NCBI GenBank assembly: GCA_964404165.1
Contig: CAYOIZ010000007.1
Coordinates: 86,897-150,896 of the forward strand
Length of the DNA stretch: 64,000 nt
Direction of reading: 5' to 3'
Source of the DNA: an uncultured Candidatus Binatia bacterium
GTDB taxonomy: Bacteria > Desulfobacterota > Binatia > DP-6
In this document: piece by piece, positions 1-64,000 of the stretch
Numbering within the stretch: the first letter of the stretch is position 1
Layout: each line of letters opens with the position of its first letter
Translations under genes and position numbers: made by a program
The notes under the pieces: generated by a model
Seen by the model: the letters and a program-made list of their open reading frames with translations, nothing else
What the model was told of the DNA's origin: nothing
Database searches by the model: none

Positions 1-374
1 GATATCTGGTCGCCGGGCGCGCCGGCGGTGGCGCGTACGAGAAACGGCGTCGGCGTCGTCGGGCAGGCGGGGAACAGCGGAATCTGCGCCGCGGGACGAA
101 GGTCCGGGCGGCCGAACTGGCAGGAGTAGTTCAGCAGGTCGAAGACGTAGACCTGCGAACCGGAGCTGCCCTCCCCCGTGAGGTCGACGTTCGAGACGAA
201 CGCCAGATACCAGCCCCACGATCGGGTCGAGGGATGCGTGTGGGACGCGCCGGACGTGACCCGAATCGCCTGCGGCGCCTCCTTGTTGAGCGCGTCGGCG
301 TACTGCGTCGTACCTAGGACCGCGACCAGACAGGCCGCGGACAGAATTCCCCCGTATCTGCGATTCGTCCCCAT
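1..374 (-). CDS. Secreted protein, N-terminal part only; runs off the window start. Paralog of the N-terminus of the giant protein at 599..4630 (partial gene)
   Basis: Minus-strand ATG at 374..372. Translation MGTNRRYGGILSAACLVAVLGTTQYADAL (signal peptide), then ...SGASHTHPSTRSWGWYLAFVSNVDLTGEGSSGSQVYVFDLLNYSCQFG..., which aligns with residues about 30-110 of protein B (ISSGVSHAHPSGRAWGNFFTFASSQDLAATGNTTPQIFVFNLAYYDCAQG). Clean codon usage. Not in the ORF track because it has no stop inside the window. Confidence 0.65.
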   Translation of the reverse strand, partial: MGTNRRYGGILSAACLVAVLGTTQYADALNKEAPQAIRVTSGASHTHPSTRSWGWYLAFVSNVDLTGEGSSGSQVYVFDLLNYSCQFGRPDLRPAAQIPLFPACPTTPTPFLVRATAGAPGDQI

Positions 375-489
375 GGGGTGCACGCACAGCAGAAAATATG
401 CCAGGCGCCGCACCGCAATACGCAGCTCAACCAGCGGGATCTGCTCACGATTTATGAGTCACGGTTGAGCCCACACATGATGCGCAAGC

Positions 490-507
490 GCGAACATGCA
501 TGTTCGC
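490..507. promoter_or_regulatory. Perfect 18-bp palindrome GCGAACATGCATGTTCGC in the promoter region of gene A (candidate operator)
   Basis: Read directly from the sequence. It lies about 115 bp upstream of the minus-strand start at 374, in a 224-bp intergenic region of lower GC (375..598). Confidence 0.35.
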
Positions 508-598
508 CCGATTCGAGCGGACGATGGTCCAGTAGGGCTGCCCTGAAGCACGGGATATCCATCGTGCCTCAGGGCCCCCTTACTGGGGAGCGAAAGCG

Positions 599-913
599 CT
601 AGCGGACGATCGCGCGCAGCAGCGCGATGAGTTCGCTGTCGGTATCTGCAGCGAGTGCCAGGAGCGCGTTGCCACGGGTGGTCTCGATCTTCCCGCGGAG
701 CATTCCCTGCTGCATGAGCCCCATGAATGACTGGATACGGCGATCGGCGCGACGCAGGTTCAGGTACGCCCGATTGCCGGTGCCGATCAGGCCGAGCTGC
801 GCCTTCTTGCGCGCGGCGGTCACGCGCTTCATGAGCGCCGTGTGGCGCTTCTTGCCGCCGAGATCGACGGGCGAAGTGGAGCGCACCAGATCGAGGAGGC
901 TGGTCAGGCGGCA
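599..913 (-). other. Conserved C-terminal basic alpha-helical tail domain (104 aa) of B
   Basis: CRLTSLLDLVRSTSPVDLGGKKRHTALMKRVTAARKKAQLGL... shares the C-[RQ]-[VL] junction and a K/R-rich helix with the tails of E, F and G. Confidence 0.5.
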
Positions 914-3900
914 GACGACGAAGTTCGGGACACGCTCGTAGGAGCAGCCGTCCGTCGCGTTGCAGGCTGCGTCGATCGTGCAGGCATCGCCATCATCGCA
1001 GGTGAGGGGCGTGCCCGCCTCGCAGACGCCCGTCTGCGGGTTGCAGGCCTCGGCGCCGTTGCACACGTTGGTGTCGCCGCAGGCGACCGTGCCGGTTCCG
1101 CCGCAGACGCCGGCGGTGCAGACGTCCCCGGTGGTGCAGGCGTTGCCGTCGTCACAGGCCTCGCCCGCCACGAGCATCTCGTGCAGGCAGCCCTCCGGCG
1201 TGCAGCTGTCGACCGTGCACGGATTGCCGTCGTCGCAGCTCTTGGTGGTGAAGTTGCAGCCCGTCACCGGATCGCAGACGTCGTCGGTGCACGGGTTGTT
1301 GTCGTCGCACACCACCGGCTCGCTGCTGCAGCCCGAGCCCGGGGTGCAGGTGTTGTCGGTGCAGGCGTTGCCGTCGTCACAGGCCAGCGGCGTGCCCGCG
1401 CGGCAGCCGTCCTCCGGGTCGCAGGTCTCGACGCCGGTGCAGTTGTTGCCGTCGTCGCACTGGACGAGGCCACCCGGGTTGCAGGTGCCATTGCTGCACG
1501 TGTCGCCGGTCGTGCAGGCGTTCTCGTCGTCGCACGGCGCCTGGTTGTAGGCCGCCACGCAGCCCACCGCCGGCGCGCACGAGTCGTCCGTGCACGGATC
1601 GTCGTCGTCGCACGACGGCGGCGTGCCGCCGGTGCAGGCGCCCGTGCCGGGGTTGCAGGTCTCGGTGCCGTTGCAGGCGTTGCCGTCGCCGCACACGGTG
1701 GGCGTGGCGACGCAGGCGCCGTTCGCGCAGACGTCGCCCGTGGTGCAGAGGTCGCCGTCGCTGCACGAGTTCGTATTGTTCACGTGCTGACACCCGATCG
1801 ACGGGTTGCAGCTGTCGTTCGTGCAGACGTTGCTGTCGTTGCAGTCGAGCGGCGTGGCGTCACATGCACCGGTCGACGGGTTGCAGGTCTCGGTGCCGTT
1901 GCACGCGTTGCCGTCCCCCTGGTTGCACTGCACCGCCGCCGGCGTGAGCGTGCCCTGGCAGCTGCCGCCGCCGCAGGTGTCGCCGGTGGTGCAGGCGCTG
2001 CCGTCGTCGCAGCTCTCGGTGTTGTTCATGAAGGTGCAGCCCGTCTGCGGGTTGCACATGTCGGTGGTGCAGACGTTGCCGTCGTTACAGGCCAGGTCCT
2101 CGCCCGCAACGCACTGCCCGTTGGCCGGATTGCAGGTCTCGACGCCGTTGCAGGCGTCGCCGTCCGTGCACTGGATCGGCGTGCCGACCTGACATCCGGT
2201 CTGCTGCGAGCAGGTCTCCTCGCCGTTGCAGGGGTTGCCGTCGTTGCAGGCCGTGCCCGCCTGGCAGCCGAGATCGGGGTCGCAGGTCTCGCTGCCATTG
2301 CAGACGTTGCCGTCGTCGCAGGTGAGCGGCGTGCCCGACTGGCAGAGCTTGTTCGCGCCGCAGACCTCGGCGCCGTTGCAGGCGTTGCCGTCGTCACAGT
2401 CCGCGGCCGTGTTGCAGCTGGCGCCGCAGGCGTTGGGCGCGCTCGGCGCCGCCTCGAAGTCGAAGCCGACGACGATGTCGCGCAGCCCGGGGACGTTCGG
2501 CACGTCGAGGATCGGCACCGTGCCGACCAGGTGGCTGCCCGCGAGGTCGCCGGCGCGGAGACGGTTGCAGTCGAACGCGACGCCGGTGTCGGGAATCTCG
2601 AGGTCGAGGCCGAGGACGTTGTCACGGTCGAGGATGCGGCCCGTGGCGGTGCCGGTCGTGAGCCAGAGCAGCGCCGGCATGTTCTGCACGGTCGAGTAGG
2701 TGTCGTTGCCGTTGCAGAAGACGCCGTCCGGACCGGCGTTCACCGAGAAGCTGAACGTCAGCGGCACCGACACGCGCGCGCCACCGGCGGCATAGCTGCC
2801 GGCGAAGCTCGTGTTGATCGGGCCGTTGCACACCGCATCGCTGTCGCCGAGATGCGGGCCCGGGAGCGACCCCTGGCAGGCGAGGTCGTTCTCGCGACAC
2901 CCGAGCGTGCAGCTCGGATCGCTGACGTCCGTGTTGTGGTCCTGCGAGATGGTGACGTCGCCACCAGCGGCGCCGCCATCGCAGTCGAGGGTGCCCTGCC
3001 CGTTTCCGGTGACGGCGAAGCAGATCGCCCCGAAGCCCGCCACAGGCACCGGCGGAAGCACGACGCGATCGGACGGGACCGTGATCGTGGCTTCGCCGTT
3101 GAAGCCGTTGGGGGCCCCGATGTCGAGGCCGACCGACCCGCCCGAGCTGACCGGCGTGGAGATCGTCTCGTCACGCGTCGTGATGCTGGTGTTGCTGACG
3201 GTGTTGGCGATGTCGAAGTTGCGCAGACCGATGACGCTGCTGCCGCTCGGCTCGATCGCATCCGGCGGCACCTGGCCGGGCCCCTGCGCGGGCACCCACG
3301 CCGAGTGCGGGTTGTCGAGGAAATTGTAGTTGATGGCGTAGATCTGGTAGCCGCACACGCCGTCGCCGGTGAGGTCGCTGCTGGTGGAAAGCGTCAGGAA
3401 CCACTGGCCGAGGTTGGCGCTGAGCGGGCCCTGGACGTCGCCGGCACCGGTGATCTGGTAGAGCAGACCGTCGCTGCTGTCGTAGACGAAGACGCGGTTG
3501 CCGGTGGTGTCGTTGTCGAGCGGGTCCCCCGTGCAGATCATCGGCACGCGGACCTCGAACACACCCTGCGCCGTCACCTTCGCGCCCGGGTTGAGCGTCG
3601 GGAAGCTGCAGTCACCGTAGATCGACGGCGGCGTGAGCTCGGTGAGCGTCGCGGAGGCCGTCGCCGGGGTGGTGACGTTCGCGAGCACGACGCGGCGCCC
3701 GGCGGTGCCGGTGCTGCCCGGGAGGTTGGTGGCGGTGCTGTCAAAGGTGACGACCGGCGAGTTCTCGGCGACGAACGCGTTGCGGCTCGGGCCGTTGCCG
3801 TTCGTGAGGCGATACAGCGTGCCGGTGTGGTTCACCTTGTCGTAGTCGACGTAGTAGATCTGCGAAACGCCGGTGTTATGGCCGTTGCCGAGCAGGTCCG

Positions 3901-4630
3901 ACGTCGACTCGAAGGCGATGCGCTTGCCGTCCTGGTTGGTGACCGGACGCGTACTGGCGCCGAGCGCCGCACCACCGGCGGCGACCGACAGGCGGCGGAT
4001 GATGCCGCCGGCGCGCTCGTACACGTAGACCTGCGACGCCCCCGACGGGTTCTGCAGGCCGCCGAGCAGGGTCGCCGTCGATTCGAAGACGATGACGCCG
4101 GCGAGAACGTTGACCGACGGACGGACGCTGTCGCCGTCGGTGCTCGAGGTGATGCGGCGGACCTCGTTGGTCCGCAGGTTCTTCACGAAGATCTGCCGGC
4201 GCGTCGCCCCGGCGCCGACGAGCGGCGACAGCGAGCCACCACCGGTGAACGATCCGAGCGCGTCGAACGCGATCCACTGATCGCTGTTGCCGCTGGCGAT
4301 GTCACCGATGCTCGGGTTGGCCGGCGCACCGGGACCCGAGGTGACCTGACGGATGTACGGAGTCGATGCGGGCGGGCACGGCGTGGTGTTCTCGGTAGTG
4401 CCCTGGGCGCAGTCGTAGTACGCGAGGTTGAATACGAAGATCTGGGGCGTCGTGTTGCCCGTCGCGGCAAGGTCCTGAGACGATGCGAAGGTGAAGAAGT
4501 TGCCCCAGGCCCGACCCGAGGGGTGGGCATGGGACACCCCGCTGCTGATTTGTACGGCACCGGGTGTTTCCCGATGCAGCGCCCAGGCAGGCCCTGCAAG
4601 CAGGAGCACCGCAAGGATCCACACGTTCAT
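599..4630 (-). CDS. Giant secreted protein B: signal peptide, PD40/TolB-like beta-propeller repeats, about 14 tandem 6-Cys repeats, conserved basic C-terminal tail
   Basis: The ORF is 599..4939; I re-set the start to the ATG at 4630 (MNVWILAVLLLAGPAWA, a signal peptide). The N-terminal half has repeated Q[IV][YF]V.[ND]L / GG..YVYER blades (PD40-like). Residues from about 735 onward are CDDGNACT.D.C.P..GC repeats. The last 104 aa form a Lys/Arg-rich helical tail. Confidence 0.85.
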   Translation of the reverse strand: MNVWILAVLLLAGPAWALHRETPGAVQISSGVSHAHPSGRAWGNFFTFASSQDLAATGNTTPQIFVFNLAYYDCAQGTTENTTPCPPASTPYIRQVTSGPGAPANPSIGDIASGNSDQWIAFDALGSFTGGGSLSPLVGAGATRRQIFVKNLRTNEVRRITSSTDGDSVRPSVNVLAGVIVFESTATLLGGLQNPSGASQVYVYERAGGIIRRLSVAAGGAALGASTRPVTNQDGKRIAFESTSDLLGNGHNTGVSQIYYVDYDKVNHTGTLYRLTNGNGPSRNAFVAENSPVVTFDSTATNLPGSTGTAGRRVVLANVTTPATASATLTELTPPSIYGDCSFPTLNPGAKVTAQGVFEVRVPMICTGDPLDNDTTGNRVFVYDSSDGLLYQITGAGDVQGPLSANLGQWFLTLSTSSDLTGDGVCGYQIYAINYNFLDNPHSAWVPAQGPGQVPPDAIEPSGSSVIGLRNFDIANTVSNTSITTRDETISTPVSSGGSVGLDIGAPNGFNGEATITVPSDRVVLPPVPVAGFGAICFAVTGNGQGTLDCDGGAAGGDVTISQDHNTDVSDPSCTLGCRENDLACQGSLPGPHLGDSDAVCNGPINTSFAGSYAAGGARVSVPLTFSFSVNAGPDGVFCNGNDTYSTVQNMPALLWLTTGTATGRILDRDNVLGLDLEIPDTGVAFDCNRLRAGDLAGSHLVGTVPILDVPNVPGLRDIVVGFDFEAAPSAPNACGASCNTAADCDDGNACNGAEVCGANKLCQSGTPLTCDDGNVCNGSETCDPDLGCQAGTACNDGNPCNGEETCSQQTGCQVGTPIQCTDGDACNGVETCNPANGQCVAGEDLACNDGNVCTTDMCNPQTGCTFMNNTESCDDGSACTTGDTCGGGSCQGTLTPAAVQCNQGDGNACNGTETCNPSTGACDATPLDCNDSNVCTNDSCNPSIGCQHVNNTNSCSDGDLCTTGDVCANGACVATPTVCGDGNACNGTETCNPGTGACTGGTPPSCDDDDPCTDDSCAPAVGCVAAYNQAPCDDENACTTGDTCSNGTCNPGGLVQCDDGNNCTGVETCDPEDGCRAGTPLACDDGNACTDNTCTPGSGCSSEPVVCDDNNPCTDDVCDPVTGCNFTTKSCDDGNPCTVDSCTPEGCLHEMLVAGEACDDGNACTTGDVCTAGVCGGTGTVACGDTNVCNGAEACNPQTGVCEAGTPLTCDDGDACTIDAACNATDGCSYERVPNFVVCRLTSLLDLVRSTSPVDLGGKKRHTALMKRVTAARKKAQLGLIGTGNRAYLNLRRADRRIQSFMGLMQQGMLRGKIETTRGNALLALAADTDSELIALLRAIVR
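914..2430 (-). repeat. Tandem array of about 14 class-A 6-Cys repeats (about 36 aa each; Myxococcus cysteine-rich-repeat-like) inside B
   Basis: Periodic ...C.DGN.C(N/T).(T/D).C.(P/A)..GC..G(T/A)P..C(D/N)DGN.C... in the translation. The nucleotide sequence is correspondingly repetitive (tgcaacga / gacggcaa motifs). Confidence 0.7.
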
Positions 4631-5129
4631 CCCAAGAATCACCGCCGCTTTCGAGCTCGCACGCATATGGGGGGCCATCGAGCAGAAAACGTGCCACGAA
4701 TCGACGCATCGTGCCATGGGATAAGGCGTTAAATTCCCGGAAAGATTCCTTCTGCCGTGGGGTTTTCCACAGGTCATGCTCTCCGACGAAGCGTTCAACC
4801 GACCCCTCACTTCCGCGCGATGCATGCACGATCGCAACGAACTGCCGGCGTCGCTACGCAGGTGCGCGAGCACCCGCCATGGCTTCTGCCACACCTGACG
4901 TCCACCGAGCATCGAACGGGTACAGTGGGGCTCAACCATCTTCGGAGAATACTACACGCTCCGACCGCCGGAATCCCCGATTTATCTAGGCTCCGCTCGA
5001 TGCCCGGGCCTCCGTCTCGGCGATGCACGCTGTCGCCCCTCGGCAGCGAGCGCCGCCGCGCAATGCATCGCTGCAGGGTCTGGGAGGTTTGCAGGCGGCG
5101 CGGCGCCTGCGCTAGAGCCCGGCCCCACC

Positions 5130-6344
5130 ATGCCCATGCTGCGCGATGCCGTCCTCGCCGCCTACGTTCGCACCCCGTTCGGTCGGGCCGACCCGCGCCG
5201 TGGCGTCTTCCGTGCGGTCCGCTCGGACGACCTCGCCATGGTCGTGCTGCACGAGGCGGTGCGACGCGCCGGCGTGGCTCCCACCGACGTCGACGGCATC
5301 ATCCTCGGCGCGGTCGAGATGATGGGGGAGCAGGCGCATCCCGGAACCGCGATCCCGTTCATGGCCGGCTTCCCGGAGCATGTCGTCGGGCTCAGCGTGG
5401 AGCGGGCCTGCACCACGGCGATGATGTCGGTGCACATCGCCACCATGCAGATCCAGTGCGGTCTGGGAGACGTCTACCTCGCTGGCGGGCTCGACAGCAT
5501 GACCCACTTTCGCATCCCGACCATCCGCGACGGCATGGACATGGACACGGTCATCAAGGAAGGCGGGCACATGCTCGCGTCCATGAACCCCAACCCCAAG
5601 CTCTTCGACATCATCAACCCGATCGAGCTGAACGGGGGCCAGGGCGCCGAACGCCTTGCGGATCAATACGGCATCACGCGCGAAGCCATGGACCGCTGGG
5701 CGCTCGCCAGCCACCAGCGCGCCCTTGCCGCCCGTGAACGCCTGCGCGAGGAGATCGTCCCGGTGGACGGCCTCGATCTCGAGGGCAACGCGGTCTCCGT
5801 GCTCGACGATCAGGGACCCCGCGCCGACACCACCTACGAGAAGATCGCGAGCCTCGCCCCGGTCTATCGCGACGACGGTCGCATCACCGCCGCCAGCTCC
5901 TCCGGCCAGGCCGACGGCGCCGCCGTCTGCCTCGTCATGGCCGCCGACGAGGCACGCCGCCGCGGCATCACGCCGCTCGCGCGCATCCATACCATCGCCG
6001 CCGGGGCCTGCGCCCCGACCGATCTGATCCGGTCGGCCATTCCCGCCACCCGCCGCGCCTTCGAGCGCAGCGGGCTCGGGCAGGCCGACATGACGGTGAT
6101 CGAGGTGAACGAGGCCTTCGCATCGGCGCCCATAGCGCTCATGCGCGAGTTCGGCATCGACGATGCGGCGCGCGTCAATCCGAACGGCGGCGCCTGCGCG
6201 CTCGGGCATCCCGTCGGCGCATCGGGTGCACGCCTCGTGGGAACGGCGGCGCTGGAGCTGCGGCGCCGCGGCGGACGCTATGCGCTCGCCACGATCTGTG
6301 GCGGCATGGGTCAGGGCGCGGCGACGATCCTCGAAGCGATGTGA
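5130..6344 (+). CDS. Acetyl-CoA C-acyltransferase (thiolase family)
   Basis: ATG at 5130. Thiolase N- and C-terminal signatures (YVRTPFGR..., SVERACTTAMMS, ...CGGMGQGAATILE). Confidence 0.85.
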   Translation: MPMLRDAVLAAYVRTPFGRADPRRGVFRAVRSDDLAMVVLHEAVRRAGVAPTDVDGIILGAVEMMGEQAHPGTAIPFMAGFPEHVVGLSVERACTTAMMSVHIATMQIQCGLGDVYLAGGLDSMTHFRIPTIRDGMDMDTVIKEGGHMLASMNPNPKLFDIINPIELNGGQGAERLADQYGITREAMDRWALASHQRALAARERLREEIVPVDGLDLEGNAVSVLDDQGPRADTTYEKIASLAPVYRDDGRITAASSSGQADGAAVCLVMAADEARRRGITPLARIHTIAAGACAPTDLIRSAIPATRRAFERSGLGQADMTVIEVNEAFASAPIALMREFGIDDAARVNPNGGACALGHPVGASGARLVGTAALELRRRGGRYALATICGGMGQGAATILEAM

Positions 6345-6350
6345 GGCCCC

Positions 6351-9227
6351 TCAGTGCGGCGCGAGACAACGCAACTTGAGGTTGTCCGTGTCCGGCGTCC
6401 CGGCGGCGTCGCGCGTGCGCAGCTGCAGCTTCGTCCACGACTTGCCGGTCGGCACGCTCAGCACCATGCGGCCGCTGCACACCTCGCCCGGCCCGGTGGC
6501 GACGAACGCGCCCACGCCCTGCAGCAGTGCCGCGCGGATCGCCGCGAGCGTGCCGGTGTCGCGTGCGCTCGGACGCCGGACCTCGAGCGACGCCACCTGC
6601 ACCGCGCCGCACCCGAGACGCGCATCGTCCGCGGCGACGCACGCCCACATGCCGAAGCCGCAGCGTCCCGGCGCCGGATCGCGGTCGCATCCCGGGTCCC
6701 CGTCGGTGCAGCTCTGCTTCGTCGACGGCAGGCCCTTGCCGTCGAGCGCCGGCGACGCCAGGTACAGGGCGGTCTCGAGCTGGCAGTCGGTGAGACGCGA
6801 GCCGCCGCCCGGGATGCGCACGGCGGGCACGACCTCGGTGCAGCCGGCAGTGCACGAGCTCTCCGGCGTACCGTTGGCAGCGCCGTCGTCGCACTGCTCG
6901 CCGCAGGTGACGACGCCGTCGCCACACGTCTCGGGACGGCAGGCCGCGTTGCAGCCGTCGCAGGCGGTGGTGTTGCCGTCGTCGCAGCCCTCGCCGATCT
7001 CCGTCGTGCCGTTGCCGCAGACCGCGGTGTTGGGGTCGCAGACGAGATCGACGCGGTTGCGCCGCATGCGGCCGCCGTCGATCTCCCGCGCCGCGATGAG
7101 CAGCGGCGTCGTCCCGGCGAGCCCGGGCGGATGCGGCACGCGCACCCCGACGGGAGCCGTGCACGAATCGCGCTGGGCGACGGGAGCCCCCGCGACCAGG
7201 ACGTTGGTGCCGGCGCGCACCGTCACGCCGGTGGCCGCGAGCGCCGCCACGAGCGCGGAGGCGTTGGCGACGTCGTGCGGTGCGGTCACGAGCAACGGGT
7301 TCGGCGCGTTCAACGACACCGATTCGATCGCCGCCGGCTGGCACGACGGCACGCGAACGTCGGTGGCGCCGAGACAGACGCCGACGTCGAACAGACACTG
7401 GCCGTCGCTCGCACCGTCCTGATCGCACGCCGGATCCCCGTCGATGCATCGCTGCGTGTGCGACGGCATGCCGTCGATCACCTCGCCACCGGGGTTCTGC
7501 ACCGTCCACTCGGCGTAGCACGCGTTGCGGCCGGTGCCGCCTGCGAGGCGCTGCACGCCACCGACGGCGGGGACGACGACGCAGTCCGCGTCGCAGGAGC
7601 TGCCCGGGGCCCCGTTCGCCGCGCCGACGTCACACTCCTCGTCGCACTCGACGCGCGCGTTGCCGCAGGTTTCCTGCCGGCAACTCGCGGCACAGCCGTC
7701 GCAGGCGACGTTGTTGCCGTCGTCGCACTCCTCGCCCGGCTCGGTCGTGCCATTGCCGCAGGCAGCACCGTCGGGCGCACACGGCGGCAACAGGGGATCG
7801 AGCACCGGCACCGCCACGGGGGCGAGCACGCCGCTCAGGATCGGCGGCTGCAGCGCGTCGCGGAAGCGGATGGCGTTCACGCCCCCGACCGACGTCGTCA
7901 TCCGTCCCGCCACCGTGATGCGACCGCCGCCGAGGATCTCGTTGAGGCCGTTGGGCCCGAGCGTGCGCAGCTCGCCCGTGGCCCCGACGGTGATGCGGCA
8001 GCCGCTCACGCTGATCGTGCCGGCGAGACCCGTCGAGGCGCCGTTGGCGCGGATCACGGCACTGGCGACGACGTCCCGCCCCTGCAGCGTCACGAAGCCG
8101 CCGGTGCCGAACTGCGTGGCGCCGTCGGCCGTGATCAGGCCGGCCGCCGTCAGCGTGCCGAGCCCCTGCGCCCAGAGTGTGCCGCCCCCGCACGAGCCGC
8201 CGCCGAGATCGATGCGATCGAGACGGACGTCCCGCCCGGCCTGGACGTCGACCGACCCCCCGCAGCCGTCGATGCCGTTGCCGGTGGCGATGATCGCGGC
8301 CGTCTGCGTGATGTTCGTGCCCGCCTCGAGCGTCACCGATCCGCCCTCGCCGTCGGGGAGCGCGCCCGTGATCGTCATCACGGCGCCGAGGGTGATGGCC
8401 TGCTGCGCGCGGATGTCGATGTCGGCCCCGCTGCCGCCGCCCTCGTCGGGATCGCCGACGCCCGGGCCGTTGATGACGCCGAGCACCGAGACGGATCCGC
8501 CGGCGTCGAGCAGGACGTACCCGCCGTAGCCCGAGATGCCGCCACCGGGCACGTCGAGCTTCTGCCGCGTGACGACGTCGACGGCGGCGTCGAGCTCGAT
8601 CGAGCCGCCGCCGAAGTCGCCGCCGGCCGCGGTGAGCACCTGCGCCGCGTCGATGCTGCCGCCGGCGTGCATCGCAATGACGCCCCCATCGGCTTGCGAG
8701 CCGCCCTTCGCCTCGATGAAGCCGGTGACGGCGATGCTGCCGCCCGCCGTGACGTCCACGAGCCCGCCGCTGCCCTCCTGTCCCGATCCGTTGGTGACGA
8801 TGTCCCCGTCGATGCCGACGTCGCCCGCGGCGACGAGCATGACGGTGCCGGCGGCGAGCGCCGCCGAGACGTCCACGCGCGCCCGCGCACTGCCGGCGAC
8901 CTCGACGGTGATCGCACCGGCGGAGCGGAGGGTCAGGCTCGGTCCGAAGTCGCCACCGGTGCCGAGGACGCGCGCGCCGGGCAGCAGACGCACCGGACCT
9001 GCGTCGATCGTCACGGCCCCCGACAGGACCAGCCGGCCCTGGGCGCCCAGGTGCAGCGCCCGGGTCCCGAGATCGATGGCCGACCCCGGCGTGAGCGTCA
9101 CAACGGTGTTGACGACGCACGGATCGGCGAGCGACGTGCAGAGCTCGTCGGCGACCGTCGCCCGTGCGAGCGGCACGCACCCGAGGAGACATGCGGCGAC
9201 CGACAACCACGACCTGACGACATGCAT
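6351..9227 (-). CDS. Giant secreted protein C: signal peptide, Gly-rich parallel beta-helix, two duplicated class-B Cys-repeat modules; no basic tail
   Basis: MHVVRSWLSVAACLLGCVPLARA signal peptide. The N-terminal 50 aa are about 50% identical to the N-terminus of F. GG.GG.I.I.A...I repeats are typical of a right-handed beta-helix. From residue about 490 there are two copies of CGNGTTE.GE.CDDGN..ACDGC.A.CR.ETCG..., each followed by a TQ(R/S)C.DGDP.CD.D Cys-rich unit. Confidence 0.8.
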   Translation of the reverse strand: MHVVRSWLSVAACLLGCVPLARATVADELCTSLADPCVVNTVVTLTPGSAIDLGTRALHLGAQGRLVLSGAVTIDAGPVRLLPGARVLGTGGDFGPSLTLRSAGAITVEVAGSARARVDVSAALAAGTVMLVAAGDVGIDGDIVTNGSGQEGSGGLVDVTAGGSIAVTGFIEAKGGSQADGGVIAMHAGGSIDAAQVLTAAGGDFGGGSIELDAAVDVVTRQKLDVPGGGISGYGGYVLLDAGGSVSVLGVINGPGVGDPDEGGGSGADIDIRAQQAITLGAVMTITGALPDGEGGSVTLEAGTNITQTAAIIATGNGIDGCGGSVDVQAGRDVRLDRIDLGGGSCGGGTLWAQGLGTLTAAGLITADGATQFGTGGFVTLQGRDVVASAVIRANGASTGLAGTISVSGCRITVGATGELRTLGPNGLNEILGGGRITVAGRMTTSVGGVNAIRFRDALQPPILSGVLAPVAVPVLDPLLPPCAPDGAACGNGTTEPGEECDDGNNVACDGCAASCRQETCGNARVECDEECDVGAANGAPGSSCDADCVVVPAVGGVQRLAGGTGRNACYAEWTVQNPGGEVIDGMPSHTQRCIDGDPACDQDGASDGQCLFDVGVCLGATDVRVPSCQPAAIESVSLNAPNPLLVTAPHDVANASALVAALAATGVTVRAGTNVLVAGAPVAQRDSCTAPVGVRVPHPPGLAGTTPLLIAAREIDGGRMRRNRVDLVCDPNTAVCGNGTTEIGEGCDDGNTTACDGCNAACRPETCGDGVVTCGEQCDDGAANGTPESSCTAGCTEVVPAVRIPGGGSRLTDCQLETALYLASPALDGKGLPSTKQSCTDGDPGCDRDPAPGRCGFGMWACVAADDARLGCGAVQVASLEVRRPSARDTGTLAAIRAALLQGVGAFVATGPGEVCSGRMVLSVPTGKSWTKLQLRTRDAAGTPDTDNLKLRCLAPH
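6460..7760 (-). repeat. Duplicated class-B Cys-rich modules (CGNGxxExGExCDDGN...DGCxxxC) of protein C
   Basis: Two modules of about 200 aa that align with each other in the translation; consistent with the Myxococcus cysteine-rich repeat (TIGR02232-like). The family assignment is from memory, not a search. Confidence 0.55.
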
Positions 9228-9322
9228 CGACGCCCCCCCCTAGCACGCGTCGCCGCAGCAAATCGAGGTTTTTTCCAGACGCCTTGACCACACACGCCCG
9301 CCATTCGTAGGGTCCGCCCGCG

Positions 9323-9730
9323 ATGTCGAGCCGCCCGATCAGCCCGGGACTGTTCCGCGAGGAGGCCGACGGACCGCGCCTGCTGGCGGGTCGCTGTGTC
9401 GCCTGCGCACGCCTGCACTTCCCGGCGTCGTCCATCTGTCCGTACTGCGGCACCGCCGACGCGACGCCGGCCGCCATCGGCGCTCGCGGCACGCTCTGGC
9501 TCTGGACGGTGGTCGCGAATCGCCCACCGGGCTACCGCGGTCCGGTCCCATTCGGCTTCGGCGTGGTCGAGCTCGCCGATGACGGCCTGCGTGTCGTGAC
9601 GCGCCTCACCGAGCCGCGGCTCGCGTCGCTTCGCCAGGGTCTGCCGATGCGCCTGGTGCTCGACACGCTGTTCACCGACGACGACGGCGTCGCCGTCGTT
9701 TCGTACGCCTATCAGCCGGAGGAGGCATGA
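9323..9730 (+). CDS. DUF35/OB-fold Zn-ribbon protein (partner of SCP-x type thiolase)
   Basis: ATG at 9323. Zn-ribbon CxxC...CxxC (CVACARLHFP...CPYCG) followed by an OB-fold. The stop overlaps the start of the next gene (ATGA at 9727..9730). Confidence 0.75.
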   Translation: MSSRPISPGLFREEADGPRLLAGRCVACARLHFPASSICPYCGTADATPAAIGARGTLWLWTVVANRPPGYRGPVPFGFGVVELADDGLRVVTRLTEPRLASLRQGLPMRLVLDTLFTDDDGVAVVSYAYQPEEA

Positions 9731-10860
9731 GGCCGGTCTGGATCACGGGCATCGGTCTGCATCCCTTCGGCCGCTTCGCGGATCGCAGCGTCACGATGCT
9801 CGGCGCCCACGCGGTGCGTGCGGCGCTCGACGATGCCGGCGTCGCCCGCGGTGGGTTCCAGGCGGCCTTCTGTGGCAACGTGTACGGCGGCGTCGCGTCC
9901 GGTCACAAGGTGCTGACGGCGCTCGGCCTCTCGGGGGTTCCCATCGTCAACGTCGAGGCCGGCTGCGCGAGCGGCGGCGCCGCGCTGTCCCTCGGTGCGG
10001 CCCAGGTGGCGACGGGTCGCTACGACACCGTCCTCGTCTTCGGCATGGAGAAGATGCCGCGCGGGATGATCCGCTCGAGCTTCTTCGAACCCTGGCGCGA
10101 GGAGGCGGGCCTCGCCGCCACGCCCGGCTACTTCGCGCTGCGCGCGCAGCGGCTCATGCGCGAGAGCGACGTTCGCCCCGAAGACCTGGCCCAGGTGTCG
10201 GTGAAGAACCATCGGCACGGCGTGCACAATCCGGACGCGATGTACCGCAAGGCCATCACCGTCGACGAGGTGCTCGCGTCGCCGCTCGTGTGCGAGCCGC
10301 TGCGCCTGCTCATGCTGTGCTCCCCGAACGAGGGCGCGGCGGCCGTCGTGGTGTCGTCACGGCCGCACGGCGCGCGCGCGGTGCGCGTCGCCGCGGCCCA
10401 GCTGCGCTCGCACCTGGTCGGCTCGGTGCTCGGCGAGCACACGCCGCTCTCGGGAGTGATCGACGACGGCATGCCCACGCCGACGCAGATGGCCGCGCGT
10501 GCCGCCTACGAGGAGAGCGGCCTCGGTCCGGACGACCTGCACCTCGTCGAGCTGCAGGACACCGATGCGGCGCGCGAGATCCTCTCGGCCGAAGAGCTCG
10601 GCCTGTGTGCGCGCGGCGGCGGCGGCCGGTGGGTCCGGGACGGTGGCGGTGAGATGACGAGCCCCCTCCCCGTCAATCCGAGCGGCGGATTGCTTTCCAA
10701 GGGCGAGCCGCTCGGCGCGTCGGCGCTGGGGCAGGTGGTGGAGTGCACGCGGCAGCTGCGCGGCGACGCCGGGGCACGACAGGTCTCGGGTGCGCGCGTC
10801 GCCCTGGCGCACACCGTCGGTCGCGGCGCGAACGCCTGCGTGATCGTCCTCGTCGCCTGA
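9727..10860 (+). CDS. Thiolase-like protein, SCP-x / nonspecific lipid-transfer thiolase family
   Basis: MRPVWITGIGLHPFGRF..., active-site Cys context NVEAGCASGG, and a C-terminal thiolase fold. The classic pairing with the upstream DUF35 gene supports the call. Confidence 0.8.
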   Translation: MRPVWITGIGLHPFGRFADRSVTMLGAHAVRAALDDAGVARGGFQAAFCGNVYGGVASGHKVLTALGLSGVPIVNVEAGCASGGAALSLGAAQVATGRYDTVLVFGMEKMPRGMIRSSFFEPWREEAGLAATPGYFALRAQRLMRESDVRPEDLAQVSVKNHRHGVHNPDAMYRKAITVDEVLASPLVCEPLRLLMLCSPNEGAAAVVVSSRPHGARAVRVAAAQLRSHLVGSVLGEHTPLSGVIDDGMPTPTQMAARAAYEESGLGPDDLHLVELQDTDAAREILSAEELGLCARGGGGRWVRDGGGEMTSPLPVNPSGGLLSKGEPLGASALGQVVECTRQLRGDAGARQVSGARVALAHTVGRGANACVIVLVA

Positions 10861-10902
10861 GCGCTTGCACGCGCCGGGCGCCGCCCGTAGCCTCGATCCC
10901 GC

Positions 10903-11562
10903 ATGCGCCTGCGCTGGCTGGCGACCGCCGTCGTGGTCGCCCTCCCGCTCCTCGGGATCGCCGGCCTCGTCGCGGGCCGTGCCCTCGTCGTCGCGGACCC
11001 CGTGCCGTCCCACGCCGACGCGATCGTCGTGATGGCCGGCTCCGTGTCCGATCGAATCCTCGAGGCCGCCCGTCTGTATCGGGAGGGCGTGGCACCGCTC
11101 GTCGTCATCACCCATGAGCGCCTGCCACGCGGCGGCGCCACGCTACGTGCCAACGGCGTCCGCCTCCCCGAATCGCACGAGCTGGCGCGTCGGGGCCTGC
11201 GTGCGCTCGGCGTGCCGGACGCGGCCATCCGCGATCTGCGGCGGCGGGCGCGCAGCACCCGCAGCGAAGCGCGCGTCATCGCGCGCTGGGCCTGCAAGGC
11301 GCGACTGACGAGCCTCGTCGTGGTGACCTCGCCGTCGCACACCCGGCGCGCGCGGCTGCTGCTGCGTCAGGCACTCCTGCCGGACGTCGAGGTCACCGTG
11401 CGACCCGCCCCGGCCGCGATGTATCGCGGCGCGCGCTGGTGGCGGGATCGGCGCGCGGCGAAGGAGGTGCTCAGCGAGTACGAGAAGCTGGCGAACTTCT
11501 GGCTCGTCGAGCGCTGGAGCCCGCCCGACGCCTGCGGAGGGCTCGCCGGCCGACGCCGTTAG
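10903..11562 (+). CDS. DUF218 (YdcF/SanA/ElyC-like) membrane-associated protein
   Basis: N-terminal TM helix, then the DUF218 core (DAIVVMAGS..., LVVVTSPSHTRRA). Confidence 0.65.
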   Translation: MRLRWLATAVVVALPLLGIAGLVAGRALVVADPVPSHADAIVVMAGSVSDRILEAARLYREGVAPLVVITHERLPRGGATLRANGVRLPESHELARRGLRALGVPDAAIRDLRRRARSTRSEARVIARWACKARLTSLVVVTSPSHTRRARLLLRQALLPDVEVTVRPAPAAMYRGARWWRDRRAAKEVLSEYEKLANFWLVERWSPPDACGGLAGRRR

Positions 11563-11882
11563 GCCTCGACGGCCTGGCGGATCAGCGAGGCCAGCTCGCC
11601 GCGCGCATGCAGCTCGCGCACGATGTCGCAGCCGCCGACGAACTTGCCACCGACGAACACCTGCGGGATCGTGGGCCAGCTCGTGAACGCCTTCACGCCC
11701 TCGCGCTTGTCCTGCTCCGCGAGGATGTCGACCGCCTTGAACGGCACGCCGATCTCGTTCAGCACCTCGATCGTGGCCGCGGAGAAGCCGCACATCGGGA
11801 AGCGCGGCGTCCCCTTCATGTAGATGACGACGGGATTCTCCGTGACCTCGCGCTCGATCTCCTTGGTGATGTCGTCGCTCAT
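11559..11882 (-). CDS. grxD: Monothiol glutaredoxin (CGFS type, Grx4/GrxD)
   Basis: VVIYMKGTPRFPMCGFS...WPTIPQVFVGGKFVGGCDIV is a near-canonical Grx4 sequence. Confidence 0.9.
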   Translation of the reverse strand: MSDDITKEIEREVTENPVVIYMKGTPRFPMCGFSAATIEVLNEIGVPFKAVDILAEQDKREGVKAFTSWPTIPQVFVGGKFVGGCDIVRELHARGELASLIRQAVEA

Positions 11883-12118
11883 GGTGCGTCCTTTCCTGCG
11901 GGTTCGGTGCGGAGCGACAGCGCGTGGATGCGGGGCATGAGCCCTCCGAGCGCTCCGTAGATCAGTCGGTGCTGCTCGACGAGCCCGAGGCCGTCGAACT
12001 GGGCCGCGCGTACGCGAACCTCGAAATGGTCACCGGCACCGGTGGTATCCGCCACGTCGACGCGCGCGCCCGGAAGCGCGACCTCGATGCAGCGTTGGAC
12101 CTCGGCGGGATCGACCAT
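11879..12118 (-). CDS. bolA: BolA family protein
   Basis: BolA fold signature (...GAGDHFEVRVRAAQFDGLGLVEQHRLIYGALG...). The stop overlaps the grxD start (TCAT at 11879..11882). Confidence 0.85.
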   Translation of the reverse strand: MVDPAEVQRCIEVALPGARVDVADTTGAGDHFEVRVRAAQFDGLGLVEQHRLIYGALGGLMPRIHALSLRTEPAGKDAP

Positions 12119-12174
12119 TCCCTCTGGCTACACTCCCGATCCCGGTGGAGCAAGCCGCGAAGCGCGTGCGCCGC

Positions 12175-12546
12175 TCAGGACTTGGGCTGACAGTCGAGCA
12201 CGGGATTGCCGACGCTGTTCCACGTGCAGGTCTTGGTGGACGCGGGATGGTCGGTGGTCAGGCGGTACGAGACGCCGTCGCTCTCGCACTCGGTGAAGAC
12301 CACGCCCTCGGAGGGCGTGAAGCCAGGCAGCGCGCTGCAGTCGTCGGAGTACTCCAGGTGGTCCAGGAAGAACGCCTCCTGCCCCGCTGCAGCGTTGCGC
12401 ACGTCGGTCACGATGCGCGCGTCGTATCCCTTCCCCTGTCGTGCCGCGAAGTTCGGGATGGCGATGGCGGCAAGGATGCCGATCACCGACATGACGACCA
12501 TCAGCTCGACCAGGGTGAATCCCCGATTGCGTGCCCGCGTGTCCAT
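12175..12546 (-). CDS. Type IV pilin / pseudopilin with an N-terminal methylation motif
   Basis: RGFTLVELMVVMSVIGILAAIAIPNF, with Gly at -1 and Glu at +5. Four Cys in the C-terminal region suggest disulfide loops. Confidence 0.85.
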   Translation of the reverse strand: MDTRARNRGFTLVELMVVMSVIGILAAIAIPNFAARQGKGYDARIVTDVRNAAAGQEAFFLDHLEYSDDCSALPGFTPSEGVVFTECESDGVSYRLTTDHPASTKTCTWNSVGNPVLDCQPKS

Positions 12547-12718
12547 GCGCCCTCGAAGTGCAAGCCAGGTGCCACCGCTGGGCCCCGTCGGCGCAGGGTG
12601 GCGGTGCCACGCGGCGATGCGTTGGCGCCACCGGCGCCACGCGCGTGACGCCGAAACCGCATGACGCTGTGCGTTTCGCGATGGCCAGATTTCCGCGCAT
12701 TGGGTAAGAACGGAAGGG

Positions 12719-13423
12719 ATGCCCGACGCCGCTCACCGCGCCGGCACCCGTCTCCCGCGCGTGCCATCCCTCCTCTTCGCCTGCGTCCTCCTGTTGAACG
12801 CGCTGCCCGCACCGGCGTCCGCCGCCCGTTGCGGCGACGACGTCGACGGTCGCGGCACCCGCGTGGGCTGCGCCTGCGGGGATGTCGTCGTGAGCTCCGT
12901 GCGGCTCGATGCCGCCGACCCCATCGTGCAGGCGCCCTGTCCGGCGGCGGGCCTCGTCGTCGACGTGCCGTCGTCGGTTGCGCTGCCGACGCTCGACCTC
13001 GGCGGCCTCACGCTCGCCGGCAGCGGACGCGGCATCGGCATCGACGTCCTCTCGGGCGGACGGGCCGGGCTCGCGCTCGTCGGTCCCGGCACCGTGCGTG
13101 GATTCGACCATGGCGTCGCAGCCCGCGAAGGCACACTGGCGCAGGCGTCGTCGGTGCGCGCCGACGGCAACGCCCGCGACGGCTTCCGACTGGCCGGACG
13201 CGGGTACCATCTCGTCGCCTGCAGCGCCGAGCACAATGGACGCGACGGCTTCGTGCTGCAGGGCCAGGACTACCGGCTCGACGACTGCACCGCGGTCGCC
13301 AACGGGCGCGACGGCTTCGCCGTCCGCGGCCGCCCTGCGGCCCCGGTCGACGCCGCCAACGCCGCCACCGACAACGGTCGCCGCGGCGCCCGCACGCGCA
13401 GCCGCGCCGCGAGGTCGCGATGA
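12719..13423 (+). CDS. Small secreted parallel beta-helix repeat protein D, translationally coupled to giant protein E
   Basis: Signal peptide LLFACVLLLNALPAPASAA. Repeated ...NARDGFRLAG / HNGRDGFVLQG / ANGRDGFAVRG (PbH1-like). Arg-rich C-terminus. Stop TGA at 13421..13423 overlaps the ATG of E at 13420. The overlapping N-terminal extension of ORF 12661.. is in another frame and is Arg-rich junk. Confidence 0.65.
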   Translation: MPDAAHRAGTRLPRVPSLLFACVLLLNALPAPASAARCGDDVDGRGTRVGCACGDVVVSSVRLDAADPIVQAPCPAAGLVVDVPSSVALPTLDLGGLTLAGSGRGIGIDVLSGGRAGLALVGPGTVRGFDHGVAAREGTLAQASSVRADGNARDGFRLAGRGYHLVACSAEHNGRDGFVLQGQDYRLDDCTAVANGRDGFAVRGRPAAPVDAANAATDNGRRGARTRSRAARSR

Positions 13424-16400
13424 TCCGCGCACTCGCGGGCGCCCTCGTCGCCATCGGGCTGCTCCTCGGCACCGCGGGCGGGTCCAGCGCCGCCAACTGC
13501 ACCAAAGGACCCGTGTGCGGTGCGAAGCCGTTCACCGACGACGCCTCCTGCTGCTTCGGCCTCTACTGCCAGCTCGACGGCGACGTGCAGCTGTCGGGTC
13601 CCGATTGCGTGCTCGATTTCGGCAACCGTGACGTCACGATCTCCGGCAAGGTCCAGCTCGGCACCAAGCGTCTCAAGATCCGCGCCAAGAGCCTCGTCAT
13701 CGCGAATGGGGTGGATGGTCGCGGTGCCGCGGGATCACGCGGCGGCACGCTCGAGATCGAGACCTTCGTCGGCACGGCGCTCGACTTCCGCCTGCTCACG
13801 AACGCCGCCAAGATCGACCTCTCCGGCGGCATCGGAGGCGGCGTGTTCGCCATCGCGGCACAGGGTGGCATCTCGCTCGAACAGGGCGAGATCCGCGCCG
13901 ACGGTCTCACCGCAGCGGCGCCCGGTGGCAGCATCGATCTGCGGAGCGAGACCGGCAACATCCACGTCGGGACGGTCCTGGCGGCGGACGACGGCACCCT
14001 CACCGGCGGTGGCTCGTCCCGCATCGGCCTGCAGGCAGTCGCCGGCGGGATCACGCTGAACGGCGCGAACCTCAGCGCCTCCGCCGGCAGCATCGACATC
14101 GCAGCGCGCGACACCGTGTCGAGCGACCAGGGGGCGAAGCTCCGCACCGACCGCGGCGGCGCGATCGACATCGTCGGCAGCGCCCTGACGCTGGCGGGCG
14201 AAGCCACCGCGACCTGGGGCAGCATCAACCTGCACGCCACGACCGGCGCCCTCGCCGTCACGCGGACGAGCCAGCCCGGCCTCCGCGTCGACGCGAGCAG
14301 CGACGGCGACACCGGCGAGATCGCGCTCATGGCCGATGCGCCCGGTCCGGCCGGCACCATCACCATCGCGACGCCCATCGTCGCGCCCGGCGCCGACGTC
14401 GAGGCCCACGCCACCGGGCTCCTCCGCGTCACGAAGAAGCTCAACGCCAGCGGCACGCCCGCCGACGGGGAGACCACGGGCGGTGGCCAGGTCGTGCTCG
14501 AGAGCGAGCTCCTCGACATCGAGATCACCGACGACGTCCTCGCCAACGACAACCTGACCGAGGGCAGCGTCGATCTGAGCGCCGGACACGACGTCATCCT
14601 GAACGGCGGCGTCGAGGCCAAGGGCACCATGGGCGGGCCGGGCGGCGCCGTCACCATCAGCGCCGGCCGCGACATGCGCCTCGGCGCGGGACGCACCATC
14701 GACGCGTCCGGTGGCGAATCGGGCGGCAGCGTCGAGGTGCGCGCGGGCGGACGCATCGAGCTGGTCGGAACGAGCAAGATCGACGCCGGCACCGGCGCCC
14801 CCGGCCCGGGCGGCCTCATCGATCTCGCCGCCGGCGCCGACGGTGAGGCGGGCGCGCTCGCCATCGCCGGCAGCGTCGTCGCCAAGACCAAGGACGCTGG
14901 CAACGCGCCGAGCACGATCCTGCTCGAGGGCTGCGACATCACGATCGCGGCGGCGGGCACCGTCGACAGCAATCGCCTCGGCAGCAACGGCGCCCACGGC
15001 AGCAACAGCCTCACCGCCCGCAAGAGCGTCACCGTCGCCGGCAAGATCCTCGGTGGCGGCGGCAACTTCCTCACGTCGGTATCGGCGGCGTCTGGCGGCG
15101 GCCAGGTCGCGCCCGCGTTCACGCTCTCGCTCCGCCCCGCCTGCACCGACAATGGCGTGCCGGCGGGATGCCTGCTCCCCTGCCCCACCTGCGGCGACGG
15201 CGTGGAACAGTTCCCCGAAACCTGCGACGGCGGCGCCGCCGATCGCTGCACGAGCAAGTGCGGCCCAACCTGCCGAGACGACCTGGTCTGCGATGCGGCG
15301 CTCGCCTGCGCGGGCATCGCCTGCGACACGGTCGGCGGCTGCTACTTCGGCCCTGTCCCCCAGGGGACGACGTGCAACGACGGCAACGCCTGCACCGCGA
15401 ACGACGTCTGCAGCAGCGGCGCGTGCCACGGCCCGGACGTGGTCGTCTGCGACGACGGCAATGCGTGCAACGGCGTCGAGACGTGCCCGAGCGCCGCCGG
15501 CTGCCAGGCCGGCACGCCGCCCAACTGCGACGACGGCAATCCCTGCACCACCGACAGCTGCGCGCCCGCGGCGGGCTGCCAGCACACGCCCAACGCGGCT
15601 CCCTGTGACGACGGCGATGCCTGCACCGAGAACGACGCCTGCGGCGACAGCGCCTGCCAGGCCGGGAGCGCACGCACGTGTCCGGCCGGGGAGATCTGCG
15701 TCGCACCGACCGGGTGCGAGACGGCGCCGGCGTGCAACGAGGCCGCGGATTGCGACGACGACAACGCCTGCAACGGTGTCGAGACGTGTGTGAACGACGC
15801 CTGCGTGGCGGGAACGCCCCTCACCTGCAACGACGGCAACGTCTGCAACGGTACCGAGACGTGCGATCCCGCGACCGGCTGCAAGGCGGGAATCGCCTGC
15901 GACGACGGCAACCCCTGCAACGGCACCGAGACCTGCTCGCAGGAGACCGGCTGCCACGCCGGAACGCCTCCCAGCTGCGCCGACACCGACGTCTGCACCA
16001 CCGACAGCTGCAACCCGCTCTCGGGATGCGTCAACACCCCCGTCGGAGGCGACTGCTGCAACCTCGCGTCCGACTGTGCCGATGACGGCGACGTCTGCAC
16101 CGACGCCACCTGCGTCGCCCATGCGTGCGTCTTCGAGACCAGCGCGCTCTGCTGTCAGAACCCGGCCGATTGCGCGGACGGCAACCCCTGCACCACGGAC
16201 GACGTCTGCAACGTCGCCAATCGCTGCGAGCACGCGCTCCTCGAGGGCACGCAGCCGGGGTGCGGTGACGCCTGCGCGCCGGGAAGCTGCGCCGACGGCA
16301 TCTGTGTCGCGGGCGAGCCCACGGTCTGCGACGACGGCGAGGTGTGCACCGCGGACACCTGCGCGCCGAGCACGGGATGCGTCTTCACCGGCGTCGTGGG

Positions 16401-17136
16401 CTGCTGCGAGACGAACGCCGGATGCGACGACGGCGCGCCCTGCACCGTCGACACGTGCGACACCGACACCCACACCTGCAGCCACGTCGTCGACGAGCTG
16501 TGCAGCGAGTGCGTCACCGACAGCGACTGCGATCCGCTCGGCACCTGTGGCGGCATGGCATGCCAGAGCGGCGTCTGCGTCTCGACGCCGCCCCTCGACT
16601 GCGACGACGCCAACCAGTGCACCGTCGACACCTGTCCCGACGCGCGCGGCTGCGTGCACACCATCCGCTCCTGCGACGACGGACGCGCCTGCAACGGCGC
16701 CGAGTCCTGCAGCCCACTCGACGGCTGCCGCGCGGGCACGGTCCCCGACTGCGACGACGGCGACCGCTGCACCGACGACACGTGCAGCGAGCCGACCGGG
16801 TGCACCCACGTCCAGCGCACGGGCTTCCCGGGCGTCGTCTGTCAGCTCGACACCGTGTCGGCGTTCCTCGATGGTGCGAGCACCGACGAGCTCACGGCGA
16901 AGCTCAAGCGCAAGCTCGGCAAGCTCCTCACCAAGGTGCGGGCCACCCTGCGCAAGGCCGAGTCCACCGGCAGCGCCCGCAAGCGGGCCAAGCTCGCCGG
17001 CAAGGCAGCCAACCAGCTACGTGGCCTCTCACGCGCCATCGACAAGGGGCGCGATCGCGGCATCGCCGGCGATCTGGCCGACGTCCTGCGCCGGGCCGTC
17101 GACGGCGCAGCCACGACCGCGGGCACCCTGCGCTGA
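13420..17136 (+). CDS. Giant secreted protein E: signal peptide, long Gly-rich beta-helical (hemagglutinin/autotransporter-passenger-like) region, about 15 class-A Cys repeats, basic C-terminal tail
   Basis: Start ATG at 13420 (MIRALAGALVAIGLLLGTAGGSSA). About 580 aa of G..I.L....I.A repeats. Cys repeats run from about 15181. The last 98 aa are KLKRKLGKLLTKVRATLRKAE... Confidence 0.85.
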   Translation: MIRALAGALVAIGLLLGTAGGSSAANCTKGPVCGAKPFTDDASCCFGLYCQLDGDVQLSGPDCVLDFGNRDVTISGKVQLGTKRLKIRAKSLVIANGVDGRGAAGSRGGTLEIETFVGTALDFRLLTNAAKIDLSGGIGGGVFAIAAQGGISLEQGEIRADGLTAAAPGGSIDLRSETGNIHVGTVLAADDGTLTGGGSSRIGLQAVAGGITLNGANLSASAGSIDIAARDTVSSDQGAKLRTDRGGAIDIVGSALTLAGEATATWGSINLHATTGALAVTRTSQPGLRVDASSDGDTGEIALMADAPGPAGTITIATPIVAPGADVEAHATGLLRVTKKLNASGTPADGETTGGGQVVLESELLDIEITDDVLANDNLTEGSVDLSAGHDVILNGGVEAKGTMGGPGGAVTISAGRDMRLGAGRTIDASGGESGGSVEVRAGGRIELVGTSKIDAGTGAPGPGGLIDLAAGADGEAGALAIAGSVVAKTKDAGNAPSTILLEGCDITIAAAGTVDSNRLGSNGAHGSNSLTARKSVTVAGKILGGGGNFLTSVSAASGGGQVAPAFTLSLRPACTDNGVPAGCLLPCPTCGDGVEQFPETCDGGAADRCTSKCGPTCRDDLVCDAALACAGIACDTVGGCYFGPVPQGTTCNDGNACTANDVCSSGACHGPDVVVCDDGNACNGVETCPSAAGCQAGTPPNCDDGNPCTTDSCAPAAGCQHTPNAAPCDDGDACTENDACGDSACQAGSARTCPAGEICVAPTGCETAPACNEAADCDDDNACNGVETCVNDACVAGTPLTCNDGNVCNGTETCDPATGCKAGIACDDGNPCNGTETCSQETGCHAGTPPSCADTDVCTTDSCNPLSGCVNTPVGGDCCNLASDCADDGDVCTDATCVAHACVFETSALCCQNPADCADGNPCTTDDVCNVANRCEHALLEGTQPGCGDACAPGSCADGICVAGEPTVCDDGEVCTADTCAPSTGCVFTGVVGCCETNAGCDDGAPCTVDTCDTDTHTCSHVVDELCSECVTDSDCDPLGTCGGMACQSGVCVSTPPLDCDDANQCTVDTCPDARGCVHTIRSCDDGRACNGAESCSPLDGCRAGTVPDCDDGDRCTDDTCSEPTGCTHVQRTGFPGVVCQLDTVSAFLDGASTDELTAKLKRKLGKLLTKVRATLRKAESTGSARKRAKLAGKAANQLRGLSRAIDKGRDRGIAGDLADVLRRAVDGAATTAGTLR
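15181..16839 (+). repeat. Tandem class-A 6-Cys repeat array of E
   Basis: CDDGNACNGVETC..AAGCQAGTPPNCDDGNPCTTDSCAPAAGCQHTP... recurs about 15 times. Confidence 0.7.
16840..17136 (+). other. Conserved C-terminal basic alpha-helical tail domain (98 aa) of E
   Basis: CQLDTVSAFLDGASTDELTAKLKRKLGKLLTKVRATLRKAESTGSARKRAKLAGKAANQLRGL... Confidence 0.5.
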
Positions 17137-17302
17137 AGTACTGCCTGGGCGATTCGGTCGCGCGATCGCGCCCGAGCCGTGCAGCCGTGCAATCCATGTG
17201 ACGCGCCATGGCACGACCCGGAGCCCTTACGCTGCAAGGCTGCAGGGCTCGAGCCGCGAGCGGCCTGACCGGGCACGAGGGTTGCTCAAGCCAACCCGCA
17301 CG

Positions 17303-19948
17303 ATGAGACTCCCCGTCCGCCTGGTCCTCGGATTCCTGGCCTGTCTCCCCGCCGTGGCCCATGCCACGACGGCCGACGACCTGTGTCTGCCCGCTGCCGA
17401 TCCCTGCATCGTCTCGAACAGGCAGATCACCGTCACCGACGGCTCGATCATCGACCTGGGCGCGCGGACCCTGATCCTGCGCTCCGGCTCGGCCCTGACG
17501 GTGGCGCCGGGTCCGCTGGCGGGCGGGACCATGACCCTCAAGGCGGGCAACGTCACCCTCGAGGGCGGCACGGCGCTCAAGGGGAGCGGCGCCGACATCA
17601 ACGTCGACGTCACCGGGACCATCCAGGTCCTCAAGACGAACAGCCTGGCCCGGATCGACGTCGCCGGCACCTCGCCCGGCAACATCGAGCTCGACGCCGA
17701 TGGCGACATCCTCATCCAGGGCATCCTCGACGCCGGTTCGGGCGCGGTGTCGTCCGACGGCGGCGTCGTCCTCGTCCACGGCATGAACCTGTCGGTGCCG
17801 GGAACCGTCGACGTCCACGGCGGCAAGGACGCGACGGGCGGCGTCATCGAGCTCGACGCCCTCGGCTCCATCAACGTCTCCGGCAACGTCGACGCCACGG
17901 GCGGCGACGGCGGCGACGTCGAGATCGACGCGTTCGGCGAGCTCGTCACTACCGGCAAGCTCGATCTGAAGGCGACGCTCGGTGGCGGCTTCGGCGGCAC
18001 CCTCGTCCTCGGCACCTCGAACGGCCGCCTCGCGCTGGGCGGCACCATCGACATGCAGGGCGAGGCCGGCGGCGACGGCGGCGGCGACGGCGGCGACCTC
18101 GACGTGTTCGCGGGCGAGTCGCTCGAGATCACCGCCACGATCGACCTGCGCGGCGCCTCTCCCGACGGCAGCGGCGGTGGAGCGGCGTTCTCCGCCGATG
18201 TGGACATCATCCAGACGGCGCCCATCCTCGCCCAGGGCCAGGGTCAGGAGAGCGCCGGCGGCAGCGTGGAGTTCAGCGCCGAGCGCAAGGTCGTGCTCGG
18301 CTCCGTCAACGCGTTCGGCGGCGGACAGGGATTCGGCGGCACGGTCGTCGCCACCGCATGGTGCGATCTCCAGCTGCCTGCCGGCAAGGCGATCAACGCC
18401 ACCGCGCTCGGTGGGGACACCACGCTCCGATCCGGCGGCGCCATGACCATCGACGGCACGGTGACGGCCGGCACCGCCAACCGCATCTACCACCGCACCG
18501 GCGAGACGCCGGTGTTGAACCTCGCCGGCATCCTGCCCGCACCCAGCGTCACCCCCGACGACAACCTGATCCCCTGTGGCGGCCTCCCCACGCCGGGCTG
18601 CGGCAACAACATCGTCGAGGCCGGCCTCGGCGAGCAGTGCGACGACAACAACACCGACTCCTGCGACGGCTGCTCGTCGATGTGCAAGAATGAGGTCTGC
18701 GGCAACGGGGTCACCGAGTGTCTCGAGGTGTGCGACGACGGCAACACCGCGAGCGGCGACGGCTGCCAGAACGACTGCCTGCGGGTCGAGAACATCTGCG
18801 GCGACGGCATCACGGATGCCGCCGAGACCTGCGACGACAGCAACACCGACGCCTGCGACGGCTGCTCGGCAACCTGCCAGACCGAGGCGTGCAACAACGG
18901 CGTCGTCGAGTGCGCCGAGGAGTGCGACGACGGCCAGCCCGGCGTCGGCTTCTGCGACGACTCGTGCCAGATCGTTCCGCCGCCGAACTGCGGCGACGGC
19001 GTGGTCGATCAGGCCGAGGGCGAGCAGTGCGACGACGACAACACGACCGACTGCGACGGCTGCTCGAGCCTCTGCCAGACCGAGGGCTGCGGCAACGGCC
19101 GCGTCGAGTGCCTCGAGTCGTGCGACGACTTCAACACCGCGTCGTGCGACGGCTGCTCGCCGACCTGCGGTGTCGAGGAGTGCGGCAACGGCGTCCTCGA
19201 CTGCTTCGAGACCTGCGACGACGCCGGCCCGGGCAGCCTCTGTCTGCCGGGTGTCTGCGAGCAGGGCGAGTTCTGCACGTCCGAGACGGCCGCCGAGCAG
19301 CCGTGCATCGCCTGCGCCAGCGACCTCGACTGCGACCCGATGGGCGCCTGCGGCCCGAGCACGTGCGTCGACAACCCCGACAAGGGCCGCAAGGAGTGCA
19401 CGCCCACCGACGCCCCGTCGTGCGACGACGGCAACGCCTGCACGGTGGACGCGTGCGACGCCGCCACCGGCTGCGTCACCACGCCGCGCATCTGCGACGA
19501 CGGCCAGGCCTGCAACGGCTCGGAGACGTGTGACCCCACCGCCGGCTGCGTCAGCATGGCGCTGACGTGCGACGACGGCGACGTCTGCAGCGACGACAGC
19601 TGTGACGATGCCACCGGCTGCAGCTACACGCTGCGCTCCGGCCTGGCGCTGGTGAGCTGCCGCGTCGAGGAGATCAACGCCATCGTCACCGCCGCCGGCA
19701 CCGATCTCGCCACTCCCGCGCGCAAGAAGCTCACCAAAGCGATCAAGAGCATTCGCGCGAAGGTCGCGGCCGCCGGGTCCACGAAGACGAAGAAGGCGAG
19801 CCGTGCCGTGAAGGCCGCCAGCAAGCAGCTCCCGAAGCTCGGGACCCTCGTCACCAAGCTCGGCGCGCAGATCCCGGCACCGATCGCCTCCGACCTCACG
19901 CAGGCCATCGGCAGCGCCACCCAGGCCATCGCGCTGGTTCCGCGCTGA
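17303..19948 (+). CDS. Giant secreted protein F: signal peptide, beta-helix with N-terminus homologous to C, class-B then class-A Cys repeats, basic C-terminal tail
   Basis: Start ATG at 17303 (MRLPVRLVLGFLACLPAVAHA). The upstream part of ORF 16076.. is out-of-frame read-through of the 3' end of E. ATTADDLCLPAADPCIVSNRQITVTDGSIIDLGARTLILRSG matches the N-terminus of C. Class-B CGNNIVEAGLGEQCDDNNTDSCDGCSSMC... repeats come first, then CDDGNACTVDACDAATGC repeats, then the tail CRVEEINAIV...KKLTKAIKSIRAKVAAAG... Confidence 0.85.
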   Translation: MRLPVRLVLGFLACLPAVAHATTADDLCLPAADPCIVSNRQITVTDGSIIDLGARTLILRSGSALTVAPGPLAGGTMTLKAGNVTLEGGTALKGSGADINVDVTGTIQVLKTNSLARIDVAGTSPGNIELDADGDILIQGILDAGSGAVSSDGGVVLVHGMNLSVPGTVDVHGGKDATGGVIELDALGSINVSGNVDATGGDGGDVEIDAFGELVTTGKLDLKATLGGGFGGTLVLGTSNGRLALGGTIDMQGEAGGDGGGDGGDLDVFAGESLEITATIDLRGASPDGSGGGAAFSADVDIIQTAPILAQGQGQESAGGSVEFSAERKVVLGSVNAFGGGQGFGGTVVATAWCDLQLPAGKAINATALGGDTTLRSGGAMTIDGTVTAGTANRIYHRTGETPVLNLAGILPAPSVTPDDNLIPCGGLPTPGCGNNIVEAGLGEQCDDNNTDSCDGCSSMCKNEVCGNGVTECLEVCDDGNTASGDGCQNDCLRVENICGDGITDAAETCDDSNTDACDGCSATCQTEACNNGVVECAEECDDGQPGVGFCDDSCQIVPPPNCGDGVVDQAEGEQCDDDNTTDCDGCSSLCQTEGCGNGRVECLESCDDFNTASCDGCSPTCGVEECGNGVLDCFETCDDAGPGSLCLPGVCEQGEFCTSETAAEQPCIACASDLDCDPMGACGPSTCVDNPDKGRKECTPTDAPSCDDGNACTVDACDAATGCVTTPRICDDGQACNGSETCDPTAGCVSMALTCDDGDVCSDDSCDDATGCSYTLRSGLALVSCRVEEINAIVTAAGTDLATPARKKLTKAIKSIRAKVAAAGSTKTKKASRAVKAASKQLPKLGTLVTKLGAQIPAPIASDLTQAIGSATQAIALVPR
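18585..19657 (+). repeat. Mixed class-B and class-A Cys-repeat region of F
   Basis: See F. This is the only protein in the window that carries both repeat classes. Confidence 0.65.
19658..19948 (+). other. Conserved C-terminal basic alpha-helical tail domain (96 aa) of F
   Basis: CRVEEINAIVTAAGTDLATPARKKLTKAIKSIRAKVAAAGSTKTKKASRAVKAASKQL... The histone-H1-like KAAK pattern is evident. Confidence 0.5.
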
Positions 19949-20073
19949 CGCGGGACCGACGCGACGCATAATCGAGCGATCGCTTGATTGCAGCGCGCGG
20001 CCTCGGCTAGACCGTCTCCGACAGCGGCTAGGCGCCGGCCCGTCGTCGCGACGGCCGGCCAGGAGGTGCAGCG

Positions 20074-21186
20074 ATGGCCACGGATCGGATCGTCTCGGCG
20101 GACTCCCACGTCAATCCCGCGAAGGATCTCTGGACGCGGGATGCGCCGGCGGCGTTGGCCGGTCGCGTGCCGCGCGTCGAGTCGACCGACATGGGCGACT
20201 TCTGGATCGTCGACTCCGAGGTCAAGGGTGCCATCGGCCTCGACTCGTCGGCGGGCCGGAAGCCCGAAGACTTCCGTCCCTCCGGCCTCGGCTACAAGGA
20301 CATGCGTCCCGGGTCGTACGACCCGAAGGCCCGCCTCGAGGACATGGACATCGACGGCGTCGACGCCGAGGTGCTCTATTTCGGCGGCCCCGTCACGCAG
20401 TACCCGAAGGACCCGGCGCTGCGACGCTACATCGTCCAGCGCTACAACGACTGGATGGCGGAGCTGTCGAAGGCCGCCCCCACGCGGCTCGTCGGCCTGG
20501 CGCACGTGCCGCTGGTCGACCTCGACGAGGGCATCGCCGAGCTGAAGCGCATCGCCGGCCTCGGCCTGCGCGGCTTCCACGTCGATCCGTTCCCGGACGA
20601 GCGTGGCGGGCTGCCGCTGTGGGACCCCGCCTACGAGCCGTTCTGGTCGCTGATCGAGGAGACCGGGCTGCCGCTCAGCTTCCACATCGTCGGCCCGCGC
20701 AACGCGAACGTCGCCCAGACCTTCATGAACCCCACCCCGGGCGTGAAGGAGACGTTCATCGCCATCGCACCCATCTCGATCTGCGAGGTGGTCTCGACGC
20801 TCGTGTTCACCGGCATCCTCGCCAAGCACCCGAAGCTGCGCTTCGTGCTGGTCGAGTGCGGCATCGGCTGGATCCCGTACTTCCTCGAGCGCATGGATCA
20901 GACGTTCAACAAGCACCGCTTCTGGACGAAGTCGATCCTCACCGAGAAGCCGAGCGTCTACTGGTACCGCCAGGGCCACGCGACGTTCATCCAGGATCTC
21001 TGCGGCGTCGCCGAGCGCCACCGCGCCGGGCTCGAGAACATCATGTGGTCCACCGACTACCCGCACTCCGACAGCACCTGGCCGAAGTCGCAGGAAGCCC
21101 TCACCGAGCACTTCCGCGACGTCCCCGCCGCCGAGCGCGCGCTCATCACCGGCGGCAACGCCAGCCGCCTCTACGGGCTCGCGTAG
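20074..21186 (+). CDS. Amidohydrolase-2 family metal-dependent hydrolase/decarboxylase (ACMSD/LigW-like)
   Basis: ATG at 20074 after an AGGAGG RBS. The N-terminus IVSADSHVNPAKDLW and the ...WSTDYPHSDSTW motif are typical of PF04909. Confidence 0.75.
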   Translation: MATDRIVSADSHVNPAKDLWTRDAPAALAGRVPRVESTDMGDFWIVDSEVKGAIGLDSSAGRKPEDFRPSGLGYKDMRPGSYDPKARLEDMDIDGVDAEVLYFGGPVTQYPKDPALRRYIVQRYNDWMAELSKAAPTRLVGLAHVPLVDLDEGIAELKRIAGLGLRGFHVDPFPDERGGLPLWDPAYEPFWSLIEETGLPLSFHIVGPRNANVAQTFMNPTPGVKETFIAIAPISICEVVSTLVFTGILAKHPKLRFVLVECGIGWIPYFLERMDQTFNKHRFWTKSILTEKPSVYWYRQGHATFIQDLCGVAERHRAGLENIMWSTDYPHSDSTWPKSQEALTEHFRDVPAAERALITGGNASRLYGLA

Positions 21187-21192
21187 GCGCAG

Positions 21193-21951
21193 GTGATCGC
21201 GGTCACCGGATCGGCGTCGGGCATCGGCGCCGCCGTGCGGGCGCGGCTCGAAGCGTCGGGCCTCTCCGTCGTCGGCATCGACCGTCGCGATGCGGAGATC
21301 GTGGCGGATCTCTCCGACGCCGCTGGACGCGCAGCGGCGGTGGCGGCGGTGCGCGAGCGCTGCGCGGATCGGCTCGACGGTCTCGTCGCCTGCGCGGGGC
21401 TCGGCCCGCAGGTGCCGTCACGCGAGGCGATCGTCTCGGTCAACTACTTCGGCGCCGTGGCGTTGCTCGACGGCCTCCGGCCGGCACTCGCCGCGGCGAG
21501 CGGTGCCGCGGTGGCGGTGTCGTCGAACTCCTCGACCCTCCCGAACGCGGAGTCGCCGCTCGTGGAGGCATGTCTCGACGGCGACGAGGCGCGGGCCCGC
21601 GATCTCGCCACGACGCTGCCGAGCCCCAGCGTCTACGCCGGCTCGAAGCTCGCGCTCGCGCGCTGGGTCCGGCGCCAGGCGCCGAGCGCCGACTGGGCGG
21701 GTGCCGGCGCGCGCCTCAACGCCGTCGCGCCGGGCGCCGTGCAGACGCCGCTGCTGCAGGAGGGTCTCGACGACCCCCTGCTCGGTCCTGCCATCCGCGG
21801 CTTCCCGATCCCCACGGGTGGCTTCGGCACGGCGGAACAGGTCGCCGCTGCGATCGCCTTCCTGCTCGGACCGGAAGCCGCCTTCTGCTGCGGCAGCGTC
21901 CTCTTCGTCGACGGCGGCACCGACGCGCTGATCCGGCCCGACCGCTACTGA
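21193..21951 (+). CDS. Short-chain dehydrogenase/reductase (SDR)
   Basis: GTG start. TGSASGIG Rossmann motif and a YAGSK catalytic Tyr-x3-Lys. Confidence 0.8.
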   Translation: MIAVTGSASGIGAAVRARLEASGLSVVGIDRRDAEIVADLSDAAGRAAAVAAVRERCADRLDGLVACAGLGPQVPSREAIVSVNYFGAVALLDGLRPALAAASGAAVAVSSNSSTLPNAESPLVEACLDGDEARARDLATTLPSPSVYAGSKLALARWVRRQAPSADWAGAGARLNAVAPGAVQTPLLQEGLDDPLLGPAIRGFPIPTGGFGTAEQVAAAIAFLLGPEAAFCCGSVLFVDGGTDALIRPDRY

Positions 21952-24314
21952 CAGACGCCGTCGGTGGCGAGCCGCGCGATCTCCGCCTCGTCGAGCCCGA
22001 GCACACGCGCCAGCACCTCGGCGGTATGCTCCCCGAGCCGCGGCGCCGCGGCCGCGGTGACGAGCGGCATCCGGCTCGGTCGCAGTGGATTCGCCGCGTG
22101 GCGCTCGGGGCCGATCTCCGGATGCGCGACCGTCACGATGCCGCCGCGCGCGGCGAGATGCGCGTCGGCACGCAGATCGTCGCCGTCGACGACGGGCATC
22201 GCCGACACGCCCGCAGCCTGGAGCGCCTCGGCCGCCTCGAGCGCGCTTCGCGTGCGCGTCCAGCTCGACAGCGCCGCGTCGATCGCGGCGCGATCCGCGA
22301 GCCGTACCGCGAGCGTCGCGTGCGCGGGCGTGGTCGCCATGCCGCTGACCCCGACCAGCGCGCGCCAGGCCTCGTCGCTCGTCACCGCGACCGCCACCCA
22401 GCGATCGTCCCCCGCGCTCGGATACACACCGTAGGGACACGCCCACGGCACGGCGTTGCCCGCCGGTGCCGACGGCCGTCCCGTACACGCCGCCTCGAGA
22501 TAGACCTCGCCCATCAGGTACGCCGCCGCCTCCGCCTGCGACATCTCGATGCGCTGCCCCTCGCCCGTACGCCGTCGATGCTCGAGCGCCGCCAGAATGG
22601 CGGCGACGCCGAGCTTGGCCGCGACGTGATCGGGATGGTTCAGGGCGCAGCCGCCGGGATACGGCGCGTCGGGGTGATTCCACAGCCACGTCACGCCGGA
22701 GAACGCCGAGTTGAGCGGGCCGTACGCCGACGCCTCACCGAGCGGACCGCCCGTCCCGAACGCCTGCGACATGTAGTACACGACGTCGGGCCGCCGCTGC
22801 CGGACGGCGTCGTAGTCGAGCCCCCAGCGTGCCGCGACGCCGCCGCGATTGTTCTCGAGCACGACGTCGGCGCTGGCGCAGAGGGCGAGCGCCACCTCGC
22901 GACCACGTGCGGTGCGGAGATCGAGGCAGACGCTCCGATGGCCGCGCGACGCATCGTTGAACATCATCGACAGATCGGGTTGGTCGGGCTCGACGGTGAC
23001 GCGCCGGAGGAAGTCGAGATTGGCACGCGACTCGATCTTGATCACCTCGGCGCCGAGCTCGGCGAGCAGCCACCCCGCCTCCGGGACGGCCACGCCCACA
23101 CCGAGATCGACGACCCGTACGCCGGCGAGCACGGCACCGGCACCATCCCTCGCCACGACGTCGTCCCGTGGCGGCAGGGCCGCATCGTCGGAGCCGGGCG
23201 CCGGCGCCGGCCGCCGCAACGACCCCGGCGTCCGCGAGAAGTTGCACGGGCCCTGGGCCATCGGCGCATCGCCGAGGTGCGGGAACCCCGTGCGCTGGAA
23301 GTACCCGCGGGCTCGCGTCTGCGCCTCGGCGACGAACGCCTCCGGCGTGTTGACGGGTGCCAGCGGCACGTCGAGCCGCCGCCCGTCCGCCAGCACGTCG
23401 GCGCCCGTGCGCTCGCGCAGCGCTTCGCCGGCGATGAGCCGGATGACGTCGCCGTTCAGCAGCCGGAAGAGCGGGATCTCCCACTCCGGTCCGGCGAGCG
23501 CGTCCGGATCGCCGAGCAATGCCAGGAACGCGCGCCACTGCCGCGGGCTGCCCGGCAGCGCACGCACCCAGCCGTCGGCGACCGGTAGCACCCAGTAGAC
23601 ACCGTCGGCGTTCCGCGGCGGCGTCACCGGCAGCATCGGATAGCGTCGCGCGTAGTCCGCCACCGGAATGGCCCAGGGATGGAGCGCGTTCATCGCCGCC
23701 TCCTGGACCGAGACCTCGATCGTCTGCCCGCCGCCGTGCCGGGCGCGGTCGAGCAGCGCCGCCACCGCGCCGCACGCGGCGAACACCGCGGCACAGTCGT
23801 GCGCCAGGTAGCCCGGCGCCGCGCACGGCGGCCGATCCGGAAAGCCGGACGCGAACAGCGCCCCCGACGCGGCGAACGCCGTCAGCGGCTCGAGCCGCCA
23901 GCCGGCACGCGGCCCCGTCGCACCGAAGTCGCTGATGGCGACGTGCACCAGGTGCGGATGTCGTGCCCGGAGCGCCTCCGGCTCGAGCCCGTGGCGCGCC
24001 TGCTCCGCCGGGCCCAGGTTCTCGAGCAACACGTCCGCCCGCGCACACAGCTCGGCGAAGCGCGCGCGCCCGCCGGCATCGTGCAGATCGACGACGGCGC
24101 CGCGCTTGTTCGCGTTGCGGTAGAGGAACGCGAGCGAGCGATCCGGTGCGACCACGTCACCGACGAACGGGGCACGCAGCCGACCCGGATCGCCGCCCGC
24201 GGGCTCGAGCTTCACCACGTCCGCACCGAAATCGGCCAGAATGCGCCCGGCGAGGGCACCGCGGAGATCCGTGACGTCGAGAACGCGCACGTGCGACAGC
24301 GTGGAGTTCGGCAC
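21945..24314 (-). CDS. Fused tandem family III CoA-transferase (two CaiB/BaiF domains in one 789-aa chain)
   Basis: Residues 1-380 and 400-789 each begin with the family III signature (VRVLDVTDLRGALAGRILADFGADVVKLE and VRVVDLGVGVAVPEAGWLLAELGAEVIKIE). Confidence 0.8.
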   Translation of the reverse strand: MPNSTLSHVRVLDVTDLRGALAGRILADFGADVVKLEPAGGDPGRLRAPFVGDVVAPDRSLAFLYRNANKRGAVVDLHDAGGRARFAELCARADVLLENLGPAEQARHGLEPEALRARHPHLVHVAISDFGATGPRAGWRLEPLTAFAASGALFASGFPDRPPCAAPGYLAHDCAAVFAACGAVAALLDRARHGGGQTIEVSVQEAAMNALHPWAIPVADYARRYPMLPVTPPRNADGVYWVLPVADGWVRALPGSPRQWRAFLALLGDPDALAGPEWEIPLFRLLNGDVIRLIAGEALRERTGADVLADGRRLDVPLAPVNTPEAFVAEAQTRARGYFQRTGFPHLGDAPMAQGPCNFSRTPGSLRRPAPAPGSDDAALPPRDDVVARDGAGAVLAGVRVVDLGVGVAVPEAGWLLAELGAEVIKIESRANLDFLRRVTVEPDQPDLSMMFNDASRGHRSVCLDLRTARGREVALALCASADVVLENNRGGVAARWGLDYDAVRQRRPDVVYYMSQAFGTGGPLGEASAYGPLNSAFSGVTWLWNHPDAPYPGGCALNHPDHVAAKLGVAAILAALEHRRRTGEGQRIEMSQAEAAAYLMGEVYLEAACTGRPSAPAGNAVPWACPYGVYPSAGDDRWVAVAVTSDEAWRALVGVSGMATTPAHATLAVRLADRAAIDAALSSWTRTRSALEAAEALQAAGVSAMPVVDGDDLRADAHLAARGGIVTVAHPEIGPERHAANPLRPSRMPLVTAAAAPRLGEHTAEVLARVLGLDEAEIARLATDGVCQ

Positions 24315-24370
24315 GAAGGCGCTCTATCCGGACGCGCCCGGACCGGCAAGGTGCTTGTGACCCGCGGACC

Positions 24371-25618
24371 GTGACGATAGACGGGCTTTCGAGCATGGCC
24401 ACCGCGCCCTCCGCCGACCGGGACGACGCCGAGCGGCTGCGGCCGATCCGCGCGGCCGCCGCGATCGTCCTGATCGCGATGTTGCTGTTCATGCTCCTCG
24501 AGCTGCGCTTCACCGCGACCGACGCCATCCGCTCGCACCTGATCCTGTACGCCATCAGCGGCTCGATGACGCTGGCGGTCCTGCTCGCCACGTGGACGAG
24601 CGTGGGCGCGCGTCGGGTCGACATCGTCGCGGTCGCGCTCAGCCTCGGACTCGCCACGACGACCCTCGGCTACTTCTGGCTCACGCCGGAGTGGCCGATC
24701 CTCGTCGCCCACGGGCTCAGCTGTCTCCTGATCGGCGCCACGGTGCTCCTCCTCTGGTCGGTGCCCCGCACGGTCCTGATGATCGCCGTCGTCTGCGGCG
24801 GCTTCTTCGTCGTCGGCTGGATCCGCGTCCCGAACACCGTCCTGCCGGGGTCGTTCGCCTTCGCGATGGCGGCGCTGGCGATGGGCGCGGCGATCGCCGT
24901 CGCCTGCGCGGCGATCCTCGGACGCGTACGCGAGAGTCTCGCGGGACGGCAGCGCGAGCTCTCGGACCTGTCGGCGCGCCTCATGTCGATCCAGGAGGAG
25001 GAACGCCAGCGCCTGTCGCGCGAGCTGCACGACGAGCTCGGGCAGTCGCTCACCGCCGTCCTGTCGTACCTCTGGCTGATCGAGCGCGGCATCCCGGGGC
25101 ACCTGGAGGAGCTCCGCACCCGCACCGCGGAGGCGCGGCGCCTGGCTTCGAAGACACTGGCGCAGATCCGCGAGCTGTCCCAGCTGCTGCGCCCGTCGGT
25201 GCTCGACGACTACGGGCTCGTGCCGTCGCTCGACTCGCACGTGAAGGCGTTCGCCGATCGCCAGCAGCTGCTGACGAGCTTCACCGCCGATCCCCTGCCC
25301 CACCGCCTCTCGAACGAGATCGAGACCGCCGTCTACCGCATCACGCAGGAGGCGCTGACCAACGTCGCGCGGCACGCGCAGGCGCGGACGGTGCGCGTCA
25401 CGCTCGGCGTCGAAGGCCGCGAGCTGCGGCTCGAGGTCGAGGACGACGGCGTCGGCCTGCCCGCGGGCGGCCTCGGCGGACGCAGCACCGGTGGTGGCGG
25501 CATGGGACTCATCGGCATCCGCGAGCGCGTGCGCGCGCTCGGTGGCACGTTGACGCTCGGCTCCAGCAGCGGCACGCGCCTCGAAGTCCGGCTGCCCCTC
25601 CCCGTCGACACCGCCTGA
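24371..25618 (+). CDS. Sensor histidine kinase, HisKA_3 (NarL-type) + HATPase, with about 5 N-terminal TM helices
   Basis: ...LSRELHDELGQSLTAV (H-box), N/G-box ...EALTNVARHA...DDGVGL...GMGLIGIRERV, and hydrophobic N-terminal helices. The start could instead be the ATG at 24395. Confidence 0.8.
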   Translation: MTIDGLSSMATAPSADRDDAERLRPIRAAAAIVLIAMLLFMLLELRFTATDAIRSHLILYAISGSMTLAVLLATWTSVGARRVDIVAVALSLGLATTTLGYFWLTPEWPILVAHGLSCLLIGATVLLLWSVPRTVLMIAVVCGGFFVVGWIRVPNTVLPGSFAFAMAALAMGAAIAVACAAILGRVRESLAGRQRELSDLSARLMSIQEEERQRLSRELHDELGQSLTAVLSYLWLIERGIPGHLEELRTRTAEARRLASKTLAQIRELSQLLRPSVLDDYGLVPSLDSHVKAFADRQQLLTSFTADPLPHRLSNEIETAVYRITQEALTNVARHAQARTVRVTLGVEGRELRLEVEDDGVGLPAGGLGGRSTGGGGMGLIGIRERVRALGGTLTLGSSSGTRLEVRLPLPVDTA

Positions 25619-25658
25619 TCCTTGTCAGCCGCCGGCCGCGTCCTCTACTGTCGCGCGC

Positions 25659-26864
25659 ATGGCCGACGTCATGAAGGGCGTGCTCGTCGTCGAGGTCGCC
25701 GACTGGGGATTCGTGCCGTCCGCGGCGACCGTGCTCGGCGACTGGGGCGCCGACGTGATCAAGATCGAGCACCCGCGCTACGGCGACCCGATCCGCGGTC
25801 TCATCACCGGTGGCCTCATCCCCGGTGCATCGGGGCGCAACTTCTTCGTCGAGCAGCTCGGCCGCAACAAGCGCAGCGTCGGCATCGATCTCGGCCATCC
25901 CGAGGGACGCGCCCTGCTCGACCGACTGCTCGTGCGCGCCGACGTCTTCGTCACCAGCTTCCTCGACGACGCGCGCGAGCGGCTGCGTCTCACGTGGAAC
26001 GACCTGCGCGCGGTGAATCCCCGTCTCGTCTACGCACGCGGCAGCGGGCAGGGTCGACGGGGGCCCGATGCGCGGCGCGGCGGCTACGACGGCGTGTCGT
26101 TCTGGGCACGCGGCGGGGTCGCCGACCGGCTCTCGACGCCGGGCCAGCCGCCGCTGCAGCAGCGGCCGGCGTTCGGCGACTTCATCGGCGGGATGTCGAT
26201 CGCCGGTGGCGTCGCCGCCGCCCTCTTCCAGCGCGAGCGCAGCGGCGAGGGCATGGAGGTCGACGTCTCGCTCCTCGGGACCGCCATGTGGGTGCTGTCA
26301 CCGGACATCACGGCGGCACTCCTCTACGGCGGCATGCTGCCCTCGGCCGGCGAGATGCCGAGCCCCCCGAACCCATTGGTCGGGACCTACCGCTGCGGCG
26401 ACGGCAGGGGACTGGTCCTGATGATGCTGCAGGCGGAGCGCTTCTGGCCCCTGTTCGCGCCCACGATCGGTCGCGCCGATCTGCTCGAGACGTACCCCAC
26501 CGCCGAGGCGCGATTCGGAAACGCCGACGCGATTCGCGCCGACCTCGCCGCGTTCTTCGCCACCCGCCCGCGTGCGGCCTGGGAGGCCCTGCTCCGGCCC
26601 ACGGAGTGCATCTGGGGCCCCCTGCAGACACCGCTCGACCTGCCCGAGGACGCCCAGGTCCAGGCGAACGGCTACCTCCTGTCGTCACCGACGGCGGACG
26701 GCCCGGTGTCGGTGTGCGCCAATCCGGTGCAGTTCGGGGGCGAACCCCCCGCCGTGCGCTCGCCCGCCCAGGACGCCGGCGCCCAGACCGAGGAGGTCCT
26801 CCTCGAGCTCGGCTGCAGCTGGGAGGAGATCGGTCGCTGGAAGGAGGCCGGCGTCGTCTCGTGA
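25659..26864 (+). CDS. Family III CoA-transferase (CaiB/BaiF)
   Basis: MADVMKGVLVVEVADWGFVPSAATVLGDWGADVIKIEHP... signature. Confidence 0.85.
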   Translation: MADVMKGVLVVEVADWGFVPSAATVLGDWGADVIKIEHPRYGDPIRGLITGGLIPGASGRNFFVEQLGRNKRSVGIDLGHPEGRALLDRLLVRADVFVTSFLDDARERLRLTWNDLRAVNPRLVYARGSGQGRRGPDARRGGYDGVSFWARGGVADRLSTPGQPPLQQRPAFGDFIGGMSIAGGVAAALFQRERSGEGMEVDVSLLGTAMWVLSPDITAALLYGGMLPSAGEMPSPPNPLVGTYRCGDGRGLVLMMLQAERFWPLFAPTIGRADLLETYPTAEARFGNADAIRADLAAFFATRPRAAWEALLRPTECIWGPLQTPLDLPEDAQVQANGYLLSSPTADGPVSVCANPVQFGGEPPAVRSPAQDAGAQTEEVLLELGCSWEEIGRWKEAGVVS

Positions 26865-26906
26865 ACCTCGTTGCGCCGGCGTTCCGGCGCGCGATATGAG
26901 CCGCCC

Positions 26907-27803
26907 ATGGCGGCGCAGAAGCGGGTCTTCATCCTGGGCGGGGGCGCCGCCCTCGGCGCGCATCAGGTGGGCGCGCTGCGCTACCTCGCCGAGCAGGGCA
27001 TCCGCCCCGACGCCATCGTCGCCAGCTCGATCGGCGTCATCAACGCTTGCGCCTACGCCTCGGGCGGCATCACCGCGCTCGAGGCGGCGTGGACGACGTT
27101 CCGCTCGATCCCGCGCATCGTCTCCCCGAGCCTGCGGCACAACCCCGTGATGGGCTTCTCGCTGTTCTCCATGGACGCGCTGTCGGCCGCCGTCGAGGAG
27201 CACATCGATTTCCCCGAGGTGTTCGCGAGCGCGCTCCACATCGAGTTCATCGTCCTGAACCTGTCGCGCGGCTACGGCCAGATGGTGTCGAAGGCCGACT
27301 GCGCCGACTGGCGCGAGCTGCGCACGCTGGTGCGTGCCGGCTACGCCATCCCCATCCTGTTCCCGCCCATCCAGTTCAAAGGCGACTGGTTCGTCGACGG
27401 CGGCTTCGCCTGGAACGTGCCGCTCGAGCGTGCCCTCGAGCTCGGCGCCACCGAGATCTACCTGCTCGCGCCGATCGCGAGCCAGCTCCCGTACCGCGGC
27501 CGCTTCAGCAACATCATCGACTACGCGCAACGGCTCACCGACGTCCTCTGGCGGACGATCGGCAATGCCGGCTGGCTCTATGCCCTCATGGAGAACGGCC
27601 GCTTCCACGGCGTCCCCGTCACCATCATCGAGCCGACGGAGGAATGGAGCGGCTTCGGACCGCTCGCGGTCTTCCAGGCCCATCCACGCAAGAACCGCAT
27701 GCTGATGGCGCACGGCTATCGCGACGCGAAGCGGGTGCTGGCCGGACGCGGCACCCGCGTCACGCCCCTGCCCGCCGACGCCGCCTGGCGCGGCGCTTCC
27801 TAG
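26907..27803 (+). CDS. Patatin-like phospholipase
   Basis: GGGAALGAHQ oxyanion motif, an elbow ASSIG (AxSxG rather than GxSxG), and a DGG Asp motif (WFVDGGFAWNVP). Start re-set to the ATG at 26907. Confidence 0.75.
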   Translation: MAAQKRVFILGGGAALGAHQVGALRYLAEQGIRPDAIVASSIGVINACAYASGGITALEAAWTTFRSIPRIVSPSLRHNPVMGFSLFSMDALSAAVEEHIDFPEVFASALHIEFIVLNLSRGYGQMVSKADCADWRELRTLVRAGYAIPILFPPIQFKGDWFVDGGFAWNVPLERALELGATEIYLLAPIASQLPYRGRFSNIIDYAQRLTDVLWRTIGNAGWLYALMENGRFHGVPVTIIEPTEEWSGFGPLAVFQAHPRKNRMLMAHGYRDAKRVLAGRGTRVTPLPADAAWRGAS

Positions 27804-27811
27804 GAGACTTC

Positions 27812-28429
27812 GTGCGCACGACCAACGAGTTGCAGGCCCATCCCTGGCACGGCATCGCGCCGGGCGACGGCGCCCCCGAGATCGTGAACGTCTTCATCGA
27901 GATCGTTCCGACCGACACCGTGAAGTACGAGGTCGACAAGGTGTCGGGCCATCTGAAGCTCGACCGCCCGCAGAAGTTCTCGAACCTCTGCCCGACCGCC
28001 TACGGCTTCGTCCCGCGGACGTGGTGCCGCGAGCGCGTCGCCAAGATCGCCATGGACGCCACCGGCCGCACCGAGATCGTGGGCGACGGCGACCCGGTCG
28101 ACATCTGCGTCCTCACCGAACGCACGATCAACCACGGCGGCATCATCGTACGGGCCCGACCCATCGGCGGGCTGCGCATGTTCGACAACCGCGAGGCCGA
28201 CGACAAGCTCGTCGCCGTCCTGGTCGACGACCCCGCCTACGGCGCCTTCCGCGACATCCACGACGTCCCGAAGCCGCTGATCGATCGACTGCGGCACTAC
28301 TTCCTCACCTACAAGCAGATCCCGGACGCGAGCGAGCGCGCCTGCGAGATCACGCACGTCTACGACGTCGCCACCGCCCACGAGGTGATCCGCAGCGCGC
28401 TCGCCGACTACGCCGCCGGCTTTCCGTGA
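27812..28429 (+). CDS. ppa: Inorganic pyrophosphatase (family I)
   Basis: GTG at 27812 after a GGAGA RBS. EIVNVFIEIVP...KYEVD...DGDPVDICVL...DDKLVAV motifs. The N-terminal part of ORF 27047.. is out-of-frame junk. Confidence 0.85.
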   Translation: MRTTNELQAHPWHGIAPGDGAPEIVNVFIEIVPTDTVKYEVDKVSGHLKLDRPQKFSNLCPTAYGFVPRTWCRERVAKIAMDATGRTEIVGDGDPVDICVLTERTINHGGIIVRARPIGGLRMFDNREADDKLVAVLVDDPAYGAFRDIHDVPKPLIDRLRHYFLTYKQIPDASERACEITHVYDVATAHEVIRSALADYAAGFP

Positions 28430-28430
28430 G

Positions 28431-29831
28431 TCAGGCGGCCGGCACCCAGTTGCCGTGGAAGCCGTACGGCACGCGGTGCGGGACGTGCACCGTGGCCACC
28501 GGCGGCCGCGCGATGTCGGCGGCGTCGAGGACGTGGAGATCGCTGGCGTTGCGGGCGTGGTCGTAGGCCAGCACCAGCACCCAGCCGTCGTCCTCCGCCG
28601 CGTCCGGCGTCCGCGGAACGAAGAGCGGCTCGCCGACGCCGTTCTCGCTCCCGAAGTGGTGCATCGCCGTGGTGCCACGATCGAGGTCGAAGCGACGGAT
28701 GCTCGTGAACAGCGGCATCCGTGTCGACGGCTGGTCCGGACCGGCGGCCGCGGCATAGCCGAAGCGGTGACGGCGACCGAGGCGGCGCTCGTCGGCGCGC
28801 GGGAACTCGCAGGCGACGTCGTCCAGCGCCTCCGACCGCACCCCGCCGCCCGACGCCAGATCGATGCGCCAGCGATGCAGCCGCGCGGCACCGTCGTCGT
28901 CCCACTTGGTCTCGCGCGCCTCCCGCGGCGCCATGAACTCGAGCCGCGGATAGCGGGCGACGTCGAGCACGATGGTGCTGCCGTCCTCGTACGCGTTGAG
29001 CGGGTGGAAGACGTAGCAGGCGTCGGTGTCGAACCATCGCACGTCCGGGTTGCCGCCGGTGCGCGGCATGACGCCGATGCGGGTGCCGCGCTCCGGCTCC
29101 CAGCTGAAGACGCCGCCGCGCCGCTTCACGTCCTCGAAGCTGAAGACGATGGGGCACAACAGGAAGACGACGTGGTTCGCCGTCACGGCGAAGTCGTGGA
29201 TCATGGACGGCCACGCCAGGTCGATGGCTTCGCTCTTCACGAGCGCACCGCTGCGATCGGCGACGTGGTACTGCAGGTACGGCGGGAACGGCGAGTAGCC
29301 GAAGAAGAGCATCTCACCGGTTTCCGGGTCCATCTTCGGGTGCGCGGTCATGGCGCTGCCGAGGCGCCCGCGGAAGTCGAACTCGCCGATCGTCTCGAGC
29401 GTGTCGGGACGCAGCTGCGTCGGCAGGCACGCCTCCATCAGGGCGAGCAGCTTGCCGGCGTGCCACACGATGTTGGTGTTGCCGGTGTTCTTGATGACGG
29501 GCGCCTCGGTGGGCTTCATCTCGAGGAGCCCGGGGATGGTGGCCCGCCCGGCACGGCGCTCGTCGGCGAGGCCACGACTCTGCACCCACCGGTTGCGGTA
29601 CGACGCCCGCCCGTCCCGCAGCGAGATGGCATGGATCATCCCGTCGCCGTCGAACCAGTGATAGCGGCCGATCGGCTCGTACGCGGGATTCGGCCCCGTG
29701 CGATAGAAGGTGCCCTCGAGCCCGGACGGCAGCTCGCCGGTGATCTCGAGGTCGGGCGCACAGCCCTCCATACGCCACGGCGCGAAGTTGCCCTGCAGGA
29801 ACGGATTCTCGTCGGACTCACGCATCGACAT
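28431..29831 (-). CDS. Carotenoid/apocarotenoid (or stilbene) cleavage dioxygenase, RPE65/CCD family
   Basis: 466 aa with the four-His scaffold context (..HDFAVT.., ..FHPLNAYED.., ..HHFG.., ..HGNWVP). Confidence 0.85.
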   Translation of the reverse strand: MSMRESDENPFLQGNFAPWRMEGCAPDLEITGELPSGLEGTFYRTGPNPAYEPIGRYHWFDGDGMIHAISLRDGRASYRNRWVQSRGLADERRAGRATIPGLLEMKPTEAPVIKNTGNTNIVWHAGKLLALMEACLPTQLRPDTLETIGEFDFRGRLGSAMTAHPKMDPETGEMLFFGYSPFPPYLQYHVADRSGALVKSEAIDLAWPSMIHDFAVTANHVVFLLCPIVFSFEDVKRRGGVFSWEPERGTRIGVMPRTGGNPDVRWFDTDACYVFHPLNAYEDGSTIVLDVARYPRLEFMAPREARETKWDDDGAARLHRWRIDLASGGGVRSEALDDVACEFPRADERRLGRRHRFGYAAAAGPDQPSTRMPLFTSIRRFDLDRGTTAMHHFGSENGVGEPLFVPRTPDAAEDDGWVLVLAYDHARNASDLHVLDAADIARPPVATVHVPHRVPYGFHGNWVPAA

Positions 29832-30456
29832 GACGGGACCTCCTGGTGCGCCGGCGACGCGGTCGCGCGGGCGCGGAACGGGTGAGCTGGGCGATGATGG
29901 CGTCGCGCACGAGGGCCACCGCGGGGGCGCTCGCGTCCCAGAAGCCCGCGATCACGAGCGACGTGGCGCCATGAACGGCCGACCAGAACGCCGCCGCCGC
30001 GTCCTCGACGTCCACCGTGAGCCGTCCGGCGGCGGCGACGGCGCGGATGCCGTGGCGCAGGCGATCGTACGACGTCAGCGCCGACGGCGTCGGGTGCTCA
30101 CGACGGCGCGGAAACAGCAGCCGATAGTGCGCCGGGTGCGCCACGCCATAGGCGAGATAGCGGTCGAACCCCCATCGCATCGCCTCGACGGGATCGGCGG
30201 GCGCCGCCTCCGGCGCGAGCGCCCGGTCGAACTCCGCGAAGCAGTCGTCGACGACGCGGGCGATGAGGGCGTCCTTGTCGCCGAAGTGGTGGTAGACCGT
30301 CGGCGCCGTCACGCCGGCGCGCGTACACACCTCGCGGATCGACACGGCGCTTTCGCCCCCCGCGCTGAGCAGCGCCTCGGTCGCCGCCAGGATCGCGCGC
30401 CGCGTGCCGTCGACGTCGCGCTCCCGGCCCGCCAGCGCGGTGACTCGTGCCGCCAT
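29818..30456 (-). CDS. TetR/AcrR family transcriptional regulator
   Basis: N-terminal HTH (ILAATEALLSAGGESAVSIREVCTRAGVTAPTVYHHF). The 3' end overlaps the CCD gene by 14 nt. Confidence 0.8.
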   Translation of the reverse strand: MAARVTALAGRERDVDGTRRAILAATEALLSAGGESAVSIREVCTRAGVTAPTVYHHFGDKDALIARVVDDCFAEFDRALAPEAAPADPVEAMRWGFDRYLAYGVAHPAHYRLLFPRRREHPTPSALTSYDRLRHGIRAVAAAGRLTVDVEDAAAAFWSAVHGATSLVIAGFWDASAPAVALVRDAIIAQLTRSAPARPRRRRTRRSRHVDA

Positions 30457-30500
30457 CCCGGCTGGCTATAGCGGCGTTATAGCCGCCGAGTCAACGGGGG

Positions 30501-31802
<1,302 letters not shown>

Positions 31803-31903
31803 GCCGTCCTCCTCCCGGTCGTGGAGAATCCGCCGTATGACGCTCCTGGTCAAGCTCGACGCCGCTTCTTGCACGCCAGGGAGGGCCTGTTACGTGTGGC
31901 GCG

Positions 31904-33733
31904 GTGCGCGCGTCCGGCCTCGTCGTCTTCGGTGCGACGCTGCTCGCCCTGGTGGGTGTGGCGAACGCAGTCCAGGTCGACGTCCTCGATCCGACGCGCG
32001 ACTGGACGCTGCGTGCGCTCCGCATCGAAGGCAACCACGCCATCGCCTCGTCGACGATCAGCGACACGCTGACGACGCGTCCGCGGCGCTGGTTCGCCCT
32101 CTGGAAGCCCCTGCCCGCCTTCGATCCCGTCGCCTTCGCGGCCGACCTCGAACGACTGCAGGCCCTCTACCGCAGCGCCGGCTACTACCACGCCACCATC
32201 ACGCACGACATCGAGCTGCCCGCCGACGGCGATGCCGACGTCACCGCCGTCATCTACGTCGACGAGGGCGCGCCGATCCTCGTCACCGGCGTCACGGTCG
32301 ACGTCACGGGCGATCGCATCCCGGCGGCGGACTACGACAAGATCCTGTCCGACTTCCCGCTCGAGCCCGGCGACGTCTTCGAGGAGGCCGAGTACGACCG
32401 CGCCCGCGCCCTGCTCCGCGCGGCCTGGCGCAACAACGGCTACGCCCGCGTGACGGTGACGAAATCGGCACGCGTCGACGTGCGCGACGACAGCGCCATC
32501 GTGCACTACACGGTCGAGAGCGGCGTCCCGACCGTCTTCGCCGACACCCTGATCAAGGGCCTCGTCACCGTCGAGCCCGACGTCGTCGAGCGCGAGATCG
32601 CCTGGGAGCGCGGCGAGCCGTTCCGCGAGGCGCGGCTCGAGGAGACGCGTAAGCGGCTCGAGACACTGCACCTCTTCCGCACCGTGCGTCTCACCGAGGA
32701 CGACTCGAAGCACCGCGACGTGGACGTCGACGTCACTCTGGTGGAGGCGCCGCCGCGCGAGATCCGCTTCGGCATCGGCTACTCCACCGAGGACGGCCCG
32801 CGGGGCCTCGCCTCCTGGCGCGACTACAACTTCCTCGGCGGCGCCCGGCAGCTCGGCTTCACCGCCCGCATCTCACAGCTCCGCCGCTCCATCACCGCCG
32901 ACTTCCTGCAACCCCACTTCCCGACCCAGACCAGCCGCGTGCGACTCCTGTTCGCCCAGGAGCAGTACGACGAAGACACCTACACCCTGAACCAGACCCG
33001 CGGCTCGCCGCGCTTCGAGTGGGACATCGTGCCGCACCTGGCGTTCTACGCGTTCTATCGCGCCGAGTACGATCTGCTGTCCGGCGTGCCCGATCCCGTC
33101 CGGCAGCGCCTGCCGAGTGCGGCGCCCGGTACGACCGTCCTCTCCGGCGGTGGGATCGGGCTCGACTGGAACGCCACCGACGACCTGCTCGACCCGACCC
33201 GCGGCTGGATCCTGAGTGGCAGCGTCGAGCCCGTCGGCGGGTTCCTCGGTGGCGACGTGGACTTCTACCGCATCATCACCGAGGGCCGGTTCTATCAGCC
33301 GCTGCAGCTCGGCCTGATCGGCGCAACGCGGATCCGCATCGGCAGCGCCGAGACGATCGACGCGACGCGCGTCATCCCGCTCTTCGAGCGTTTCTATGCC
33401 GGCGGCATCAACTCGGTGCGTGGCTACGCCCGACGTCGCGTCGGGCCGCTGACGCAGGACGAGCCGCTCGGCGGCAACTCGCTGGTCGAGGCGTCGGTGG
33501 AGCTGCGACGCGCGATCACCAACACCATCGGCGCCGCGGTCTTCCTCGACGGCGGCCAGGTGTCGCTCGACAGCTTCGACTTTCCCTTCGACGATCTGCA
33601 GTACGGCACCGGCTTCGGCGTGCGCTACACCTCGCCAGTCGGCCCCATCCGCGTCGACCTGGGTTTTCCCCTCGACCGCCGAGGCGACGACGCCGCATGG
33701 CAGGTGTATCTGAGCGTGGGACAGACGTTCTGA
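31904..33733 (+). CDS. tamA: TamA-like Omp85-family outer-membrane protein (POTRA domains + surface-antigen barrel)
   Basis: GTG start and a signal peptide. POTRA-like N-terminus, a C-terminal beta-barrel ending ...QVYLSVGQTF, and an adjacent tamB. Confidence 0.8.
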   Translation: MRASGLVVFGATLLALVGVANAVQVDVLDPTRDWTLRALRIEGNHAIASSTISDTLTTRPRRWFALWKPLPAFDPVAFAADLERLQALYRSAGYYHATITHDIELPADGDADVTAVIYVDEGAPILVTGVTVDVTGDRIPAADYDKILSDFPLEPGDVFEEAEYDRARALLRAAWRNNGYARVTVTKSARVDVRDDSAIVHYTVESGVPTVFADTLIKGLVTVEPDVVEREIAWERGEPFREARLEETRKRLETLHLFRTVRLTEDDSKHRDVDVDVTLVEAPPREIRFGIGYSTEDGPRGLASWRDYNFLGGARQLGFTARISQLRRSITADFLQPHFPTQTSRVRLLFAQEQYDEDTYTLNQTRGSPRFEWDIVPHLAFYAFYRAEYDLLSGVPDPVRQRLPSAAPGTTVLSGGGIGLDWNATDDLLDPTRGWILSGSVEPVGGFLGGDVDFYRIITEGRFYQPLQLGLIGATRIRIGSAETIDATRVIPLFERFYAGGINSVRGYARRRVGPLTQDEPLGGNSLVEASVELRRAITNTIGAAVFLDGGQVSLDSFDFPFDDLQYGTGFGVRYTSPVGPIRVDLGFPLDRRGDDAAWQVYLSVGQTF

Positions 33734-36700
33734 TGCGACGGCTCGCGCGTTGGGTGCTCCGCACCGTCCTCGTCCTGGTCGTCCTGGCGGCGCTCCTCGT
33801 CGGCGGCACGTTGCTCTACGTCCGCACGACTGCCGGCGAGGCCATGCTCCGCACCGAGCTGGTGCGGCTCCTCACCGACGTCACCGGCGCCCGCGTCTCC
33901 CTCGGCCCGCTCCGCGGCTCGTTCGTGCGCACCGTCGACGTGACGGACATCGTGCTGCGCTTCGACGGTGGCACCGAGCTGCGCGTCGGCCGGCTGCGCG
34001 CGACGCTGTCGCCGCTGTCGCTCCTGCACGGCCTCGTCCTGGTCGACGACGTCGCCCTCGAGCGCGTCCGCGTCCGTGCCGTCCACACGGCGGACGGCTG
34101 GGGACTGCCGGACCTGCCGGACGAGGACGACACCCACGATGGTCGCCCGCTGCCCCGCATCGTCCTGCGGGCGGTACACGTCATGGACGGCCGGGTCGCC
34201 ATGGCGCTGCACGACGTCGCGCCGCGCCGCCAGGTCGCCGCCACCGCGCTCGCGGTCGACGCCGCGGTGACGATCGGTCCGGACGGCATCGAGGTCCGGC
34301 TCGACGCGCTCACGGCGGTGCCGCGCGGGCTCGACCTGTCGCCACTCACCGCACGCGGCACCCTGCGGCTCCCCACCGACGGCGGCATCACGCTCGCCGA
34401 CGTCGTGGTGGCGACGGCGCGCAGCCGTCTCGCCGCGAGCGGGACGATCGTCCCGCACGAGCGCATCGACCTGACCCTCGCCGACCTGTCCGTCGCCGCG
34501 CGGGAGGCGCGCGCCCTGCTGCCGTTCGACCTGGCGAGCGACGTGCGGGTCACGGGCCGCGCCGGCGGCGCGTGGGACGCATGCGCCGTCACCGCGGACG
34601 TCGGCCTCGATCCGGGTGGACGCATCGGCGTCCAGGGCACGATCGATCTCGCGGCATCGCCGCCGCGCTGGTCGAGCGAGGTGTCGCTCGTCGCCGTCGA
34701 CCCCGCGGCCGTGCTGGCAACGCTGCCGTCGGGTCGGGTGAACGGCATCGTCGAGGGCACGGGGACCGGCGTCGACGCGGCCGCACGCATCCGCCTCGGT
34801 CCGTCGACGCTCGCTGCGCAGGCGATCGAGCGTGCGTTCCTCGAGGCGAGCATCGATGGCGGCGTCGCGCGTGCCGGCGGTCGCGTCGCACACGCCGCCG
34901 GCGTCGCGAGCCTTCGCGCGCGTGCGCGGCTCGACACACCGGTGCGTTACCGCGCGCGCACCCGGGCCGACGTCACCGATCTGGCGGCGCTCGTCCCGAG
35001 CACGCCGGGAACGGCGGCCGTGCGGGCCACGGTGGCCGGCGTCGAGCCGGCGGGGACGGGGCGCACGGTGCGCCTCCAGGCGACGCTCGACCGTGCCACC
35101 GTGCGCGGCGTCGCCCTCGCGGGTGGAACGGTGACCGCCCGGCTGGACGGGCCGCGTCTCCATGTCGATCGGGCACAGCTGCGCGGGCCCGGGACCGAGG
35201 TCACGGCGTGGGCTGCGGCCGATCTCGACACGAAGCAGGCGGATGCGACGCTCGACGTGCAGGCCACGCTCGACGTCGTCGGGCGGCAGGCGTCACTCCC
35301 CATGGGCGGCACCGCGACCGCGCGCGCGACGGCGGCCGGCCGCCTCGACGCACTCGCCGTCGACGGCCGCATCGTCGTCGAGCGCGGTCGGTGGGAGACC
35401 ACCGACGTCCGTCGCCTCGAGGTGGTGGGACGAGCCGACGGGATCGGCGGCACCGAGCCGTCGGCCCGCGGGACGCTGACGGCCGGCGCCATCCATGTTC
35501 CCGGCCGCGACCCGTGGGATGCGGCCGCCGAGCTCGGCTGGCGCCGATCCGCCGCCAGCGACGACGGCACCCTGCGGGCGAGCGGACGCGCGACGAACGG
35601 CGCCGGCGCCCGACTGGCCCTGACGGCGAAGCACACCGCGCCCACGACCCTCGTCCAGCTCACGGAGCTCGTCCTCGCACCGGCCGAGCAGCCGGCGTGG
35701 CAGCTCGCCCGTCCCGCCCGCGTCACCGTCGCCGATGGCATCGCCGTCGACGAGCTGGCGCTCACGGCCGGCGCACAACGCATCACGCTGAGCGGGCACG
35801 CCGGCGCGAGCGGTGCCGCCGACGCCACCCTTCGCGCGTCGGGCATCGGCGTCGCGGCGCTCTGCGGGCTGATGGCCAAAGGCCCCCGTTGCGGCGGGAC
35901 GCTCACCGCCGACGCCCGCCTCACCGGCACGGCCGCAGCGCCCCAGCTGACGGCGACCGCGGCCATCGACCAGCTCCGCATCGACGACGCCGTCTACGGT
36001 CCGCTGACGGCGCGTGCGCAGTACGCCGCCCGGGCGCTCGCCGTCCAGGGCCGGCTGTCCTACGCGCAGGCCGGCGACCTCGACGTCGAGGGGACGGTGC
36101 CGATCGATCTCGCCTGGAGCGGCGAGCGCCATGACCTCTCGAGCGCTCCCGTGTCGCTGGCGCTGCGCACGCAGGGGCTCGACCTCGCCTTCCTGCGCGC
36201 CGTCGCGCCGACCGTCGTCCGTCGCAGCGACGGTCGTCTCACCGCGAATCTGCGCCTGCGCGGGGCCTGGAACGATCTCCGTGCCGAGGGCGGCGCCGAT
36301 CTCACCATGCAGCGCCTCGAGCTCACCGCGACCGGCGTGCCCTATGAGGACGTGCGCCTTCGCCTGCGTGCGGCCGAGTCCAGCATCGTCGTCGAGGAGC
36401 TCTCCGCGCGTGGCGGCGACGGCACGCTCACGGGCTCGGGACGCATCGCGCTCACCGGGCTCCGCCCCGGCGAGGCCGACGTCCGCGTCCGGCTGTCACG
36501 GTTCCTCGCCGTGCGACTCCCCGCGTACGAGGCCGCCACGGATGGCGACCTCACCATCGGCGGACCGCTCACGGCACCCGCGATCCGTGGCCGCATCGAT
36601 CTCACGCGGGCCGTCGTACGACCGTCGGTCCTGCCGAGCTCCAACCCGAGCCGCCAGCCCGACCCGACGATCGAGGTGGTTGGCCTCCCGCCCGCGCCAC

Positions 36701-37434
36701 CCACCGAAACCAGCCAGCGTCCCGCGCTCGCCGACGCGCTGGCGCTCGCGATCGAGGTGCGCATCCGCGACAACGCCTGGATCCGTCGCGACGACGCCAA
36801 CATCGAGCTGGCCGCCGATCTACGGCTCGACAAGGCCTCGGGCGGACCGCTCCTCATCACCGGCAACGTGCGACTGGTGCGCGGGTGGTACGCCTTCCAG
36901 AGCCGCCGATTCGAGCTCGACGAGGGCTACATCACGTTCGACGGCACGAACCCGCCCGATCCCTACTTCGCCATCACCGCGACCCATCGCACCGGGCAGT
37001 ATCGCATCCTCGTCGAGATCGGCGGCACGGCCGAGAAGCCGACGCTGACCCTGTCGTCCGAGCCCGCGCTCGATCAGGCCGACATCCTCGCCGTCCTGCT
37101 CTTCGGCCGCCCGAGCAGCGACCTCGGCAGGGGCGAGAGCCTCGATCTCCAGCAGCAGGCGGTCTCGCTCGCGGCCGGTTACGTCATGCCCGAGCTGCGC
37201 TCGTCCGTGATGAACGCGCTCAGCCTCGACTCCCTCGAGGTCGGCGGCGAGGGCGTGCGGGCCGGTCGTTACGTCACGCAGGACGTCTTCGTCTCGCTGT
37301 CGCAGGAATTCGGCCCGCAGAAGGGCCAGGCGGTGGCCGTCGAGTACGGCGTCACGCCGAGCATCTCGCTCAAGCTGTCGACGTCGACGCGCGGTGACAG
37401 CGCCGTCGACCTGCTGTGGCACCACCGCTACTGA
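33733..37434 (+). CDS. tamB: TamB (translocation and assembly module subunit, DUF490 C-terminus)
   Basis: ATG at 33733 overlaps the tamA stop. N-terminal TM anchor, a long beta-rich body, and a C-terminal DUF490-like segment (...GWYAFQSRRFELDEGYITFDG...). Confidence 0.8.
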   Translation: MRRLARWVLRTVLVLVVLAALLVGGTLLYVRTTAGEAMLRTELVRLLTDVTGARVSLGPLRGSFVRTVDVTDIVLRFDGGTELRVGRLRATLSPLSLLHGLVLVDDVALERVRVRAVHTADGWGLPDLPDEDDTHDGRPLPRIVLRAVHVMDGRVAMALHDVAPRRQVAATALAVDAAVTIGPDGIEVRLDALTAVPRGLDLSPLTARGTLRLPTDGGITLADVVVATARSRLAASGTIVPHERIDLTLADLSVAAREARALLPFDLASDVRVTGRAGGAWDACAVTADVGLDPGGRIGVQGTIDLAASPPRWSSEVSLVAVDPAAVLATLPSGRVNGIVEGTGTGVDAAARIRLGPSTLAAQAIERAFLEASIDGGVARAGGRVAHAAGVASLRARARLDTPVRYRARTRADVTDLAALVPSTPGTAAVRATVAGVEPAGTGRTVRLQATLDRATVRGVALAGGTVTARLDGPRLHVDRAQLRGPGTEVTAWAAADLDTKQADATLDVQATLDVVGRQASLPMGGTATARATAAGRLDALAVDGRIVVERGRWETTDVRRLEVVGRADGIGGTEPSARGTLTAGAIHVPGRDPWDAAAELGWRRSAASDDGTLRASGRATNGAGARLALTAKHTAPTTLVQLTELVLAPAEQPAWQLARPARVTVADGIAVDELALTAGAQRITLSGHAGASGAADATLRASGIGVAALCGLMAKGPRCGGTLTADARLTGTAAAPQLTATAAIDQLRIDDAVYGPLTARAQYAARALAVQGRLSYAQAGDLDVEGTVPIDLAWSGERHDLSSAPVSLALRTQGLDLAFLRAVAPTVVRRSDGRLTANLRLRGAWNDLRAEGGADLTMQRLELTATGVPYEDVRLRLRAAESSIVVEELSARGGDGTLTGSGRIALTGLRPGEADVRVRLSRFLAVRLPAYEAATDGDLTIGGPLTAPAIRGRIDLTRAVVRPSVLPSSNPSRQPDPTIEVVGLPPAPPTETSQRPALADALALAIEVRIRDNAWIRRDDANIELAADLRLDKASGGPLLITGNVRLVRGWYAFQSRRFELDEGYITFDGTNPPDPYFAITATHRTGQYRILVEIGGTAEKPTLTLSSEPALDQADILAVLLFGRPSSDLGRGESLDLQQQAVSLAAGYVMPELRSSVMNALSLDSLEVGGEGVRAGRYVTQDVFVSLSQEFGPQKGQAVAVEYGVTPSISLKLSTSTRGDSAVDLLWHHRY

Positions 37435-38144
37435 GCGGGTCGCGCGTCGCGCAGCAACGCCGCCGCGGCGGCACGATCGACCACCCACGTCACGGTCGGC
37501 GACGGCAGCACGAGCTGCACCGGACGCCGATCGATGTCGACGGGCTCACGCAGCGCCGCCGCCACCGCTGCGGCGCGCTCGTCGCCGGTGGCCGTCAGCA
37601 CCACGTGCCGCGCGGCCCGCAGCACGACGGGGGTGATGGTGACGCGTGGGGGCACGGCGTCCGCCACCGCCGCGACGGGGGCGTCCGCATGGAGGGCGGT
37701 GCTGCCGGGCGCGAGCGCCGCGATGCTGCCGTCGTCGGCGAGGTCGAGGAGGACGACGTCGAGCGCCGGCGGTGCGCCGTAGGATGCGAGCGTGGTGGCG
37801 TAGGCGGCCGCGACCGCCGTCGGATCGCCGGCGTCGACCGGCACGGCACGGATGCGATCGGCCGAGATGCCGCGCGGAGCGAAGAGGCTGTCGCGCGCCA
37901 CCTTGAGGTTGCCGTGCGCGTCGTCGGCGGTGGTGCAGCGCTCGTCGGTGAAGACGCAGGTGATCCGCGCCCAGGCGATCTCGCCGCGTGCCGCCAGTGC
38001 CAGCTGCAGCGCGCGGGCGCCCCGTCCACCACTGAGCGCCAGCGTCGCCGCGCCCGAGGCCGCGGCGGCCACCAGGTGCCTCGCCGCGATCTCCGCGGCG
38101 GCCTCGTAGGCCTCGGCGTCGGTCTGATACACCTCGAGCTGCAT
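37428..38144 (-). CDS. pgl: 6-phosphogluconolactonase
   Basis: Start re-set to the ATG at 38144 (MQLEVYQTDAEAYEAAAEIAARHL). LSGGRGA...DERCT motif. Confidence 0.75.
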   Translation of the reverse strand: MQLEVYQTDAEAYEAAAEIAARHLVAAAASGAATLALSGGRGARALQLALAARGEIAWARITCVFTDERCTTADDAHGNLKVARDSLFAPRGISADRIRAVPVDAGDPTAVAAAYATTLASYGAPPALDVVLLDLADDGSIAALAPGSTALHADAPVAAVADAVPPRVTITPVVLRAARHVVLTATGDERAAAVAAALREPVDIDRRPVQLVLPSPTVTWVVDRAAAAALLRDARPAQ

Positions 38145-38190
38145 GGGCGCGCTGCATAGCGGATCGACCCCGCCGGGGCCAACGCCACCG

Positions 38191-38973
38191 GTGGCGCTCA
38201 CCATCGCGGGCTCCGACCCGAGCGGCGGCGCCGGCATCCAGGCGGATCTGAAAACGTTCCTGGCCTTCCACGTCTACGGCGCGGCGGTGATCACGAGCCT
38301 CACGGTGCAGAATACCCGCGGCGTCTTCGGCCGTGACGATGCCCCCGCCGCGCTCGTGCTGGCGCAGCTCGCCGCCGTGCGCGACGACCTGCCCGTCGCG
38401 GCGGCGAAGACGGGCCTGCTGGCGACGGCGGCGCTGGTCGACGCCCTCGCCGGCGAGCTCGCCGCTCGCCCGCTCCCGTGGCTCGTCGTCGACCCGGTGC
38501 TGATCGCGACCAGCGGCGACGCGCTCACCGCCGGCGACACGTTGGCGGCGCTGCGCGCCCGCCTCCTGCCGCTCGCCACGCTGGTCACGCCGAATCTCGC
38601 CGAAGCCGCGGCGCTGCTCGGTCACCCCGTCGACGACGTCGCCAGCATGCGCGACGCCGCACGCGCGATCGCCGACCTCGGGACCCCGAACGTCCTCGTG
38701 AAGGGCGGCCACCTGCCCGGCCCCCCCCGGGACATCCTGTTCGCCGGCGGGGTCCTGCACGAGCTCGAGGGGGTGCGGGTCGGACCGGCATCGGCACACG
38801 GGACCGGCTGCACGCTGTCGGCGGCCATCACGGCGGGCCTTGCGCGCGGTGACGCGCTCGTCGCCGCCGTCGAGCGCGGCAAACGGTACGTCGAGCGGGC
38901 GCTCGCCGCCGCCGCACCGCTCGGGCACGGCAGTCGACCGCTCGACCACCGCGTATCCCCCGACGATCCGTGA
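38191..38973 (+). CDS. thiD: Hydroxymethylpyrimidine/phosphomethylpyrimidine kinase
   Basis: ALTIAGSDPSGGAGIQADLKT..., ...LVTPNLAEA..., ..GTGCTLSAAI. GTG at 38191 gives a typical N-terminus. An alternative ATG at 38143 would overlap the divergent pgl start. Confidence 0.85.
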   Translation: MALTIAGSDPSGGAGIQADLKTFLAFHVYGAAVITSLTVQNTRGVFGRDDAPAALVLAQLAAVRDDLPVAAAKTGLLATAALVDALAGELAARPLPWLVVDPVLIATSGDALTAGDTLAALRARLLPLATLVTPNLAEAAALLGHPVDDVASMRDAARAIADLGTPNVLVKGGHLPGPPRDILFAGGVLHELEGVRVGPASAHGTGCTLSAAITAGLARGDALVAAVERGKRYVERALAAAAPLGHGSRPLDHRVSPDDP

Positions 38974-39013
38974 CCCTTGCGATGCGAGGCCTCGGCTTGG
39001 TACGCGGCGCCGC

Positions 39014-39817
39014 ATGCAGACGACGCGCGTAGGGAACATCGACCTCGCCTGGTACGAACGCGGCAGTGGCCGCCCGGTCCTCTGCATCATGGGGCTCGGC
39101 GGACGCGCCACGGATTGGAACGAGGACTTCATGGCGCGCCTCGCGCCGCGCCATCGCCTCATCACCTTCGACAATCGCGGCACCGGTCGGTCGGATCGCC
39201 CCGAGGAGCCCTACACGCTCGATCAGATGGCCGACGAGGCCGTCGCCGTGATGCGCGCCGCGGGCGTCGAGCGGGCGCACGTCATGGGCACGTCCATGGG
39301 CGGCATGATCGCGCAGCTCGTGGCGCTGCGGCATCCCGACGTCGTCGAGCGGCTCGTGCTCCTCTGCACGCACATGGGTGGGCCCGGCATCACCCCGCCG
39401 GGACCCGCGGCGATGGCGCTGTTCAGCGCGGATCGGAGCCTTCCGCCCGACGTGCTCGTGCGTCAGTCGATGACGGCGATCACCGCACCGGGCTTCGCGG
39501 CACGCCATCCGGAGGCCATCGACGGCCTGGTCGCCCTGGCGGCGGCGCAGCCGACGCCGCCCGCGACCTTCATGCGCCAGATGCAGGCCATCATGACGAG
39601 CGACCGCAGCGCGCGCCTGGCGGAGATCCGCGTCCCCACGCTCGTCGTCCACGGTAGCGAGGATCCGCTCGTCCCACCGGCGAACGGCGCGGCGCTGGCG
39701 CGTGCCATTCCCGGGGCGCAGCACGTCGAGATCCCCGGCTGCGGTCACATGATGTCCTGGGAAGTTCCGGTGCGCCTCGCGACCGTGGTCGGGGATTTCC
39801 TCACCGCCGACGGTTGA
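39014..39817 (+). CDS. Alpha/beta-fold hydrolase
   Basis: Start re-set to the ATG at 39014. GTSMGG nucleophile elbow and ...HMMSWE... with a C-terminal His. Confidence 0.75.
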   Translation: MQTTRVGNIDLAWYERGSGRPVLCIMGLGGRATDWNEDFMARLAPRHRLITFDNRGTGRSDRPEEPYTLDQMADEAVAVMRAAGVERAHVMGTSMGGMIAQLVALRHPDVVERLVLLCTHMGGPGITPPGPAAMALFSADRSLPPDVLVRQSMTAITAPGFAARHPEAIDGLVALAAAQPTPPATFMRQMQAIMTSDRSARLAEIRVPTLVVHGSEDPLVPPANGAALARAIPGAQHVEIPGCGHMMSWEVPVRLATVVGDFLTADG

Positions 39818-40416
39818 CAAATACGCGCCCCACGACGACCATCGCGGCCATGGCGGAGGACGCGTCGATCGCGCCGACATTGCTGCTCGCGATGCCCCAG
39901 CTGCGCGATCCGAACTTCTCGCGCTCGGTGGTACTGCTCTGCGAGCACGGTCCCACCGGTGCGATGGGCTTCGTCGTCAATCGTCCGACCGAGGTGCGCG
40001 CCGCAAACGCCGTCGAGCTCGATCCGCCGGTCCGTGGCGACAGCGGGCTTCGCCTGTGGACCGGTGGTCCCGTCGAAACCCATCGCGGGTTCCTGCTCCT
40101 CGGTGCCGACCCCGGCATCGAAGCCTGTGAGCGTGTCGGCGACGGCTTCCATCTCACGACGTCGGCCGACATCCTGCGTGCCCTGCTCGAGGCGAACCCC
40201 ACCGAGCACGGCAACCAGCGCTGCCGGCTGCTGCTCGGCTACGCCGGCTGGGGTCCCGGTCAGCTCGACGCCGAGCTCGCGGCGTCGGCATGGATCACGG
40301 CCCCACCCGACCCCGATCTCGTGTTCGCCACCCCGCCCGACGAGATGTGGGAGTCGGCGATTCGCGGCCTCGGCATCGAGCCGATGGCGCTCGCGCCCGC
40401 GCCCGGCATCCAGTGA
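39814..40416 (+). CDS. YqgE/AlgH family protein (UPF0301/DUF179)
   Basis: ...PNFSRSVVLLCEHGPTGAMGFVVNRP... is a family hallmark. Confidence 0.75.
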   Translation: MTNTRPTTTIAAMAEDASIAPTLLLAMPQLRDPNFSRSVVLLCEHGPTGAMGFVVNRPTEVRAANAVELDPPVRGDSGLRLWTGGPVETHRGFLLLGADPGIEACERVGDGFHLTTSADILRALLEANPTEHGNQRCRLLLGYAGWGPGQLDAELAASAWITAPPDPDLVFATPPDEMWESAIRGLGIEPMALAPAPGIQ

Positions 40417-43400
40417 TCAGGGCGGGCCGACCGGCGACGGGCGGCTCCACGGCGTCAGCCGCCTGATCAGGTGACGCAGCCGCCGCGCAAAGCCCACGCG
40501 CCCCAGGTCGTCGAAGAGCGAGTAGGCCACCGGCGTGATCAGCAGCGTGATCACGAGCGACATCAGCTGGCCCCCGACGATGACCTTCGCGATCGAGCTG
40601 CGTGACCCCGACCCCGGACCCCGGCCGAGCGCGATCGGGATCATGCCGAGCACGAGCATGACCGTCGTCATCAGGATGGGCCGGAGCCGGACGCGGTTGG
40701 CTTCGAGGATCGCGGCGTCGCGCGGCATGCCGCGCGCCCGGAGCGTATTCGTGTAGTCGACCTGCAGGATGCCGTTCTTCTTCACCACGCCCAGCAGCAT
40801 GAAGAGGCCGAGCGTGCTGTAGATGTTGAGCGGCTCGCCGAGCAGCACGAGCGACAGCAGGGCGAACGGAATCACGAGCGGGAGGGCCAGCAGGATCGAG
40901 ATCGGATGCAGGAAGCTCTCGAACTGCGCCGCGAGCACCATGTACATGAAGAGGAAGCTCAGGGCGAAGGCGAGCAGGAAGTTCGAATTGCTCTCGTTGA
41001 GACCCTTCGCCCGCCCACCCCACTGGATGTTGTAGAGCGCCGGCATGTCGAGCTGATCGGCCATCTTCTGCGTGTGCGCCATAGCAGCACCGAGCGGCAC
41101 GTCCGGAAGCAGGTTGCCGAGGATCGTGACGGCACGCTGCCGATCGATGCGGTCGATCTGCGCCGGTCCCAGATCCTCACGGAGTCGCACCAGGTTGCCG
41201 AGCCGCACGAGACCGCCGTCGCGCGAGGCGACGGTGAGGTCGGCGACGTCCTGCGGCGTGCGGCGGCGACCGGGATCGGCGCGAAGCCAGATGTCGTACT
41301 GCTGATCGTCCTCTTTGAATTTCGAGACGGGCTGACCGGCGATGAACGTCTGCACCGTGGCGGCGATGTCCTGGACGTTGAGCCCCAGATCCGACGCCTT
41401 CTCGCGATCGATCATGAGGCGCAGCTCGGGCGTGCGGACGGCGAGCGTGGTGTCGACGTCGACGAGCCCCGGCATCTGGCGCATGCCCGCCATCAGCTGC
41501 TCCGCGTAGCCCTGGAGGCGCTCGAGATCGGGTCCACGCAGGTTCAGCTCGACGTCGGACACGCGCGAGCCGCTGCTCGCCAGCGGATTCACGCCCTGCA
41601 CGCTGCTCCGCAGGTCGGGGTACTCCTTCAGGATGGCGCGCGCCTGGTCCATCACCTCGAACTGTGAGACGTCGCGCTCGTTCATCTCCGAGAGCTGGAC
41701 GTAGATCGAGCCGCTGGTGACGTCGCCCTCGCCGGCGCGCACGCGACCGGTCTGGTCGCCGAGCGTGGTGAGCACGTTGACGACGCCCGGGAGCTTCCGG
41801 ACGCGCTCCTCGATCTCGGCGAGGACGCGCCCGCTCTCGCCGAGCGTGAACCCGCCCGGTGCCCGAATCGAGATCTCGAGCTCGCTCTGATCGTCCTGCG
41901 GCAGGAACGTCTTCCCGACCATGCCCATGAGCGGCACCGTCGTGACCACGATCACCAACGACGTCACCACGATCACCCAGCGGTGCCGCAACGACCAGGC
42001 GAGCAGGCGCTCGTAGCTCGCCTCGAGCCGGCGGTAGAATCGGCCGCCGTGCGCCTGGACGTCGCCGCGCCGCCGCAGCATGCGCGCGCTCAACGCCGGC
42101 GTCAGCGTGAACGAGATGAACAGCGACACCATGATGGCGACGGCGGTGGTGATGCCGAAGCTGTGGAAGAAGCGACCGACCCGCCCGGCCATGAACGCCA
42201 CCGGCAGGAAGATGATCACCAGGGACAGCGTCGTCGCCAGCACGGCGAGCGCGATCTCGGCGGTGCCCTTCGACGCCGCCTCCATCGGCGACTCGCCCTC
42301 GTCCTGGATGCGCCGGAAGATGTTCTCCAGGACGACGACCGCGTCGTCGATGACGATGCCGACCGCCAGCACCAACCCGAGCATGGTCAGGTTGTTCAGG
42401 GTGAAGTCCCACGCCCGCATGAACGTGAACGTCGCGATGATGGACGTGGGGATGGCGAGGCCGGCGACGACGGTGCTGCGCCAGTCGCGCATGAAGAGCA
42501 TGACGGTCAACGCCACCAGCACCGCCCCGAGCCACATGTGCTCGCGCACGGTGTCGATGGACGACTTGATGAAGCGCGACTGGTCGCGGATGACGCGCAG
42601 CTCGATGTCGGCCGGCAGCACGGATTCGAGCCGCTCGAGCTGATGCTGCACGCCCGCGATGACCTGGACGGTGTTGGTGCCCGACTGCTTGCGGACCAGG
42701 AGCTGCACGGCGTTCTCGCCGTTGAGGCGCGTCAGGCTCCGGGGCTCCACCACACCGTCCTCGGCGTGCCCGAGGTCGCGTACGTGCAGCGGCCGATCGC
42801 CGACGTGCGCCACGATGAGATCGTCGAAGTCGCGGACCTGCTCGATGCGGCCCATGGTACGCACGATCAGCTCGCGCCGTGTCTGATCGAGCCGCCCGCC
42901 GGGCAGCTCGATGTTCTGCTGGGCGATGGCGGACCGCACCTGGCTGATCGACAACCCCAGCGCCGTCAGGCGGTCGGGATCGACGAACACGTTGATGGCC
43001 CGCTCCTGACCGCCGAGCAGGATCACCTGCCCGACCCCCGGCATCGTCTCGATGACTTCCTTCACCTGCCGGCGCGCGAGCTCCGTCACCTCGCGCAGGC
43101 TGCGACGGCCGGAGATGGCGATGCTCATCACCGGGACGGCGTCGACGTCGAACTTGTCGATCACCGGCGAGTCGGTCCCCGTAGGGAGCTGGGCAAGCAC
43201 CGACGCCACCTTGTCGCGCACGTCCTGCGCCGCCACCTCGCGCGACTTCTCGAGGACGAAGCTCACGACGATCGCCGACACGCCCTCGCGCGTCGTGCTG
43301 CGCAGCTCCTCGATGCCCTCGATGGTGTTGATGGCCTCCTCGAGGATCTTGGTGACGCCGGTCTCCATCTCCTCGACCCCGGCCCCCTTCAACGTCGTCG

Positions 43401-43542
43401 TGACGGTGACGATCGGGAAGTCGATGTTCGGGAAGAGATCGACGCCGAGCTGTCGGTACGAAAACAACCCGAGGACCACCAGGCCGGCGACCAGCATGGT
43501 GGCGAAGACGGGCCGTCGGATGAAGACGTCCGCGAAATGCAC
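40417..43542 (-). CDS. RND efflux transporter permease (AcrB/CzcA family)
   Basis: 1041 aa with 12 TM helices and two large periplasmic loops. The N-terminus MHFADVFIRRPVFATMLVAGLVVLG is typical. Confidence 0.9.
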   Translation of the reverse strand: MHFADVFIRRPVFATMLVAGLVVLGLFSYRQLGVDLFPNIDFPIVTVTTTLKGAGVEEMETGVTKILEEAINTIEGIEELRSTTREGVSAIVVSFVLEKSREVAAQDVRDKVASVLAQLPTGTDSPVIDKFDVDAVPVMSIAISGRRSLREVTELARRQVKEVIETMPGVGQVILLGGQERAINVFVDPDRLTALGLSISQVRSAIAQQNIELPGGRLDQTRRELIVRTMGRIEQVRDFDDLIVAHVGDRPLHVRDLGHAEDGVVEPRSLTRLNGENAVQLLVRKQSGTNTVQVIAGVQHQLERLESVLPADIELRVIRDQSRFIKSSIDTVREHMWLGAVLVALTVMLFMRDWRSTVVAGLAIPTSIIATFTFMRAWDFTLNNLTMLGLVLAVGIVIDDAVVVLENIFRRIQDEGESPMEAASKGTAEIALAVLATTLSLVIIFLPVAFMAGRVGRFFHSFGITTAVAIMVSLFISFTLTPALSARMLRRRGDVQAHGGRFYRRLEASYERLLAWSLRHRWVIVVTSLVIVVTTVPLMGMVGKTFLPQDDQSELEISIRAPGGFTLGESGRVLAEIEERVRKLPGVVNVLTTLGDQTGRVRAGEGDVTSGSIYVQLSEMNERDVSQFEVMDQARAILKEYPDLRSSVQGVNPLASSGSRVSDVELNLRGPDLERLQGYAEQLMAGMRQMPGLVDVDTTLAVRTPELRLMIDREKASDLGLNVQDIAATVQTFIAGQPVSKFKEDDQQYDIWLRADPGRRRTPQDVADLTVASRDGGLVRLGNLVRLREDLGPAQIDRIDRQRAVTILGNLLPDVPLGAAMAHTQKMADQLDMPALYNIQWGGRAKGLNESNSNFLLAFALSFLFMYMVLAAQFESFLHPISILLALPLVIPFALLSLVLLGEPLNIYSTLGLFMLLGVVKKNGILQVDYTNTLRARGMPRDAAILEANRVRLRPILMTTVMLVLGMIPIALGRGPGSGSRSSIAKVIVGGQLMSLVITLLITPVAYSLFDDLGRVGFARRLRHLIRRLTPWSRPSPVGPP

Positions 43543-43543
43543 G

Positions 43544-44596
43544 TCAGGCTCCGGGGACCGCGTCGCCGCGGACGGCCACGGCCGCGCCGTCGGTGAGCCG
43601 CGACAGACCGCTCGTCGCCACCTGCTGGCCGCGCGTCACGCCCTCCGCGATCTCGACCCACCCGTCGCCGAGATCGACCCCGAGCGTGACGGGCCGCTCG
43701 CGCGCGACCCCGTCCTCGACGACGAACACCTTGGTGACGCCGGCGAACGTGGTGATCGCATTGCGTGGGACCGCGACCGCGCGTTCGTCGTGGCGCACCA
43801 CGACGTCGCCGTGGCCGAAGAAGCCGGGCCGGATGCGATGGTCGGCGTTGGGCACGAGGACCTCGAAGGCGAGCGCCCGCGCCGTGGGGTCGGACGCCGA
43901 GCCGACCCGGCTCACGTGGCCGAGGAACGTCTCGCCCGGATACGGATCGACGGTGATCCGAACCTCCTGCCCCGCCGCCAGCGACGGCACGTCGCGCTCC
44001 GGCACCTCGCCGCGGAACTTGAGGGGGTCGTCCTGCACCAGGCGAAAGCTCACGGTACCGGCGCGGACGTAGTCGCCGAGGTTCACGAGCCGGGCGGAGA
44101 CCGAGCCGTCGAACGGCGCGCGAATGGCCGCGCGTTCGAGCTCGATGCGCAGGCGATCGCGCCGCGCCCGCTCGACCGCAGCCTCGGTGCGCACCTTCTC
44201 GTACTCCTGCGGCGAGATGATGCCCTGGGTGACCAGCGGCTGCGCGCGCGCCTCGTCAGCCGCGGCCTTCGCCAGACTGGCCTCGGTCTCGCGCAGCCGC
44301 GCCTCGATGACGTCGCTGCGCACGGCGGCCAGCATCTGGCCCTTGCGCACGCGGTCACCGAGGTCGGCCTCGATCGTGATGACCTGCCCTTCCGTCTCGC
44401 TGGCGAGCTCCGCCTGCTCGTTGGCGGCGAGCGTCCCCACCACCGACACGGTGCGCTCGACCTCGCGCACGGCGACGGGCGAGATGGTGACAGAGACGGC
44501 GTTGCTGGCCGCATCCGGCACCGGCGCTTCCGCCTTCGACGTCCCGCCACACCCCGCGGCGAGCAGGACCCCGACCAGCAGCGCGACCGTTCTCAT
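43544..44596 (-). CDS. RND efflux periplasmic adaptor (membrane fusion protein, HlyD-like)
   Basis: Lipoprotein-like N-terminus (LLAAGCGG), coiled-coil hairpin and beta-barrel domains. Confidence 0.85.
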   Translation of the reverse strand: MRTVALLVGVLLAAGCGGTSKAEAPVPDAASNAVSVTISPVAVREVERTVSVVGTLAANEQAELASETEGQVITIEADLGDRVRKGQMLAAVRSDVIEARLRETEASLAKAAADEARAQPLVTQGIISPQEYEKVRTEAAVERARRDRLRIELERAAIRAPFDGSVSARLVNLGDYVRAGTVSFRLVQDDPLKFRGEVPERDVPSLAAGQEVRITVDPYPGETFLGHVSRVGSASDPTARALAFEVLVPNADHRIRPGFFGHGDVVVRHDERAVAVPRNAITTFAGVTKVFVVEDGVARERPVTLGVDLGDGWVEIAEGVTRGQQVATSGLSRLTDGAAVAVRGDAVPGA

Positions 44597-45171
44597 GCTG
44601 CACCTCGCTGCCGGCGCGCCCGTGCGCCGCCGATGCCGTGGAGGAAGACGTCGACGATGCGGGTCGCGACCGTTTCTGGCCGGTCGTCGGTCGCATGCTC
44701 GAGGATGCCGGCCCGCGCCAGCCCGAGGAGGAACGCCGAGGCCAGATGCCGCGCCGCGGGCGTGCCCCCGAGGCGATGGCGCGCCAGCACCTGATCGACC
44801 GCCTGCAGGACGCGATGACGGCCCGCGCGCGGGCGTCGTCGGCCCTGCTGCTCGTAGCGCTGCACCACGGTGAGGAGATGGGGGCGCCGCCAGAAGAGCC
44901 GCAGGATCGAGAGCACGATCTCGCGCAGCGTGACCTCGACCGGCGCGTCGGCCGCGGCGGCGGCGTCGACGTCGGCCGCCAGCTGCGTCAGGCTCGCCTG
45001 CAGCGTCACCTCGTGCAGCGCGTCCTTGGTGGGGAAGTAGAGGTAGACGGTGCCCTTCCCGACGCCGGCGCGGGTGGCGACCTCGCTCACCTGCACGCGA
45101 TGGAAATCGCGCTCGGCGAACACGGCGGTGGCGGCGGCGAGGATGCGGGCGCGTTTGTCGTCGGCAGGCAT
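44593..45171 (-). CDS. TetR family regulator of the efflux operon
   Basis: HTH RILAAATAVFAERDFHRVQVSEVATRAGVGKGTVYLYF. Overlaps the MFP start by 4 nt. Confidence 0.8.
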   Translation of the reverse strand: MPADDKRARILAAATAVFAERDFHRVQVSEVATRAGVGKGTVYLYFPTKDALHEVTLQASLTQLAADVDAAAAADAPVEVTLREIVLSILRLFWRRPHLLTVVQRYEQQGRRRPRAGRHRVLQAVDQVLARHRLGGTPAARHLASAFLLGLARAGILEHATDDRPETVATRIVDVFLHGIGGARARRQRGAA

Positions 45172-45208
45172 GACTGGCGGGTCAGTTTCCAGAACTGACC
45201 GGTCAGTT

Positions 45209-46369
45209 TCAGGTAGCAGGTGTGACCGGACGTGAAAAGAGCTCCCCCGGCTTCACGCGCCACGCCAGGGCCGCCGCCACCGCGAGCGGCACCGTGCCGG
45301 AGAGGAGCAGCGCCGCCCGCGCGCCCAGGGGTTGCGCGATCCCCCCGAGCACGAGGCTGCCGACGGGCGCCGTCCCCATGAACATCACGGTGTGCAGGCC
45401 CATGACGCGCCCGCGGTAGCGGTCGTCGACCATGAGCTGGATCAACGTGTTGGTCGTCGCCGTGAAGCGGATCATGCCGAGGCCCGCGACGGTCTGACAC
45501 AGCAGCGCCGTCTCGAATCGCGGGCTCGCCGCGACGCCGAGCAGCCCCACGCCGAACACCGCCAGGCCGCCGAGGAGATTGCGCCGGTGCTGGCCCGGCG
45601 ACCAGCGTCGCGACGCGAGGCGCAGCGCGGAGAGGACCGCGCCGACGCCGTACGCCGTCAGCAGGAGCCCGTAGCCGGTGGCCCCCTGCCCGAACGTGCG
45701 CTGCGAGAGCGACGGCATCAGGATGTTCGCCTGCAGCGAGAGCCCCGACACGAGCCCCAGCGCCACCAGCAACGCCGCCTGCACGGGCTGCCCGCGGACG
45801 TAGCGCAGGCCGGCGCGGAGATCGCGATGGCTGCGGTCGGGCGTCGCCGACCGCCGGGGATGGATGTGGAGCAGCGCCCAGATCACGCAGAGATAGCTGA
45901 GCCCGTTCAGGAGGAAGCACGGCGCCTCGCCGACGGTGGCGGCCAGCGTCCCGGCCAGCGCCGGACCGACGACGCGTGCCGTGTTGAAGATCGACGCGTT
46001 GAGCGCGATGGCGCTCGGGAGGTCGTCGGGCCCGACCATCTCGACGAGGAACGCCTGACGGATCGGGAGATCGAAGGCCCCGACGACACCGAGGAGGCAC
46101 GCCGTCACCGCGACGATGGGGACCGTCGCCAGATCGAGGGCTGCGAGCGTGCCGAGCGTCAGCGCCAGCAGCATTGCGAGCGACTGCGTCAGGAGGATGA
46201 GCTGGCGCTTCGGCAGCCGATCGGCGACGACGCCCGCGACCGGGGCCAGGCAGAGCACCGGCAGGTAGGCCGCGAAGGCGACGCTGCCGAGCACCAGCTC
46301 GGAGCCCGAGAGGCGGTAGACGAGCCACCCCTGCGCCACGCTCTGCATCCAGAAGCCGACGAGCGACAC
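45209..46369 (-). CDS. MFS transporter (EntS/MFS_3-like)
   Basis: 12 predicted TM helices. GTG start at 46369. The N-terminus looks about 20 aa short for the family. Confidence 0.7.
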   Translation of the reverse strand: MSLVGFWMQSVAQGWLVYRLSGSELVLGSVAFAAYLPVLCLAPVAGVVADRLPKRQLILLTQSLAMLLALTLGTLAALDLATVPIVAVTACLLGVVGAFDLPIRQAFLVEMVGPDDLPSAIALNASIFNTARVVGPALAGTLAATVGEAPCFLLNGLSYLCVIWALLHIHPRRSATPDRSHRDLRAGLRYVRGQPVQAALLVALGLVSGLSLQANILMPSLSQRTFGQGATGYGLLLTAYGVGAVLSALRLASRRWSPGQHRRNLLGGLAVFGVGLLGVAASPRFETALLCQTVAGLGMIRFTATTNTLIQLMVDDRYRGRVMGLHTVMFMGTAPVGSLVLGGIAQPLGARAALLLSGTVPLAVAAALAWRVKPGELFSRPVTPAT

Positions 46370-46448
46370 CCCCTGGCCGAGGATGTAGCGCCGGAAGTCG
46401 CGATGCCGGAGGGCGGGAAACCCGCCGCTGCTGAGCGCGGCGGCCGTG

Positions 46449-47486
46449 TCAGGACGCCGTGCGCCAGGGTGCGGCGAGCGCGTCGAGATGCGCCGTCCGC
46501 GAGCCGAAGCAGTGCTCGAGGGTGCGGGCGCGCTTCAGATAGAGATGCGCGTCCGACTCCCAGGTGTACCCCATGCCACCATGGTTCTGGACGTTGTCGG
46601 TGGTGTTCTGCAGCGCGGCGTTGGACGCCAGCGCCTTCGCGATGTGGACGTGGGTGGCCGCGTCCGCCTCGCCATCCTGCAGCGCGACGGCGGCGTACGT
46701 GACCACCGAGCGCGCCACCTCGGCGCGCACCGCCATGTCGGCGCAGCGATGCTTGATGGCCTGGAACGAGCCGATCGGCTTGCCGAACTGCTCGCGCACC
46801 TTGCCGTACTCGACCGACATCTCGACGGCGCGCTCGGCGACGCCCGCCGCCTCCGCGGCGGCGAGCAGTGTGCCGCGCAGCCGGATCATCGCCGCGTCGG
46901 CTGGAAGCTCGCGCGCCGACGCGGCGCTGAAGGTCACCGTCGAGAGACGGCGCGTCGGATCGATGCCGTGTCCCGTCTCGATGTGGACGCCCGTCGCCCC
47001 GACGTCGATCAGACGGCTGCGGCTGGCACCGAGCACCAGCAGACCGTCGGCGGCACCACCGTCGAACACGGGCTGCGCGCGTCCCTCGAGTCGCGCCCCG
47101 CTCCCGAGCCGGTCCTCCGGATCGTCGACCACCGCGACGCGGTAGCGGCCGGCGAGCAGTCGATCGAGCACGTCGCGCTCCGTCGTTGCCTCGGCGAGGG
47201 CCTGGGCGGCGAGCACCGTGCCCAACCACGGCCCGGGTGTCACCGCGCGGCCCAGCGCGGTGAACAGCAGCATGGCTTCGGGCACGCCGTAGCCCGCGCC
47301 ACCCGCGGCCTCCGGCAGCGCCAGGCCGAACCAACCCAGCTCGGCGGCGGACCGCCAGAGGTCGACGTCGACGCCGGGCTCGTCGGCCATGATCGCGCGC
47401 ACGCGCTCGGTGGGCTGGCGCTCGCGCAGCACGTCGCGAATGGCGTCGCGGACGGCTTCCTGCTCTTCGCTCAGGGTCAGATCCAC
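46449..47486 (-). CDS. Acyl-CoA dehydrogenase family protein
   Basis: Start re-set to the GTG at 47486 (VDLTLSEEQEAVRDAIRDVL, AGGAA RBS). C-terminal ACAD domain ...GKPIGSFQAIKHRCADM... Confidence 0.8.
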   Translation of the reverse strand: MDLTLSEEQEAVRDAIRDVLRERQPTERVRAIMADEPGVDVDLWRSAAELGWFGLALPEAAGGAGYGVPEAMLLFTALGRAVTPGPWLGTVLAAQALAEATTERDVLDRLLAGRYRVAVVDDPEDRLGSGARLEGRAQPVFDGGAADGLLVLGASRSRLIDVGATGVHIETGHGIDPTRRLSTVTFSAASARELPADAAMIRLRGTLLAAAEAAGVAERAVEMSVEYGKVREQFGKPIGSFQAIKHRCADMAVRAEVARSVVTYAAVALQDGEADAATHVHIAKALASNAALQNTTDNVQNHGGMGYTWESDAHLYLKRARTLEHCFGSRTAHLDALAAPWRTAS

Positions 47487-47499
47487 GTGACGTTCCTTC

Positions 47500-48684
47500 T
47501 CAGCGCGGCAGGCCGAGCACGCGCTCGCCGATGATGTTGCGTTGGATCTCCTTCGTGCCGCCGCCGATGGTCTGCGACAGCCCGGTGAGATAGCGCTCGC
47601 CCCACTCGTTGCGGGACGCGCCGTCGGCACCGAAGCCCGTGATGGCGTCGGCACCGAGGATGTCCATGGCGAGGACGTCGATGCGCTGGATCAGCTCCGA
47701 GAAGAAGAGCCGGATCATCGACGCCTCCGCGCCCGGCATGCCGGTGCGCGCGGCGAGGCTGAGGCTACGGTAGGTCATCGAGCGCATCGCCTCGACCTCG
47801 GCGCGCGCCATGGCGAGGCGGCGCGCGATCTCGTCGTCGTCGATGGCGCGCGCGTGGCCGTTCGGACCCGGAACGCGCTGCGCCACCGCGATCAGCTGGT
47901 CCATGCGGTGCGACATGCGTACCTGCTCCGACATGAAGGCGGTGCCGCGCTCGAAGCTCAGCGTGGCCATGGCGACGCGCCAGCCGTCGTTGAGCTTGCC
48001 GACGACGTTCGCGAGCGGGATGCGGACGCTGTCGTAGAAGACCTCGCAGAAGTCGCTGTTGCCGGCGAGCGTCTTGATGGGACGGATGTCCATGCCCGGG
48101 ACACCCATCGGGCAGATCACCCAGGTGATGCCCTTGTGCTTCGGGGCGTCGGGGTCGGTGCGAACCAGCAGTTCCTGCACCTCGGCGATGTGGCCGAAGC
48201 TGGTCCAGATCTTCTGGCCCGTGATGACGAGGTCGTCGCCGTCGATGATGGCGCGGCACTGCAGGTTGGCGAGGTCGGACCCGGCGTTCGGCTCCGAGAA
48301 GCCCTGGCACCAGACGATGTCGCCGCGCAGGATGCGGGGGAGATGGTAGCTCTTCTGGGCCTCGGTGCCGCAGGCGATCAGGGTCGGCCCGGCGTGCTTC
48401 AGGCCGACGAAGCCGGTGGTGACGTCGGGCGCCCCTACGCGCGCATACTCCTCGTACCAGATGATCTGCTCCATGAGGGACGCGCCGCGGCCGCCGTATT
48501 CCTTCGGCCAGTTGATGCCCGCCCAGCCCGCGTCGTACATGCGGCGCTGCCACCCCATGTCGTAGGCCCGTCGTGCCGCCAGATCGGCGATCTCGGGCCG
48601 CGGCGTGCGCGGCATGTTGGTCTCGAGCCACGCACGCGCCTCGGCGCGGAAGGCTTCTTCTGCAGCGGTGAACCGGATCTCCAC
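47500..48684 (-). CDS. Acyl-CoA dehydrogenase
   Basis: Start re-set to the GTG at 48684 (VEIRFTAAEEAF, GAGGAG RBS). ...WCQGFSEPNAGSDLA..., ...GGGTKEIQRNIIGERVLGLP. Confidence 0.85.
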   Translation of the reverse strand: MEIRFTAAEEAFRAEARAWLETNMPRTPRPEIADLAARRAYDMGWQRRMYDAGWAGINWPKEYGGRGASLMEQIIWYEEYARVGAPDVTTGFVGLKHAGPTLIACGTEAQKSYHLPRILRGDIVWCQGFSEPNAGSDLANLQCRAIIDGDDLVITGQKIWTSFGHIAEVQELLVRTDPDAPKHKGITWVICPMGVPGMDIRPIKTLAGNSDFCEVFYDSVRIPLANVVGKLNDGWRVAMATLSFERGTAFMSEQVRMSHRMDQLIAVAQRVPGPNGHARAIDDDEIARRLAMARAEVEAMRSMTYRSLSLAARTGMPGAEASMIRLFFSELIQRIDVLAMDILGADAITGFGADGASRNEWGERYLTGLSQTIGGGTKEIQRNIIGERVLGLPR

Positions 48685-48816
48685 GATGCGCTCCTCTCGA
48701 ACGAACCGGCGCAGTGAACACCACGACGCGGCCCGCACGCAAGCCGTGCGCGCCCGTGGTTTGACTGCGACCGGAGCGTGTACTACCTGACCCCTTCGGC
48801 GCCGCGCGCGCCCTGG

Positions 48817-48891
48817 GTCCCCGTCGTCTAGTCTGGCCTAGGACGTCGGCCTTTCACGCCGATAACGTGGGTTCGAATCCCGCCGGGGACA
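48817..48891 (+). tRNA. tRNA-Glu (anticodon UUC); CCA not encoded
   Basis: 7-bp acceptor stem GTCCCCG/CGGGGAC, anticodon loop CTTTCAC, T-arm GGTTCGAATCC. Near-identical in architecture to E. coli tRNA-Glu. Confidence 0.9.
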
Positions 48892-49012
48892 CTTTCACAG
48901 GAGCAGGCCATGATCCGCCGTCGCGCCGCGCACGTCCTCCTCGCGGGCTCGGCGCTGATCGCGCCGCCCTGGCGCCCAGGGTGGTGTTCGCTCACCCCGA
49001 CGAAACGGAGCC

Positions 49013-49858
49013 CTAGCGACCCTTCCACACCGGCGGCCGCTTCTCCTTGAACGCGCGGATGCCCTCCTTGGCGTCGTCGCTCATGAAGACGCTGGCCGAG
49101 AAGCTCATCTCGTTCTCGAGCGCCTCGCGCAGTGGCAGGAACGTGCTCTGCTTCGCCGACTCCTTGCAGGCACGGACGGCGAGCGGACCGTTCAGGCAGA
49201 TGGTGTCGGCGAGGCGTCGCGCCTCCGCCATCACCTGGTCGCGCGGCACGACGCGGTTCACGAGGCCGATCTCCATGGCACGCTGCGGATCGATGCGATC
49301 GGCGAGCAGCACCACCTCCATGGCGTGGCACCACGACAGCTGGCGGGCGCTGTGCACCGTCGAGCCACCGCCGGGGAACAGACCGCGTCGCGGCTCGGCG
49401 AGCTGGAACCATGCGGTGTCGGCGCAGACGCGGAGATCGGTGTTCCACATCATCTCGAGCCCGCCGGCGGCGCAGATGCCGTTGATGGCGGCGATCACGG
49501 GCTTGTAGAGCTTGAACTCCTCACCGGTCTCGGGATGGATCGCGCCGTCGCGCAGCACCGCGACCAGCGAGTGCGCCATGCTGTAGCGCGACTCGCCCAC
49601 CGCCAGCGTCGACTCGCCGGCGGCGAGCTTGTCGGCGCGCTCGGTGACGATGGGGACGAAGCTCTTCAGGTCGGCGCCGACGCAGTAGACGTCGCCGACG
49701 CCGGTGAGGATCGCGACATAGGCCTCGTCGTCGTCCCGGAAGCGCACCCAGCAGTCGCTGAGCTGGCCGAAGTGCTCGAGGTCGAGCGAGTTGCGCGCCT
49801 CGGGGCGGTCGATGGTGATCGTGACGACGTGGCCGTCTTTCGCGTAGTGGATCGCCAT
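49013..49858 (-). CDS. Enoyl-CoA hydratase/isomerase (crotonase family)
   Basis: Start re-set to the ATG at 49858 (MAIHYAKDGHVVTITIDRPEARNSL). ...INGICAAGGLE... oxyanion hole. Confidence 0.85.
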   Translation of the reverse strand: MAIHYAKDGHVVTITIDRPEARNSLDLEHFGQLSDCWVRFRDDDEAYVAILTGVGDVYCVGADLKSFVPIVTERADKLAAGESTLAVGESRYSMAHSLVAVLRDGAIHPETGEEFKLYKPVIAAINGICAAGGLEMMWNTDLRVCADTAWFQLAEPRRGLFPGGGSTVHSARQLSWCHAMEVVLLADRIDPQRAMEIGLVNRVVPRDQVMAEARRLADTICLNGPLAVRACKESAKQSTFLPLREALENEMSFSASVFMSDDAKEGIRAFKEKRPPVWKGR

Positions 49859-49940
49859 GGGCGCCGTGCTTACACCGAAGCCGGCGCCGGCTGCCACCGG
49901 CTCGCCCCATCAGGAAGCCCCTGATAGACCAGGAATCCTG

Positions 49941-50315
49941 ATGGCGAGAGTGATCGTCCGGTTCGAGAACGGCGACCCCGAGCGGGTGATCGACGTCGAT
50001 CTGTCCAAGGCCCCCTTCCAGCACGACGGCCGTCCGGGCTCGATCCTCGACATCCTGCTCGCCAATGGGGTGCCGCTCGAGCATGCCTGCGGCGGCAGCT
50101 GCGCCTGCACCACCTGCCACGTCATCGTGAAGCGCGGCGGCGAGCGCCTGTCGGCGGCCGAGGAGTCCGAGGAGGACATGCTCGACAAGGCGCCCGGTCT
50201 GACGCCCACCTCGCGGCTCGGCTGCCAGGCGGTGCTCTCCGACGACGACGCCGAGATCGTCGTCGTCGTCCCACGCTTCACGATCAACCAGATATCCGGC
50301 AGCCATGGCGGTTGA
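49941..50315 (+). CDS. fdx: [2Fe-2S] ferredoxin (adrenodoxin/ISC Fdx-like)
   Basis: ATG at 49941. CGGSCACTTCHV...C cluster ligands. Confidence 0.85.
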   Translation: MARVIVRFENGDPERVIDVDLSKAPFQHDGRPGSILDILLANGVPLEHACGGSCACTTCHVIVKRGGERLSAAEESEEDMLDKAPGLTPTSRLGCQAVLSDDDAEIVVVVPRFTINQISGSHGG

Positions 50316-50958
50316 ACGGACGGCGACCCTCGTCGCCGTCACCGACCACGGCGCCGACACGCGCTCGCTCTTCCTCGACCTGCCGGGCGGCCTCGATTTC
50401 CGGCCGGGGCAGTTCGTGTCGTGCCTGCTGCCCGTCGACGGCGAGCGGCTGACACGGCCCTACTCGATCGCATCGAGTCCCGAGCAGAGGGATCGCCTCG
50501 AGGTACTGCTGAACCTGGTCCCCGACGGCGCCGGATCGCGCCACCTCTTCTCGCTGCCGATCGGCGGCACCATCCAGCTGACGGGGCCATGGGGCACGTT
50601 CGCGCTCGACCGCGCCCCCGACGCCGAAACCGTCTTCCTCGCAGACGGCACCGGCATCGCGCCCATCCGTCCCATGCTGCATCGCGCGGCGGCCACCGCA
50701 TCCCGCCCGCTGCACCTCGTGTGGGCGACCGAGCATCCCTTCTGGGCGGACGAGCTGCGTGCGATCGACGGGCTCGCCGTCACGATCGTCGCACCGTCGG
50801 CGCTCGAGGCCACGGTGCGAGCGCGCTGGGTCGACGCCGACGCCGATCGCAGCCGCCACTTCTTCCTCTGCGGTGTCGGCGACGTCGTGCCGCGGCTTCG
50901 GGACCTCTTGCGCGGCTCCGGCTACGCGCGAGGCGCGGTCCAGTACGAGCGCTGGTAG
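50305..50958 (+). CDS. Ferredoxin-NAD(P) reductase-like FAD/NAD-binding oxidoreductase
   Basis: RPYSIAS FAD motif and ...GTGIAP... NAD motif. Overlaps the fdx stop by 11 nt. Confidence 0.75.
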   Translation: MAVERTATLVAVTDHGADTRSLFLDLPGGLDFRPGQFVSCLLPVDGERLTRPYSIASSPEQRDRLEVLLNLVPDGAGSRHLFSLPIGGTIQLTGPWGTFALDRAPDAETVFLADGTGIAPIRPMLHRAAATASRPLHLVWATEHPFWADELRAIDGLAVTIVAPSALEATVRARWVDADADRSRHFFLCGVGDVVPRLRDLLRGSGYARGAVQYERW

Positions 50959-50985
50959 CCTTGTCGCTCGCACGTCCCCTGTGCC

Positions 50986-51978
50986 ATGGGGACGACCATG
51001 CGTCTCGCCGCGAGCCTGCCCGTCCCGCCCGATCTCGCGATGTGCCGCCGCGTCGCGGCCCGCGTCGAGGAGCTCGGCTACGACAGCGTGTGGCTGGCCG
51101 ACACCGGCGCCGGGCCCGATGCGTTCGTCCTCGGAGCCGCGGTCGCCACCGCCACGCAACGACTGCGCATCGGCACCGCCGTCATTCCCGCATACACCCG
51201 CACGCCGTCGGTCATGGCGGCAGGAGCCGGCTCGCTGGCCCAGCTCGCCCCCGGTCGCGTCGTCCTCGGCATCGGCGCCTCGAGCCCGACCATCGTCGAC
51301 GCCTGGGGAGGTATCCCGTTCGAGCGCCCGCTCCGGCGCATCCGCGAGACGGTCGGCGTGCTGCGCGCCATGCTCGCGGGCGAGCGCGTCACGTTCGAGG
51401 GGCGCACGATCCGCACCCGGGGCTTCCGGCTCATCTCGCTGCCCCCCGCGCCGGTCCCGCTCTATCTGGCCGCGTTGATGCCCCCGATGCTCGAGCTCGC
51501 GGGAGAGATCGCCGACGGCGTCATCCTGAACTTCATGCCGGTGGAGGCCGTCCCCCGCATGATGGACCACGTCCGCCGGGGCGCCGAGCGCGCCGGCCGC
51601 GATCCGGGCACGCTCGAGGTGGTGAGCCGATTCCAGACCATCGTCACCGACGACGTGCCCGCCGCCCGGGCGGCGCTCCGCCACATGATGGGCCCGTACT
51701 TCGCAACGTCGGTCTACAACCGCTTCGTCGCCTGGTGCGGGTTCCCCGAGGAGGCGGCCGCCATCCTCGCCGGCTGGGAGGCCAAGGACCGCGTCCGGAA
51801 CACCGCCGCCGTGACCGACGCCATGATCGACCGGCTCGCCATCATCGGCAGTGCCGAGCACTGCCGCGAGCGCCTGGCCGCCTTCGTCGCGGCAGGCGTC
51901 ACGACCCCGATGGTGCATCCCTTTCTCTTCGACGAGGGATCCATCTGGTCGGTCTTCGAAGGCCTGGCGCCACGGTGA
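50986..51978 (+). CDS. Luciferase-like monooxygenase (LLM-class flavin/F420-dependent oxidoreductase)
   Basis: TIM-barrel LLM signatures (...SVWLADTGAGPD..., ...GIGASSP...). Confidence 0.75.
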   Translation: MGTTMRLAASLPVPPDLAMCRRVAARVEELGYDSVWLADTGAGPDAFVLGAAVATATQRLRIGTAVIPAYTRTPSVMAAGAGSLAQLAPGRVVLGIGASSPTIVDAWGGIPFERPLRRIRETVGVLRAMLAGERVTFEGRTIRTRGFRLISLPPAPVPLYLAALMPPMLELAGEIADGVILNFMPVEAVPRMMDHVRRGAERAGRDPGTLEVVSRFQTIVTDDVPAARAALRHMMGPYFATSVYNRFVAWCGFPEEAAAILAGWEAKDRVRNTAAVTDAMIDRLAIIGSAEHCRERLAAFVAAGVTTPMVHPFLFDEGSIWSVFEGLAPR

Positions 51979-52035
51979 TTTTTCACGCGATTCCCTCTGG
52001 TCGTCGCCCTTCTGCTGTGCTCTAAGTCCGCGCTG

Positions 52036-52815
52036 ATGGTGGTCCTGCACGAGCACCCGCTCTCGCCCTACGCGCAGAAGGTGAAGATCGCGCTCATGGA
52101 GAAGGCGGTGCCGTTCGAGTCCCGTCTCCCGGACATCCTGGGGGGCGCGCTCGGCGAGTTCGCGCAGGTCAGCCCGCGGCTCGAGGTTCCGGCACTCCTC
52201 GACGACGACGTCGCGATCTTCGATTCCACCATCATCCTCGAGTACGTCGAAGACCGCTGGCCCACGCCGCCGCTGCTGCCCACCAGCCCCGCCGATCGCG
52301 CCCGCGTTCGCATGCTCGAGGAGCTGTGCGATACCTACTACGAGGCGATCAACTGGGCCTGCTTCGAGATCACCGTCTTCCAGCGCGCCACCGCCGAGCT
52401 CGCCGATCGCCTGATGTCGCGCGCCCATGCCCAGCGTGCCGGGATCAACGCGTACCTCGATCGCGCGCTCGCCGGACGAACCTGGTTCAACGGCGACGCC
52501 TTCGGCTGGGGCGACATCGCCGTCGCGCCGTTCGTGCATGCCGCGTCCTTCACGGGCGCACCACCCGACCCCGGCACGGCGCTCGCCGACTGGCTCGAGC
52601 GCGTCCGCGCCCGTCCCAGCGTCGCACAGACGTTCGAGGCGGCCCAGAGCGCCATGGGCGGTTTCGAGATGCTTCCACATCTCGTCGCGAGTGGACACTT
52701 CAAGCGCGAATATCGCGACCACCGGCTCGAATGGATGCTGCGTAGCGGTGGGGTCGAGATCGTCCTCGAGGGAATGCGGAAGGCCAACATCCGCTTCTCC
52801 CAGGAGCTTGCTTGA
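52036..52815 (+). CDS. Glutathione S-transferase
   Basis: N-terminal thioredoxin-like domain (LHEHPLSPYAQKVKIAL...VPAL..) and a C-terminal GST_C domain. Confidence 0.8.
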   Translation: MVVLHEHPLSPYAQKVKIALMEKAVPFESRLPDILGGALGEFAQVSPRLEVPALLDDDVAIFDSTIILEYVEDRWPTPPLLPTSPADRARVRMLEELCDTYYEAINWACFEITVFQRATAELADRLMSRAHAQRAGINAYLDRALAGRTWFNGDAFGWGDIAVAPFVHAASFTGAPPDPGTALADWLERVRARPSVAQTFEAAQSAMGGFEMLPHLVASGHFKREYRDHRLEWMLRSGGVEIVLEGMRKANIRFSQELA

Positions 52816-52888
52816 CCGGAGGTGTCTCGCGTGCCCGGGGTTCAGCTGCTATGGTGCCAACACATTCTGCGTCCTGAGGAGGAGTCCC

Positions 52889-53362
52889 ATTTCGTCCACG
52901 ATCTTTATTGGCAATCTTAGTTTCGAGGCCACGGAGGACGAGCTGCGCACGCTGCTCGTCGAAGTCGATCCCCGGGTGCGGGTGCGCCTGGGCATGGACC
53001 GGATGACGGGCAAGCCGCGTGGCTTCGCCTTCGCCGAATTCTCGGACGCAGCCATGGCCGCCGACGCGATTCGTCGATTCGACAGTGTCGAGCTCCGGGG
53101 ACGCCGCCTGCGTGTGAACGACGCCGATGACAAGCCGCCGCCGCGTGCACCACGCCCGGGAGGCCCCGGACCCGGAGGCCCCCGTTTTGGCGCGGGTGCC
53201 CCGTCTTCGCCGGGCGGCTACCGCCCATCGGCACCGAGCGCCTACGGCGGCGCCGGCGATTTCCCACCGCCCGACTTCGGTGGTGGTGGCGGCTTCCCGC
53301 CGTTCAAGAAGAACGGTGGCAGTCGTCGCGGTCTGCGCGGTAAGAAGCGTAGCCTGCGCTGA
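52889..53362 (+). CDS. RRM-domain RNA-binding protein with a Gly/Pro-rich C-terminal tail
   Basis: RNP1/RNP2 (IFIGNL, RGFAFAEF). No in-frame ATG/GTG/TTG follows the GGAGGAGG RBS (52876..52883); the best candidate is ATT at 52889. The start is uncertain. Confidence 0.7.
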   Translation: MSSTIFIGNLSFEATEDELRTLLVEVDPRVRVRLGMDRMTGKPRGFAFAEFSDAAMAADAIRRFDSVELRGRRLRVNDADDKPPPRAPRPGGPGPGGPRFGAGAPSSPGGYRPSAPSAYGGAGDFPPPDFGGGGGFPPFKKNGGSRRGLRGKKRSLR

Positions 53363-53529
53363 ATGCACTGCACGTTGGTCATGCACGGCTTGCACCGCCG
53401 ACGACAGTGCTGGTACACGGCAACACTCATGTTTGTGCGTGATCCTGCCCCGTCGAAGGGACGGCGACCGGCTTCTCGCCCAAGCAGTGTTAGCGCGGCG
53501 CATGGTGCGCCCGGCAAGGAGTGAGAGAG

Positions 53530-53880
53530 ATGGGCAAGAAGCTCTTCGTAGGCAATCTGGCATTCTCAACCAGCAGCGACGAACTGCGCGACCTGTTCTC
53601 CCAGGTCGGCACCTGTGAGTCGGCCTCGGTCATCACCGATCGCGCCACGGGCCAGTCTCGCGGCTTCGGCTTCGTCGAGATGAGCTCGGCGTCCGAGGCG
53701 CAGCGCGCCGTCACCGAGCTGAACGGTACCGAGCTCGGCGGCCGCAAGCTCAACGTCAGCGAGGCGCGCGAGCGCACCCCCGGTGGCGGAGGTGGTGGCG
53801 GTGGCGGCGGCGGTGGTCGCGGCGGCTTCGGTGGCGGTGGCGGCGGCCGCGGTGGTGGCGGCGGCGGCCGACGCTTCTGA
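53530..53880 (+). CDS. RRM-domain glycine-rich RNA-binding protein
   Basis: ATG at 53530 after AAGGAGTGAGAGAG. RNP2 LFVGNL, RNP1 RGFGFVEM, and a (GGG)n tail. Confidence 0.85.
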   Translation: MGKKLFVGNLAFSTSSDELRDLFSQVGTCESASVITDRATGQSRGFGFVEMSSASEAQRAVTELNGTELGGRKLNVSEARERTPGGGGGGGGGGGGRGGFGGGGGGRGGGGGGRRF

Positions 53881-53895
53881 GCTCCTCATCGGACC

Positions 53896-53940
53896 AACCC
53901 CAGCCCTCCAGCAGGCGCCGTCGCTTCTGGGGCTGGGGTT
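53896..53940. terminator. Inverted repeat (11-bp stems AACCCCAGCCC / GGGCTGGGGTT, 23-nt loop) just downstream of the RRM gene; a putative terminator hairpin with no U-tract
   Basis: Read directly: 53896..53906 and 53930..53940 are perfect reverse complements. Confidence 0.4.
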
Positions 53941-54161
53941 GGGACGATGCCGGTCCGACGCCCGAGCATCGCGACGGCATCGGTCGGGTTCTCGCGGCCC
54001 GCTTCGGCGGTGCCGAGCTTCGTTCCATTTCGTATCCGCGCATTGGTGACGTCGCGCTTCCCGCGCCGCGGTGCGCACCACCCCACGCCCTCGCCGCCTT
54101 CTGCACGAGCGGCGATCTCGCTCGCGCCGGGCACACCTACGGCAAGTCGTTCCGCGACGTC

Positions 54162-55517
54162 GTGCGCGGACTGCGGCGCGACTTCGCGAATCCTCCCGAC
54201 GTCGTGGCCTACCCGCGCTCGGAGAGCGAGGTCGTGGCCATCCTCGCATGGTGCGCCGACATCGGCGCGGCGGCGATTCCATACGGCGGCGGGTCGTCGG
54301 TCGTCGGCGGGGTCGAAGCGCCGCCACGCGACGCCCATCCCGCCGTCGTCTCGATCGATCTGGGTAGGCTCGACCGCGTCCTCGAAGTCGATCGCACGTC
54401 GCGGGCCGCGCGCATCCAGGGTGGCGTGCTCGGCCCCGCGCTCGAAGAGCAGCTCCGGCCGCTCGGGCTCACGTTGCGGCATTTTCCGCAGTCGTTCGAG
54501 TTCTCGACGCTCGGCGGCTGGATCGCCACCCGATCCGGTGGCCACTACGCCACGCTCTACACGCACATCGACGACTTCGTCGAAGCGCTGCGCGTGGTCA
54601 CGCCGGCCGGCACGCTCGAGACGCGACGCCTGCCCAGCTCCGGCGCAGGGCCGAGCCCGGATCGCCTCTTCGTCGGTTCGGAAGGCACGCTCGGGATCAT
54701 CGTCGAGGCCTGGATGCGCCTCCAGGATCGTCCGATCCATCGCGCCTCGGCGTCGGTCACCTTCACCGATTTCGCCACCGGTGCGGCCGCCGCGCGGGCG
54801 GTGTCGCAGGCCGGGCTCTTCCCTGCGAACTGCCGGCTGCTCGATCCGGGCGAGGCACTCAACGCCGGGGCGGGCAGCGGCGACGAGGCCGTTCTCCTGC
54901 TCGGCTTCGAATCGGCGGATCATCCCCTCGACCCCTGGATGGATCGCGCCCTCGAATGCGTCCGCGATCACGGCGGCGTCGTGCCTGCCGGCGCGGGTCG
55001 GACGCGCAGCGCCGCCGAGGGCGCGCGCGACGGCGCCGCGGGCGCCTGGCGCCAGGCGTTCCTCGACATGCCGTATCTTCGCGACGCGATCGTCTCCCTC
55101 GGGATGATCAGCGAGACGTTCGAGACCGCCGTCACCTGGGACCGCTTTCCGGCGTTCCATGCCGGCATCGTCGATCGCGTCACCGATGCCCTGCGCCGCA
55201 TCTGCGGCGGGGGGCAGGTGACGTGCCGGTTCACGCACGTCTATCCCGACGGTCCAGCGCCCTACTACACCGTGATCGCGCCCGGTCGCGACGGCGCCGA
55301 GCTCGAGCAGTGGGCGGCCATCAAGCAGGTTGCCGGCGACGCCATCATCGAGCTCGGCGGCACGATCACGCACCACCATGCCGTCGGACGCGACCACCGT
55401 CCGTGGTATGACCGGCAGCGCCCCGATCTCTTCGCCGCCGCCCTGCGCGCGGCGAAGGCGACGCTCGATCCGACGGGGATGCTCAACCCCGGCGTGTTGA
55501 TCGATCCGGCGCGCTGA
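54162..55517 (+). CDS. FAD-linked oxidase (PCMH-type FAD-binding, GlcD/AGPS-like). The N-terminus probably extends upstream (see findings)
   Basis: PDVVAYPRSESEVVAIL...IPYGGGSSVVGG, plus a C-terminal FAD-oxidase domain. The first in-frame start is GTG at 54162, but the same frame stays open and protein-like back to about 53925. Confidence 0.75.
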   Translation: MRGLRRDFANPPDVVAYPRSESEVVAILAWCADIGAAAIPYGGGSSVVGGVEAPPRDAHPAVVSIDLGRLDRVLEVDRTSRAARIQGGVLGPALEEQLRPLGLTLRHFPQSFEFSTLGGWIATRSGGHYATLYTHIDDFVEALRVVTPAGTLETRRLPSSGAGPSPDRLFVGSEGTLGIIVEAWMRLQDRPIHRASASVTFTDFATGAAAARAVSQAGLFPANCRLLDPGEALNAGAGSGDEAVLLLGFESADHPLDPWMDRALECVRDHGGVVPAGAGRTRSAAEGARDGAAGAWRQAFLDMPYLRDAIVSLGMISETFETAVTWDRFPAFHAGIVDRVTDALRRICGGGQVTCRFTHVYPDGPAPYYTVIAPGRDGAELEQWAAIKQVAGDAIIELGGTITHHHAVGRDHRPWYDRQRPDLFAAALRAAKATLDPTGMLNPGVLIDPAR

Positions 55518-56267
55518 CTACGCCGCGGCCTGCATCTCGTCGGCCGGCGAGAAGCGGATGATCCGCATCCAGGCCAGCACGCGCAGCACCGCGTAGGTGG
55601 GGTCGAACTCGAACGGCTTGGCCGCGAAGTTGAGCCGGCCGGAGGCGCGATGGTGGTTGTTCTGGAACAGCTCCCCCATCGTGATGAAGTCCATCGGGAG
55701 CGAGTTGCGCGAGGCGTCGCGCGTCGTGAAGTTGCGGTAGCCGTACCGATGGCCGCACCAGTTCACGATGGCACCCTGCGCCGGACCCATGACGAAGTGG
55801 ATCGGCAGGAAGAGGAACTGCCACCACGCCGTCGCGAGCCACCAGTACAGCATGAAGTAGCCGGCGCCGAAGGCGACCCGCGAGGGCCACGAGGAGCCGA
55901 TGCGGTCGAGCGTGGGCCACTCCGGATAGTTGCCGAGGAAACGGGGCTCGGGGTTGGACGTCCACTCGAAGTGCGCGGTGTACCGCTTCGCCGTGTTCCA
56001 CATCATGCTGAACGGGTTGCGGTACACGACGGGCGAGTGCGGATCCTTCGGCGTGTCGCTGAACGCGTGATGCTCCCGGTGGAGGATGGCATAGGCGCGC
56101 GGTGACAGGTACGACGAGCCCTGCGCGATCCACGCGAGCAGGAAGAAGATGCGCTCGGTGACGAAGCTCATCGTGAACATCCGATGCGACGCGTATCGGT
56201 GGTGGAAGCTCGATTGGAAGAACACCGATACCGTCCAGTGCGTCATCAACAGCGCCAGGATCGCCAT
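55518..56267 (-). CDS. Fatty-acid desaturase, acyl-CoA delta-9 (stearoyl-CoA desaturase)-like; short form of 249 aa
   Basis: Three His boxes matching the delta-9 family: FHHRYASHR, HREHHAFSDTPKDPHSP, GELFQNNHHRASG. Start at the ATG at 56267. The rest of ORF 55518..57341 is antisense to gpmA. Confidence 0.75.
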   Translation of the reverse strand: MAILALLMTHWTVSVFFQSSFHHRYASHRMFTMSFVTERIFFLLAWIAQGSSYLSPRAYAILHREHHAFSDTPKDPHSPVVYRNPFSMMWNTAKRYTAHFEWTSNPEPRFLGNYPEWPTLDRIGSSWPSRVAFGAGYFMLYWWLATAWWQFLFLPIHFVMGPAQGAIVNWCGHRYGYRNFTTRDASRNSLPMDFITMGELFQNNHHRASGRLNFAAKPFEFDPTYAVLRVLAWMRIIRFSPADEMQAAA

Positions 56268-56366
56268 CGAGGCGGACTCTAGCGACGACCGTGCGGGCGC
56301 GCAACCGCGCTCCTGGAACGTCGTCGGCTTGGCGCCACCCGTCGTCGCACGGTATAGCGCTCGCGC

Positions 56367-56972
56367 ATGGCTGAGCTGATCTTGCTGCGCCACGGGCAGT
56401 CCCAGTGGAACCTCGAGAACCGCTTCACCGGCTGGGTCGACGTGCCCCTCTCCCCGAAGGGGGAGATCGAGGCACGTGCCGCAGGCGAGAAGCTGCGGGG
56501 TCGCCGCATCGACCTCCTCTTCACCTCGGTGCTGCAGCGCGCCATCGAGACGGCGCGGATGGCGCTCGAGACCGCTGGGCTGTCGACGCCACCCACCGTG
56601 CGCGCGACGGAGCTCAACGAGCGCATGTACGGCGACCTCCAGGGCCTCAACAAGGCCGAAGCCGCCAAGCAGTTCGGCGACGAGCAGATCAGGATATGGC
56701 GCCGCAGCTACGATACCCCACCGCCGAACGGTGAGAGCCTGGCCGATACCGCGGCACGCGTCATCCCCTACTGGGAGCAGACCATCCGTCCCGAGCTGCT
56801 GGCCGGGCGCAACGTCCTGATCGCCGCCCACGGCAACTCGCTGCGGGCGCTGGTCATGCACCTCGACGGCCTGACCCGGGAGCAGGTGCTGGAGCTCGAG
56901 ATCCCCACCGGCGCTCCGATTCTCTACGAGCTCGACGCCAACGCCGGCGTCGTCGGCAAGCGCTACCTCTGA
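56367..56972 (+). CDS. gpmA: 2,3-bisphosphoglycerate-dependent phosphoglycerate mutase
   Basis: LLRHGQSQWNLENRFTGW... and a histidine phosphatase signature. Confidence 0.85.
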   Translation: MAELILLRHGQSQWNLENRFTGWVDVPLSPKGEIEARAAGEKLRGRRIDLLFTSVLQRAIETARMALETAGLSTPPTVRATELNERMYGDLQGLNKAEAAKQFGDEQIRIWRRSYDTPPPNGESLADTAARVIPYWEQTIRPELLAGRNVLIAAHGNSLRALVMHLDGLTREQVLELEIPTGAPILYELDANAGVVGKRYL

Positions 56973-57976
56973 CCACCGGGGCGACCGGCGGCCGCGTAGA
57001 TCGCCTCGATCGCCTGCATGTTGGCGATGGCGTCCGTCGGCCCCGTCGGGAACGCCTCGCCCCGTCGCACGGCGGCGACGAACGCCCGGAGCTGCCCGTC
57101 GTACGACGCCGGGCCCGTGACGCGCTCCGTCCGCGTGCCCGCCGGGGTCCGGATGCGGAGCCGGTGGAAGAACTGCGGTGCGATCGGATTGATCACGTGC
57201 AGGCTCCCCGTCGTTCCCCGCACGCTGGCGGACATCCGCAGCACCGACGCGGAGAACAGCGCACAGGTCAGACGCGCCGTGCGTCCGCCTGGGAAGCGTA
57301 GGTCGGCGGCGAGCCAGCGGTCGACACCACCCCGCGTCCACCGTGCGCTCGCCCCCACCACCTCGGGCTCCGCCGCCGCCAGATGGCGCAGCAGATGGAC
57401 GGTGTAGCAGCCCGTGTCCATCAGGCCGCCGCCCGCCAGGTCGGCGCGATACCGGATGTCGCCGCGGCGCCAGAGCGGGATGCAGAAGTGTGCCTCGAGG
57501 TGCCGTATCTGCCCCAGCTCGCCCGACGTCACGATCGCCCGCATGCGTGCGAACAGCGGATGGTAGCGATAGTGGAACGCCTCCATCAGCACGCGGTCCG
57601 CCGCTTCCGCCGCCTCCGCCATGGACCGTGCCTCGGCGACGTTCGCGGCGAAGGGCTTCTCGCAGAGGACGTGCTTACCGGCCTCGAGCGCACGAATCGT
57701 CCACTCCGCGTGCAGCGAGTTCGGCAGCGGATTGTAGACGGCCTCGATCGTCGGGTCGGCGAGGAGCGCACCGTAGCTGTCGTGCACCGTGGGGATGTGA
57801 TGCCGCTCGGCGAAGCGACGCGCGCGATCGGTGTCGCGTGCCGCCACCGCAGTGACGACGGCCTCCCCCACCCGTCGTGCCGGATGGAGCAGCGCCATCG
57901 GCGTGATGCGGGCGGCGCCGAGGACGCCGATGCGCAGCGGCGCCCCGGTGATCGCGTGATCGGCGACGGACGGCAT
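56963..57976 (-). CDS. Gfo/Idh/MocA family NAD(P)-dependent oxidoreductase
   Basis: LRIGVLGAARI Rossmann motif and the EKP motif (VLCEKPFA). Confidence 0.8.
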   Translation of the reverse strand: MPSVADHAITGAPLRIGVLGAARITPMALLHPARRVGEAVVTAVAARDTDRARRFAERHHIPTVHDSYGALLADPTIEAVYNPLPNSLHAEWTIRALEAGKHVLCEKPFAANVAEARSMAEAAEAADRVLMEAFHYRYHPLFARMRAIVTSGELGQIRHLEAHFCIPLWRRGDIRYRADLAGGGLMDTGCYTVHLLRHLAAAEPEVVGASARWTRGGVDRWLAADLRFPGGRTARLTCALFSASVLRMSASVRGTTGSLHVINPIAPQFFHRLRIRTPAGTRTERVTGPASYDGQLRAFVAAVRRGEAFPTGPTDAIANMQAIEAIYAAAGRPGGQR

Positions 57977-58007
57977 GCGCGCGGGCTATCGACCCGCGCC
58001 CTGCCCG

Positions 58008-59189
58008 TCAAGCGCCGGCGGCGTCCAGCAGCCCCGGCAGCACGACGCCGGTGGCGAACACGTCCTCCGCGAGCGCGCGGGCGTCGCGTGCCGCGGCCGC
58101 GTAGTCGCCCTCGATCGCACGCACCGCCTCGACGGCGTCGTCCAGCGTCGTGAAGTAGCGCAGGCCGCGGCACGCGGGCAGATGGGCCTCCGCCCCGTTG
58201 GCCTCGACGACACACGGTCGCCCGCTCGCGAGGTAGCAGACCGTCCGATCGCTGATCCATCCGGCGCGCGCCTTCACGTACGCCGGCTTCGCGGCACTGA
58301 ACTCCCCGCGCGACTGCTGCACGTAGCTGCGGAAGGCATCCGGCGTGCCGGCGACCACCGCCGGATCGACCAACCGCCACGCATTGCGGGCGAGCAGCGC
58401 CCGATCCTCCGCCTCGTCGGGATGGACGTTCGCCGCCAGCTCCATGGCGACGCCCGCCCGCCCCGGCAACGGGATGATCGGGATGAAGCCCGACCGCTTG
58501 TTGCAGTCGTAGGTGTCGCCGTCGAGGAACGCGTACTGGTTGTTCCACCATTGCGTCACCGTCGTGTATGCCGCGCCCGGCGCCGGTGGTGGCTGCACGG
58601 GCCAGGCCGGCAGATGGACGGCGGGCCAGATGCGGACCCAGGGCACGTCGCCGAGCGGGATCGGCGAGTCGTCGGCGCCGAGGTTCTGCCCGATCGTCAC
58701 GTGCACGTCGTGGCTGCCGACGCCCATGCCCCATTCCCGTGCCCACAGCTGGAAGGCGCCGGGATCGATGTCGAAGAGCGCGGTGCGCCCGTAGGCGGCG
58801 CGCAGGGGCGCCGTGATGCTGTCCGCCATGTTCAGCAGCAGCGCGTCGCGCTGCCGGGCGGCGAGCTCGGCCGCGTCCATGCCGATGAGCTCGCACCGGC
58901 CGGGCACGTCGTCCTTCCCCGACTCGGGGAAGTACTGCAGGACGACGCGATCGGCGATGCCGAGCGTCCGCAGGTGACCGAGGAACTCGTCGATGAAGGC
59001 CCGGTCGCGGGCGTGATCCCCACGCGTCCAGAGGATCTCGTGCCACCAGGCGTCGACGCCGAGTGCGCGCAGGCCGAGCAGGTAATGGACGGGGATCCAG
59101 AAGCTGCCGCCGCCCCAGGGATACTGGGCGACGAATGCCGAGCCGACGAACACCGGTTGCGCCATGCCGTTGGCCGCGTCTGCTATCAC
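58008..59189 (-). CDS. Hypothetical protein; the C-terminal half is weakly glycosyltransferase-like (GT-B C-domain flavour)
   Basis: Good coding statistics. ...WISDRTVCYLASGRPCVVEANG... resembles GT4 C-terminal motifs. No confident family. Confidence 0.5.
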   Translation of the reverse strand: MIADAANGMAQPVFVGSAFVAQYPWGGGSFWIPVHYLLGLRALGVDAWWHEILWTRGDHARDRAFIDEFLGHLRTLGIADRVVLQYFPESGKDDVPGRCELIGMDAAELAARQRDALLLNMADSITAPLRAAYGRTALFDIDPGAFQLWAREWGMGVGSHDVHVTIGQNLGADDSPIPLGDVPWVRIWPAVHLPAWPVQPPPAPGAAYTTVTQWWNNQYAFLDGDTYDCNKRSGFIPIIPLPGRAGVAMELAANVHPDEAEDRALLARNAWRLVDPAVVAGTPDAFRSYVQQSRGEFSAAKPAYVKARAGWISDRTVCYLASGRPCVVEANGAEAHLPACRGLRYFTTLDDAVEAVRAIEGDYAAAARDARALAEDVFATGVVLPGLLDAAGA

Positions 59190-59237
59190 GACACATTCCG
59201 GCTTGCACCCCGTTCGCTCCTGCTCCAGGGTCGTTCC

Positions 59238-59687
59238 ATGCGCATCGCGGGGGCCATCCTGGCCGTCATCGCCACCCTCTCGACGGCCGCCGCCGACGGC
59301 CTGCCGCGTCGGCTCGCCGCCGACACGCCCGCACCGGCGCAGCGCCCTGCCCCCGGAGTGATCGTCCTGCGCGACGATGCACGCCGTGAGGTGCAGGCGT
59401 GGGTGCAGCCTGGGGCCTCACCCGCCGCTGCAGCCAACGGCAAGCTCATCGTGCGCAACCGCTCCGGCGTCAGCGCCGACGTCTATCTCGCGCTCCCCGC
59501 CGACGAGCCCGACTGGCAGTTCGTCGAGACCGTGCCCGACGGCTTCAAGCTCATCGTGCGCAACGTCACGCGCCGCACCCAGTTCCTGATCGCCGCCGAG
59601 TCCACCGACGCCTACGACGGCTTCTTCGACTGGGGCCCGCGCAGTTTCGTCATGCGCAAGCGCTTCCGCTACACGCTGCTCCCTTGA
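59238..59687 (+). CDS. Hypothetical secreted protein (149 aa) with an internal duplicated KLIVRN motif
   Basis: ATG at 59238. Signal peptide MRIAGAILAVIATLSTAAA. GKLIVRNRSG ... GFKLIVRNVTRR. Confidence 0.55.
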   Translation: MRIAGAILAVIATLSTAAADGLPRRLAADTPAPAQRPAPGVIVLRDDARREVQAWVQPGASPAAAANGKLIVRNRSGVSADVYLALPADEPDWQFVETVPDGFKLIVRNVTRRTQFLIAAESTDAYDGFFDWGPRSFVMRKRFRYTLLP

Positions 59688-59718
59688 GCCGCCCGGCAGC
59701 GCGACGTATTGGGCCCGC

Positions 59719-59988
59719 ATGAAGTGGACGTCGTGGGTGACGCTCGTCGCGCTGGTGGTGATCATCGGCGGCGTCGTCTGGTCGAGCTTCCGCATCGGCG
59801 GCGTGCGCTGCGAGGTGTGCATCACCTTCGAGGGTCGTGAGGCCTGTCGCGCCGTCGACGGCAACACCGCCGAGGAGGCCCGCATGGCCGCCGTCACCAA
59901 CACGTGCGCGCTGCTGGCGTCGGGCGTGACGCAGGTGATCGCCTGCGAGCGCACCCCGCCCACCAAGAGCAGCTGCGACGGTTCCTAA
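59719..59988 (+). CDS. Small membrane-anchored Cys-containing protein (89 aa)
   Basis: ATG start. N-terminal TM helix WVTLVALVVIIGGVVW. Five Cys in a 60-aa ectodomain. Its 3' end overlaps the convergent stop of G by 4 nt. Confidence 0.5.
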   Translation: MKWTSWVTLVALVVIIGGVVWSSFRIGGVRCEVCITFEGREACRAVDGNTAEEARMAAVTNTCALLASGVTQVIACERTPPTKSSCDGS

Positions 59989-60284
59989 CCCAGCGGCGGA
60001 CCGAGCCCGCTCACGGCATCGATCGCCGCATCGGCACTGCGACGGATCTGCCGTTCGAGCACCGGGCCGAGCTTCTTGCGTCCGCGACGCACCTGGCCGA
60101 CGAGTGCCTGCAACGCGGCCTTCACGCGACGGATCTCGCGCCGCGCGGCCTTCGTCGAGGACGCCGCCTTCGCCCGCGAGACCGCGGCTTCGACCTTCCC
60201 GAGGCGCTTCTGGAGTGGCGCCGCCATGGCCCCGCCACCGTCGGGCGCCGACGACAGGATGAAGCGGATCTCCTCGACGCGGCA
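59985..60284 (-). other. Conserved C-terminal basic alpha-helical tail domain (99 aa) of G
   Basis: Begins CRVEEI, exactly as in F. Confidence 0.5.
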
Positions 60285-63155
60285 GGTGACGCGGCCGGTG
60301 CTCACCGCCGGGGTGTGCTGGCAGCCGACCGTCGGCGCACAGCTGTCGACGGTACAGAAATCAGCATCGTTGCATGCGGTATCCGGGACCACGTCACACT
60401 GCCCTGCGTGGCACAGTGCCGCGGCCTGACACTCGTTGCCTGCCGAGCACGCGGTGCCGTCCGGCAGGGGGGTATGATTGCATCCCGAAACCGGATCGCA
60501 GCTGTCTGCGGTGCACGGGTTACCGTCGTCGCACGAGATCGGCGTGCCCGCGCCGCAGACCCCGTCGACACCGCTGCACTGCTCGTCCGCAGTACAAGCG
60601 TTGCGGTCGTCACAGGTGGTGCCTGCGGGCGACGGCGTGCACCCGGCCTGCGGATCGCAGCCGCCGCTGAGACACGTCCCCTCGCAGACACGGGGGCGGC
60701 CCGGCTGGCAGTCCGCGCTGCTTCCCGCGCAGTGATCGTCGATCGTGCACGCGTCCCCATCGTCGCACGGGGCGCTCACGGGACGAAGCACGCACCCATC
60801 CTGCGGATCGCAGCCGCCGGTACGACACTGCCCAGTGCAGTCGAGCGTCGTCTCCGCGACGCATGCGCCGTCGGCGCTGCACTGCTCGCCCTGGGTACAG
60901 ACGCTATCGTCGTCGCAAAGCGCACCGGCCGGTCGATCGGCGCACCCCCCCGCGTCACACAATGGGACCGGTGCGGACAAGACCACCTGCCCCCGCGCCA
61001 CCGTCATCGTCCCCGACGCACAACAGTCGACCGGCATGCGAAACGCCAGCATCGTAGGCGTGACTCCGTGGATGTCGGCGTCGAAGGTCTCGCCCCCGAT
61101 GTCGAGGAGGACGCGATTTCCCCTCGTGAGGACCCGATTCTGCGACACCACGTTGGGGCTGTCGGCAGAGCAAATGTCGTCCGGGATGCCCGCCGGCAGT
61201 CCGTCGTTCAGACCCGTGGCCGTGCACGCCGCTCCGTCGATGGCGTTGAAGGTGCCGCCGGTGCCGTCGAGGCTCCCATTATACACGCGGACGAGCTCGC
61301 CCTTCCGAGGCCGCGACCGCGACACGCGCGCGATCACCGGGGCCGGTCCACCGCGCGGACCTGTGGGCGTGCCGATCGTGACCGCGGGCGGATCGACGAC
61401 CGGGCGCAGATCGAATGCCGCGACCGCGACGGGATCGCACACGATCGAGTCACCACAGTGCTCCCACTGGTTGCCTCTCGCGAAGATGACGTCCGCCGCC
61501 GGCAGGGCATTGTGGAAGTTGACGCCCGGCGCACTCGACTGCGGATTCGCGTTCAGCGTGAAAGCATTGCGACCCGGGTCGGCACCAGTGGGGCCGAAGT
61601 CGACGAGCGGCGGCAGGCATGACGCCGCGTCCGGACACTCACCCGCCTGCGGCGACGGCTTCACGGTCACACTGACGACGACGCCGAACCCATCCATCGT
61701 CGCGAGCAGCCCGGTGCACTGCAGGAGTGTGCAGTCGGTGTGTCGCACGCAGGCCTTCGTGGGCTCGCCAAAGCACGTGCCCGTCACCGTCTTGGCGTTG
61801 CACGCGAAGGACGTGCCACGGAACGTCGCCGACGGCTGCACGCCTGATCGCGTCGTCTCGATGCGGGCGCCGGCGATCTGATTGTCGGTCACGATATCGT
61901 GGTTGAAGAAGCCGTCCGCCGTGTTGACGACGGAGACGCCGCGCGCGCCGGCGAAGCGCACCACGTTGCCGTCGGTGACCATGCTGCTGCGCGAGATGAT
62001 GTTCTCGGGGACGCCCACCGAGAGCCCGTTCTGCGCACTGCCGGGGGCGTTGCGCTGCACGACGTTCCGCACCACGGTGGCATGGCCGCCGAGGGTGCTC
62101 TGGATGCCGCCGTTGCGGTTGTCGTGCACGCAGCTCTCGAGAATCGTCCCGTGCGCTTCCGACGTGATCTTGATGCCCTTGTCCTCGGCGCCGAACACTT
62201 CGGTATCGACGACGACGTTCTCGGAGGCCGCTCCCCCGGGTGCGCCGGCGTTCGTATCCATGCTGATGCCGTCCCCGAGCGTCGGCCCCCGCACGATGCA
62301 CTGCTCGATCCGATTGCGCAGCGCGCCCGCGCCGGTGATGGCGATGGTATCCACCGGAATGAGCGAGTTCGGCTGCTCACTGCCACGCAGCTCGAGCCCG
62401 CGCAGGACATTGTCGCTCCCGAGCATGCGCATGAGCGAGCGCTCGCACGTGCCCGTCCGCAGCACGACGGCGCCGCGAAGCCCGTCCGCGTCGAGCGCAT
62501 CGACCACGACCCGCGAGCCGCTGAAGCAGTAGGTCGTCCCGCGCAGGTCCGAGCACACCTGCTGCGGCACGCAGCTGATGGGCGGGCCCGGCGTGAACTT
62601 GACGTTGATGGTCTGCGGCTGCGACGCGCCCGTGAAGATCTCCCGATCGAACGACACCAGCGCATGGGCGCCGGGGTGCGCACCGGTGTAGCTCTGCGCC
62701 GCGTTCAGCTGCGCCAGCAGGTGGGTCCCGTCGACCTGCGTCACCTGGAACGTGCGCGGATAGATCGTCCAGGGCACGACGTTCGATACGCCGTCCGCAT
62801 CGGCGAGGATGACGGCACGCTGCGTCTGCACCTGCTCGTCCGAGCCCGCGACCTGGGTGACGATGGTGTGGGCCCACGCGCCCGGGCGCAGACCGGTGAT
62901 GCGACCGCAACGGCGCTGACCGGCGCCGCTGCAGGTGAACGTCTCGCTGTAGCTCGTGGCCCCGTGGTCGCAACTGGCCGTGGGGTCGACGACGTGGCCG
63001 GTGACCGTGACCTCGACCGCCCCGTCCGCGCTCTGGTTGTCGGCGACGATCGTCAGGCTCGCCGTCGACGGGCAGGAAGCGGCACCGGCGTACGATGCGC
63101 CGAGCAGAACGAGGGCGGCGATGACGGGGGCGAACACGTTGATCGGGCGGCGCAT
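59985..63155 (-). CDS. Giant secreted protein G: signal peptide, PbH1 right-handed beta-helix (pectate-lyase/NosD-like), class-A Cys repeats, basic C-terminal tail
   Basis: Start re-set to the ATG at 63155 (MRRPINVFAPVIAALVLLGASYAGAASC). Repeated ..N.I..N.I.. coils (IVRGPTLGDGISMDTNAG, ILESCVHDNRNGGIQS, VVRNVVQRNAPG). About 6 Cys repeats. Tail CRVEEIRFIL...QKRLGKVEAAVSRAKAASSTKAARREIRRVKAALQ... Confidence 0.85.
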   Translation of the reverse strand: MRRPINVFAPVIAALVLLGASYAGAASCPSTASLTIVADNQSADGAVEVTVTGHVVDPTASCDHGATSYSETFTCSGAGQRRCGRITGLRPGAWAHTIVTQVAGSDEQVQTQRAVILADADGVSNVVPWTIYPRTFQVTQVDGTHLLAQLNAAQSYTGAHPGAHALVSFDREIFTGASQPQTINVKFTPGPPISCVPQQVCSDLRGTTYCFSGSRVVVDALDADGLRGAVVLRTGTCERSLMRMLGSDNVLRGLELRGSEQPNSLIPVDTIAITGAGALRNRIEQCIVRGPTLGDGISMDTNAGAPGGAASENVVVDTEVFGAEDKGIKITSEAHGTILESCVHDNRNGGIQSTLGGHATVVRNVVQRNAPGSAQNGLSVGVPENIISRSSMVTDGNVVRFAGARGVSVVNTADGFFNHDIVTDNQIAGARIETTRSGVQPSATFRGTSFACNAKTVTGTCFGEPTKACVRHTDCTLLQCTGLLATMDGFGVVVSVTVKPSPQAGECPDAASCLPPLVDFGPTGADPGRNAFTLNANPQSSAPGVNFHNALPAADVIFARGNQWEHCGDSIVCDPVAVAAFDLRPVVDPPAVTIGTPTGPRGGPAPVIARVSRSRPRKGELVRVYNGSLDGTGGTFNAIDGAACTATGLNDGLPAGIPDDICSADSPNVVSQNRVLTRGNRVLLDIGGETFDADIHGVTPTMLAFRMPVDCCASGTMTVARGQVVLSAPVPLCDAGGCADRPAGALCDDDSVCTQGEQCSADGACVAETTLDCTGQCRTGGCDPQDGCVLRPVSAPCDDGDACTIDDHCAGSSADCQPGRPRVCEGTCLSGGCDPQAGCTPSPAGTTCDDRNACTADEQCSGVDGVCGAGTPISCDDGNPCTADSCDPVSGCNHTPLPDGTACSAGNECQAAALCHAGQCDVVPDTACNDADFCTVDSCAPTVGCQHTPAVSTGRVTCRVEEIRFILSSAPDGGGAMAAPLQKRLGKVEAAVSRAKAASSTKAARREIRRVKAALQALVGQVRRGRKKLGPVLERQIRRSADAAIDAVSGLGPPLG
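60285..60975 (-). repeat. Class-A 6-Cys repeat region of G
   Basis: CDDGDACTIDDHC..., CDDRNACTADEQC..., CDDGNPCTADSCDPVSGCNHTP..., CNDADFCTVDSCAPTVGCQHTP. Confidence 0.65.
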
Positions 63156-63378
63156 GCGTCGGTCGATGGTAGCATACGACCGCGCCGGTGTCGGGTTACA
63201 AAATCGCCGCAGACGCCGTGTCGCCTGCCGCCCCACCCGGCACATCTGCTGCGTATCCGGGACACGCCCCGTCCCCGGGAGCACCGAACGACCGCGGGGG
63301 TGCGACACACTGTCACATGGAACAGGTGGCGTTTCGCTGGACCGCCGCCGTCGGACCGCCCTATACTCGCCGGCGCAC

Positions 63379-64000
63379 ATGGCGCAGGCGACGTACGCGC
63401 TCCTCGATCCCGTCCTCTCGACGACCGATGCCGACGGCATGCTCCGCCTGTGCGAGCGGTTCGGCCCCTACGGCACGTACGCACAGGAGAAGGCCGAGAT
63501 CGAGATCGGCCAGGGTCTGGCGCAGCGGCACGACGCGGTCCAGAACTTCCTGCGATCGGGGGGACGGCTCGGGCGGCCCGAGCCCATCGCGCGTCTCGCC
63601 GCCCGGACCAACTACTTCCGCGAGTCGTACGCGTACGGGGATCGCGTCGTCACGCCGGGCATCGAGCCCTTCCTCCATCATGAGGGCTTCGTCGACGCCG
63701 CGCGCCGCATCCACGGCCTGCCGGTGATCGAGCCGGCCATCGTCTATGCCAACATCCTGCTGCCCGGGCAGGAGCTCGCGGTGCACACCGACGTCCCCGA
63801 ATTCCGAGGCGCCAACCGCACCCGCTTCCCGCAGTGGCTCATGGTGGTGATGCACCACTCCGGGCTCTTCGACGACTGGCGCATGCCCATCGTCACCGCC
63901 GTGTCATGGTTCAACGATTGCCGTGGCGGGGAGTTCGTCTTCTACCCCGACGGCGCCGAGGGCGCCGCGGTGGCACTCCCGGCCAAGCGCAACAGCGCCA
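63379..64000 (+). CDS. Hypothetical protein, possibly Fe(II)/2-oxoglutarate-dependent oxygenase-like (HxD motif); 3' end beyond the window
   Basis: ATG at 63379; the frame stays open to the window end with excellent GC3 codon usage. ...LLPGQELAVHTDVPEF... Not in the ORF track because there is no stop in the window. Confidence 0.55.
   Translation, partial: MAQATYALLDPVLSTTDADGMLRLCERFGPYGTYAQEKAEIEIGQGLAQRHDAVQNFLRSGGRLGRPEPIARLAARTNYFRESYAYGDRVVTPGIEPFLHHEGFVDAARRIHGLPVIEPAIVYANILLPGQELAVHTDVPEFRGANRTRFPQWLMVVMHHSGLFDDWRMPIVTAVSWFNDCRGGEFVFYPDGAEGAAVALPAKRNSA

What the first reader, a model, noticed from the sequence alone, without database searches (positions are those of the whole stretch)
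12719..13423. Small secreted beta-helix protein D translationally coupled (ATGA overlap) to giant protein E
D is 234 aa, with a signal peptide, PbH1-like NGRDGF repeats and an Arg-rich tail. Its stop TGA (13421..13423) overlaps the ATG (13420..13422) of E, which implies co-translation and fixed stoichiometry. It could be a cap, chaperone, processing partner or co-secreted subunit. The ORF finder merged the E start into a longer out-of-frame Arg-rich N-terminal extension (12661..); the frame of D is the one with protein-like content.
Basis: seen in the sequence. Interest (0 to 1): 0.55.

Follow-up and report, generated by a model that had tools for sequence, protein, structure and literature searches.

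The report
Small beta-helix gene coupled to adhesin-like gene
A real 234-residue exported beta-helix protein gene overlaps by four bases the start of a 1,238-residue adhesin-like surface protein gene, and this pair is conserved as a unit in uncultured Binatia soil bacteria, though what it does is still unknown.

Summary
D (12719..13423) is a genuine gene. Its GC3 is 0.885, against 0.61 for the 12661 frame. Its dN/dS is 0.19-0.43, against 3.9-1.6 in the other frame. It has more than 120 homologs, and AlphaFold gives a beta-helix at pLDDT 92. E starts at ATG 13420, inside ATGA, with GAGG 5 nt upstream. E is 1,238 aa, large but not giant.

D belongs to a family almost confined to uncultured Binatia. 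An E-family gene lies immediately downstream in 13 of 14 genome loci and 62 of 65 informative metagenome loci. Its start overlaps D's stop by 4 or 10 nt in 57 of the 61 junctions scored. Paralogous and tandem cassettes keep the pairing. D and E distances co-vary (r = 0.90). No D-E fusions were found.

D here is a C-terminally truncated variant of a roughly 300-aa form. It resembles alginate epimerase and depolymerase beta-helices but lacks their catalytic motif. E has an adhesin-like beta-helix head, a disulfide-rich stalk and a helical tail.

The most likely reading is that D is a co-expressed, non-catalytic accessory partner of E. Physical interaction and fixed stoichiometry are untested. 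One syntenic locus lacks D, and E-head paralogs exist without D. Interest is modest.

The parts
12719..13423 (+). Gene D: 234-aa exported short right-handed parallel beta-helix protein. It is a truncated member of a Binatia family of roughly 300-aa proteins.
   Evidence: ORF. GC3 0.885. dN/dS 0.19-0.43. 124 homologs at E<=1e-3. AlphaFold pLDDT 92.3.
12719..12823 (+). Predicted Sec signal peptide of D (aa 1-35, cleavage ASA|AR).
   Evidence: n/h/c layout read from the sequence. An A-x-A precedes the invariant Cys38 across the family alignment. No signal-peptide predictor was available.
12827..12961 (+). N-terminal Cys/Asp-rich cap of D (aa 37-81: RCGDDVDG...CxCGD...DP...C). This is the most conserved part of the family.
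   Evidence: C38, G39, D40, C51, C53, G54, D55, D67 and C74 are at least 90% conserved in 120 sequences. pLDDT is 97-98 here.
12989..13396 (+). Beta-helix rungs of D (aa ~91-226), period about 22 aa, with an N-G-R-D-G-F ladder.
   Evidence: Motifs at residues 151, 173, 195 and 219. Strand pattern in the model. Weak PF13229 match at E 0.013. Profile match to AlgE epimerase A-modules at E 9e-9.
13373..13420 (+). Arg-rich C-terminal tail of D (NGRRGARTRSRAARSR). It is a degenerate last rung plus a probable remnant of the family's C-terminal CRVGxxCR cap. It also encodes E's ribosome-binding site.
   Evidence: It aligns to 'NGRDG..VRGR.H' and to the terminal CR of long homologs. pLDDT falls to 51-76.
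13411..13414 (+). GAGG Shine-Dalgarno-like element for E, 5 nt before the ATG and inside D's coding sequence.
   Evidence: Sequence. A GGAG/GAGG/AGGA core occurs at -17..-4 in 22 of 60 distinct junctions, against 9% background (p = 6e-9).
13420..13423 (+). ATGA stop/start overlap between D and E.
   Evidence: A 4- or 10-nt overlap is conserved in 13 genome loci and in 57 of 61 metagenome loci.
13420..17136 (+). Gene E: 1,238-aa exported protein. Layout: signal peptide (aa 1-24), long beta-helix head (aa ~25-590), disulfide-rich repeat stalk (aa ~591-1130, 89 Cys), C-terminal helical module (aa ~1134-1238).
   Evidence: Translation. Dicty_CTDC x5. Head model pLDDT 90.2, best fold matches EtpA/HMW1/Ag43-type helices. 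Cys counts. Orthologs align from Met1.
12175..12546 (-). Context: divergent 123-aa prepilin-type gene (MDTRARNRG|FTLVELM).
   Evidence: TIGR02532 at E 8.5e-10 and partial PilA/GspG matches. It is conserved upstream of 'type 1' cassettes only.
12559..12574 (-). Context: perfect sigma-54 -24/-12 consensus (TGGCAC-N5-TTGCA) in front of the pilin gene.
   Evidence: It is the only exact match in the window. The same exact motif lies at the equivalent place in 43 related loci.
17303..19948 (+). Context: 881-aa E-head paralog, 166 nt downstream of E, on the same strand and with no D of its own.
   Evidence: E-head profile E 1.5e-32. Start and N-terminus. DUF4215 and Dicty_CTDC. It shares E's C-terminal module.

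Best explanation
D and E form a conserved two-gene cassette of uncultured Binatia.

Shown:
- D is a translated gene under purifying selection. It encodes a Sec-type leader, a four-Cys/Asp-rich cap and about 6-7 PbH1-type beta-helix rungs.
- E encodes a leader, a long adhesin-like beta-helix head, a disulfide-rich stalk and a helical tail.
- D's TGA overlaps E's start by 4 nt (10 nt in some relatives) in nearly every locus.
- The cassette duplicates and diverges as a unit.

Inferred:
- The two genes are co-transcribed.
- Ribosomes finishing D re-initiate at E's ATG, helped here by GAGG 5 nt upstream, so E synthesis depends on D translation.
- Both proteins are exported by Sec and fold with disulfides in the envelope of a diderm cell.
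- D acts as a non-catalytic accessory partner of E. It could be a bound subunit or an assembly factor for E's beta-helix head, possibly with glycan-binding capacity. It is unlikely to be a stand-alone enzyme.
- The window's D is a derived variant that lost 3-4 rungs and the C-terminal Cys cap. The Arg-rich tail is what remains, and its sequence is constrained by also encoding E's initiation signals.
For: Gene reality:
- GC3, dN/dS, 124 homologs and a model at pLDDT 92.

Linkage:
- Identical pilin|D|E synteny with a 4-nt overlap at 87%, 62% and about 50% identity.
- 13 of 14 complete genome loci have an overlapping E-family gene.
- 62 of 65 informative metagenome loci do too, plus one where E is cut by an IS element.
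- 57 of 61 overlaps are 4 or 10 nt.
- Searching from the E side also recovers D.

Unit behavior:
- The same MAGs carry two cassettes, and L006 carries two in tandem.
- D distance against E-head distance gives r = 0.90, Mantel 0 of 2000, and the D tail type matches the E N-terminus type.
- D and the E head have equal dN/dS: 0.19 and 0.22, then 0.43 and 0.42.
- There are no D-E fusions among 95 E-family and 120 D-family proteins.

Coupling signal:
- SD-like cores are enriched before the E start.

Non-catalytic reading:
- The AlgE catalytic YG(F/I)DPH(D/E) stretch aligns to RDGFRLAG in D.
- Fold matches are generic, with E >= 7e-3.

Charge:
- Mature D has pI 7-10.6, against E net charge of -50 to -98 in most pairs.
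Against: - There is no direct evidence of interaction, expression or localisation.
- L023 keeps the synteny but lacks D, although its E has two frame changes that could be decay or assembly error.
- E-head proteins without any D exist in this window (6351..9227 minus strand and 17303..19948) and in L024, so the E head does not generally need D.
- One D-like gene (L017) has no E.
- 4-nt overlaps are common in this genome.
- Only 37% of junctions have a clear SD core.
- Tight linkage alone would produce the distance correlation.
- Conserved R175, D176 and D154 on the rungs could mark an unrecognised active or binding site.
Confidence: 0.5

Rival explanations
1. D is a glycan-active enzyme (lyase, epimerase or hydrolase) or a free lectin. 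It remodels or binds an exopolysaccharide that E also uses. The two are co-expressed but do not form a complex.
For: - The D-family profile matches mannuronan C5-epimerase A-modules (E 9e-9) and a K1 capsule depolymerase (E 6e-6).
- The best fold matches are a capsule lyase or depolymerase and AlgG/AlgE.
- The NGRDGF Asp aligns with the Asp of AlgE's NGKDGF rung.
- R175 and D176 are at least 90% conserved.
Against: - The epimerase catalytic motif is absent.
- Fold E-values are weak, with TM about 0.4.
- The window's form has only about 7 rungs after losing 3-4.
- D itself scores below the Pfam threshold.
- Strict pairing with one E family across paralogs is not expected for a free enzyme.
Confidence: 0.25
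2. The overlap is only operon compaction in a high-GC genome. D and E are neighbors by descent and have no specific functional dependence.
For: - At least four other gene pairs in the window overlap by 4 nt.
- The whole block (DUF218, glutaredoxin, BolA, pilin, D, E) is syntenic among relatives.
- D-less E-head paralogs exist.
Against: - The pairing survives in paralogous cassettes that have entirely different neighbors (L006, L014, L016, L018), in tandem duplicates, and in a Gemmatimonadota-labelled MAG.
- About 75 of 79 informative loci keep it.
Confidence: 0.12
3. D is not translated. The long 12661..17136 frame is the real product, an E with an Arg-rich N-terminal extension.
For: The 12661 frame is open.
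Against: - Its GC3 is 0.61.
- Its dN/dS is 3.9 and 1.6.
- The extension is closed by stops in relatives.
- E orthologs align from Met1 with a signal peptide.
- The D frame has 124 homologs.
Confidence: 0.01

Closest known systems
Alginate (mannuronan) C5-epimerase beta-helix modules (AlgE A-module, AlgG) and related CASH/PbH1 polysaccharide lyases and depolymerases
   Same: Both are right-handed parallel beta-helices with rungs of about 22 aa carrying an N-G-x-D-G-F/I motif. These are the best sequence-profile matches among solved structures (E 9e-9), and they recur in the fold search.
   Different: D lacks the YG(F/I)DPH(D/E) catalytic stretch. It has only about 7 rungs and about 200 mature residues. 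It carries a Sec leader and a Cys/Asp-rich N-cap, and it has no R-modules or trimerisation domains. Fold E-values are only 7e-3 or worse.
NosD (PF05048), a small periplasmic beta-helix accessory protein encoded beside its client system
   Same: NosD is a small exported PbH1 beta-helix that serves as an accessory factor rather than an enzyme. Long D homologs carry weak or faint PF05048 hits.
   Different: D itself has no PF05048 hit at E<=1. No nosZ or nosFY genes are nearby. The partner here is an adhesin-like protein.
Two-partner secretion systems (TpsA/TpsB: EtpA, HMW1, FHA)
   Same: Both are two-gene operons with a large beta-helical exoprotein. The top confident fold match of the E head is the EtpA secretion domain (probability 0.99, E 0.03), and there is a weak Fil_haemagg hit.
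   Different: D is a soluble beta-helix, not an Omp85/POTRA transporter. E has no NPNL or NPNG motif. E is disulfide-rich, which is atypical for TpsA proteins.
Classical translationally coupled overlapping gene pairs (for example the trpB-trpA and trpE-trpD junctions of E. coli; from general knowledge)
   Same: The stop and start codons overlap, and a ribosome-binding site lies inside the upstream gene.
   Different: Those pairs are known subunits of one enzyme. Here partnership is only inferred, and no expression data exist.

Membership tests
PbH1 / right-handed parallel beta-helix repeat proteins (Pfam PF13229, TIGR03804) | Sequence match above the curated threshold | tested here: inconclusive
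   D scores 15.6 bits against a 25.9-bit cut-off and has no NCBIfam hit. Most of its roughly 300-aa homologs carry precomputed PF13229 hits. P0035 passes TIGR03804 with 22.8 bits against 19.45.
PbH1 / right-handed parallel beta-helix repeat proteins (Pfam PF13229, TIGR03804) | Three-stranded right-handed helix with rungs of about 22 residues and an Asn/Gly ladder | tested here: met
   The AlphaFold model (pLDDT 92.3) has regular strand triplets. N-G-R-D-G-F motifs lie at residues 151, 173, 195 and 219. All fold matches are parallel beta-helices.
Mannuronan C5-epimerases (AlgE/AlgG type) | Catalytic YG(F/I)DPH(D/E) motif (Tyr, Asp and His essential in AlgE4; from general knowledge) | tested here: not met
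   In the profile alignment the AlgE stretch 'ryGfDPHeq' aligns to 'sdGlrvaGr', which is RDGFRLAGR in D.
Two-partner secretion (TpsA/TpsB) | An adjacent Omp85/POTRA transporter gene | tested here: not met
   E's neighbors are D (a beta-helix), a pilin and an E paralog. The only Omp85 gene in the window is TamA at 31904..33733, next to TamB.
Two-partner secretion (TpsA/TpsB) | A TPS domain with NPNL/NPNGI motifs in the exoprotein | tested here: not met
   E contains no NPN tripeptide. Only a sub-threshold Fil_haemagg hit was found.
NosD accessory proteins (PF05048) | A PF05048 match and a nos gene-cluster context | tested here: not met
   D has no PF05048 hit, and no nos genes occur in the window or in related loci.
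   The cap is present at residues 37-55, and the columns are at least 90% conserved in 120 sequences.
   ATGA at 13420..13423. E-head profile E 2.8e-169. The same arrangement is seen in 13 of 14 genome loci and 62 of 65 metagenome loci.
   The window's D has 198 mature residues and ends RTRSRAARSR. The same truncation occurs in P0002-P0009, and other short Arg-tailed forms occur in L020, L043 and L050.

The most novel reading that the evidence does not exclude
D and E are the two subunits of a previously undescribed kind of two-component surface or matrix adhesin. A small beta-helix protein is made in step with a large beta-helix/Cys-repeat protein and is required for its folding, export or ligand binding. 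The system works without an Omp85 TpsB partner. In 'type 1' loci it is genetically tied to a sigma-54-driven type IV pilin.
Probability: 0.25. Interest if true: 0.55.

Novelty: new variant of a known kind. Interest (0 to 1): 0.3.

Why it matters
Binatia are abundant, uncultured soil and sediment bacteria whose cell-surface biology is unknown. Their genomes carry many large secreted Cys-rich repeat proteins; this window alone has five. The D-E cassette is the one place where such a protein has an invariant small partner, so it gives a defined and testable entry point: co-expression, complex prediction and glycan binding.

The finding also has annotation value. Automatic ORF callers can swallow D into a false Arg-rich extension of E in this 71%-GC DNA, and the evidence here fixes both gene starts.

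Beyond that the finding is ordinary. It is an overlapping gene pair encoding two beta-helix proteins of unknown function.

Tried and rejected
- **Word-indexed search with E residues 1-640.** It returned only 6 weak hits and not even the query itself, because Gly/Ala-rich words swamped it. I replaced it with the exhaustive representative search.
- **Fusion evidence from L005.** The 536-aa Beta_helix plus Dicty_CTDC protein of L005 is not related to D.
- **Fusion evidence from the window.** The PF13229 domain of the 1,151-aa protein at 59985..63440 is not related to D either (hhalign probability 0.7%).
- **Fusions in the family sets.** No D-E fusion occurs in either family set.
- **A sigma-54 promoter for D.** A GG-N10-GC candidate at 12687..12701 is not conserved in L004 or L020. 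The sigma-70 scan found nothing in 12100..17600.
- **Programmed -1 frameshifting that would fuse D to E.** There is no slippery heptamer at the junction (read).
- **Lipoprotein anchoring of D through 'LFAC'.** It is not a canonical lipobox and is not conserved in orthologs.
- **Curated families.** NCBIfam, PHROGs and Pfam gave no specific family for D or for the E head.
- **Literature.** Four searches found nothing on this family.
- **Neighbor calling.** My crude GC3-based gene caller picked some wrong-strand ORFs in L014 and L016, so neighbor analysis of type-2 cassettes was not pursued.

Full report
**1. The observation**

The window is 71% G+C, so long open frames occur on every strand. The ORF 12719..13423 (+) encodes 234 aa. 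Its TGA (13421..13423) overlaps the ATG (13420..13422) that opens a signal-peptide-bearing protein running to 17136. The mechanical ORF finder instead starts that frame at 12661 and produces an Arg-rich extension.

Three independent measures show that D's frame is the coding one.
- GC by codon position is 0.80/0.61/0.885 for D, against 0.86/0.78/0.61 for the 12661 frame. The position of highest G+C switches from D's third position to E's third position at about 13400.
- Against the 87%-identical ortholog, 56 of 85 nucleotide differences fall on D's third position and dN/dS is 0.19. Against the 62% ortholog it is 0.43. The same alignments read in the 12661 frame give 3.9 and 1.6.
- The D frame has 124 database homologs at E <= 1e-3, including an identical protein and an 87% homolog labelled Candidatus Binatia. 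In relatives the E frame is closed by a stop only 18-48 nt upstream of E's start (L012, L013).

E orthologs align from Met1 with a leader peptide. The next in-frame start, GTG 13513, would delete that leader. E is 1,238 aa, which is large but not giant.

**2. What D is**

D has a Sec-like leader: Arg7, Arg11 and Arg14, a hydrophobic core at residues 17-30, then ASA|AR. No predictor was available, so this was judged by eye. A-x-A precedes the invariant Cys38 family-wide.

Next comes a cap, RCGDDVDG...CxCGD...DP...C, with four Cys and several Asp that are at least 90% conserved across 120 sequences. About six rungs of 22 aa follow, carrying NARDGF, NGRDGF, NGRDGF and NGRRGA.

AlphaFold with a 120-sequence alignment gives a beta-helix at mean pLDDT 92.3. 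Only the leader and the last 14 residues or so are uncertain.

Similarity to known proteins is generic.
- Pfam sees only a sub-threshold PF13229 match.
- The family profile matches alginate C5-epimerase A-modules (E 9e-9) and a capsule depolymerase.
- Foldseek returns capsule lyases or depolymerases and AlgG/AlgE at E >= 7e-3 and TM about 0.4.
- The epimerase catalytic stretch (YGFDPHE) aligns to RDGFRLAG, so three of the four catalytic positions are absent.

**3. D here is a truncated variant**

Most family members have about 270-300 mature residues. They continue for 3-4 more rungs and end in C-R-[V/I]-G-x-x-x-C-R. The window's D and its close relatives (P0002-P0009, 234-238 aa) stop after the rung that aligns to 'NGRDG..VRGR.H'.

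The terminal codons here are ...cgc agc cgc gcc gcg agg tcg cga TGA. In L013 they are ...cgc tgc cgc gtc gga gcg gcg tgt cga TGA. By eye the first looks like the second with both Cys changed to Ser and one codion deleted. I therefore read the Arg-rich tail as the degenerate remnant of the C-terminal cap after an internal deletion. This is inference and carries low weight.

The same nucleotides carry E's GAGG (13411..13414) and its ATG, so the tail is under dual constraint. Other short forms with Arg-rich tails occur independently in L020, L043 and L050.

**4. What E is**

The first 600 residues of E fold, at pLDDT 90.2, into a long beta-helix. Its best fold matches are the EtpA and HMW1 secretion domains, Ag43 and pertactin, all with weak E-values. 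So it is a generic adhesin-type helix.

No Pfam or NCBIfam model covers this head. An exhaustive search of 1.84 billion representatives finds only 97 relatives at E <= 1e-3.

Residues 591-1130 hold 89 of the 100 Cys, in Dicty_CTDC/DUF4215-type repeats. The last 100 residues or so form a Lys/Arg/Ala-rich helical module. That module recurs at the C-termini of at least two other Cys-rich proteins in the window, and by eye in a third.

**5. The pair is a conserved unit**

- Orthologous loci at 87%, 62% and about 50% D identity show the same order: DUF218, glutaredoxin, BolA, pilin (minus strand), D, E. The stop/start overlap is 4 or 10 nt.
- Thirteen of 14 complete loci from species-representative genomes have an E-head gene overlapping D's TGA. 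The exception, L017, is followed by a thiolase-like gene.
- Of 65 metagenome loci with a complete D and at least 400 nt downstream, 62 have an E-head gene.
- In one further locus (L078) the E start is present but is cut by an IS256-like transposase.
- 57 of the 61 junctions scored overlap by 4 or 10 nt, and the stop is almost always TGA.
- Starting from an E homolog (39% identity) also recovers an overlapping D.
- The cassette exists in at least two paralogous types in the same MAGs. Type 1 ends in CRVGxxCR and has the pilin upstream. Type 2 ends in QCRIGMMGECR and has no pilin.
- L006 carries two cassettes in tandem, and a Gemmatimonadota-labelled MAG carries one.
- D and E-head pairwise distances correlate at r = 0.90 (Mantel 0 of 2000), and D tail type tracks E N-terminus type.
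- D and the E head have the same dN/dS.
- No fused D-E protein was found.
- SD-like cores lie 4-17 nt before the E start in 37% of distinct junctions, against 9% background (p = 6e-9).

**6. Limits on the partnership claim**

- 4-nt overlaps are frequent in this genome, so the overlap alone is ordinary.
- L023 keeps the pilin|E synteny with only 196 nt between them and no trace of D. Its E shows two frame changes, which could be decay or long-read assembly error.
- E-head proteins with no D exist in this window (6351..9227 minus strand and 17303..19948 plus strand) and in L024.
- Linkage by itself explains the co-divergence.
- Nothing here measures expression, localisation, binding or stoichiometry.

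**7. Mechanism**

I consider D a real gene with probability about 0.97. Co-transcription with translational coupling I put at about 0.85. It rests on the conserved overlap and on SD enrichment, not on any measurement.

The functional reading I favor, at about 0.5, is that D is a non-catalytic, exported accessory partner of E, either a bound subunit or an assembly factor for the E head, possibly lectin-like. Four points support it:
- the strict and ancient pairing;
- the separate-polypeptide rule;
- the loss of the catalytic motif;
- the basic-versus-acidic charge contrast.

The main rival, at about 0.25, is a glycan-active enzyme or free lectin acting on the same matrix. Mere neighborhood gets about 0.12. 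The 12661-frame reading is refuted.

**8. Comparison with known systems**

The pair resembles a two-partner arrangement, but it is not TPS. There is no Omp85 partner and no NPNL motif. D is not an alginate epimerase, because the catalytic motif is absent. It is not NosD, because it has no PF05048 hit and no nos context.

D is best filed as a truncated member of an uncharacterised Binatia PbH1 beta-helix family. The D-E cassette as a unit appears undescribed in the searchable literature.

The novelty class is a new variant of a known kind. Interest is modest at 0.3.

Noticed in passing
window 12559..12574 (-), and 43 related loci: A perfect sigma-54 -24/-12 consensus (TGGCAC-N5-TTGCA) lies just upstream of the divergent 123-aa prepilin gene (12175..12546, minus strand). 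The exact motif is kept at the equivalent place in 43 fetched loci. This suggests a sigma-54-dependent pilin, as for pilA in other bacteria.
   Followed up: partly
window 17303..19948 (+), motif at 17271..17286: An 881-aa E-head paralog sits 166 nt downstream of E with no D of its own. A one-mismatch sigma-54-like motif (GGGCAC-N5-TTGCT) lies 17 nt before its ATG. Its N-terminus (CLPAADPCIV) resembles the D-linked E-like proteins of L006 and L018.
   Followed up: partly
window 16819..17133 (E), the C-terminal ~100 codons of 17303..19948 (+) and of 59985..63440 (-), and by eye the C-terminus of 599..4939 (-): A Lys/Arg/Ala-rich helical C-terminal module of about 100 aa, preceded by a 'GFPGVVCQLD'-like segment, is shared by several large Cys-rich secreted proteins (phmmer 1.6e-12 and 4e-07). 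Its role is unknown; it could be an anchor or a sorting signal.
   Followed up: partly
window 6351..9227 (-): A 958-aa DUF4215 protein carries the same E-type beta-helix head (profile E 3.4e-44) but has no D-like neighbor.
   Followed up: partly
window 59985..63440 (-): A 1,151-aa protein combines a PF13229 beta-helix, Dicty_CTDC repeats and the shared C-terminal module in one chain. Its helix is not related to D.
   Followed up: yes
window 31904..37434 (+): A TamA-like gene (Omp85 plus POTRA) is followed by TamB. An AcrB/HlyD-type RND pump lies at 40417..44596 (minus strand). Both are consistent with a diderm envelope.
   Followed up: no
L023 3804..7835: This locus is syntenic (pilin next to E) but D is completely absent. 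E homology there runs through three reading frames, so the gene is either decaying or affected by assembly errors.
   Followed up: partly
L078 2672..4164: The E gene downstream of an intact long D is cut after about 70 codons by a 417-aa IS256-like transposase gene on the opposite strand.
   Followed up: no
L006 8001..11335 and 12634..16253: Two D-E cassettes lie in tandem on one contig, each with a stop/start overlap.
   Followed up: partly
window 12670..12690 (+): The block TGCGTTTCGCGATGGCC, about 30-50 nt upstream of D's ATG, is conserved in L001, L004 and L020 within an otherwise divergent intergenic region. It could be a promoter or an operator. It is not a conserved sigma-54 site.
   Followed up: partly

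Follow-up and report, generated by a model that had tools for sequence, protein, structure and literature searches.

Gene F, in the 64,000-nucleotide stretch of DNA analysed here (the window), encodes what we take, with a probability of roughly three in four, to be a conserved, syntenic and secreted protein of an uncultured Candidatus Binatia bacterium, in which a disulfide-rich stalk links a beta-helix head to a basic tail. As profile matches show, the stalk is composed of two repeat families that are already catalogued, called class A and class B below.

Architecture of protein F

From the N- to the C-terminus, F consists of a signal peptide, a beta-helix, seven class B units, a linker, three class A units and a four-helix-bundle tail (coordinates in the window, with residues of F):

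17303..19948, + strand: gene F, 881 aa, with full-length orthologues 30-70% identical
17303..17371, + strand: putative signal peptide, aa 1-23, MRLPVRLVLGFLACLPAVAHA then TT, read from sequence
17372..18574, + strand: Gly-rich right-handed beta-helix head, aa 24-424 (AF2)
18599..19273, + strand: seven class B units, aa 433-657 (HMM matches and unit counts)
Class B unit starts: aa 433, 466, 499, 530, 563, 596 and 627 (nt 18599, 18698, 18797, 18890, 18989, 19088 and 19181, + strand)
19274..19420, + strand: Cys-rich linker, aa 658-706, 7 Cys, motif C(I/T)xCxxDxDCDPxGxCG
19421..19642, + strand: three class A units, aa 707-730, 731-755 and 756-780, 4 Cys each
19643..19945, + strand: basic four-helix-bundle tail, aa 781-881 (AF2), pI 10.9, one Cys at aa 786

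NCBI and Logan assemblies contain a protein identical to F, which NCBI labels 'DUF4215 domain-containing protein'. The AF2 model reaches a pLDDT of 88 for full F and of 90 for the Cys-rich part alone. The N-terminus is hydrophobic with AxA at its end, orthologues share both the start and this motif, and aa 4-13 form a helix in AF2, at low confidence. The head is modelled as regular coils of three strands (pLDDT >90). Its best match among PDB folds, the TPS beta-helix of EtpA, was not significant (Foldseek E = 0.04, TM 0.47); with no Pfam TPS match either, membership of the EtpA/TPS group was dropped, and what is left is a generic likeness to beta-helices. A promoter and terminator scan gave nothing beyond the shuffle expectation.

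The Cys-rich region extends over aa 425-786 (nt 18575-19660) with a Cys content of 15%, in good agreement with the interval 18585-19657 given by a sequence-only reading of the same DNA.

Two distinct classes of Cys-rich repeats

The class B units of F are contiguous and keep the pattern C-G-[ND]-G ... C-D-D ... D-G-C-x3-C. They match TIGR02232 (E = 1e-27, 95.6 bits, cut-off 20.8, five stretches) and PF13948 (DUF4215; 4e-15, 56.3 bits, cut-off 27), and the assignment to this family made in the sequence-only reading was thus right, both curated cut-offs being exceeded. Class A matches a different curated model, PF00526 Dicty_CTDC, in F (1.8e-8, 34.5 bits, cut-off 27) as well as in paralogues E, B and G (70.3, 77.4 and 51.1 bits, all above the same cut-off). 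The proposal of two separate classes, both carried by F, is borne out by these models, F having seven class B and three class A units. Their expected distribution among the paralogues in the window was also recovered, with class B only in C, class A only in B, E and G, and both in F:

6354..9227, - strand: paralogue C, F-like beta-helix; class B at nt 7569-7760 and 6828-7019; no tail
13420..17136, + strand: paralogue E, class A array at nt 15373-16821 with about 14 clear units; tail at nt 16843-17133
602..4669, - strand (start codon uncertain): paralogue B, propeller-like head; 19 class A units at nt 926-2398; tail at nt 602-910
59988..63155, - strand: paralogue G, Pfam Beta_helix head; class A at nt 60303-60917; tail at nt 59988-60281

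Unit sizes and Cys counts had to be revised. Class B units measure 31-33 aa (93-99 nt) instead of about 40, and class A units 24-25 aa (TRF period 75 nt) instead of about 36. Six Cys had been ascribed to both classes; class A has four, and the class B units of F have, in order, 5, 5, 5, 5, 5, 6 and 5, so that the three disulfides deduced for each class were built on wrong counts. In 40 class A units from the window, C1, C7, C12 and C18 do not vary; Cys parity and patterns of Cys loss give conflicting hints on how they pair. A class A repeat profile found no match among solved structures at E ≤ 10. The class B segment has a net charge of -49, and its DNA is organised as a two-unit super-repeat of 192-198 nt. 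The linker motif between the two arrays is kept in orthologues and recurs in E at aa 1027-1060.

Could both classes be divergent versions of one family, F then carrying a single long heterogeneous array? A CDDG(N) core, acidity and four core Cys are common to both, the arrays adjoin, and paralogue E has a degenerate class-B-like unit (aa 591-620, score 5.0) at the same head/stalk junction. We nevertheless consider a single family improbable, in view of the unlike periods, the match of each class to its own curated model, and the profile-profile alignment (hhalign), which covers the CDDG tetrapeptide only (4 columns, 11% probability). Moreover, HMMs made from one class score units of the other at no more than about 3 bits, and the AF2 secondary structures differ: mainly coil, interrupted by single bridges, in class B, and one regular beta-hairpin per unit in class A. 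The HMM matches assign the two classes neither to a single model nor to EGF or TNFR domains, Foldseek comparisons with TNFR (4-1BB) and EGFR stayed at E > 5 and probability ≤ 0.02, and neither profile nor fold similarity places the repeats among EGF-like or TNFR cysteine-rich domains. The finding of two families is in itself ordinary, and its main value lies in the correction of unit sizes, Cys counts and the slippage idea discussed below.

Mosaic origin and genomic neighbourhood

Residues 11-500 of F are 35% identical to paralogue C (5e-56), the same value being found between the head segment and the C N-terminus, and residues 586-878 are 36% identical to paralogue E (9e-34). These similarities mark F as an ancient mosaic, C-like in its head and class B units and E-like in its class A units and tail. 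F had been described as fusing the two classes: both are indeed present, but their combination is no local event, the architecture being conserved across the orthologue family.

Synteny is likewise conserved in Candidatus Binatia assemblies, where a pilin-like gene is followed by (D, E) F and then by an amidohydrolase. The neighbours of F comprise thiolase, DUF218, glutaredoxin, the pilin-like gene, the amidohydrolase and SDR; they are metabolic, and no F-specific anchor, secretion system or partner gene turned up in the vicinity. In relatives, an Omp85/TamB pair lies downstream, but since the entire region belongs to the syntenic core genome, no link between this pair and F is claimed.

Stability of the repeat arrays

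The sequence-only reading held the nucleotide arrays to be highly repetitive and hence substrates for slippage or recombination that would change repeat number; strains would then differ in it, as expected of a phase- or length-variable surface protein. Tandem arrays are indeed visible in the DNA (2.3 copies at the 75-nt TRF period, and a 176-nt family in 4 copies). Their copies, however, are diverged, with 61-75% identity to the reference copy for class B and 74-78% identity for class A. No exact direct repeat in the region is longer than 18 nt, a length also reached in the N-terminal half of F, where there are no repeats, and only just above that of codon-shuffled controls (mean 12.3, maximum 16).

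Contrary to the expected variation, some 55 orthologues with identities as low as about 30% also keep roughly stable repeat numbers, a rough pattern count giving around 7 for class B and 0-4 for class A. Variation among the remoter ones is modest, class B matches numbering 4-11 (mostly 5-8) and class A matches 0-4. By contrast, the nine closest relatives scored all have seven class B units, and seven of the nine have three class A units; a relative 90% identical to F differs from it by one single indel of 1 aa. The class B segment is the best-conserved part of the protein (mean identity 53%, versus 38% for the head). With copy identities of just 61-78%, roughly stable counts and a close relative whose length differs by one residue, slippage is unsupported. 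The idea is largely refuted, and strain-dependent repeat number appears highly improbable. F displays neither the near-identical DNA copies nor, in the close relatives compared, the unit-number polymorphism of length-variable (contingency-type) repeat genes. Its repeats are old and diverged, each array position has a recognisable counterpart in orthologues, and the array is not length-variable.

A probable disulfide-braced stalk

The likeliest reading of the Cys-rich region is a disulfide-braced extracellular stalk. Mature F has 60 Cys, an even number, all of which would be oxidised upon Sec export. Four Cys would form the core of each class B unit, and the extra Cys of xCDGC could form a disulfide with the VxEC Cys of the next unit, joining adjacent units into a rigid, cross-braced rod. 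Covariation suggests such facultative Cys pairs between neighbouring DUF4215 units: among adjacent class B units, which are not phylogenetically independent pairs, the extra Cys were both present in 171 pairs, both absent in 107 and discordant in 34. We regard these putative cross-links as a modest addition to what is recorded for the family.

The sole solved relative is the M3 module of PAPP-A (phmmer E = 0.0075); superposing it on one unit modelled for F gives 0.8 Å across 32 columns, at 53% identity. M3 is described as a small domain of coil and strand that carries two Ca2+ (PMC9579167). Because class B is homologous to this single animal module, its acidic units may bind Ca2+ as well, and the two reported sites provide a concrete hypothesis of Ca2+ stabilisation for a large repeat family.

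A Cys content of 15% might bring to mind metal binding through thiolates, in a metallothionein- or redox-like manner, in place of a disulfide-stabilised stalk. This is very unlikely, given the signal peptide at the N-terminus of F and the even Cys count of its mature form. In addition, the homologous PAPP-A module is extracellular, its region being reported with intradomain disulfides and Ca2+ and no thiolate metal sites (PMC9579167), and the Cys pattern is kept in the extracellular Dictyostelium-type repeats of PF00526. Finally, that the F frame is a high-G+C artefact with untranslated repeats, the real gene being antisense, can be dismissed in spite of two antisense ORFs (18487-19008 and 19009-19623) with GC3 of 0.96-0.97, given that an antisense frame whose third positions coincide with those of the sense frame takes on the GC3 of the latter, and that the sense frame lies far above curated HMM cut-offs, has dozens of full-length orthologues and yields a product folding at pLDDT 88-90.

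Both repeat families are annotated 'function unknown', and we found no functional study of either in bacteria in the literature. With lower confidence, the stalk may serve to hold a ligand-binding or enzymatic head apart from the tail, which in turn may anchor F to an anionic cell surface or send it to a common destination.

A conserved C-terminal module

The tail of F, with a net charge of +13, is modelled in AF2 as four helices (aa 781-801, 804-823, 829-852 and 859-877; pLDDT about 90) and is common to B, E, F and G. An exhaustive representative search recovered it in 618 representative clusters, and its profile gave an uninformative 2 matches in a word-indexed set of 5.8 billion proteins. 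Of the 150 matches listed, nearly all place it at the C-terminus; those that do not are multi-stretch or internal. The other carriers bear propeller, FG-GAP, beta-helix, phosphoesterase, PKD or Ig-like heads. Among the loci examined, the module was present in Binatia-type assemblies only.

No Pfam or NCBIfam model matched the tail. The Pfam families DUF6490, Collagen_mid and Apolipoprotein were rejected, their hits being below cut-off and inconsistent across members, as were bundles of the Avd/Xcc0516 type, whose similarity (TM about 0.7, E = 0.5-1.5, 13% identity) is that of bundles in general.

An anchoring or sorting role of the tail is conceivable because proteins with a wide variety of extracellular heads terminate in the class A plus tail module. 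More specifically, the C-terminal module of B, E, F and G, taken as the final Dicty_CTDC-type unit plus a basic bundle of about 100 aa starting G[FL]xxVxCRL, might be an undescribed domain acting as a signal for surface anchoring, assembly or export sorting. This we put forward as a tentative and rather doubtful proposal; no cognate machinery for the tail was identified. Electrostatic pairing of the acidic Cys repeats with the basic tail might even build an extracellular lattice. As a possible new domain for sorting or anchoring in an uncultured phylum, the tail is the most interesting by-product of the analysis.

Comparison with known systems

Secreted bacterial proteins can carry generic C-terminal sorting or anchoring modules, such as the T9SS CTD, PEP-CTERM and SLH. 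Like these, the tail is one conserved C-terminal module placed on varied extracellular heads. However, it shares neither sequence nor fold with them, being a soluble basic four-helix bundle without a transmembrane segment or beta-sandwich.

The class A units have the same period (24-25 aa) and the same four Cys as the Dictyostelium slime-mould repeat PF00526 Dicty_CTDC, whereas the host is here bacterial and the last unit passes straight into the four-helix-bundle tail. The class B units of F and C have in common with TIGR02232 (myxo_disulf_rpt, 'cysteine-rich acidic repeat') and PF13948 the motif CGNG..E.GE.CDDGN....DGC...C..E, and the family resembles F in its tandem, acidic units and its occurrence in secreted proteins. 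Its taxonomic range is similar too (Myxococcota, Binatia and Peregrinibacteria; the genome-collection scan used a profile from 9 sequences). In contrast to this family, the units of F bear additional Cys, one or two each, whose presence covaries between neighbours, and they alternate as a two-unit super-repeat.

In structure, the closest comparison is with M3 of human PAPP-A and PAPP-A2 (PDB 7Y5N, 8A7D, 7UFG and 8SL1), which contains one class-B-like unit, CGDGIIQKDQGEQCDDMNKINGDGCSLFCRQE. M3 is a single module inside a metalloproteinase and is devoid of the extra inter-unit Cys, whereas in F such units are arrayed in tandem as a stalk.

Gene content and location of the cysteine-rich region

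The window, with a G+C content of about 71%, encodes five secreted cysteine-rich proteins of large size, F and its paralogues B, C, E and G:

602-4669, minus strand: B, large secreted Cys-rich protein
6354-9227, minus strand: C, large secreted Cys-rich protein
13420-17136, plus strand: E, large secreted Cys-rich protein
17303-19948, plus strand: F, large secreted Cys-rich protein
59988-63155, minus strand: G, large secreted Cys-rich protein

The Cys-rich region, placed at 18585-19657 in a sequence-only reading, spans nt 18575-19660, which encode residues 425-786 of F. The start of F at 17303 (MRLPVRLVLGFLACLPAVAHA/TTADD) is common to its orthologues and is followed by a signal-peptide-like segment. 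Mechanical ORF calls begin upstream, at 12661 for E (about 250 codons longer) and at 16076 for F (about 410 codons longer); these starts were discarded, the extra stretches being Arg/Pro-rich and out of context, and signal peptides and orthologues placing the starts at 13420 and 17303. Two long antisense ORFs (18487-19008 and 19009-19623, both on the minus strand, GC3 0.96-0.97) lie over the Cys-rich region of F; they appear to be shadow ORFs arising from the high G+C of the gene, because all homology support sits with the sense frame.

Two distinct repeat classes in one protein

By hmmscan, the first part of the F array (class B) matched TIGR02232 (E = 1e-27, 95.6 bits against a cut-off of 20.8) as well as Pfam DUF4215 (4e-15), the families named in the sequence-only reading. 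The last part (class A), which that reading had left unnamed, fell to Pfam Dicty_CTDC (1.8e-8, 34.5 bits against a cut-off of 27), the 24-residue repeat of Dictyostelium. C matched only TIGR02232 and DUF4215, and Dicty_CTDC was the sole match of the repeat models in B, E and G. The classes also separated when profiles derived from the window were aligned by hhalign (only CDDG aligned, 11% probability) and when class-specific HMMs were compared (22-54 bits on their own units versus at most about 3 bits on those of the other class). The two classes go to different models rather than to one, and neither EGF nor TNFR similarity was seen in sequence (hmmscan) or fold (Foldseek).

In F, class B comprises seven units, which begin at aa 433, 466, 499, 530, 563, 596 and 627 and contain 5, 5, 5, 5, 5, 6 and 5 Cys; a linker of 49 aa and 7 Cys separates them from the three class A units (aa 707-730, 731-755 and 756-780), which have 4 Cys apiece. 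The units are shorter than first estimated, at 31-33 aa instead of about 40 for class B and 24-25 aa instead of about 36 for class A, whose DNA period is 75 nt (TRF), and the six Cys attributed to both classes become 5-6 and 4, respectively. The DNA period of class B, 192-198 nt (direct-repeat finder), corresponds to a two-unit super-repeat.

Two variants were seen among the paralogues. At its head/stalk junction, E carries a degenerate class-B-like unit (15190-15279, plus strand; CGDGVEQFPETCDGGAADRCTSKCGPTC) that scores only 5.0 bits with an HMM built from the window and goes uncalled by TIGR02232; the junction present in F and C may have left this unit as a remnant. C lacks the C-terminal tail common to the other four proteins and is apparently duplicated internally, each block comprising two class B units and then a Cys-containing domain without family match:

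aa 490-736: copy 1, unmatched domain of about 185 aa
aa 737-958: copy 2, unmatched domain of about 160 aa

Cysteine covariation

Mature F has 60 Cys, a number compatible with full oxidation, without being proof of it. Class B has four core Cys and two facultative ones, the first Cys of xCDGC in one unit and the Cys of VxEC in the next. In adjacent unit pairs from 56 orthologues, both facultative Cys were present in 171, neither in 107, and 34 pairs were discordant, these counts being inflated by shared ancestry; several of the discordant pairs listed are parsing shifts or units carrying two extra Cys. From this covariation we infer a disulfide joining neighbouring class B units, which would account for the two-unit super-repeat. 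The parity of the Cys counts in the linker (7), class A (12) and tail (1) implies at least one bond crossing a segment boundary.

Mosaic origin of F in a conserved locus

Residues 11-500 of F (beta-helix and first class B units) align with C (35% identity, E = 5e-56), and residues 586-878 (last class B units, linker, class A and tail) with the C-terminus of E (36% identity, E = 9e-34). Judged from these alignments, F is a mosaic of a C-like front and an E-like rear. It does combine both classes, as had been noted, but as an event their joining is older than the split between these Binatia lineages, because orthologues have the same layout.

Two smaller genes precede E:

12175-12546, minus strand: prepilin-type gene (N_methyl, N-terminal methylation), 123 aa, divergent from the D-E-F row
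12719-13423, plus strand: D, 234 aa, signal-peptide-like N-terminus, Gly/Asp-rich repeat pattern

D has no Pfam match, and the D stop and E start overlap. Gene order is kept in three loci of relatives, L002 (GCA_026129405.1), L003 and L004: C-like, ChsH2-like, thiolase, DUF218, glutaredoxin, BolA, prepilin-type, (D, E) F, amidohydrolase. In all three relatives, at 40-46% identity, the N_methyl gene keeps its place beside the F orthologue; it comes directly before F in L003 and L004, which are without D or E, and L002 has a 207-aa gene at the position of D. Downstream of F lie an Omp85/TamB pair in L003 (a few kb away) and an Omp85 gene in L002. The F region is core chromosome, not an island.

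Stability of the array

The nucleotide arrays had been described as highly repetitive and open to slippage or recombination changing repeat number. However, the repeat copies of F are only 61-78% identical in DNA, and the longest exact direct repeat of the Cys-rich region is 18 nt, just as in the N-terminal, non-repeat half, and near the values that codon shuffling gives (mean 12.3, maximum 16 nt). The exact protein occurs also in a 168-kb NCBI assembly contig and in one Logan assembly, and a relative at 90% identity or more (HEV7733099.1, Candidatus Binatia MAG, 882 aa) differs by one 1-aa indel, with 6-8% substitutions in the repeats.

About 55 full-length orthologues have the F architecture, at 30-70% identity. 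By a rough pattern count, class B units number 4-11 (mostly 5-8) and class A units 0-4, with the closest relatives keeping 7 and 3; most of the orthologues have 50-67 Cys in all, and the tail measures 89-106 aa. Mean identity to F is highest in class B (53%; head 38%, tail 30%), and single units can be traced by position, such as the fourth, ending in IVPPPN. By these comparisons the F array is old and fixed, counting against flux in repeat number. The sequence-only reading stood for the two classes, their location and the class B family, and failed for unit lengths, Cys counts and DNA repetitiveness; its slippage idea is not supported. The class A array of B (926-2398, minus strand; 19 units) has a 28-nt exact repeat (1133 and 1358), the longest among the five genes; were units gained or lost easily anywhere in the window, it would be in this array.

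An undescribed C-terminal domain

B, E, F and G share a tail of about 100 aa (pI about 11, starting G[FL]xxVxCRL):

602-910, minus strand: tail of B, basic four-helix bundle
16843-17133, plus strand: tail of E, basic four-helix bundle
19643-19945, plus strand: tail of F, basic four-helix bundle
59988-60281, minus strand: tail of G, basic four-helix bundle

An exhaustive profile search retrieved 618 representative clusters, the domain being C-terminal in nearly all among the matches listed, and the tail had no consistent match in Pfam, NCBIfam or PDB sequence families. Mostly it lies right behind a class A unit of the CT.D type; in some proteins a Thr-rich linker precedes it instead, and such tails retain a C-x(10-13)-C pair. 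The heads of 40 other carriers include DUF5122 propeller, FG-GAP, Beta_helix/NosD, phosphoesterase, PKD and bacterial Ig-like domains, and among 84 loci fetched the tail is confined to Binatia-type ones. Since one C-terminal module caps many extracellular heads, it could be an anchoring or sorting domain. This undescribed domain is one point worth keeping from the analysis; the inter-unit Cys covariation of class B is the other.

Predicted structure and comparison with known systems

AF2 models built with the orthologue alignment (pLDDT 88 for whole F, 90 for aa 421-792 alone) show four parts:

aa 24-424: regular beta-helix (head)
class B units: mostly coil, with single bridges
class A units: one beta-hairpin per unit
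aa 781-877: four-helix bundle (tail)

Net charge is -49 in class B and +13 in the tail (pI 10.9). Once F is exported by Sec, its Cys-rich region would form a rigid acidic stalk braced by disulfides and probably stabilised by Ca2+, which would hold the beta-helix head apart from the basic tail. Searches of the literature turned up no functional work on TIGR02232/DUF4215 or Dicty_CTDC repeats in bacteria; papers name the two families solely as function-unknown domains of surface or adhesive proteins. The Cys-rich region of F adds a new, so far unstudied member to these known families, from an uncultured phylum.

Foldseek gave no PDB fold match for the F model at E<=1e-3; below this level, the EtpA beta-helix is a weak match to the head, and the tail looks like generic four-helix bundles. 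For class A, a profile of 40 units matched no solved structure. For class B, one unit superposes on the M3 module of PAPP-A (0.8 A over 32 columns, 53% identity), a segment already matched to class B by phmmer (E = 0.0075). According to the PAPP-A structure paper (PMC9579167), M3 (S944-G995) is a small coil-and-strand domain, and there is evidence that it binds two Ca2+.
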